A stretch of DNA of 24,000 bases. Source: Pyrinomonadaceae bacterium (GTDB taxonomy: Bacteria > Acidobacteriota > Blastocatellia > Pyrinomonadales > Pyrinomonadaceae). This document shows, piece after piece, positions 1 through 24,000 of this stretch. The DNA is taken from contig DASVQI010000006.1 in the NCBI GenBank assembly GCA_036389255.1, forward strand, positions 260,852-284,851, in the 5' to 3' direction. The notes below the pieces were generated by a model. It was not told where the DNA came from. It did no database searches and was given only the letters and a program-made list of their open reading frames with translations. The stretch's first letter is position 1, and each line of letters begins with the position of its first letter. The translations under genes were made by a program, and so were the position numbers.

Positions 1-244
1 TGCCGGATTGAACCAGCAGGGTTTCGTCCATCTCAAGCGAGACAAGCTCGCGCACGATTGCCTCGAACGAAGTCCAGTTGCGCGCGGCTTTGCCAGCCCC
101 GCCGTAGACGACCAAGTCCTGCGGGCGCTCGGCCACGTCCGGGTCAAGGTTGTTCATAAGGCAGCGCAGCGCCGCCTCCTGATGCCAGCCCTTGCAGTTC
201 AATTTCGCGCCTCGCGGCGCTCTTATCACTCTAGCTTCTGCCAT
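1..244 (-). CDS. hutU: urocanate hydratase, N-terminal 81 codons (gene continues past the left edge)
   Basis: Absent from the ORF track because it is open at the window edge. Reverse-complement translation from ATG at 244..242 gives [57 protein letters not shown]...DETLLVQSG, which is the conserved HutU N-terminus. It lies on the same strand as hutH and downstream of it. Confidence 0.85.
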
Positions 245-306
245 AAAGTTAATTGCAGTATAAGCCCGGTCGCACCCGCCGTAGCGGGCGCGGCTCACCC
301 GATGCT

Positions 307-612
307 CTACTCGTTACTTTGTCTCCAACGGCTGAACCAGCCGCCCGACTCCTTCTGTCGTAGCTGTTCCAGCTCGCCCTTGTCCAGCCACACGCCGCCG
401 CAGACATCGCAACGGTCAATCTCTACGCCTTCAAAAGCGAGCGTCGTCATCTTGCCGTCGCCGCGCGGGCACTCTAAGCGTTTGGACTCTTGCTCTGCGG
501 CTTGCTGTTCTTCTGCCATCTTCTGGCGCAGCTTCTCGATTGATTCCTGCTCCTTGCGCCGGAAGTAGTCTTCCTCCAGCGCCTTCTTTCTATCATCAAA
601 AATATCGGACAT
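307..612 (-). CDS. small zinc-ribbon protein (zf-TFIIB-like, Zn-finger nucleic-acid-binding family)
   Basis: ORF 307..645, with the start moved to Met12 (ATG at 612), which has an AAGGTAG-like Shine-Dalgarno upstream. The C-terminal half [38 protein letters not shown] fits the C..C-GG-W-D-GE pattern of this family. The first knuckle has only one Cys. Confidence 0.65.
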
Positions 613-770
613 GGCTCTACCTTTCGTGATGCACCACGGCCGCAATGCGCAAACGGCGCGACGCGGCCTACAGCGTGTGCGGTTTCGGTAATCACTAATT
701 TAATATCAGAAAAGAGTGGAAAGCGCTAAGCGACGTGAAAGATTATGGCTCTTTGCCACCGACCGCCTCA

Positions 771-2270
771 TCAGAAATCGAAGTCGCCGTCTCTTATGGC
801 TTGGGCTATCCGCTCGAAGTCTGCGGCGAGAGCGCGGTCGTGCGTGACGGGCGGCGCAATCGCCCGCACGGCTTCATAGGCGCGCAGGGCTCCGCGACCG
901 GGCTTTAAAGGCAGCCGGTGCTCAAGACCCTCTGCCGCCGCCAAAAGCTCTATTGCGAGCATATACTCGGCGTTCTCAAGCACGCCGCGCAGCTTCACAG
1001 CCGCAGTCATGCCCATTGAGACGTGGTCTTCTTTATTCCCATCCGTAGGCACGTTGTCTATGCTGGCCGGATGAGCCAGCACGCGCGAATCCGCCAGCAG
1101 CGCGGCGGCCGTCACCTGCGCCATCATGAAGCCGCTTGATGTCCCGGCGTGCGTGGTCAGAAAAGGCGGCAGGCCCTCGTTTGAATCCGGGTTGACCAGA
1201 CGGTCTATGCGCCGCTCCGTGATGCTCATCAAATCCGTGAGCGCAATCGAGGCATAATCGAAACAGAGCGCAAGCGGCGCGCCGTGGAAATTTCCGCCGG
1301 ACAAAAATTCGCCCGTCTCGGTAAAGATTAAGGGATTATCGGTGGCGGAGCCCGTCTCAATCTCTACGACTTCGCGCGCGTGATTAAGCGCGCCGCGCAC
1401 AGCGCCGTGAACCTGCGGCATGCAGCGCAGGCTGTAAGCGTCCTGCACGCGCGGGTCGTTCTCTATGTGCGAGACGCGTATCTCGCTGTCGGATAGAAGC
1501 TCGCGCAGGTGAGCGGCCACGCGTGTCTGCCCTTCGTGCGGGCGCGCGGAGTGTATGCGCTCGTCGAAGGCTACGGGAGTGCCGCGCAGCGCTTCCAGCG
1601 TCATAGCGCCGGCCACGTCAGCCACCCGCGCCAGCCTTTCCGCTCGATGAAGAGCAAGACCGCCTACGGCACCCATTGCCTGCGTGCCGTTCAAGAGCGC
1701 CAGCCCCTCTTTGGCTTCGAGCCGAACCGGCTCAAGCTCGGCGTGCTTCAGGGCTTCGGCTCCCGTCATTCTCTCCGAATGATAAATGGCCTCGCCCTCG
1801 CCTATCAGCACCAGCGCCAGATGAGCTAGCGGCGCAAGGTCGCCGCTCGCGCCGACAGAGCCTTTCTCCGGGATGATTGGATGAACGCCCCTGTCTAGCA
1901 TGTCGAGCAGAAGCTGTAGCACTTCCACGCGAGCGCCGCTATGCCCGAGCGCTATGACGTTGGCCCTGAGAAGCATCATCGCGCGCGTCTCCATCTCGGA
2001 GAGCGGGCGGCCCACACCGCAGGCGTGGCTTCGCACCAGATTCAGTTGCAGCTCTCTCAGTTCCGACTGCGGAATGGTAACGTCCGACAGCTTGCCGAAG
2101 CCTGTGTTGACGCCGTAGACAACGCGGCCCTCCGCTATGATTGCTTCGACCGCACGCCTGGCCTCGTCCACGCGCTCTCTGGCGCTGCTCGTCAGCCGCA
2201 CGCTCTCCAAACCGCGCGCTACAGCCGTTACCTCTTCCAGCGAAAGCCTCTGACCGTCCAGTTCAAGCAT
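771..2270 (-). CDS. hutH: histidine ammonia-lyase
   Basis: 499-aa ORF with the MIO-forming signature GSVGASGDLAPLAHL and HAL-type sequence along its full length (NTGFGKL, LQLNLVRSHA, QDAYSLRCMPQVHGA). It is adjacent to hutU. Confidence 0.95.
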   Translation of the reverse strand: MLELDGQRLSLEEVTAVARGLESVRLTSSARERVDEARRAVEAIIAEGRVVYGVNTGFGKLSDVTIPQSELRELQLNLVRSHACGVGRPLSEMETRAMMLLRANVIALGHSGARVEVLQLLLDMLDRGVHPIIPEKGSVGASGDLAPLAHLALVLIGEGEAIYHSERMTGAEALKHAELEPVRLEAKEGLALLNGTQAMGAVGGLALHRAERLARVADVAGAMTLEALRGTPVAFDERIHSARPHEGQTRVAAHLRELLSDSEIRVSHIENDPRVQDAYSLRCMPQVHGAVRGALNHAREVVEIETGSATDNPLIFTETGEFLSGGNFHGAPLALCFDYASIALTDLMSITERRIDRLVNPDSNEGLPPFLTTHAGTSSGFMMAQVTAAALLADSRVLAHPASIDNVPTDGNKEDHVSMGMTAAVKLRGVLENAEYMLAIELLAAAEGLEHRLPLKPGRGALRAYEAVRAIAPPVTHDRALAADFERIAQAIRDGDFDF

Positions 2271-2356
2271 AACAAGCTAGAGGATGGGCGAAAGGGCTGG
2301 GGATGGTAAAAGAAAGCATCTCTTTTACTAACCCCTGACCTCTAACCTCCATCCCC

Positions 2357-3340
2357 TCATTTCAGGATTTCCTCTTTGATTGGTTTTCTGTCGGGCGTTT
2401 CGGTCGTGTCCAGCCGTTTGAATTCCCCGGTCGCGGTCAGAGTGCTGGTGGTGCGAACTCTGTGGCGTGCGCGCTGTGCGCGGCGGCGTGTGCGGCGCTC
2501 CTGCGTGGCGGCGCGCGTCCATTCCGTCACGCGCTGCAACGGCTTGAAAGAGAAATCGTGGCGCGGCAAGACCTCGCCCGTAGCTTCTCTGAGCCGCACC
2601 GTAGCTATAGCGAAAATGAAGAGCCCGACGTTGAAGACGATTCCGGCGGCGAGCACGAACGGGCCGGGCACGATGCCTATGGTCGCGCGGTCTATGAAGA
2701 TGGAGAAATCCGTGGCCCTTACCGGATGAAGATAGACCTTCAGGTTCCAGCTTGCCGCAAGCAGGATGAAAATCCACAGGTAGTTACGACGCAATCGCCG
2801 CCCCACGGCCTCCCACTCGCTGATGGTAAAGTGCGGCGTCAGCAGGTCGTTGGCCAGATGCTCTGCCCACTGCCTTTCTGTAGACGCCTCCGTCGAAAGT
2901 ATCTGCGCGAAGTAGCCAGTCTCCACTACGCGCACGCGGCTAGACCAAATCTCATAATAGCGATAACGGCGCGCCTCCATCAGTAGGAAGAAGGCCACCA
3001 GAAGTGAGTTTATGAGAATCACGAAGTGCGGGCTGAAGGGGTCACCGAAGGCGAAGGAAAGCGTAGCGCCCGCAGTGATGACTGCCCAGTTAGTAGTCGT
3101 GTCCAGTCGGTTGCGCCAAGTGTTTGAGCGCGTTATCTCGCCGCGATAAAAATGAACCATCGCGGCGTTGAAATCGGACGCGGAGAGTTTGGAGAGGGGG
3201 GGCTGGCCCGTCGTGCCGATGCCTGCGGACTGTGTAGTTGAAGCTGTAGCCGGAGGAGCTGTCGGTCTGATGCGGCCTGTCATGCTGCTCTGTTCGCCGG
3301 AGAGTTGACCGCTTGTTCTCTGGCGCATCTCTTTGCTCAT
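2357..3340 (-). CDS. DUF2270-type integral membrane protein
   Basis: This is the C-terminal 327 codons of the 536-aa ORF 2357..3967. The run HFYRGEITRSNTWRNRLDTTTNWAVITAGATLSFAFG...MEARRYRYYEIWSSRVRVVE plus hydrophobic helices matches my memory of the DUF2270 family. The upstream 209 codons run antisense to tadA and were discarded. The start at ATG 3340 (MSKEM...) is tentative. Confidence 0.65.
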   Translation of the reverse strand: MSKEMRQRTSGQLSGEQSSMTGRIRPTAPPATASTTQSAGIGTTGQPPLSKLSASDFNAAMVHFYRGEITRSNTWRNRLDTTTNWAVITAGATLSFAFGDPFSPHFVILINSLLVAFFLLMEARRYRYYEIWSSRVRVVETGYFAQILSTEASTERQWAEHLANDLLTPHFTISEWEAVGRRLRRNYLWIFILLAASWNLKVYLHPVRATDFSIFIDRATIGIVPGPFVLAAGIVFNVGLFIFAIATVRLREATGEVLPRHDFSFKPLQRVTEWTRAATQERRTRRRAQRARHRVRTTSTLTATGEFKRLDTTETPDRKPIKEEILK

Positions 3341-3589
3341 CGCTCTGGCTTGCCTGCTCCTTGACGGTTGCCGTGGTTGCCGAAGCATCGGCGCCTTCAG
3401 TAAGGACGCCGCTTGACGACCGAACTTCGATAATATCACGTGCGCGCGAATGCGCGACAATTTCGGGCAAAAAATTGTGGGCTTCAGGAAGCGCCCGATT
3501 GCTTGACAGCCATTTTGTAGGCCACCTATCCTTCCCGGCGAGCCCTCAGGCGTGAGGACTCGCACTCCTTCTTTATTCGACATGAAGTC

Positions 3590-4105
3590 TTGAGCCAAAA
3601 CACTGACGAGCGCTGGATGCTGGATGCCCTGCGAGCGGCGCGCGAGGCCGAAGCCCGCGACGAAGTCCCTATAGGCGCAATCGTCGTTGCCGGCGGGCGC
3701 TCCGTAGCCGTGGCAGGCAATCGCACGCGCACGGACTGCGACCCAACGGCCCACGCGGAAATCTTGGCCCTCAGAGAGGCCGCGCGCGTGGTCGGAAATT
3801 ACAGGCTCACGGGCGCGACCATCTACTCTACGATAGAGCCATGCGCTATGTGCGCGGGTGCCCTTGTGCAGGCCAGAGTCGAGCGCCTCGTCTACGGCGC
3901 GCGAGACGAGCGCTTTGGCGCGGTTGAGTCGCGATTCCGCCTCTGCGACTCTGAATCTTTGAACCACCGTATGAAGATAACTTCCGGCGTTCTCGAAGGG
4001 GAGTGCAGAGAGCTGATGCAGGCATTCTTTCGCCGCCGCCGGGAGAGTAAAGCGAAGGGCTATGAGGTGAAAGCCCCTTTCTCCGAACCGTCACCCGACG
4101 AGTAG
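3590..4105 (+). CDS. tadA: tRNA adenosine(34) deaminase
   Basis: Carries the CDA-fold zinc motifs TAHAEILALREA (HAE) and TIEPCAMCAGAL (PCxxC). The N-terminus DERWMLDALRAAREAEARDEVPIGAIVV aligns with the TadA consensus. The start is TTG at 3590. An alternative ATG at 3617 would remove conserved residues. Confidence 0.9.
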   Translation: MSQNTDERWMLDALRAAREAEARDEVPIGAIVVAGGRSVAVAGNRTRTDCDPTAHAEILALREAARVVGNYRLTGATIYSTIEPCAMCAGALVQARVERLVYGARDERFGAVESRFRLCDSESLNHRMKITSGVLEGECRELMQAFFRRRRESKAKGYEVKAPFSEPSPDE

Positions 4106-4498
4106 GAGAGTGTGGCTAGCCTGACGGCCCCGGCCTCCTTCTCACCTTCTGTTCTCACAAGCTGCCGCACACTTCGGAGGTAATGGTCAAAGACATCACT
4201 AAGCCTGAAAATCTTGAGTTTGATGTGAAGCAAATACGTTACGTCTGGAGGACAGAAAAGGCTGCGCGTCGTAGATTTAAGTAAGATAGTTTGGGCATAG
4301 CATCCGAACGGCAGGTCTAGGCGCGCCAGTTAAATCACTTCCTACGAATGCTGGCTGGATTTCCAATCCACCCACGCTGCGCCGCATCTGAAATTCGCTA
4401 TAGCGATGGCAAGACCGATTGGTGGCCGCAGCCTGCATGTAGCGACTTCACTGGGATTTGGTAGTAAAGCTTAGTATTTGGTAACATGCATCACTCGT

Positions 4499-4542
4499 GG
4501 AGAGGTCGCATAGTGGATTAGTGCACCGGTCTCGAAAACCGG
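4499..4542 (+). tRNA. tRNA-Ser(CGA)-like 5' half only; no recognisable variable arm, T arm or 3' acceptor strand follows
   Basis: GGAGAGG-TC-GCAT-AGTGGATTA-GTGC-A-CCGGT-CTCGAAA-ACCGG has exact tRNA geometry through position 43 (7+2+4+9+4+1+5+7+5 nt). It has U33, anticodon CGA at 4533-4535 and A37. The next ~100 nt hold no GGTTCGAAT-like T loop and no CCTCTCC acceptor complement. Confidence 0.5.
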
Positions 4543-4607
4543 TGACCGCGTTCTTAGTGACGACCGGAAATTATCAAAATCCCCAGCATTTCAAGCATCG
4601 CGGCAGG

Positions 4608-5687
4608 TCATACGGCTTGCCGTTTTTGCTTTTGTGACCAGATTGTGACCACTTTTCTGGCGGGCTTTTTGAGCGCAGCCACGGCCTTGCGCTTGCGCTC
4701 GTCCGTCACGTGCGTATAACGCTTCGTCATCTCCAGAGTCGAGTGACCCATCAACTCCGCTATGGTGAAAGCGTCAACGCCCGCGTCCGCCAGACGGCTG
4801 GCGAAAGTGTGCCGCAGGTCGTGAAAGTGGAAGTTTAAGACCTTCGCGTCTTCACAAGCCTTTCCGAAACTGTTCCTCAGATTGCGTAGTCGCGCGCCCG
4901 TGCGCGGACTCACAAAGACGAACTCGCTCTCTGACTTCTTTTGTTGCCGTAGCAGTACGTCACGAGTTGCGTCGTTTAGAGGAATGATACGGCTCTTACC
5001 GGTCTTCGTGTTGATGACGTGGATGAAGTTTCTAGACCAGTCAACTTCAGACCAACGCAAGGAGAAGATTTCTCCACGCCTGAGTCCAGTGTTGAGCGCG
5101 AAGATAACCACAGACCGCAAAAGCTCTCGCCCTCCGATCTGCTTCATCAGCCGCGCCTCTTCGTCCTCGGTCAGGAACCTGATGCGTTCGTTGTCTTCCT
5201 TGAACCGTCTGACTCGGCGGCAAGGATTCTCGCTGATGTGCCCTGCATCAACCGCCAGAGCCATCACGCGCGACAAGATAGTTAGCTCACGATTGACCGT
5301 CGAGGGACTTCGCGCCTCTTCATGCCGTGTCGGGGTCTCGTGTCTCACTTTCTTGAAGCGCTCAACGTCCATCGGGCTGATATCCGCGATACGCTTGGCC
5401 TTGAAATGAGCTTTGATAGTACCGCAAATTAACTCATCATCCCGCCAAGACTTCTTATTAGTCTTCGCCCACGTCATGTACGTTTTGTCAATGAACTCGC
5501 TCAAGCGCGGCGTCTGCTTTTGGGTTTGACCATAAGCAGCACCGAAACACTCAAGCCGCTTGTTGGCTTCGGCCTGTTCAGCCTGCGCCTTCGTGCGCGC
5601 CTCTCTCAGAGAAGCGCGATGCCTAGTCTTGTGTATGTGGCACCGGAAGTCATACCACCAATAACTACCCCGCTTTCTCACTGCCAT
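4608..5687 (-). CDS. tyrosine recombinase / phage-type integrase
   Basis: Contains the Arg-I box LRRGEIFSLRWSEVD and the C-terminal catalytic region FHFHDLRHTFASRLADAGVD...ELMGHSTLEMTKRYTHV (H-x-x-R, H, Y). The start was moved to Met18 (ATG 5687), which has AAGGAG 8 nt upstream. The C-terminal end faces the tRNA fragment. Confidence 0.9.
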   Translation of the reverse strand: MAVRKRGSYWWYDFRCHIHKTRHRASLREARTKAQAEQAEANKRLECFGAAYGQTQKQTPRLSEFIDKTYMTWAKTNKKSWRDDELICGTIKAHFKAKRIADISPMDVERFKKVRHETPTRHEEARSPSTVNRELTILSRVMALAVDAGHISENPCRRVRRFKEDNERIRFLTEDEEARLMKQIGGRELLRSVVIFALNTGLRRGEIFSLRWSEVDWSRNFIHVINTKTGKSRIIPLNDATRDVLLRQQKKSESEFVFVSPRTGARLRNLRNSFGKACEDAKVLNFHFHDLRHTFASRLADAGVDAFTIAELMGHSTLEMTKRYTHVTDERKRKAVAALKKPARKVVTIWSQKQKRQAV

Positions 5688-5873
5688 GCTGGTTGCTCCT
5701 TCCGGTTGCAGCCGCTCGGAGCGGCGAAATAGTAGCATTTACTATCGGATTGTTGAAGGTGTAAGCTGCGCCGCATTTGGCCACGCCCTATCATGCTATT
5801 CAAAAAGTGTATGGTTAAACCCGCACAGGGTTCGACAATCCGGTTGTTGAGCAACAACGTAGATGGAGCATCA

Positions 5874-6086
5874 CTATGCGCTTTCGCTTTTTTGACCCTC
5901 GGTCCACTGTAAAATTTTGTCTAGCCGGAATCGGAGGCTCCCGCCAACACGTTCTACAGGGATCCCGGTTTTTCCCTCGTTAGCTACCCAATCGTAAATG
6001 GTTCGCGGTTTGACGCGGAGTAGTTCCGCCAATTCTTTCAGAGTAAGAAACACGGGTGGGTTATGCCGCGTGCCTGTTAAACTCAT
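5874..6086 (-). CDS. excisionase / AlpA-like helix-turn-helix DNA-binding protein
   Basis: 70-aa ORF directly upstream of the integrase on the same strand. LTLKELAELLRVKPRTIYDWVANEGKTGIPVERVGGSLRFRLDKILQW matches the excisionase-family HTH pattern (T..E.A..L.v...Ti..w...G..P..r.g...rf....i..w). Confidence 0.8.
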   Translation of the reverse strand: MSLTGTRHNPPVFLTLKELAELLRVKPRTIYDWVANEGKTGIPVERVGGSLRFRLDKILQWTEGQKSESA

Positions 6087-6463
6087 ATTTCATCTCCTGC
6101 AAGTTGGTCCCTATGGATTCGCTTTAATCGTCACGCCCTTCGGACGATAAGCTTTAGAAAAGCATCCGGTACTTCCAATCTTTCTAACCAGCAGCCCGAA
6201 CATTAATGCCCTTGCGCAAGGAATGTGCCATTGAGAGGAAAAATGTCATGGTGATCAATCACAACAAAGCTGCGAACCGCATTTTTATGGACTTTTTTAG
6301 AGAGAAAAAAGTTTGGATATACCACGCTAAAATGCTATTGTTAATCTTCAGTCCCACTGAGTAGGACTAAAGATTAGACCTCATTATGATTAGTGGGCCA
6401 GATGTGCCAGGCTATAGATAATGGGTATCACATCACTTTCAACCATAGAATTTAGAAGTGTCC

Positions 6464-6832
6464 ATGGGCACTGCCGGAGAAGGAAGTTTGACGAAATCAA
6501 AAGAACGAGACTTAATTGAAGAAGAAGAACAACTCCGGCTCGACTTAAAACGGGCAGTCGTCAAGGCTACATTAAGGCTATCTAAGTACCATGACGAAAG
6601 GCGTAAGGTGATACAGAGTGACGGACCGATATCAGGGAAGGACGTTTTGCGCATACGTAAGGAACTCAGGGTTTCACAGAAAGTTTTCGCGCGCCTTCTC
6701 AATGTGAGTATTAAGACGGTTCAGTCCTGGGAGCAAGGCACTCGTGAACCAGGTGACGCTGCCCTCAAGCTGCTATCAATTGCGGATCATTATCCGAATA
6801 TTCTATTCGACCTAGCAATTGAGTCAAAATAA
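6464..6832 (+). CDS. XRE-family HTH regulator (YiaG/COG2944-like, antitoxin-like)
   Basis: GKDVLRIRKELRVSQKVFARLLNVSIKTVQSWEQGTREPGDAALKLLSIADHYPNIL matches the YiaG-type pattern (LR...glSQ..FA.lLgVS.kTVq.WEqG.r.P.gaAlkLL). ATG 6464 was preferred over GTG 6458. No toxin partner ORF is visible. Confidence 0.75.
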   Translation: MGTAGEGSLTKSKERDLIEEEEQLRLDLKRAVVKATLRLSKYHDERRKVIQSDGPISGKDVLRIRKELRVSQKVFARLLNVSIKTVQSWEQGTREPGDAALKLLSIADHYPNILFDLAIESK

Positions 6833-6883
6833 TCTTTATTGACCGGCTCGTGAAAGCTTCATTAGTTTTCGCCTCTTTTCACT

Positions 6884-7138
6884 CTATACATGTCCCTCTT
6901 CTAACCTGGAAAACTCCAGTTGAACCGGAACCACTGTTCTGAAAACGCTAAAGGATGTGAACTTTTCACGTTCAATTCCGAGTTCCTCAAGATGAAGCTC
7001 ATCAAAGGCCCTGTTCAAGGCGGCTGTTAAAGACTGAGTCAAATGGCGAAAGACGGAGGCTTCTATTCTTTTCATCGTTTCCATAATATTGGCAGCGGGC
7101 TGATTGTAGCGATTCACCGGATTATGCCTTCCGGTCAT
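6884..7138 (-). CDS. hypothetical protein (84 aa), possibly a gene fragment
   Basis: ORF only. No motif was recognised and no convincing RBS was seen. It lies in a low-GC stretch that looks degraded, next to an integrase relic. Confidence 0.3.
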   Translation of the reverse strand: MTGRHNPVNRYNQPAANIMETMKRIEASVFRHLTQSLTAALNRAFDELHLEELGIEREKFTSFSVFRTVVPVQLEFSRLEEGHV

Positions 7139-7262
7139 GGAGCCGAAGTTAGAGTGATAACAGCTTTGTTCCTTCTCTTCCTGCTCGCGAGACGGGGCGC
7201 CTGAATCCTTCCGTGCTGACCGCGGCGGACAGCCGGGTGAGGCTCTCAGCTCACACTGCTAC

Positions 7263-7523
7263 GTGAAAAATATGAAGCGGTATGCGCAAGCGGCTGGCAT
7301 TGATGACTTTCATCTACATCAGACACGCCACACCTTCGCACGCATATTGGCAGAGGACTCTGGTTCAATTACGGAAACGCAGGATGCAGCACTCGGGCAC
7401 CGCAGCGCCGCTACGACCAGGGTTTATGTACAGCGAATCTCCGTCAAGCGGGACAAGCACAGTCATAGAATCTTGGGACGTTTCGCTAAAAATAAGAGAA
7501 AAGAAGACCAAAGCAGCGAGTAA
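7263..7523 (+). pseudogene. C-terminal fragment of a second tyrosine recombinase (N-terminal two thirds missing)
   Basis: YAQAAGIDDFHLHQTRHTFARILAED...ALGHRSAATTRVYV retains the H-x-x-R, GH and catalytic Y boxes. No Arg-I box or N-terminal SAM-like domain is present. The same frame stays open upstream only to the stop at 7158-7160. The sequence is clearly different from the integrase at 4608-5687. Confidence 0.75.
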
Positions 7524-7584
7524 TAGAAAGAATCCTCATCTGAAATTAGAAATTGACCGTACTCCGTACTTTCATTCTACGTTG

Positions 7585-7593
7585 TGATATATT
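7585..7593 (+). promoter_or_regulatory. possible extended -10 promoter element (TGaTATATT) placing the transcription start at or near the ATG at 7600
   Basis: TG at 7585-7586 is followed by one spacer base and TATATT at 7588-7593. The hexamer ends 7 nt before the A of ATG 7600. No Shine-Dalgarno precedes that ATG. No good -35 was found. Confidence 0.25.
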
Positions 7594-7599
7594 GCGTTA

Positions 7600-8478
7600 A
7601 TGTTGACCAGTGTGCCGCCGCAATCAGGACCCCGTCGAATCGAACCTCAAAAGAAATTGAAGAATTATCTGAGCTTTGACCTACTTGAGGATGTGATGTT
7701 ACTGCCGCCCTCCAAGTATGAAGAGATAGTTGAGCGGACGGTAGTCGCCAGGATCGGCCCCCTTGTGGAGTATGCTTACCATCATTACGGTGATGGCGCG
7801 AAACAGTTAAGGCGCCTATCAGACCAGCAGGTAGTCAGCTCATTTACGAGAGCTCTGCAGGTACCTGACCTTTCCATGATGCTGCATGACACATCGCTGC
7901 AGGCCAGACCAATAGAGTTCTGCAAAGTTCCTACAGCAAATGACGGTGTGGAAGAGCCGAACTGGATAGCCTTTTGTATGCGACTAGCTGATGCCGGAGT
8001 GAAAGCCGGACTCACCAAGCAGTTTTCGCAAGCGCTGGCAGGCACCTTCGAGGAGATGACGGGAAATCTGATTGAGCATAGCGAACGTCCCGGCACAGGC
8101 ATAGTCGGATACAGGTGGCGGACGGGAGAATTTGAATATGTGGTGGCAGACGCCGGAATCGGAGTCTTGGATAGCCTGCGTCAGCATAAGGACTATTCCT
8201 GGCTCTCAGATGCCGGGGAGGCGCTGGCGACGGCCGTCTCAGACGGAGAGTCGCGCCATGGCAGAAGACAGCTCCGCGGTTTCGGCTTCCATAGGCTGAT
8301 CTTTAATATCGCCGAGAGAAACAGTTATTTGAGGTTCCGTAGCGGTGATCATAGCTACGCGATTGATGGGACGAAACCCGCGCTATTGAAGAAAACGCAG
8401 CACTGCGCGCACTTCCAAGGCTTCCTAATCTCTGTCGTCAGCAGGCCCCTCAACAAGGAGCTCCTAAATAGCGCTTGA
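7600..8478 (+). CDS. GHKL-superfamily ATPase, SpoIIAB/RsbW-like (anti-sigma Ser-kinase-like) C-terminal domain with an unknown N-terminal domain
   Basis: N-box FEEMTGNLIEHS, G1 box YVVADAGIGVLD and G2 box LRGFGFHRL occur in the canonical order within the last ~150 aa. The first ~140 aa carry no motif I recognise. The start is uncertain (ATG 7600 without an SD). Confidence 0.6.
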   Translation: MLTSVPPQSGPRRIEPQKKLKNYLSFDLLEDVMLLPPSKYEEIVERTVVARIGPLVEYAYHHYGDGAKQLRRLSDQQVVSSFTRALQVPDLSMMLHDTSLQARPIEFCKVPTANDGVEEPNWIAFCMRLADAGVKAGLTKQFSQALAGTFEEMTGNLIEHSERPGTGIVGYRWRTGEFEYVVADAGIGVLDSLRQHKDYSWLSDAGEALATAVSDGESRHGRRQLRGFGFHRLIFNIAERNSYLRFRSGDHSYAIDGTKPALLKKTQHCAHFQGFLISVVSRPLNKELLNSA

Positions 8479-8526
8479 CAGTAATTCTCAGCAATGCCAT
8501 TATGCTCACTGACGGAGGTGAGCATA

Positions 8527-9099
8527 ATGAAACAGCAGATCTTAATTTACGATCTCGGCGGCAAGCTGGAAGTTTTAAGTGGTTTGCCCCGGGGTCAAGC
8601 GCTTTTAGGGAAATTAATCGCGGCTGCCAGGCCGCAGGAAGAACCCACCCCGCTCTTCCTAGACTTCAAAGGGGTGAACGTCGCGACGAGCAGCTTCCTC
8701 CGCTCGGGCATCCTGGGCTTTCGCGACCATTGCATAAGGATGGGTCTCAATCTCTACCCCGTCCTGGCCAATCTCAACGATGAAATTATTGACGATCTGA
8801 AGCTCGTGCTTGAACAGCGCGGTGACGCTTTCGTAGTGTGCAGCCTCAGTGATGACGGGCGGGTCTCGTCCGTCAGGGTCGTCGGCTCGCTGGATGAAAA
8901 GCAGCGACTGACGCTAGAGGCTGTCATTAAAGAAGGGGAGACTGACGCGGCCTCCCTGAAGGAGCAGCACGAGGAGACCGAAAGTATCGGCACTACGGGC
9001 TGGAACAATAGACTTACGTCGCTGGCCGAAAAGGGGCTGGTGGTTGAAGTGAAACGAGGCCGGGGCAAGCTGTACCGCCCAGTCTTGGAGTTTACCTGA
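8527..9099 (+). CDS. STAS-like (DUF4325-type) domain protein with a C-terminal winged-helix DNA-binding domain
   Basis: The start was moved to Met12 (ATG 8527), with GGAGGTG 6 nt upstream. PLFLDFKGVNVATSSFLRSGILGF resembles the DUF4325/STAS core (idf.gv..issSF). The C-terminus TTGWNNRLTSLAEKGLVVEVKRGRGKLYRPV looks like a MarR/ArsR-type wHTH wing. Confidence 0.55.
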   Translation: MKQQILIYDLGGKLEVLSGLPRGQALLGKLIAAARPQEEPTPLFLDFKGVNVATSSFLRSGILGFRDHCIRMGLNLYPVLANLNDEIIDDLKLVLEQRGDAFVVCSLSDDGRVSSVRVVGSLDEKQRLTLEAVIKEGETDAASLKEQHEETESIGTTGWNNRLTSLAEKGLVVEVKRGRGKLYRPVLEFT

Positions 9100-9473
9100 T
9101 GGGCGCAGACTTTATTTCGAAGACGAAGAAAGGCATTCGTAAGGGCTGGGATCGCGAGCGCAGAAGGCTGAGCATCGCTGAGCTGTTTAACCGAATGCCG
9201 GAGAGCATCCGGGCGATCAACGTCACGCCGTTCGAACTCACCAAATTCTGCGAGGGCGACCGCTACGAGTTGAATGTCGAGGAAGGCCGAATCTTCGTCT
9301 ACTCGAACCGGGTGACTATCGGCGTGTGTAAAGAGCCTCCGCGGTCAGTGTTGAAGGCAGTCGCCGCCCTCGGCGGAAAGACCCTGGGACTATTCATAAA
9401 AGTGCGTGAGCACAGTGCCACTGTCGAAGTCGCGGTCTGCTTGGACACTCAATCAAACACACAGGCGGCATAA
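9099..9473 (+). CDS. hypothetical protein (124 aa), third gene of the operon
   Basis: The ATG overlaps the upstream stop (TGATG at 9097-9101), indicating translational coupling. No domain was recognised. Confidence 0.5.
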   Translation: MGADFISKTKKGIRKGWDRERRRLSIAELFNRMPESIRAINVTPFELTKFCEGDRYELNVEEGRIFVYSNRVTIGVCKEPPRSVLKAVAALGGKTLGLFIKVREHSATVEVAVCLDTQSNTQAA

Positions 9474-9476
9474 AAT

Positions 9477-10577
9477 ATGAGTACACGCAAAGACATTGCA
9501 CCACTGCTCTTCCACGACGCCGACAAGCCACTGAGCCTCGGGTGTATCAACTGCCCGGAGCAAGGGATTTGCGGCGGCCTGCGCACTTCAGGGAGCCACT
9601 TCGATTGTCTCGCCTTTTGCGAGTGTGATGACCCCTCTGACTGCCAGTACGTGTGCCCGAATAACCTGGAGAATTACATCGCCAGGTTCCACGAGGTTCA
9701 AGGGTTTGAATTCAACAACGTCCCGAGAGCTCCGGTATTGCCTTATCAGCCGTTTCCTTTTTCGGTGCCGCTCCTTTACCACTCTTCCGGGCGCTTGGGG
9801 CGCTTCGTAACTGACACGGTGGCCATTCCGCTCACTTATCTGCTTGATCGTAAGACCGGGATGCTCAGATACAGCACGCGCGAAGAGCTGACCGAGAGCT
9901 TCGGCTTCGACGATAGAGCGCGCCTGATCATCATGGGCGTTGACCAAGATCAGCCGATTGAAGACTACTGGTCATTCCGGCGCGCAACCCACATCCCGGA
10001 GCAGCTCGCTAGGTTAAAGCCTGATCTGGTGACTGCTCCTAACTACAGCGTGTTTCTGGACTCGCCCAGGTGGGACAATCTTCATAACATGAAGAGAATC
10101 GCCATCTGCTGGAGCGAGCTGGTAGCGGCGGGAATACCGACCTCTCTTCATCTTAATGCCCGAACCGACCGCGATTGGGAACGCTGGACGGAATTCGTCG
10201 TCGAGCGCGACGAGATTCGATCTGTCGCCTTCGAGTATGCAACCGGGGCGGCCCGCCAAGACCGGGGCGAGTGGCATACGGAGAAGCTGGCGGCTCTTGC
10301 CCTGGCCGTGCCGCGAGACCTCCAGATAGTGGTGCGCGGCGGCTACGCTCACTTAGAAAAGCTTTACAGCGCTTTCCACGAAGTGGTCTTTATAGATACG
10401 ACCTCTTTTATGAAGACCATTAACCGTCAAAAACTCACACGGCTGCCCAGCGGGAAGTTGGAATGGCGGCGTGAGGTCATGCCCAATGCACACCCGCTCG
10501 ACGACCTTCTCGAGCATAACGTGCGGGGCTTTTCACGAATGATTTCAGACAAGGTATCTGAGTATCTGAAATTTTGA
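9477..10577 (+). CDS. Cys-rich protein (8-Cys N-terminal cluster) with an alpha/beta C-terminal region weakly reminiscent of DUF4417
   Basis: It starts 3 nt after the upstream stop. The Cys pattern is C23-x2-C-x5-C-x11-C-x3-C-x-C-x5-C-x3-C-P. The run DLVTAPNYSVFLDSPRWDNLHNMKRIAICWSELVAAGIPTSLHLNA resembles, from memory only, the DUF4417 core (pdfSly.d.P...q.yN.yR.r..g..w...Gi.viP...w). Confidence 0.5.
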   Translation: MSTRKDIAPLLFHDADKPLSLGCINCPEQGICGGLRTSGSHFDCLAFCECDDPSDCQYVCPNNLENYIARFHEVQGFEFNNVPRAPVLPYQPFPFSVPLLYHSSGRLGRFVTDTVAIPLTYLLDRKTGMLRYSTREELTESFGFDDRARLIIMGVDQDQPIEDYWSFRRATHIPEQLARLKPDLVTAPNYSVFLDSPRWDNLHNMKRIAICWSELVAAGIPTSLHLNARTDRDWERWTEFVVERDEIRSVAFEYATGAARQDRGEWHTEKLAALALAVPRDLQIVVRGGYAHLEKLYSAFHEVVFIDTTSFMKTINRQKLTRLPSGKLEWRREVMPNAHPLDDLLEHNVRGFSRMISDKVSEYLKF

Positions 10578-10727
10578 AATTTCAACATCTTGGCTTGCCG
10601 ATTAGCGCAGGCATAGGTAAGGGATGATTAGGAGTAAAAGACAAAAGGGGACCAAGATAATGAGCATCATCTTGATGTGCTTTAGTCTCTCTCCGATTAT
10701 TTGGAATCTGTATCATTAGAAATAGCT

Positions 10728-12089
10728 ATGTGGCCTGATAACGAAACTACGCGCGATTTTTTGAACTTCTCGGGCGTCGCCGATACGGTGGCGGAGATCA
10801 TTGTGCAGGCACATGGTAGACCAATTTCGATTGGGGTATCAGGAGCTTGGGGGATTGGCAAGTCCTCACTGATCAAGCTGACGCGCGAATCCTTAACACA
10901 TAGGCCGAAGAAGGAAGGCGAAAGGGAATTCATTTTCGTAGAGTTTAACGCTTGGCTCTATCAAGGCTATGACGACGCACGGGCGGCCCTCATGGAGGTA
11001 ATTGCTACCAAGCTTGAGGAAGAAGCGGAGAAGCGCGAGAAGGCCCTGGATAAAGCAAAATCGCTGTTAAAGCGGGTCAACTGGCTCCGCGTCGCTAAAC
11101 TTACTGCAAGCTCTGCCTTCGCTATCTCGATGGGCTTGCCCCCTGTCGGCCTTCTGGGAGAACTATGGGGGCTCGGCAAGAAAGCGGTGGGCGGCGGTGC
11201 AGACGAAAAGCTTATCGGGGATGCTCAGGCAAAAGTCAGCGAGGCAGGAACGGCAGCAGCGGGCTTGCTTAATCCGAAGGAGGAGACCTCGCCACCGAAA
11301 GAGATACATGCCCTGAGGGAGACGTTTGAAGAGACGCTGGATGAACTCGGCGTAACCTTAGTTGTATTAATTGACGATCTTGACCGCTGTCTTCCGCCTA
11401 CTACAATCTCCACGCTAGAAGCGATTCGACTGTTCCTCTTCTTGCGCAATACGGCGTTCGTGATTGCAGCTGACAACGAAATGATAAAGCACGCGGTACG
11501 CGAACATTTCGTAGGTATTGATGATGACCTTCTAGTTACAAATTACTTTGACAAGCTTATACAGGTTCCAATAAGAGTACCGCCGCTCGGCACGCAAGAA
11601 GTGCGCGCGTACATGATGCTTCTATTCGTCGAGAATAGCGAGTTGAGTGATGAAGTAAAAGAGAAGATTCGGGCCGGCGTAGGTGAACAGTTAAAGCACA
11701 CCTGGCAGGGCAAGAGGGTAGATCGCGCATTTGTACAGACACTTCATGAGTCATTACCCGATGAATTGATCGGCAAGTTCGACACCGCCGACCGCCTCGC
11801 GCCGCTGATGACGTCTGCCTCCGGCATCGTCGGAAATCCGCGACTGATTAAGCGCTTCTTGAATGCACTAGCGATACGGATGACTATATCTAACGCGCAA
11901 GGGGTTGGAGTGGACGAGGCCGTGCTCGCAAAGATGTTACTTTTCGAGCGACTCGGAGATCAGAGGGCCTACGCCGAATTGATCAAAGCGGTAAGCAGCA
12001 ACGAAGAAGGCAAGCCCGTTTTTCTTGAGGAATGGGAAGAAAAGGCTAACGCGGGTGAACCACTTAAGTTGGATTCGCCTTGGGAATGA
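10728..12089 (+). CDS. qatA: KAP-family P-loop NTPase, QatA-like (N-terminal ~450 aa; reading frame breaks at 12087)
   Basis: Walker A is VSGAWGIGKSSL. The KAP-type Walker B is LVVLIDDLDRCLP, and NPRLIKRFLN is also present. ATG 10728 (MWPDNETTRDFL...) was preferred over TTG 10701. It is the first gene of a KAP / unknown / QueC-like / TatD-like operon. Confidence 0.8.
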   Translation: MWPDNETTRDFLNFSGVADTVAEIIVQAHGRPISIGVSGAWGIGKSSLIKLTRESLTHRPKKEGEREFIFVEFNAWLYQGYDDARAALMEVIATKLEEEAEKREKALDKAKSLLKRVNWLRVAKLTASSAFAISMGLPPVGLLGELWGLGKKAVGGGADEKLIGDAQAKVSEAGTAAAGLLNPKEETSPPKEIHALRETFEETLDELGVTLVVLIDDLDRCLPPTTISTLEAIRLFLFLRNTAFVIAADNEMIKHAVREHFVGIDDDLLVTNYFDKLIQVPIRVPPLGTQEVRAYMMLLFVENSELSDEVKEKIRAGVGEQLKHTWQGKRVDRAFVQTLHESLPDELIGKFDTADRLAPLMTSASGIVGNPRLIKRFLNALAIRMTISNAQGVGVDEAVLAKMLLFERLGDQRAYAELIKAVSSNEEGKPVFLEEWEEKANAGEPLKLDSPWE

Positions 12090-12600
12090 TACTTTCGTGC
12101 AGGAATGGCTCACCCTGCCGCCGCGACTAGCTGATTTGGATTTACGAGGTGCGTTATACGTTAGCCGTGAGCACGCGCCATTAATTACGCCAGAGGACCG
12201 CCTCTCGTCCGAGGCTGCCGAACTGCTTACGGCCCTGCTTCAGGAACCTGACATGGCTGAGAGCCTCAATGACCGGCTCGTTAAAGTTTCACGGGCGGAA
12301 ATCACTTTGATCATGGACCGGTTGCTTGACCGAGCTCGCCAGGAGCAGGAGTGGGGAGTGCCACCAATACTGGAGGCATGCCTCGCTGTATCAGAGGCCG
12401 ACCCTTCACAAGGCTCTCGCCTGGCAGCATTCCTTAGTGAAAGACCGCCGACGCAAATTAGGCCTAGCATTGTCCCCATGATCGGTGACCAGCCATGGGC
12501 AGCCGGGGTCTTCAGGACTTGGGAACGGGCGGAAGTATCGCGTCCCGTAAAAAATGCCATAAAGCGCAGGAGGGAAGATGGGAACATCTCAGTCCAGTAA
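12088..12600 (+). CDS. qatA: C-terminal continuation of the QatA-like ATPase in the +1 frame (apparent frameshift, or a separate small ORF)
   Basis: ORF 12025..12600 overlaps the end of the KAP ORF by 65 nt in the +1 frame. Its ATG at 12025 has no properly spaced SD. Reading ...DSPWE then skipping T12087 continues as DTFVQEWLTLPP... The combined length of roughly 620-630 aa is about what I recall for QatA proteins. Confidence 0.5.
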   Translation, partial: DTFVQEWLTLPPRLADLDLRGALYVSREHAPLITPEDRLSSEAAELLTALLQEPDMAESLNDRLVKVSRAEITLIMDRLLDRARQEQEWGVPPILEACLAVSEADPSQGSRLAAFLSERPPTQIRPSIVPMIGDQPWAAGVFRTWERAEVSRPVKNAIKRRREDGNISVQ

Positions 12601-13438
12601 TGGCCCGCCGTCGGGTGTCCCTATGGTACCGTCATGGGTTCCTGATCCCCCAGATGGCGACCTCCCCTTTGATAACATGCTGCCTCCACCGGATGTCGAA
12701 AATCCAGTTGTTCAGCCAAATGACACTACAACGCCGCGTCCAATACCACCTGTACCGATAGCGCCAGCGGGACGATTCGGGCCGGCGCGCATAAATCTTG
12801 GAAAATTCGCGAGGACTGGAGATAGTGGCAACATGCGGCGAGCCATCGGACACTACGTCCGCAAGGGATATGGCGGGTCAGGTACGGCCGTACGTCGCTC
12901 CGGCAGCACGGCATCCACTGCCGGGACGCTCTACGGCGCTCTGTCTGCTGTAGCTGAAGGTCGCCCGGCAGCGCCAGGCAGCCCACTCGATCCCGCGCTC
13001 CTTGCTGGTCGATCAGCACAAGAGATCATGAATGCGGTGGTCGAGGCTGTACGGCCCGTCGACGGCACTCAGGATGCCGAAGTGGGACGGGCAGCTATTT
13101 GTAACGCCCTGTCAGAATTGTTAGACCGCTACCCGAACGCAGACTTACTCAATCTAAGTGACGAGCAACGTAACTTTGCTGTCGAACGGTATGTTGCGCT
13201 AGACGTGTTTCGGAAGTTCGACCTGGACTTGGGCAAGACCATCCAAGAAAAGGCCCCGAGCGCTGCTTCTGCCCTTTCTCGACTCAAGCAAGTGCGTGAT
13301 TATGTTAAAGAGACTGTTTCAGCTGCCTTCAGGAAGTTACGAGATGCCGGGCGCGCCATTACTTCGCGAAGTATTAGTAGGGTAGTTAGAGATGCCTTGC
13401 GCGACACATTTGAGGTCTTCGAGGGTTACGCGGAATGA
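12578..13438 (+). CDS. qatB: QatB-like protein (no recognisable domain; assigned by operon position)
   Basis: A strong SD (AGGAGGGAAG) sits directly before ATG 12578. The gene lies between the KAP ATPase and the QueC-like gene, and its stop overlaps the qatC start (ATGA at 13435-13438). The N-terminal ~60 aa are Pro-rich and low complexity. Confidence 0.6.
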   Translation: MGTSQSSNGPPSGVPMVPSWVPDPPDGDLPFDNMLPPPDVENPVVQPNDTTTPRPIPPVPIAPAGRFGPARINLGKFARTGDSGNMRRAIGHYVRKGYGGSGTAVRRSGSTASTAGTLYGALSAVAEGRPAAPGSPLDPALLAGRSAQEIMNAVVEAVRPVDGTQDAEVGRAAICNALSELLDRYPNADLLNLSDEQRNFAVERYVALDVFRKFDLDLGKTIQEKAPSAASALSRLKQVRDYVKETVSAAFRKLRDAGRAITSRSISRVVRDALRDTFEVFEGYAE

Positions 13439-14712
13439 AACTATTGTGCGCTCCTAAAACCTATACCTCTTCTGCTGACTCCGACACCCTTCGAGTCATC
13501 CTGTATGGCCACAATGACAGACCGAAAGATAGTAGTGCCGGGGAGGCATTGAGGAAGGAGATTCTGCGAAAAAAGCTCGTCGCAGAGCCATACGCGTGGG
13601 ATTTTCTCTCTCTTGCACTCTCAGTTATAGCGGCTGACCTTGTAGGTCATCGTGATAAGAGCCCGGACGGATGGACGCGCGAGTTCGAACTCGAGGTTGC
13701 AGTGACCGACCCATCTTTCTGGAATACACAGGCAGAAACTATCAGGGCGGCTCTCGCGTTCCTGACAACAGACCGTTGGCAAGTGCGCTTTATTGAAGGT
13801 GGAATGCTACCTGATCCACCCCGCGAGCCAGTTCTGCCCGACGAGGATTGCGTTGTTTTGTTGTCCGGTGGGCTAGATAGTCTCGTTGGGACAATAGATC
13901 TAGTTGCATCTGGTAGGAGGCCCTTCGCTGTCAGCCAGACCGTTAGGGGCGACGCCGAAAAGCAAGAACAGTTCGCTCAAAAGATCGGCGGCGGTTTGCG
14001 TCATCTACAACTCAACCACAATGCCAAGGTGCCGAATCCGGAGAACCCACCGTCTCAACGGGCACGCTCACTTACCTTTCTCGCCTACGGAATCTTCGCG
14101 GCAACAACTCTAGCCCGGTATCTAAAAGGCGATACCGTAGTTCTCTATGTCTGCGAGAATGGTTTCATCTCTATTAATCCTCCTTTGACGGGTGCCCGGA
14201 TGGGCAGCCTGAGCACCCGCACCGCGCATCCGGTCTTTCTGCACCAGATCCAACAGCTCGTTGATGCGGCAGGGCTGCGTGTTAGAATCGAACATCCATA
14301 CCAGAAAAAAACAAAAGGTGAGATGTTGGCAGGTTGCTCGGACCAGTCTTTTCTTAAGGCGGAGGCCGCTTTATCGACGAGCTGCGGTCGCTATAAGACG
14401 TACGGCTATAGGCATTGTGGCCGATGCATGCCTTGTCAAATTCGGCGCGCTTCATTTCTCGCATGGGGCGTCAAGGACAAAACGGATTATGTCTTTGATG
14501 ACCTTGGGAGAGATGATGAAGATCACGCCCGATTTGATGATGTGCGCTCGGCTGCTATGGCGATTGAGCAAGTTCGTGTAGAGGGTCTCGATTACTGGCT
14601 TGGTGCGACACTTAGCTCAACGCTGCTTGGTGACGTGGCCCCACTCAAAGACGTGGTTAAGCGCGGTCTCTCAGAGATCGCAGCTCTACACCGCAAATAT
14701 GGTGTCAAGTGA
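13435..14712 (+). CDS. qatC: QueC-like PP-loop ATPase, QatC-like
   Basis: The PP-loop is VVLLSGGLDSLVGT. The C-terminal Cys cluster CGRYKTYGYRHCGRCMPCQIRRASF resembles the QueC zinc site (C...CG.C..C..R). An N-terminal extension of ~140 aa is absent from housekeeping QueC. Confidence 0.85.
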   Translation: MKLLCAPKTYTSSADSDTLRVILYGHNDRPKDSSAGEALRKEILRKKLVAEPYAWDFLSLALSVIAADLVGHRDKSPDGWTREFELEVAVTDPSFWNTQAETIRAALAFLTTDRWQVRFIEGGMLPDPPREPVLPDEDCVVLLSGGLDSLVGTIDLVASGRRPFAVSQTVRGDAEKQEQFAQKIGGGLRHLQLNHNAKVPNPENPPSQRARSLTFLAYGIFAATTLARYLKGDTVVLYVCENGFISINPPLTGARMGSLSTRTAHPVFLHQIQQLVDAAGLRVRIEHPYQKKTKGEMLAGCSDQSFLKAEAALSTSCGRYKTYGYRHCGRCMPCQIRRASFLAWGVKDKTDYVFDDLGRDDEDHARFDDVRSAAMAIEQVRVEGLDYWLGATLSSTLLGDVAPLKDVVKRGLSEIAALHRKYGVK

Positions 14713-15446
14713 TTGACCTGCACTGTCATCTAGACCTCTATCCGGATCCTTATCAAGTGGCCAAGGAGTGTCAGGAACGTAGTCTCTACGTGCTGTCGGT
14801 GACAACTACTCCATCTGCATGGGGTGGAACTACCGCACTCGCCGCCGGCGCGCAGCGGATCCGAACGGCACTCGGGCTTCACCCGCAATTAGCCCATCAG
14901 CGTAAAAGTGAGTTGGCTCTTTTCGAGCGGCTATTACCCGAAACGCGTTATGTAGGCGAGGTAGGGTTAGACGGCGGGCCAGAGTACAAACGCTATTGGA
15001 GTGATCAGGTAACAGTTTTCGAGCGAATACTTGCCGCCTGTCGCTCAGCTGGCGGACGTGTGCTGTCAGTCCATAGCCGAAGGGCAAGCGCCGCAGTACT
15101 AGACCATCTACAAAAGGCTCCCGGTGCCGGCACCGCAGTACTTCACTGGTTCTCAGGCTCAGTACGCGACCTGGAGCGCGCAGTAGATATGGGGTGTTGG
15201 TTCAGCGTAGGACCCGCCATGCTGACTGGAGAGAAAGGACGAGCGCTGATTGCGCGTATGCCTCCGGATAGAGTGTTGACCGAGACAGATGGGCCGTTTG
15301 TAAAAGTGGAGGGCAGGGCCGCGTATCCTTGGGACGCCTCTCTGGTTATTAAAGGATTAGCGGCACTTTGGAATATACCCCAGCATGAAGCTGAACATTC
15401 ACTTCGAGCCAATCTACGCCGTCTCACTTCCACTCAGGAGCGTTAA
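14709..15446 (+). CDS. qatD: TatD-family metal-dependent hydrolase/DNase, QatD-like
   Basis: TatD motifs occur in order: MIDLHCHLD (HxH), GEVGLDG, VLSVHSR, VLHWFSG, LTETDGPF. The GTG start overlaps the qatC stop (GTGA at 14709-14712). Confidence 0.9.
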   Translation: MIDLHCHLDLYPDPYQVAKECQERSLYVLSVTTTPSAWGGTTALAAGAQRIRTALGLHPQLAHQRKSELALFERLLPETRYVGEVGLDGGPEYKRYWSDQVTVFERILAACRSAGGRVLSVHSRRASAAVLDHLQKAPGAGTAVLHWFSGSVRDLERAVDMGCWFSVGPAMLTGEKGRALIARMPPDRVLTETDGPFVKVEGRAAYPWDASLVIKGLAALWNIPQHEAEHSLRANLRRLTSTQER

Positions 15447-15451
15447 CATCA

Positions 15452-18313
15452 GTGAATATACCACCTCGATTGAGCGCCCTTTTACATAAAGATGACAACT
15501 TAACAGGCGCTGTGCTTCACGCTATCAGCGTTGTCAGACCGTGGTTTGAAGACAACAAATTGGTCTTTTTCCACGGGTACACCGACCACGGCCCGAAGCA
15601 CATTCAAGAAGTCTTTGATACGGCCGAATTCCTAATTACGGAAAGCGCCTGGAAGATATTGAATCCCAAGGACGTGGCGGTTCTAATTCTGGGGATAATT
15701 CTCCATGACTGCGCCATGCACCTCAGTGAGGACGGATTCATAACGCTTATCAATGACGACTCACGCCCCCTCAACGAAGGTTTCGGGGATCAGCCGTGGC
15801 CGCGGCTGTGGAATGACTTCATGGCGGAGGCCAGACGCTTCGACGATAGAAAGCTGAAGGCCCTCTTCGACGACGTGAAGCCAGTGCGGGTGCCTCCGCT
15901 AGATCCGCTTATGATGACCCAGCGGGACCGGTTTTTAATCGGCGAATTCCTCCGCCAGCACCACCCGCGCCTCGCGCATGAGATCGCCGTGATGGGAGTG
16001 CCGGGGCCGCCCGACAAAGGACTTTCACTGGGTGACATCCCTTCCGATGTCAGAGATCTGGCCGGGCTCGTGGCTCGAAGTCACGGGCTTGACCTGCGAG
16101 TGTCCGTCGATTATTTGAATGATAAAGGCAAGTGGGGGGCACGCAGGACGGCCGGGGTGCACGTCACTTACCTCATGGTCTTAGTGCGGATTGCGGACTA
16201 CCTCCAGATTCATAGCACCCGCGCCCCGCGGGAAGTGTTACAGGTGCGTTCTCTCCGAAGTCCCGTATCCCGAGGTGAGTGGGATGCCCACGGAGACATA
16301 ATCGACATCCATCCTGAGACAGACGACCCGGAGGCCATTTGGGTCGAGGCCAAGCCGAAGGATGTAAAGACCTACCTTAAACTGAAATATTTGTTAACTG
16401 ATATCCAGAGGGAGATGGACGAGTCGTGGGCCGTGCTCGGCGAGGTCTACGGCCCTAAAGAAGACCTCAGAGGATTCGGGATCAGTCTCCGGCGCATCAG
16501 ATCTAACATTCAGGATGTCGACTCCTTCGCCAGAAGCGTAGATTATGTCCCTAAGCATGCGGCGCTTCAAACCGCCGGGGTAGACCTTCTTAAGCTGCTC
16601 ATCACGCCACTGTACGGTGACAGGCCGGAAATGGGGGTTAGGGAGTTGCTCCAGAATGCCGTCGATGCCTGCCTCGAGCTGGAGGATTATCTGGGCAAAA
16701 ATCCGCCGTTGCCTCGACCCGATCTCCAGGAGCAGAGCGCCGACGTGGCCATCTCAATTACGGAGAAAGAAGACGGAACGAAATGGCTGAGCGTGAGCGA
16801 CCGCGGGATAGGTATGACTGTCGACACAATACTAAACTATTTTTTGAAGGCAGGCGCCTCCTTTCGCTTTAGCCATGCCTGGCGCCGGCAGCACGAAGAC
16901 GAGCAGGGACAGACGCAGGTATTACGCTCCGGCCGCTTCGGAATAGGCATTCTGGCAGGGTTCTTATTGGGTAATGAGATCCACGTCTCCACTCGCCACG
17001 TGACTGCGCGGCACGATGAAGGGATAAGCTTCGTCTGCCGCCTCGAGGACGAAACGCTACAACTCGATCGCACCTCCAGACCCGTCGGTACAACGGTGTC
17101 AATACAGCTCCCTGAAGCCGTATTCCGTAAGCTAGCGAAAGACTGCTTCAACTGGCATGGGTACATTTTTGAAGAGCCGGCGTTCAGTTGGTATTGGTAT
17201 TGTCTTGAAAAGCCGTCGGCCCATTTCTTAATACAAGACCGCATAGTAAAGCAGACTTATGTGTTGCCGTCGGCTGATTCAGACCTCCCGCCGGAATGGA
17301 GGAGGGTACGACACCCGGACTTTCGAGACATCCACTGGACGTACTTGGGAAGTGCGCTGCCGTTAACGTGTAACGGGATCGCCGTAATAGATTTAAGTAA
17401 AGAAGATGATGAAGAGGATGATGAAGAGAATGACTTTGGCGGGGAAGAATTTACCCGTCCTAGATTATCAATATTTGATCCGAACGGGGCTCTACCGCTG
17501 AACCTTCAAAGGACATGCCTTTCCGTGAAAAAGCTGCCGTTCGAGGCCGAGTTGGTTAAAGACATATGCTACGACATACTGGCCTTTATGCTCGTGCGCA
17601 CGCCCAGTAGAAGGCCGTCCATGAGCGGGCAAAATGCCAAGCGTAACGTGCTTAAGGCCGAACACCTAAGCCATCCCGGGGCCGACACTGATGGCTGGAT
17701 ATTATTCACCCGCGAAGGTCTTGCGTTGCTGGAATTGTGGGACATTCAGAATCCGGGAGTGCCGGAAATATACGCGCTCACCAGCAGGCGGTTACTCGCC
17801 GTGCTCGGAAATAAATCGTTCAGACCACATATACCTTTCTTCGGCGAGAAGGAGTTGGAAAACATACTGAGCGGGAGGCCTGGTATTGGCGGGGCTGGGA
17901 TCAAAGGCAGTAGGGTGATCCTACACAAGCGTAAGGTTCCCTCGCTGACTCAACGTAGTCCTCGTCACCGGAAGAATGAGTTTCTCGAAAGTAAGTTAAG
18001 AGAGTTGTGGCACAAGGAGTGGGAGAATGACACGTGGCTCTTAATGAAGCGTGGCGACTGTCCGCCGCAGGAACTGAAGCCGGATAAGCTTCCTCTCGAA
18101 GAGGGCTCTGACCCCGCAGAGTTTTTGACAATTATCTACCCTGGGGAACTGCCAGGAGGAAATAGCTTGTTGGCAGAAACCTGGCGTGAGACCATGGACT
18201 TGCCTTATATCCCCTACGACTTAGAAAAAAGGCGCGAACTCTTATCCAGTGCCTACCGTAGGTTGGCTTCATACGTGCAAGCATGGGAACAACTCGGATT
18301 AAGTCGGAAGTGA
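15452..18313 (+). CDS. HD-domain phosphohydrolase fused to an Hsp90/MORC-like GHKL ATPase (953 aa)
   Basis: The N-terminus carries HD-superfamily residues (YTDHGPKH...LGIILHDCAMH...RQHHPRLAHE...VARSHG...LVRIADYLQ). The centre carries a GHKL Bergerat fold: N-box VRELLQNAVDA, G1 VSDRGIGMT, G2 RSGRFGIGILAGF. GTG 15452 lies 5 nt after the qatD stop, with AGGAG 11 nt upstream. Confidence 0.75.
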   Translation: MNIPPRLSALLHKDDNLTGAVLHAISVVRPWFEDNKLVFFHGYTDHGPKHIQEVFDTAEFLITESAWKILNPKDVAVLILGIILHDCAMHLSEDGFITLINDDSRPLNEGFGDQPWPRLWNDFMAEARRFDDRKLKALFDDVKPVRVPPLDPLMMTQRDRFLIGEFLRQHHPRLAHEIAVMGVPGPPDKGLSLGDIPSDVRDLAGLVARSHGLDLRVSVDYLNDKGKWGARRTAGVHVTYLMVLVRIADYLQIHSTRAPREVLQVRSLRSPVSRGEWDAHGDIIDIHPETDDPEAIWVEAKPKDVKTYLKLKYLLTDIQREMDESWAVLGEVYGPKEDLRGFGISLRRIRSNIQDVDSFARSVDYVPKHAALQTAGVDLLKLLITPLYGDRPEMGVRELLQNAVDACLELEDYLGKNPPLPRPDLQEQSADVAISITEKEDGTKWLSVSDRGIGMTVDTILNYFLKAGASFRFSHAWRRQHEDEQGQTQVLRSGRFGIGILAGFLLGNEIHVSTRHVTARHDEGISFVCRLEDETLQLDRTSRPVGTTVSIQLPEAVFRKLAKDCFNWHGYIFEEPAFSWYWYCLEKPSAHFLIQDRIVKQTYVLPSADSDLPPEWRRVRHPDFRDIHWTYLGSALPLTCNGIAVIDLSKEDDEEDDEENDFGGEEFTRPRLSIFDPNGALPLNLQRTCLSVKKLPFEAELVKDICYDILAFMLVRTPSRRPSMSGQNAKRNVLKAEHLSHPGADTDGWILFTREGLALLELWDIQNPGVPEIYALTSRRLLAVLGNKSFRPHIPFFGEKELENILSGRPGIGGAGIKGSRVILHKRKVPSLTQRSPRHRKNEFLESKLRELWHKEWENDTWLLMKRGDCPPQELKPDKLPLEEGSDPAEFLTIIYPGELPGGNSLLAETWRETMDLPYIPYDLEKRRELLSSAYRRLASYVQAWEQLGLSRK
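17405..17428 (+). repeat. perfect in-frame 12-bp tandem duplication GATGATGAAGAG x2 (encodes DDEE-DDEE)
   Basis: Read directly from the sequence: 17405-17416 is identical to 17417-17428. It lies inside the acidic stretch SKEDDEEDDEENDFGGEEF of the HD-GHKL protein. Confidence 0.9.
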
Positions 18314-18446
18314 GATAATGTCGGAAGATCTACTTGGTTTGTGTAGCCGTCGACAACACTCTGCTTGGTTCCATTGTCGAATGCGAAAAAGAGGAACCGA
18401 GTACTGTACGATAAGCTAAATCTGCCAAGCACCTGAGGAGGAGGTC

Positions 18447-19145
18447 ATGCTGGCTGTAGTTAAATGTGTCGTATGCAGACAAGAGGCGTTTGTCAGAGAC
18501 TCATATCAGTCCGGTCAGTATACCTGCCTTACTTTGAGCTGCGGCTGTGAAAATGTTCTTTGTCCGACCTATAACAAGCCCTCCTCCAATGTCACGTACG
18601 CAGAAGGAGAATATTTTCTTCTTTGCGATGAGTGTGACAAAGATGCTGCCGGTTTTGATTTCCCCGAAGAGCCAGAGACAGAAGAAACGTTTCAGTTCCA
18701 GCAAAGGTCAAGATATGTCAGCCCCACCTGGCGAAAGATGAACCGCGCTTATTCGTTGGATGACCTGCGGAAAGAGCACCCCCGCGCATACTTAAAATGG
18801 ACTGAGGATGAGAAAATTGCTCTTTTTACTCTACGCAACCAAGGCAAAACGAATGCTGAATTAGATGCGATTTTTCTACGACAGCCCGGTGTAACTAGAC
18901 TCCCGGAGTCAGAGCGATTTGTTCCCGATTCCGCCGCCATATATTTGCTGGGCGAGAAAATTACCTGTGGTACCTGTCAACATGAAGCTATTCTTACATA
19001 CCTCCACCTGGAAAAAGTTGCTCAGCATCTAAAGCTGAAAGTACTGGATATGAGCAAAGAGATGATTCTGGAAGTTATGAGAGCCTCTTTCAAATGTACT
19101 CAATGCAAATCAAAAAGCGTAACTATTGAAAATGATCTCGCGTAA
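18447..19145 (+). CDS. double zinc-ribbon protein with a central Myb/SANT-like helix-turn-helix segment (hypothetical)
   Basis: A strong SD (GAGGAGGAGG) precedes ATG 18447. The N-terminus has CxxC...C.C....C plus CDEC, and the C-terminus has CGTC...CTQC. The middle segment is YLKWTEDEKIALFTLRNQGKTNAELDAIF. Confidence 0.6.
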   Translation: MLAVVKCVVCRQEAFVRDSYQSGQYTCLTLSCGCENVLCPTYNKPSSNVTYAEGEYFLLCDECDKDAAGFDFPEEPETEETFQFQQRSRYVSPTWRKMNRAYSLDDLRKEHPRAYLKWTEDEKIALFTLRNQGKTNAELDAIFLRQPGVTRLPESERFVPDSAAIYLLGEKITCGTCQHEAILTYLHLEKVAQHLKLKVLDMSKEMILEVMRASFKCTQCKSKSVTIENDLA

Positions 19146-20109
19146 AAGTGCCAGATTATTAGCGGAAGCCTATGATAGTGCGTTTTCAGACGTAACCACT
19201 GAAACTCAGCGCACTTCATCAAAATATGGTGTCCTTGCTGGTATCTCTGAAATACCTGAATCAGAATATGACGGAACAAAACAGATAGAACATTACCAAT
19301 TACGCGTCGAAGATTTATATGAATTTCTTTACGATGAAGACTACGAGCCCTGGTTTTTAGGGATTTTCAGAGACATAACTAACACCATTAATAAGACAAT
19401 ATTGAAGCAGCGGCTAATGTTCCTTCATACAGGAGAATTATTCTGCCTGTTCTCCGGGCCGCATAAAACAGAAAGCGAGGAGGAGAGACAGAAGGCGGGG
19501 CAGAAGTATATGAAAGAGTTGGCCCAATCTCTTTTTAAGCTATACGAGTCTGACCCTTCAATAATACCGGCTAGAGCAAATGAGAAAATTGATAAGTTAA
19601 AATCCCAGCTAGAGCTTGATGGCTATATCTATAGGAATGGTACTCTTTACCCTACAGAAAGTTCTGTGATCGATGAAACCGAGGAACAGAGTTATTTAGA
19701 GCTTCTGGTTGTTCAGTCTAATTTACAAGACCATGCTGTTATTAAACACCATATTCGATTAGCAGAAGAGGCTTATGCTAATAAAAGGTGGAGTGATAGC
19801 ATTTCGAACGCCAGAAATTTCCTGGAGGCAATCCTTGAACAAGTTTCTCATGCCCTACACACTAAAAATGCTCTAACGAACCAACCTCCGAACCGCCCTC
19901 TAGCGGTCCGTGACTTTTTAGAGCAGCAAGGTTTTATAGATCAGACAGAAAAAGAAGCGATATCCAAAGTATATGGGTTGATTAGTAATACCGGGTCTCA
20001 TCCTAATATTGCCGAGAAAGATCAGGCCCGATTAATGAGACACTTGGCCCTAACCTTCAGCCAATTTATGCTTTTACGTTGGGAAGGGTATTTGAAGAAT
20101 AATCCATAA
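19132..20109 (+). CDS. hypothetical protein with an Abi_C/HEPN-like C-terminal domain
   Basis: ATG 19132 overlaps the upstream gene by 14 nt. The C-terminal ~120 aa (RWSDSISNARNFLEAILEQVSHAL...ISKVYGLISNTGSHPN...DQARLMRHLALTFSQFML) fit my memory of the Abi_C consensus (A...ar.alEs.lk.i...l..lrN..g.aH....A.....la..l..fl). Confidence 0.5.
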   Translation: MISRKSARLLAEAYDSAFSDVTTETQRTSSKYGVLAGISEIPESEYDGTKQIEHYQLRVEDLYEFLYDEDYEPWFLGIFRDITNTINKTILKQRLMFLHTGELFCLFSGPHKTESEEERQKAGQKYMKELAQSLFKLYESDPSIIPARANEKIDKLKSQLELDGYIYRNGTLYPTESSVIDETEEQSYLELLVVQSNLQDHAVIKHHIRLAEEAYANKRWSDSISNARNFLEAILEQVSHALHTKNALTNQPPNRPLAVRDFLEQQGFIDQTEKEAISKVYGLISNTGSHPNIAEKDQARLMRHLALTFSQFMLLRWEGYLKNNP

Positions 20110-20181
20110 AAGGAAAGGGTATGATAAGCAAATAAGGCGCGCACTCTCTTTATTTCTTCAATAAATATCTGTATGCGTTTA

Positions 20182-20212
20182 GATTCTCATCATGAAGTGA
20201 GAATCGTGATTC
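20182..20212. repeat. inverted-repeat cluster: 8-bp perfect stem GATTCTCA/TGAGAATC with an 8-nt loop, overlapping a GAATC-gt-GATTC palindrome
   Basis: Read directly from the sequence: 20182-20189 is the reverse complement of 20198-20205, and 20201-20205 is the reverse complement of 20208-20212. The cluster is intergenic, 73 nt after the stop at 20109 and 41 nt before ATG 20253. No U-tract follows. Confidence 0.6.
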
Positions 20213-20252
20213 ACTAGAGGCTAACCACTCGTTAATGTAAAATATAATTGGC

Positions 20253-20774
20253 ATGAGTGATCATGATTACACGCCAGAGCAAGCGCTTGAAACTCTTCTC
20301 AGAAAGGTTGGAGAAAGAGACCCGATCCTTGCAGAACGTATCAGAATCGCTATAGACGCTGGGAAGGATATCAGCGAAACGGAAGTGCCTAGAACTCGCA
20401 AGCAAAAGCCACGTACTTATCGGCGAAAAGTTGCTTATTCTCACAAAGAGGCTTTGGCTGTAGCTCTCGGCGTTCTTCGCTCTCATTTCATTGAGTTGCC
20501 GCTATTCATCAATTCGGCCGCGGCGAACTTTGCTGAAGCGGCTATAGGAATCCCAGAGCCGACACGCCGTCAGCAGGCAATTATGAGCCATGGGAGTGAC
20601 GCCTTAATCTTGAAGGGTGCTGGAGAACCGAAGCAACTTCAAATTGAACTCCAGACGGAAACTCAACTTTCTAATGTGAATGAAGACACACTAAATATGG
20701 AGCCTGTAGCGGAGGGACTGATTGAAGAAGAACAGGCAAACCTTCGTAGGCTTGAAGAATTGACTTCCTTCTAG
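20253..20774 (+). CDS. hypothetical protein (173 aa)
   Basis: ORF only, with no motif recognised. No SD is present. TATAAT at 20243-20248 ends 4 nt before the ATG. The next gene starts 14 nt after its stop. Confidence 0.45.
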   Translation: MSDHDYTPEQALETLLRKVGERDPILAERIRIAIDAGKDISETEVPRTRKQKPRTYRRKVAYSHKEALAVALGVLRSHFIELPLFINSAAANFAEAAIGIPEPTRRQQAIMSHGSDALILKGAGEPKQLQIELQTETQLSNVNEDTLNMEPVAEGLIEEEQANLRRLEELTSF

Positions 20775-20788
20775 GGAATCATGCAGTT

Positions 20789-21463
20789 ATGGCGACCCTC
20801 ACAGATCTTGAGAACGCAATCGATACTCTGCTTAACCACCCAGCTGGCTTAGGCCAATATCAGCTTGTGCGCAGGGTCGAAGACAAAGCCTACGAGGCAT
20901 ATGTCTTTGGGCTTTGTCTTCGAGCAGTGCGCCAACTCGGGGTGACGCCTGTACTTAGAGGCATTAGCGGACCTCCCACTCCATTCGTCTTCCGCGGAGG
21001 GCCGGGACAGATTCATTCCACTGCGCGCAATTATGGTTACGCTACGTTCAGTCTTAACGGCCATAACTTCGAGATACACGCAGGAGTGGAGTTCTGCGGC
21101 ACGAGCGATATGACACATGAGGTTGACGTGTGCATTATTCGCGCTGCGGAAGCAGAGGCTTGTCGCATTGAGCCGGATGACCCCCGGGCAGCAGGACTTT
21201 TCGCCGGTTGGGAGTGCAAGTTTTATTCGGGAAACCTAGATAAGGTACTGGGACGCGCGTTCGTCGGATTAATGGATGACATGGGTACCAATGCTCGCCT
21301 TAGTGGTATGTGCTCGAACTCTGTTCACCCGCAGCTCCTTGATTACTTCAAGCCTCAGCGGCGGCCTTACCCGCACTTCAAGCTGACGCCCCTTGAGCCT
21401 TCAAATGAAGACATCTTCGTCAATTTGGTCAAGGCCGAGCTAAAGAAGATGACGGCTGCTTAA
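20789..21463 (+). CDS. PD-(D/E)xK nuclease-fold protein (restriction-endonuclease-like), hypothetical
   Basis: Catalytic-core-like elements occur in order: an early helix Glu (YEAYVFGLCL), an Asp on a strand (THEVDVCIIRA) and E-x-K (FAGWECKFYSG). Confidence 0.5.
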   Translation: MATLTDLENAIDTLLNHPAGLGQYQLVRRVEDKAYEAYVFGLCLRAVRQLGVTPVLRGISGPPTPFVFRGGPGQIHSTARNYGYATFSLNGHNFEIHAGVEFCGTSDMTHEVDVCIIRAAEAEACRIEPDDPRAAGLFAGWECKFYSGNLDKVLGRAFVGLMDDMGTNARLSGMCSNSVHPQLLDYFKPQRRPYPHFKLTPLEPSNEDIFVNLVKAELKKMTAA

Positions 21464-21549
21464 GTCTGGCAACGCTCCGTCGCCGACTTCGCTTCTTATT
21501 ATATAGCTGGTTAGAAAAGTAAGATTGGTAGTTCTCTGTGAAGGCGGAA

Positions 21550-23094
21550 ATGAAAAGAAAGCCGGTAGTATTTCTGAGTTCGGTTTTCCGGGACTTAAAG
21601 CAACACCGTGACCGGATTTACCGCATTATTACCGAGGAGTTTGGCTGGGAATGTAATGCGTACGAATCCCATAGCGAAGAATATGTCGGTTCGACCGAAA
21701 AAGCTTGCCTCAACAAAGTAGAAGCCTGCGACTTATTTATTGGTGTTTTCTGGAAGCACTCGGGTTCCGTGATCCCTCACGACAACGTGTACATCACCGA
21801 AATGGAATATTACCGCGCACGGAATTTGCGAAAGCCTATGAGGATGTATGTGGTAAACGCAGGGCCTGAGGATGCAGATGCAGATCTGGAATATTTTATA
21901 AAGTCAATGATGGAGCCCGATAACGGGCTATGCATCGAATTCTGTAAAGACTTTCATGAACTGATCACCAAGCTAAAGAAAGGTTTAGATTATTTTGGCG
22001 ATTGTTGGGAAAAGGGAGACGTAGCTCATTGGGTACCTAGTTTCCTCATCGACAAAATCCTGAAGGACCGTGGATTTCTCATAGAAAACTCAGAGTTATA
22101 CCGTCTGCCAAGGCGGGCGCAGGTTATGGCTGGGCCGGTTGACATGAGGCACTTCCGCCGGAAAGTCGAACTCATGCGTAGCGATTATGAGCGCTCTGAG
22201 TTTCAAAGGGCGGGGGAAATAGGTTCTGAATTATTACTGGATTTCCTAAACGCCGGCATATCGTTTGAGAAGAAAGAACTCCTCCCCCTGTGGACTGATT
22301 TTCTCCGAATGTGGGCAGGTACTTGCACTTGGTTGAATATCTTGAACGTGCCCTACGGTGGAGTTTGGGCGGCCAGAATATTAAGAGAGACTTACCAGGC
22401 ACAGGAGCATTGGGCCTCTTTTCATGATTCAGCCTCTCTTCTTTCTCACGTCCATTATGTTCAGGCATGCTCTACAAAAGATGAGAGCCTGTTTATGGGC
22501 GTGCGTCCGACACGTAGAAAAAGATTTCAGGATGAGAGGCGCGCGATAATTAGCATTCAGGCAGGGCTGGAAGAGAAACGGCAGCAATTATTACGAAAGG
22601 CATTGGATTATGACAAAATGTTTGTGACGCGGTCCAAGCCGAAGTACCTGTATCTTTATCGAGCGTACATCTACCAAGTTATGGGCGACTATGAACAAGC
22701 GATTTCAGACTTCGAGCGGATGATATATTACTATCAAGAATCTTCAGATGATTTCAGTTACATAAATACCTTGGCCGATTTCGGCGGCACTAAAGTTCTG
22801 AGAGCGATAAACGACAAAGTATCTAAATCGACGAAGTCTAAGTTAATAAAAGATGGATTGCGTTCCTTACAGAAAGCGCATGAGAGAGTGCAAATGTATT
22901 CCGCTCCTCAATGGCTTCCTTATCGCCTCATTATCGAGAAGGAATACGCGAAGGGCTTGCTCTTGTCAGGAGATAAAGAAACCGCAGGGAGTTTGCTGGC
23001 TGGCTTGTATCAGACCGCTGTGATTGAAGGTCTCTCTCAACAAGCCGGAAGCATAGGTATTCTGCTGGATAAAAGCAGAGATCTTCTTCCCTGA
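21550..23094 (+). CDS. DUF4062 (TIR/nucleoside-deoxyribosyltransferase-like) N-terminal domain protein with a C-terminal TPR-like helical repeat region
   Basis: PVVFLSSVFRDLKQHRDRIYRIITE...VEACDLFIGVFWKHSGSV...ITEMEYYRARNLRKPMRMYVV closely follows the DUF4062 consensus (vFiSStfrDl.eeR..v...i.....cDlfv.i...rYGs...S.TE.Ey..A...gkp.l.f). The C-terminus has TPR-like units (YRAYIYQVMGDYEQAISDFERMIYYY). No P-loop is present. ATG 21550 was preferred over GTG 21538. Confidence 0.65.
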   Translation: MKRKPVVFLSSVFRDLKQHRDRIYRIITEEFGWECNAYESHSEEYVGSTEKACLNKVEACDLFIGVFWKHSGSVIPHDNVYITEMEYYRARNLRKPMRMYVVNAGPEDADADLEYFIKSMMEPDNGLCIEFCKDFHELITKLKKGLDYFGDCWEKGDVAHWVPSFLIDKILKDRGFLIENSELYRLPRRAQVMAGPVDMRHFRRKVELMRSDYERSEFQRAGEIGSELLLDFLNAGISFEKKELLPLWTDFLRMWAGTCTWLNILNVPYGGVWAARILRETYQAQEHWASFHDSASLLSHVHYVQACSTKDESLFMGVRPTRRKRFQDERRAIISIQAGLEEKRQQLLRKALDYDKMFVTRSKPKYLYLYRAYIYQVMGDYEQAISDFERMIYYYQESSDDFSYINTLADFGGTKVLRAINDKVSKSTKSKLIKDGLRSLQKAHERVQMYSAPQWLPYRLIIEKEYAKGLLLSGDKETAGSLLAGLYQTAVIEGLSQQAGSIGILLDKSRDLLP

Positions 23095-23358
23095 AGAAGG
23101 CTCAATTTAGAACAGACCAGCGTCATGAGTTATTTATCATGGGGCATTACTGTGTAAGACTATAGCGTAAAGAGGTTGCATGACCACGGTCACATTAGCA
23201 AGACTAAGAAACTATCTACGTAAAATGTACAAAACTGCTATCATAGAAGGCGAAGACTTCAGGTTCATACTCGTTTTATAGAGAATATTAAGGACAACTT
23301 TAGATCTTAGGCTTAGACAATATCCTAAGTAATAGCTGACATAACTTTAGGAGCTATC

Positions 23359-24000
23359 GTGACTAGCTGTTACAGCATTTTCGCGGAATGTGTGAAGGCT
23401 ATACATGATGGAGAACTCATCCAGTCCGTCAGTGCAAAGGACAAAGAGTTTCACTTCCAGAATTGGTTTCAAGATCGGCTCGTAAAGCTCAAAATTGATT
23501 TCGATGCACCAGGGCGCAATACCTATCCTGACTTTCGGCTAGTTCATCAGCCAGAAGGCTATGAGATAAAGGGGCTGGCCTGGCCGGGAAGGGAGAAGGA
23601 TTATGATGCAAATAGCCAGGTGCCTTCCGGCCTCCACAACGGGCGAACTATCTTTTACGTTTTTGGACGCTACCCGGCCGCCCAAGCCGGTGAAAAGGAG
23701 TATCCGGTTGTTGACCTAGTTATTTGTCATGGTGATTTTCTGAATGCCACGCGTGATTACGTTCATAAAAACAAGAGCATTAAAGGGTTCGGTAGCTACG
23801 GCGATATAATGATTCGAGACAGGAAGATGTATGTGGCTCCAACCCCCTTTGCTTTAACTAAAGGTACGACGGGAACCCAGACGCTTATACTGCCGAGCGA
23901 CTTTCAACCGGATAAAAGGTTTGAAGAAGTCGGCAGACTTACAAGAACTGAATGTGCGGAGCTTGTTGTCGGTTATACCTTTGATTTGCGAAAAAACACT
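23359..24000 (+). CDS. PD-(D/E)xK restriction-endonuclease-like protein, 5' partial (214 codons, open at the right edge)
   Basis: Not in the ORF track because no stop is reached. AGGAG lies 5 nt before GTG 23359. My hand translation is stop-free to 24000: VTSCYSIFAECVKAIHDGELIQS...GRNTYPDFRLVHQPEGYEIKGLAW... It contains a textbook P-D...E-x-K motif. Confidence 0.6.
   Translation, partial: MTSCYSIFAECVKAIHDGELIQSVSAKDKEFHFQNWFQDRLVKLKIDFDAPGRNTYPDFRLVHQPEGYEIKGLAWPGREKDYDANSQVPSGLHNGRTIFYVFGRYPAAQAGEKEYPVVDLVICHGDFLNATRDYVHKNKSIKGFGSYGDIMIRDRKMYVAPTPFALTKGTTGTQTLILPSDFQPDKRFEEVGRLTRTECAELVVGYTFDLRKNT

What the first reader, a model, noticed from the sequence alone, without database searches (positions are those of the whole stretch)
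15452..18313. 953-aa HD-phosphohydrolase/Hsp90-like GHKL fusion appended 5 nt after qatD
The N-terminal third has the H...HD...H...D residues of HD-superfamily metal-dependent phosphohydrolases and nucleases. The centre has a Bergerat fold with the Hsp90/MORC/sacsin-type N-box (ELLQNAVDA), DRGIGM and GRFGIGI. About 350 further residues match nothing I recognise. The gene starts 5 nt after the Qat operon's last stop, on the same strand, with no visible terminator between. It may therefore be a fifth, non-canonical Qat component or an independent single-gene defence candidate. I know of no named defence system built on an HD plus Hsp90-like GHKL architecture, though MORC-like GHKL proteins and HD nucleases each recur separately in conflict systems.
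Basis: partly seen in the sequence, partly recalled or inferred. Interest (0 to 1): 0.7.

Follow-up and report, generated by a model that had tools for sequence, protein, structure and literature searches.

The report
Stand-alone HD–Hsp90 fusion beside Qat
The 953-residue gene is a real fusion of a metal-dependent phosphohydrolase ("HD-CE") to an Hsp90-type ATPase; it belongs to a widespread single-gene family already flagged by computation as a likely anti-phage system, and it only happens to sit next to the Qat operon here.

Summary
ORF 15452..18313 (+) is intact and starts 5 nt after qatD. It has an N-terminal HD domain (Pfam HD-CE, E 3e-43) and a central Hsp90-type ATP-binding domain.

About 220 of the "unrecognised" residues form an Hsp90-like middle domain carrying the catalytic-arginine loop (LPLNLQR, R687 invariant). 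The last ~170 residues remain unassigned.

The gene is not a Qat component:
- None of 81 other homologue loci searched for Qat genes carries one.
- No neighbouring gene family is conserved across loci.
- The 83–85 % identical homologues lie after a SMODS–SLATT pair or on a conjugative element.
- qatA in this window is frameshifted, while the HD–Hsp90 gene is under purifying selection (dN/dS 0.18).

The family has one fixed architecture, over 1000 clusters at 50 % identity, and a patchy spread over more than ten phyla.

The domain name HD-CE comes from a 2023 computational paper. As I recall it (the paper was not readable here), it proposed Hsp90-coupled nucleotide-degrading effectors, so this is a new member of a predicted, untested kind.

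Defence context is clear for the closest clade but weak for the wider family. The most likely mechanism is an ATP-driven Hsp90 clamp that switches on the HD effector. This is inferred, not shown.

The parts
15436..15440 (+). Shine-Dalgarno-like AGGAG, 11 nt before the GTG start, inside the end of qatD
   Evidence: Read directly from the sequence
15452..18313 (+). Whole HD-CE-Hsp90 gene, 953 codons plus stop
   Evidence: Full-length homologues of 944-1038 aa. dN/dS 0.18 against the 94 % identical sister locus L085.
15569..16420 (+). HD-CE phosphohydrolase domain, aa 40-323 (predicted effector)
   Evidence: Pfam PF24391, E 3e-43. Invariant H46, H50, H85, H90, H171, H211, H237, D249 and many invariant Arg. 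D86 is near-invariant in that set and invariant. AF2 model pLDDT 82, all-helical core.
15704..15721 (+). H85-D86-C-A-M-H90, the HD signature
   Evidence: H85 and H90 invariant in 57 sequences, D86 at least 90 %; all three invariant in the 18-sequence alignment
16562..17119 (+). Hsp90-type ATP-binding (Bergerat fold) N domain, aa 371-556
   Evidence: HtpG N domain by phmmer, profile and hhalign. NCBIfam HtpG/HSP90 models E 4e-18.
16640..16669 (+). N-box RELLQNAVDA, aa 397-406 (catalytic Glu398, Mg-binding Asn402)
   Evidence: R397, E398, Q401, N402, D405 and A406 invariant
17120..17791 (+). Hsp90-like middle domain, aa 557-780
   Evidence: Foldseek aligns 380-420 columns to N plus M of TRAP1/Hsp90/HtpG, E 1e-9, TM 0.45-0.59 normalised to N-M fragments. 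Not detectable by sequence alone.
17477..17512 (+). Catalytic-loop motif D676-P-N-G-A-L-P-L-N-L-Q-R687
   Evidence: D676, P682 and R687 invariant in 57 sequences. Matches HtpG D-S-S-D-L-P-L-N-V-S-R336.
17792..18310 (+). C-terminal domain of unknown fold family, aa 781-953 (possible dimerisation or trigger-binding part)
   Evidence: Modelled with mostly high confidence but no PDB sequence match. Most divergent part of the protein: 20 % identity to distant members and dN/dS 0.32. Still one homologous family (146 of 150 tails).

Best explanation
The gene encodes a self-contained, single-protein conflict (probably anti-phage) module. It is independent of Qat, and in this island it has simply landed at the 3' end of the Qat operon, from which it is probably co-transcribed.

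Anatomy:
- an N-terminal HD-CE metal-dependent phosphohydrolase, the effector;
- an Hsp90-paralogous ATPase made of an ATP-binding N domain and a middle domain carrying the catalytic arginine;
- a fast-evolving C-terminal domain.

Proposed working, by analogy with Hsp90:
1. The protein is a dimer held together through its C-terminal part.
2. A trigger (a phage protein, or another infection-induced 'client') binds the middle/C-terminal region.
3. This promotes ATP-dependent closure of the N-terminal clamp.
4. Because each HD domain is attached directly in front of an ATP-binding domain, closure brings the two HD domains together or releases them, switching on hydrolysis.
5. The substrate is most probably free nucleotides (NTP/dNTP or a related phosphate-rich nucleotide), so replication of the invader and growth of the cell stop.

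Shown here: the domain anatomy, the conservation of all catalytic residues of both enzymes, the fixed architecture, the independence from Qat, and purifying selection.

Inferred: the defence role, the dimeric clamp switch, the trigger and the substrate.
For: Anatomy and catalytic residues.

Independence from Qat:
- No Qat homologue in the 81 other loci searched by tblastn.
- No conserved neighbour family; the largest covers 9 of 79 loci and is generic.
- Neighbours are often on the other strand or more than 100 nt away.
- No conserved small ORF downstream.

Fixed architecture: all 91 complete proteins among the best 150 matches to the M+C profile carry HD-CE plus the Hsp90 N domain. The 41 without an HD match are truncated fragments.

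Accessory-gene behaviour:
- Patchy spread over Acidobacteriota, Myxococcota, Verrucomicrobiota, Chloroflexota, Planctomycetota, Proteobacteria, Cyanobacteria, Bacteroidota, Firmicutes and others.
- The window gene lies in an integrase-bounded, low-GC island with Qat, a DUF4062 protein and a methyltransferase.
- 83-85 % identical homologues lie 115 nt after SMODS+AGS_C / SLATT_4 pairs, among CHAT, HTH-Peptidase_M78, AAA_15/21, HNH and integrase genes, or on an element with a relaxase and ParA.

Functional state: the gene is intact and under purifying selection (dN/dS 0.18) although qatA next door is frameshifted.

Conservation pattern: enzymatic domains 52-54 % identical to distant members, middle domain 29 %, C-terminal domain 20 %. 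This is the pattern expected of a conserved engine with a diverging recognition part.

Literature: the sister '-CE' effector, Calcineurin-CE, was defined in the same 2023 paper as a nucleotide-targeting effector. It has since been shown experimentally to deplete dNTPs in a working defence system (PMC12871103). A DnaK-like chaperone domain fused to defence effector modules is reported in PMC12642450. From memory only: the abstract of Nicastro et al. 2023 states that HSP90- and HSP70-related modules act as analogues of STAND NTPases coupled to such effectors.
Against: No experiment exists for any member that I could find.

PADLOC-DB 2.0.0 has no model for it.

Outside the closest clade the neighbourhoods are mostly housekeeping-looking, with few recognisable defence genes:
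- 236 neighbours of about 50 loci;
- Corallococcus, an Acidobacteriota MAG and others.
I have no background control, so defence-island enrichment is not demonstrated.

No homologue was found on PLSDB plasmids or in phage genomes.

The HD domain has no significant structural neighbour in the PDB. The best hit is the HD-like C-terminal part of an exopolyphosphatase (E 0.1), followed by phosphodiesterases and Rel/SpoT. The substrate is therefore a guess.

Dimerisation and clamp closure were not modelled.
Confidence: 0.5

Rival explanations
1. Fifth, non-canonical component of the Qat system. The HD-Hsp90 protein would work with QatABCD, for example as an extra effector or as a chaperone for the Qat complex.
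For: The gene starts 5 nt after qatD on the same strand, with no terminator or promoter signal between them. The same arrangement with the same spacing occurs in the 94 % identical sister locus L085.
Against: None of 81 other homologue loci searched has a Qat gene within 10 kb. Homologues 83-85 % identical follow a SMODS-SLATT pair or stand on another mobile element. PADLOC's Qat definition has four genes and no model matches this protein. In the window qatA is broken by a 1-nt insertion while the HD-Hsp90 gene stays intact under purifying selection.
Confidence: 0.04
2. Same stand-alone defence module, but the HD domain is a nuclease that cuts DNA or RNA (as in Cas3-type HD nucleases) rather than a nucleotide hydrolase.
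For: HD domains include nucleases (established knowledge of the superfamily). There are many invariant arginines around the site: R129, R133, R168, R173, R216, R246, R257. GHKL ATPases fused to nucleases are proven defence proteins, for example VcSduA, a GHKL plus PD-(D/E)xK Shedu (PMC12137116).
Against: There is no detectable similarity to Cas3 or other HD nucleases. The weak profile and fold matches are all to small-molecule phosphohydrolases: cyclic-nucleotide phosphodiesterases, an Ap4A hydrolase, an exopolyphosphatase and Rel/SpoT. The family was named as a nucleotide-targeting effector (title of the source paper seen; its content from memory). No nucleic-acid-binding domain was recognised.
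Confidence: 0.2
3. Not an immune protein: a specialised Hsp90 paralogue used in stress physiology or signalling. Examples would be a chaperone-gated hydrolase of an alarmone, polyphosphate or second messenger, carried as an accessory gene by soil bacteria with large genomes.
For: Most neighbourhoods of distant members look metabolic or regulatory, with few defence genes. The locus is stable in three Corallococcus exiguus assemblies. The best, though insignificant, fold matches are exopolyphosphatase and Rel/SpoT hydrolases. No plasmid or phage copies were found.
Against: There is no conserved neighbourhood at all, which argues against a pathway role. Distribution is patchy, with 35-45 % identity across unrelated phyla. 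The closest clade is always on mobile elements or next to known defence systems. The C-terminal part evolves fast.
Confidence: 0.2

Closest known systems
HD-CE effector family (Pfam PF24391) and the HSP90-coupled effector systems predicted by Nicastro, Burroughs, Iyer and Aravind, Nucleic Acids Res 2023, 51:11479
   Same: The N-terminal domain scores 148.9 bits on the HD-CE model. One homologue is named 'HD-CE domain-containing protein' in UniRef. The fusion to an Hsp90-type ATPase is, as I recall the abstract, one of the themes of that paper.
   Different: Nothing known to differ. I could not read the paper, so I cannot say whether this exact clade, its middle-domain arginine loop or its C-terminal domain were described. 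No experimental test of any member was found.
HtpG / Hsp90 / TRAP1 chaperones
   Same: ATP-binding N domain with all Bergerat motifs. Middle domain of the same fold carrying the LPLN-x-x-R catalytic loop.
   Different: It reaches only 65 bits on the HtpG equivalog models, whose cutoffs are 371 and 455. It has a 370-residue HD extension in front. Its C-terminal ~170 residues did not align to the Hsp90 C-terminal domain in the fold search. It is an accessory, patchily distributed gene rather than a universal one.
VcSduA, a type I-D Shedu (GHKL ATPase fused to a DUF4263 PD-(D/E)xK nuclease), Vibrio cholerae (PMC12137116)
   Same: A single polypeptide joining a GHKL ATPase with a clamp-like middle domain to a hydrolytic effector. 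Both active sites are needed for defence in VcSduA. It is the nearest experimentally proven analogue of the proposed logic.
   Different: The effector is a nuclease at the C terminus, not an HD domain at the N terminus. There is no DUF4263 here. The GHKL domain here is specifically Hsp90-like.
STAND NTPase sensors (Avs, bNACHT)
   Same: The proposed logic is the same: a conserved NTPase switch, an N-terminal effector and a diverging C-terminal recognition part.
   Different: Unrelated fold: a GHKL dimeric clamp rather than a P-loop oligomerising NTPase. Here the C-terminal part is one homologous family, not a swap of sensor domains.
PUA-Calcineurin-CE-HAD system of E. coli ECOR28 (PMC12871103)
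   Same: It carries an effector from the same '-CE' set. It has been shown to deplete dNTPs and abort infection, which is a precedent for the predicted chemistry.
   Different: The catalytic fold differs (calcineurin-like, not HD). So does the sensor (a PUA domain binding m6-dAMP). It is a multi-gene system that forms filaments.

Membership tests
HD-CE (Pfam PF24391) | Score above the family's gathering threshold over the whole model | tested here: met
   148.9 bits against 27; model positions 1-262 of 263 matched to aa 40-323
HD-CE (Pfam PF24391) | HD-superfamily metal ligands (H...HD...D) present and conserved | tested here: met
   H46, H50, H85, H90, H171, H211, H237 and D249 invariant in 57 sequences; D86 at least 90 % there and invariant in the 18-sequence set
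HD-CE (Pfam PF24391) | Nucleotide-degrading activity | not testable with these tools
   Needs biochemistry. Fold and profile searches give only weak similarity to small-molecule phosphohydrolases.
Hsp90 family (paralogue level) | Bergerat-fold N domain with N-box, G1 and G2 motifs | tested here: met
   E398/N402/D405, D450-x-G-x-G and G494-R-F-G-I-G invariant. HtpG N domain at hhalign probability 98.7 %.
Hsp90 family (paralogue level) | Middle domain supplying the catalytic arginine loop | tested here: met
   Fold alignment of 380-420 columns to N plus M of TRAP1/Hsp90. LPLNLQR with invariant R687 against LPLNVSR336 of HtpG. The aligned residue ranges of the fold hits were not shown, so the correspondence of the loop rests on the motif and its spacing.
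Hsp90 family (paralogue level) | C-terminal dimerisation domain | tested here: inconclusive
   Full-length Hsp90 targets align over only about 400 columns. Residues 781-953 have no sequence match. No multimer model was made.
HtpG (orthologue, NCBIfam NF003555 / NF010683) | Score above the equivalog cutoff | tested here: not met
   64.9 and 65.1 bits against cutoffs of 371 and 455; only model positions about 5-176 are matched. The source annotation 'molecular chaperone HtpG' is therefore wrong.
QatABCD system | Regular co-occurrence with QatA-D | tested here: not met
   Qat lies next to the gene only in the window (identical to L001/L002) and in L085. None of 81 other loci searched has it.
QatABCD system | Match to a Qat protein model | tested here: not met
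   No Qat model hits the protein. Its only PADLOC hit is a weak GHKL match to a restriction enzyme, E 0.005.
MORC / paraMORC GHKL ATPases | GHKL domain closest to the MORC/MutL type | tested here: not met
   All of the best 60 PDB sequence matches and all 50 best fold matches are Hsp90-family proteins. The Hsp90-type catalytic loop is present.
Shedu (type I-D, GHKL-DUF4263) | DUF4263 PD-(D/E)xK nuclease domain | tested here: not met
   No such Pfam or PADLOC hit
HSP90-coupled effector systems (Nicastro et al. 2023) | Effector domain of the '-CE' set fused or linked to an HSP90-related module | tested here: met
   Architecture shown. The published definition itself could not be read, so the match is to my recollection of the abstract.

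The most novel reading that the evidence does not exclude
An Hsp90 paralogue has been turned into an innate immune receptor. Its middle and C-terminal 'client' surface would recognise a phage protein or a folding state typical of infection. The ATP-driven N-terminal clamp would then act as the switch that pairs two HD-CE domains and triggers nucleotide depletion. This would be a chaperone-derived counterpart of STAND/NLR sensors, encoded in one gene that can be tested directly.

A weaker add-on is that its repeated docking at the 3' end of other systems (Qat, SMODS-SLATT) reflects use as a back-up layer expressed from their promoters.
Probability: 0.3. Interest if true: 0.7.

Novelty: new member of a known kind. 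Interest (0 to 1): 0.4.

Why it matters
If the proposed working is right, the family would show that bacteria use the Hsp90 clamp, and not only P-loop STAND or ABC ATPases, as the switch of an immune sensor. It would also add an HD enzyme to the growing set of defence effectors that starve viruses of nucleotides.

The family is compact (one gene), has two obvious active sites to mutate, and is conserved in over 1000 sequence clusters, so it is a convenient test case.

For annotation, many members are mislabelled 'molecular chaperone HtpG'. This gene should also not be counted as part of Qat.

Tried and rejected
1. Qat linkage. tblastn with the window's QatA-D against 81 other homologue loci found nothing.
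2. A conserved partner gene. All-against-all clustering of 1421 neighbour ORFs found none. Small ORFs 2-3 nt downstream in three loci are unrelated and low-complexity. DUF6788 follows the gene only in L086 and L087.
3. Effector swapping on the same Hsp90 module. The middle-plus-C-terminal profile run against 1.84 billion representatives gave only the HD-CE architecture. The apparent HD-less hits are N-terminally truncated fragments.
4. Alternative sensor domains at the C terminus. The tails form one homologous family.
5. Assigning the HD domain to a characterised subfamily. There was no significant PDB sequence or fold hit and no viral fold hit.
6. Seeing the middle domain by sequence. phmmer, hmmsearch, hhalign and a 53-residue peptide search all failed. 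Only the fold search and the motif show it.
7. Plasmid and phage copies. None by tblastn.
8. Literature on an experimentally tested HD-Hsp90 defence protein. None found. The key 2023 paper is not held.
10. Defence enrichment of the wider family. Only aggregated PADLOC and Pfam counts on 236 neighbours were possible, without a background control, so the result is descriptive.
Full report
**What is in the sequence**

ORF 15452..18313 on the + strand encodes 953 residues from a GTG start. The qatD stop codon ends at 15446, so the gap is 5 nt, and an AGGAG sits 11 nt before the start. Homologues begin with the same M/V-x-I-P residues, which fixes the start.

PADLOC recognises the four genes upstream as QatA, QatB, QatC and QatD, but has no model for the 953-residue protein. 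No promoter-like or terminator-like signal separates it from qatD. Co-transcription with Qat is therefore the simplest reading for this locus.

**Domains**

- Residues 40-323 match Pfam HD-CE (PF24391) end to end at E 3e-43.
- Residues 371-556 are an Hsp90-type ATP-binding domain. E. coli HtpG is the best solved relative (E 1e-12 as a single sequence, 1.6e-18 as a profile, hhalign probability 98.7 %). The NCBIfam HtpG and HSP90 models match only their first ~170 positions, far below their cutoffs.
- In an alignment of 57 full-length homologues the histidines and aspartate expected of an HD site are invariant (H46, H50, H85, H90, H171, H211, H237, D249). D86 is conserved in at least 90 % of the 57 and invariant in the 18-sequence set.
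- The ATPase motifs are also invariant: E398/N402/D405, D450-x-G-x-G and G494-R-F-G-I-G.

Both enzymes therefore look active.

**The 'unrecognised' C-terminal part**

An AlphaFold2 model built on that alignment is confident (mean pLDDT 84, pTM 0.75). Foldseek against the PDB returns only Hsp90-family structures, aligned over 380-420 columns. The TM-score is 0.45-0.59 when normalised to TRAP1 N-plus-middle fragments. The match therefore runs beyond the 186-residue N domain into the middle domain.

I fetched E. coli htpG. Its catalytic loop is D-S-S-D-L-P-L-N-V-S-R336-E. The family has S-V-F-D-P-D-G-x-L-P-L-N-L-Q-R687-T, with D676, P682 and R687 invariant, at a similar distance after the N domain. 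That this arginine is the one that contacts ATP in Hsp90 is established knowledge, not something tested here. Sequence methods alone do not see this domain.

Residues ~781-953 remain unassigned. They are the most divergent part of the protein (20 % identity to distant members, against 52-54 % for the two enzymatic domains). They are nevertheless homologous across the family (146 of 150 tails in one cluster).

**The HD domain on its own**

A separate model of residues 1-370 (pLDDT 82) has no significant structural neighbour in the PDB. The best hit is the HD-like C-terminal region of an exopolyphosphatase (E 0.1), followed by cyclic-nucleotide phosphodiesterases and Rel/SpoT hydrolases. A sequence profile finds only weak matches around the HD motif, to phosphodiesterases and an Ap4A hydrolase. 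There is no viral match. The substrate cannot be read from similarity.

**Is it part of Qat?**

The window is identical to two public assemblies (L001 and L002, 0 mismatches).

- A 94 % identical homologue (L085) has the same Qat-gene arrangement with the same 5-nt spacing.
- Nothing else does. A scan of one genome per species returned 80 further loci from more than ten phyla. None of these, nor L003, has a Qat homologue within 10 kb.
- Clustering all neighbouring ORFs shows no conserved partner.
- Neighbours are frequently on the other strand or more than 100 nt away.
- Small ORFs directly downstream are unrelated to one another.
- Homologues 83-85 % identical lie 115 nt after a SMODS+AGS_C / SLATT_4 pair in two independent contigs. 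Another lies on an element with a relaxase and ParA.
- qatA in the window carries a one-base insertion at 12085 that creates a stop, whereas L085 has an intact 623-residue QatA. The HD-Hsp90 gene is intact with dN/dS 0.18 between the two loci.

The gene is an independent unit.

**How big and how uniform is the family?**

The first protein search gave over 1500 hits, with full-length matches at about 40 % identity in Corallococcus, Sorangium, Acidobacteriota and Poribacteria. These were annotated variously as 'molecular chaperone HtpG', 'HD domain-containing' or 'HD-CE domain-containing'.

A profile of only the middle and C-terminal parts, run against 1.84 billion cluster representatives, finds 1362 proteins at E<=1e-3 and 1016 at E<=1e-10. 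Among the best 150, all 91 complete proteins have HD-CE plus the Hsp90 N domain in front. The 41 without HD start inside the N domain and are fragments. This module therefore comes with one effector only.

**Is it a defence gene?**

The window gene lies in an island that begins at a tyrosine integrase (4608..5738, - strand). There the GC content drops from about 0.60 to 0.40-0.56. The island also holds Qat, a DUF4062 protein, a large methyltransferase and several unknowns. All five loci of the closest clade are on mobile elements or next to known defence systems.

For distant members the picture is weaker:
- Pfam and PADLOC scans of 236 neighbours from about 50 loci show a mixture dominated by metabolic and regulatory genes, with few defence matches.
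- Individually annotated contexts range from mobile-element-like to plainly housekeeping.
- No copy is on a PLSDB plasmid or in a phage genome.

I had no background control. The defence role is plausible, and well supported for this clade, but it is not demonstrated for the family.

**What is already known**

The name HD-CE belongs to a set of effector domains (with Calcineurin-CE) defined by Nicastro, Burroughs, Iyer and Aravind in Nucleic Acids Research 2023. The paper, its title and the Calcineurin-CE part are confirmed by a later paper that cites it.

That later paper also shows experimentally that a Calcineurin-CE system depletes dNTPs. The 2023 paper itself is not in the library. From memory, its abstract states that HSP90- and HSP70-related modules serve as analogues of STAND NTPases coupled to these nucleotide-targeting effectors.

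A DnaK-like domain fused to defence effector modules is reported independently. A GHKL-nuclease fusion, VcSduA, is a proven single-protein defence in which both active sites are required.

I found no experimental work on an HD-Hsp90 protein.

**Most likely mechanism**

By analogy with Hsp90, I propose:
1. The protein is a dimer joined through its C-terminal part.
2. A trigger binds the middle/C-terminal surface.
3. ATP-dependent closure of the N-terminal clamp follows.
4. Each HD domain is fused directly in front of an ATP-binding domain, so closure changes the pairing or exposure of the two HD domains and activates hydrolysis. The likely substrate is free nucleotides.

Only the anatomy, the conservation and the independence from Qat are shown. 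The rest is inference.

Rivals:
- an HD nuclease instead of a nucleotide hydrolase;
- a non-immune stress or signalling role;
- a Qat accessory, with very low probability.

**Verdict**

It is not a Qat component. It is a further member of a computationally predicted, experimentally untested class. Its conceptual interest lies in the use of an Hsp90 clamp as an immune switch. It is moderately interesting and a good candidate for a direct test.

Noticed in passing
window 10701..12600 (qatA), insertion at 12085: qatA is split into two ORFs (462 aa and 191 aa) by one extra A (GGGAATGA against GGGATGA in the 93 % identical sister locus L085, where QatA is an intact 623-aa protein). The same base is present in both public assemblies of this locus. 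The Qat system here is probably inactive or truncated.
   Followed up: yes
window 18447..19145 and 19126..20109 (+): Overlapping two-gene module (232 aa with several CxxC pairs, and 327 aa) with no Pfam, NCBIfam or PADLOC match. It follows the HD-Hsp90 gene in L085 and in L004. In L004 it is 95 % identical although the HD-Hsp90 protein there is only 83 % identical, which suggests recombination within the island. Possible unknown defence pair.
   Followed up: partly
window 7600..10577 (+): Four tightly packed genes (292, 201, 124 and 366 aa; the last has a Cys-rich N terminus) between the integrase-side regulators and Qat. None has a match in Pfam, NCBIfam or PADLOC. The sister locus L085 has different genes at this place.
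   Followed up: no
window 21538..23094 (+) and beyond the window end (L001 17908..20822): A 518-aa protein with an N-terminal DUF4062 domain. Just outside the window it is followed by a 260-aa unknown and a 711-aa N6/N4 DNA methyltransferase that matches type II and BREX/PglX-like models. This is further defence-island content.
   Followed up: partly
window 4000..6000: Island boundary. A tyrosine integrase lies at 4608..5738 (-), next to housekeeping genes (histidine ammonia-lyase 771..2270, DUF2270 membrane protein 2357..3967). GC falls from about 0.60 to 0.40-0.56. No tRNA gene is in the window, so the attachment site is not identified.
   Followed up: partly
L086 7935..12859 and L087 255..5176: Homologues 83-85 % identical to the window protein lie 115 nt after a SMODS+AGS_C nucleotidyltransferase and a SLATT_4 protein, and are followed by a DUF6788 gene. 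Seen in two independent metagenome contigs. Whether the HD-CE enzyme interacts with the nucleotide signal of that system was not examined.
   Followed up: no
Protein ids P0002, P0003, P0012, P0016 and many others: Many family members are annotated 'molecular chaperone HtpG' by their sources, although they reach only about 65 bits on HtpG models whose cutoffs are 371-455 bits. This is a systematic mis-annotation.
   Followed up: yes
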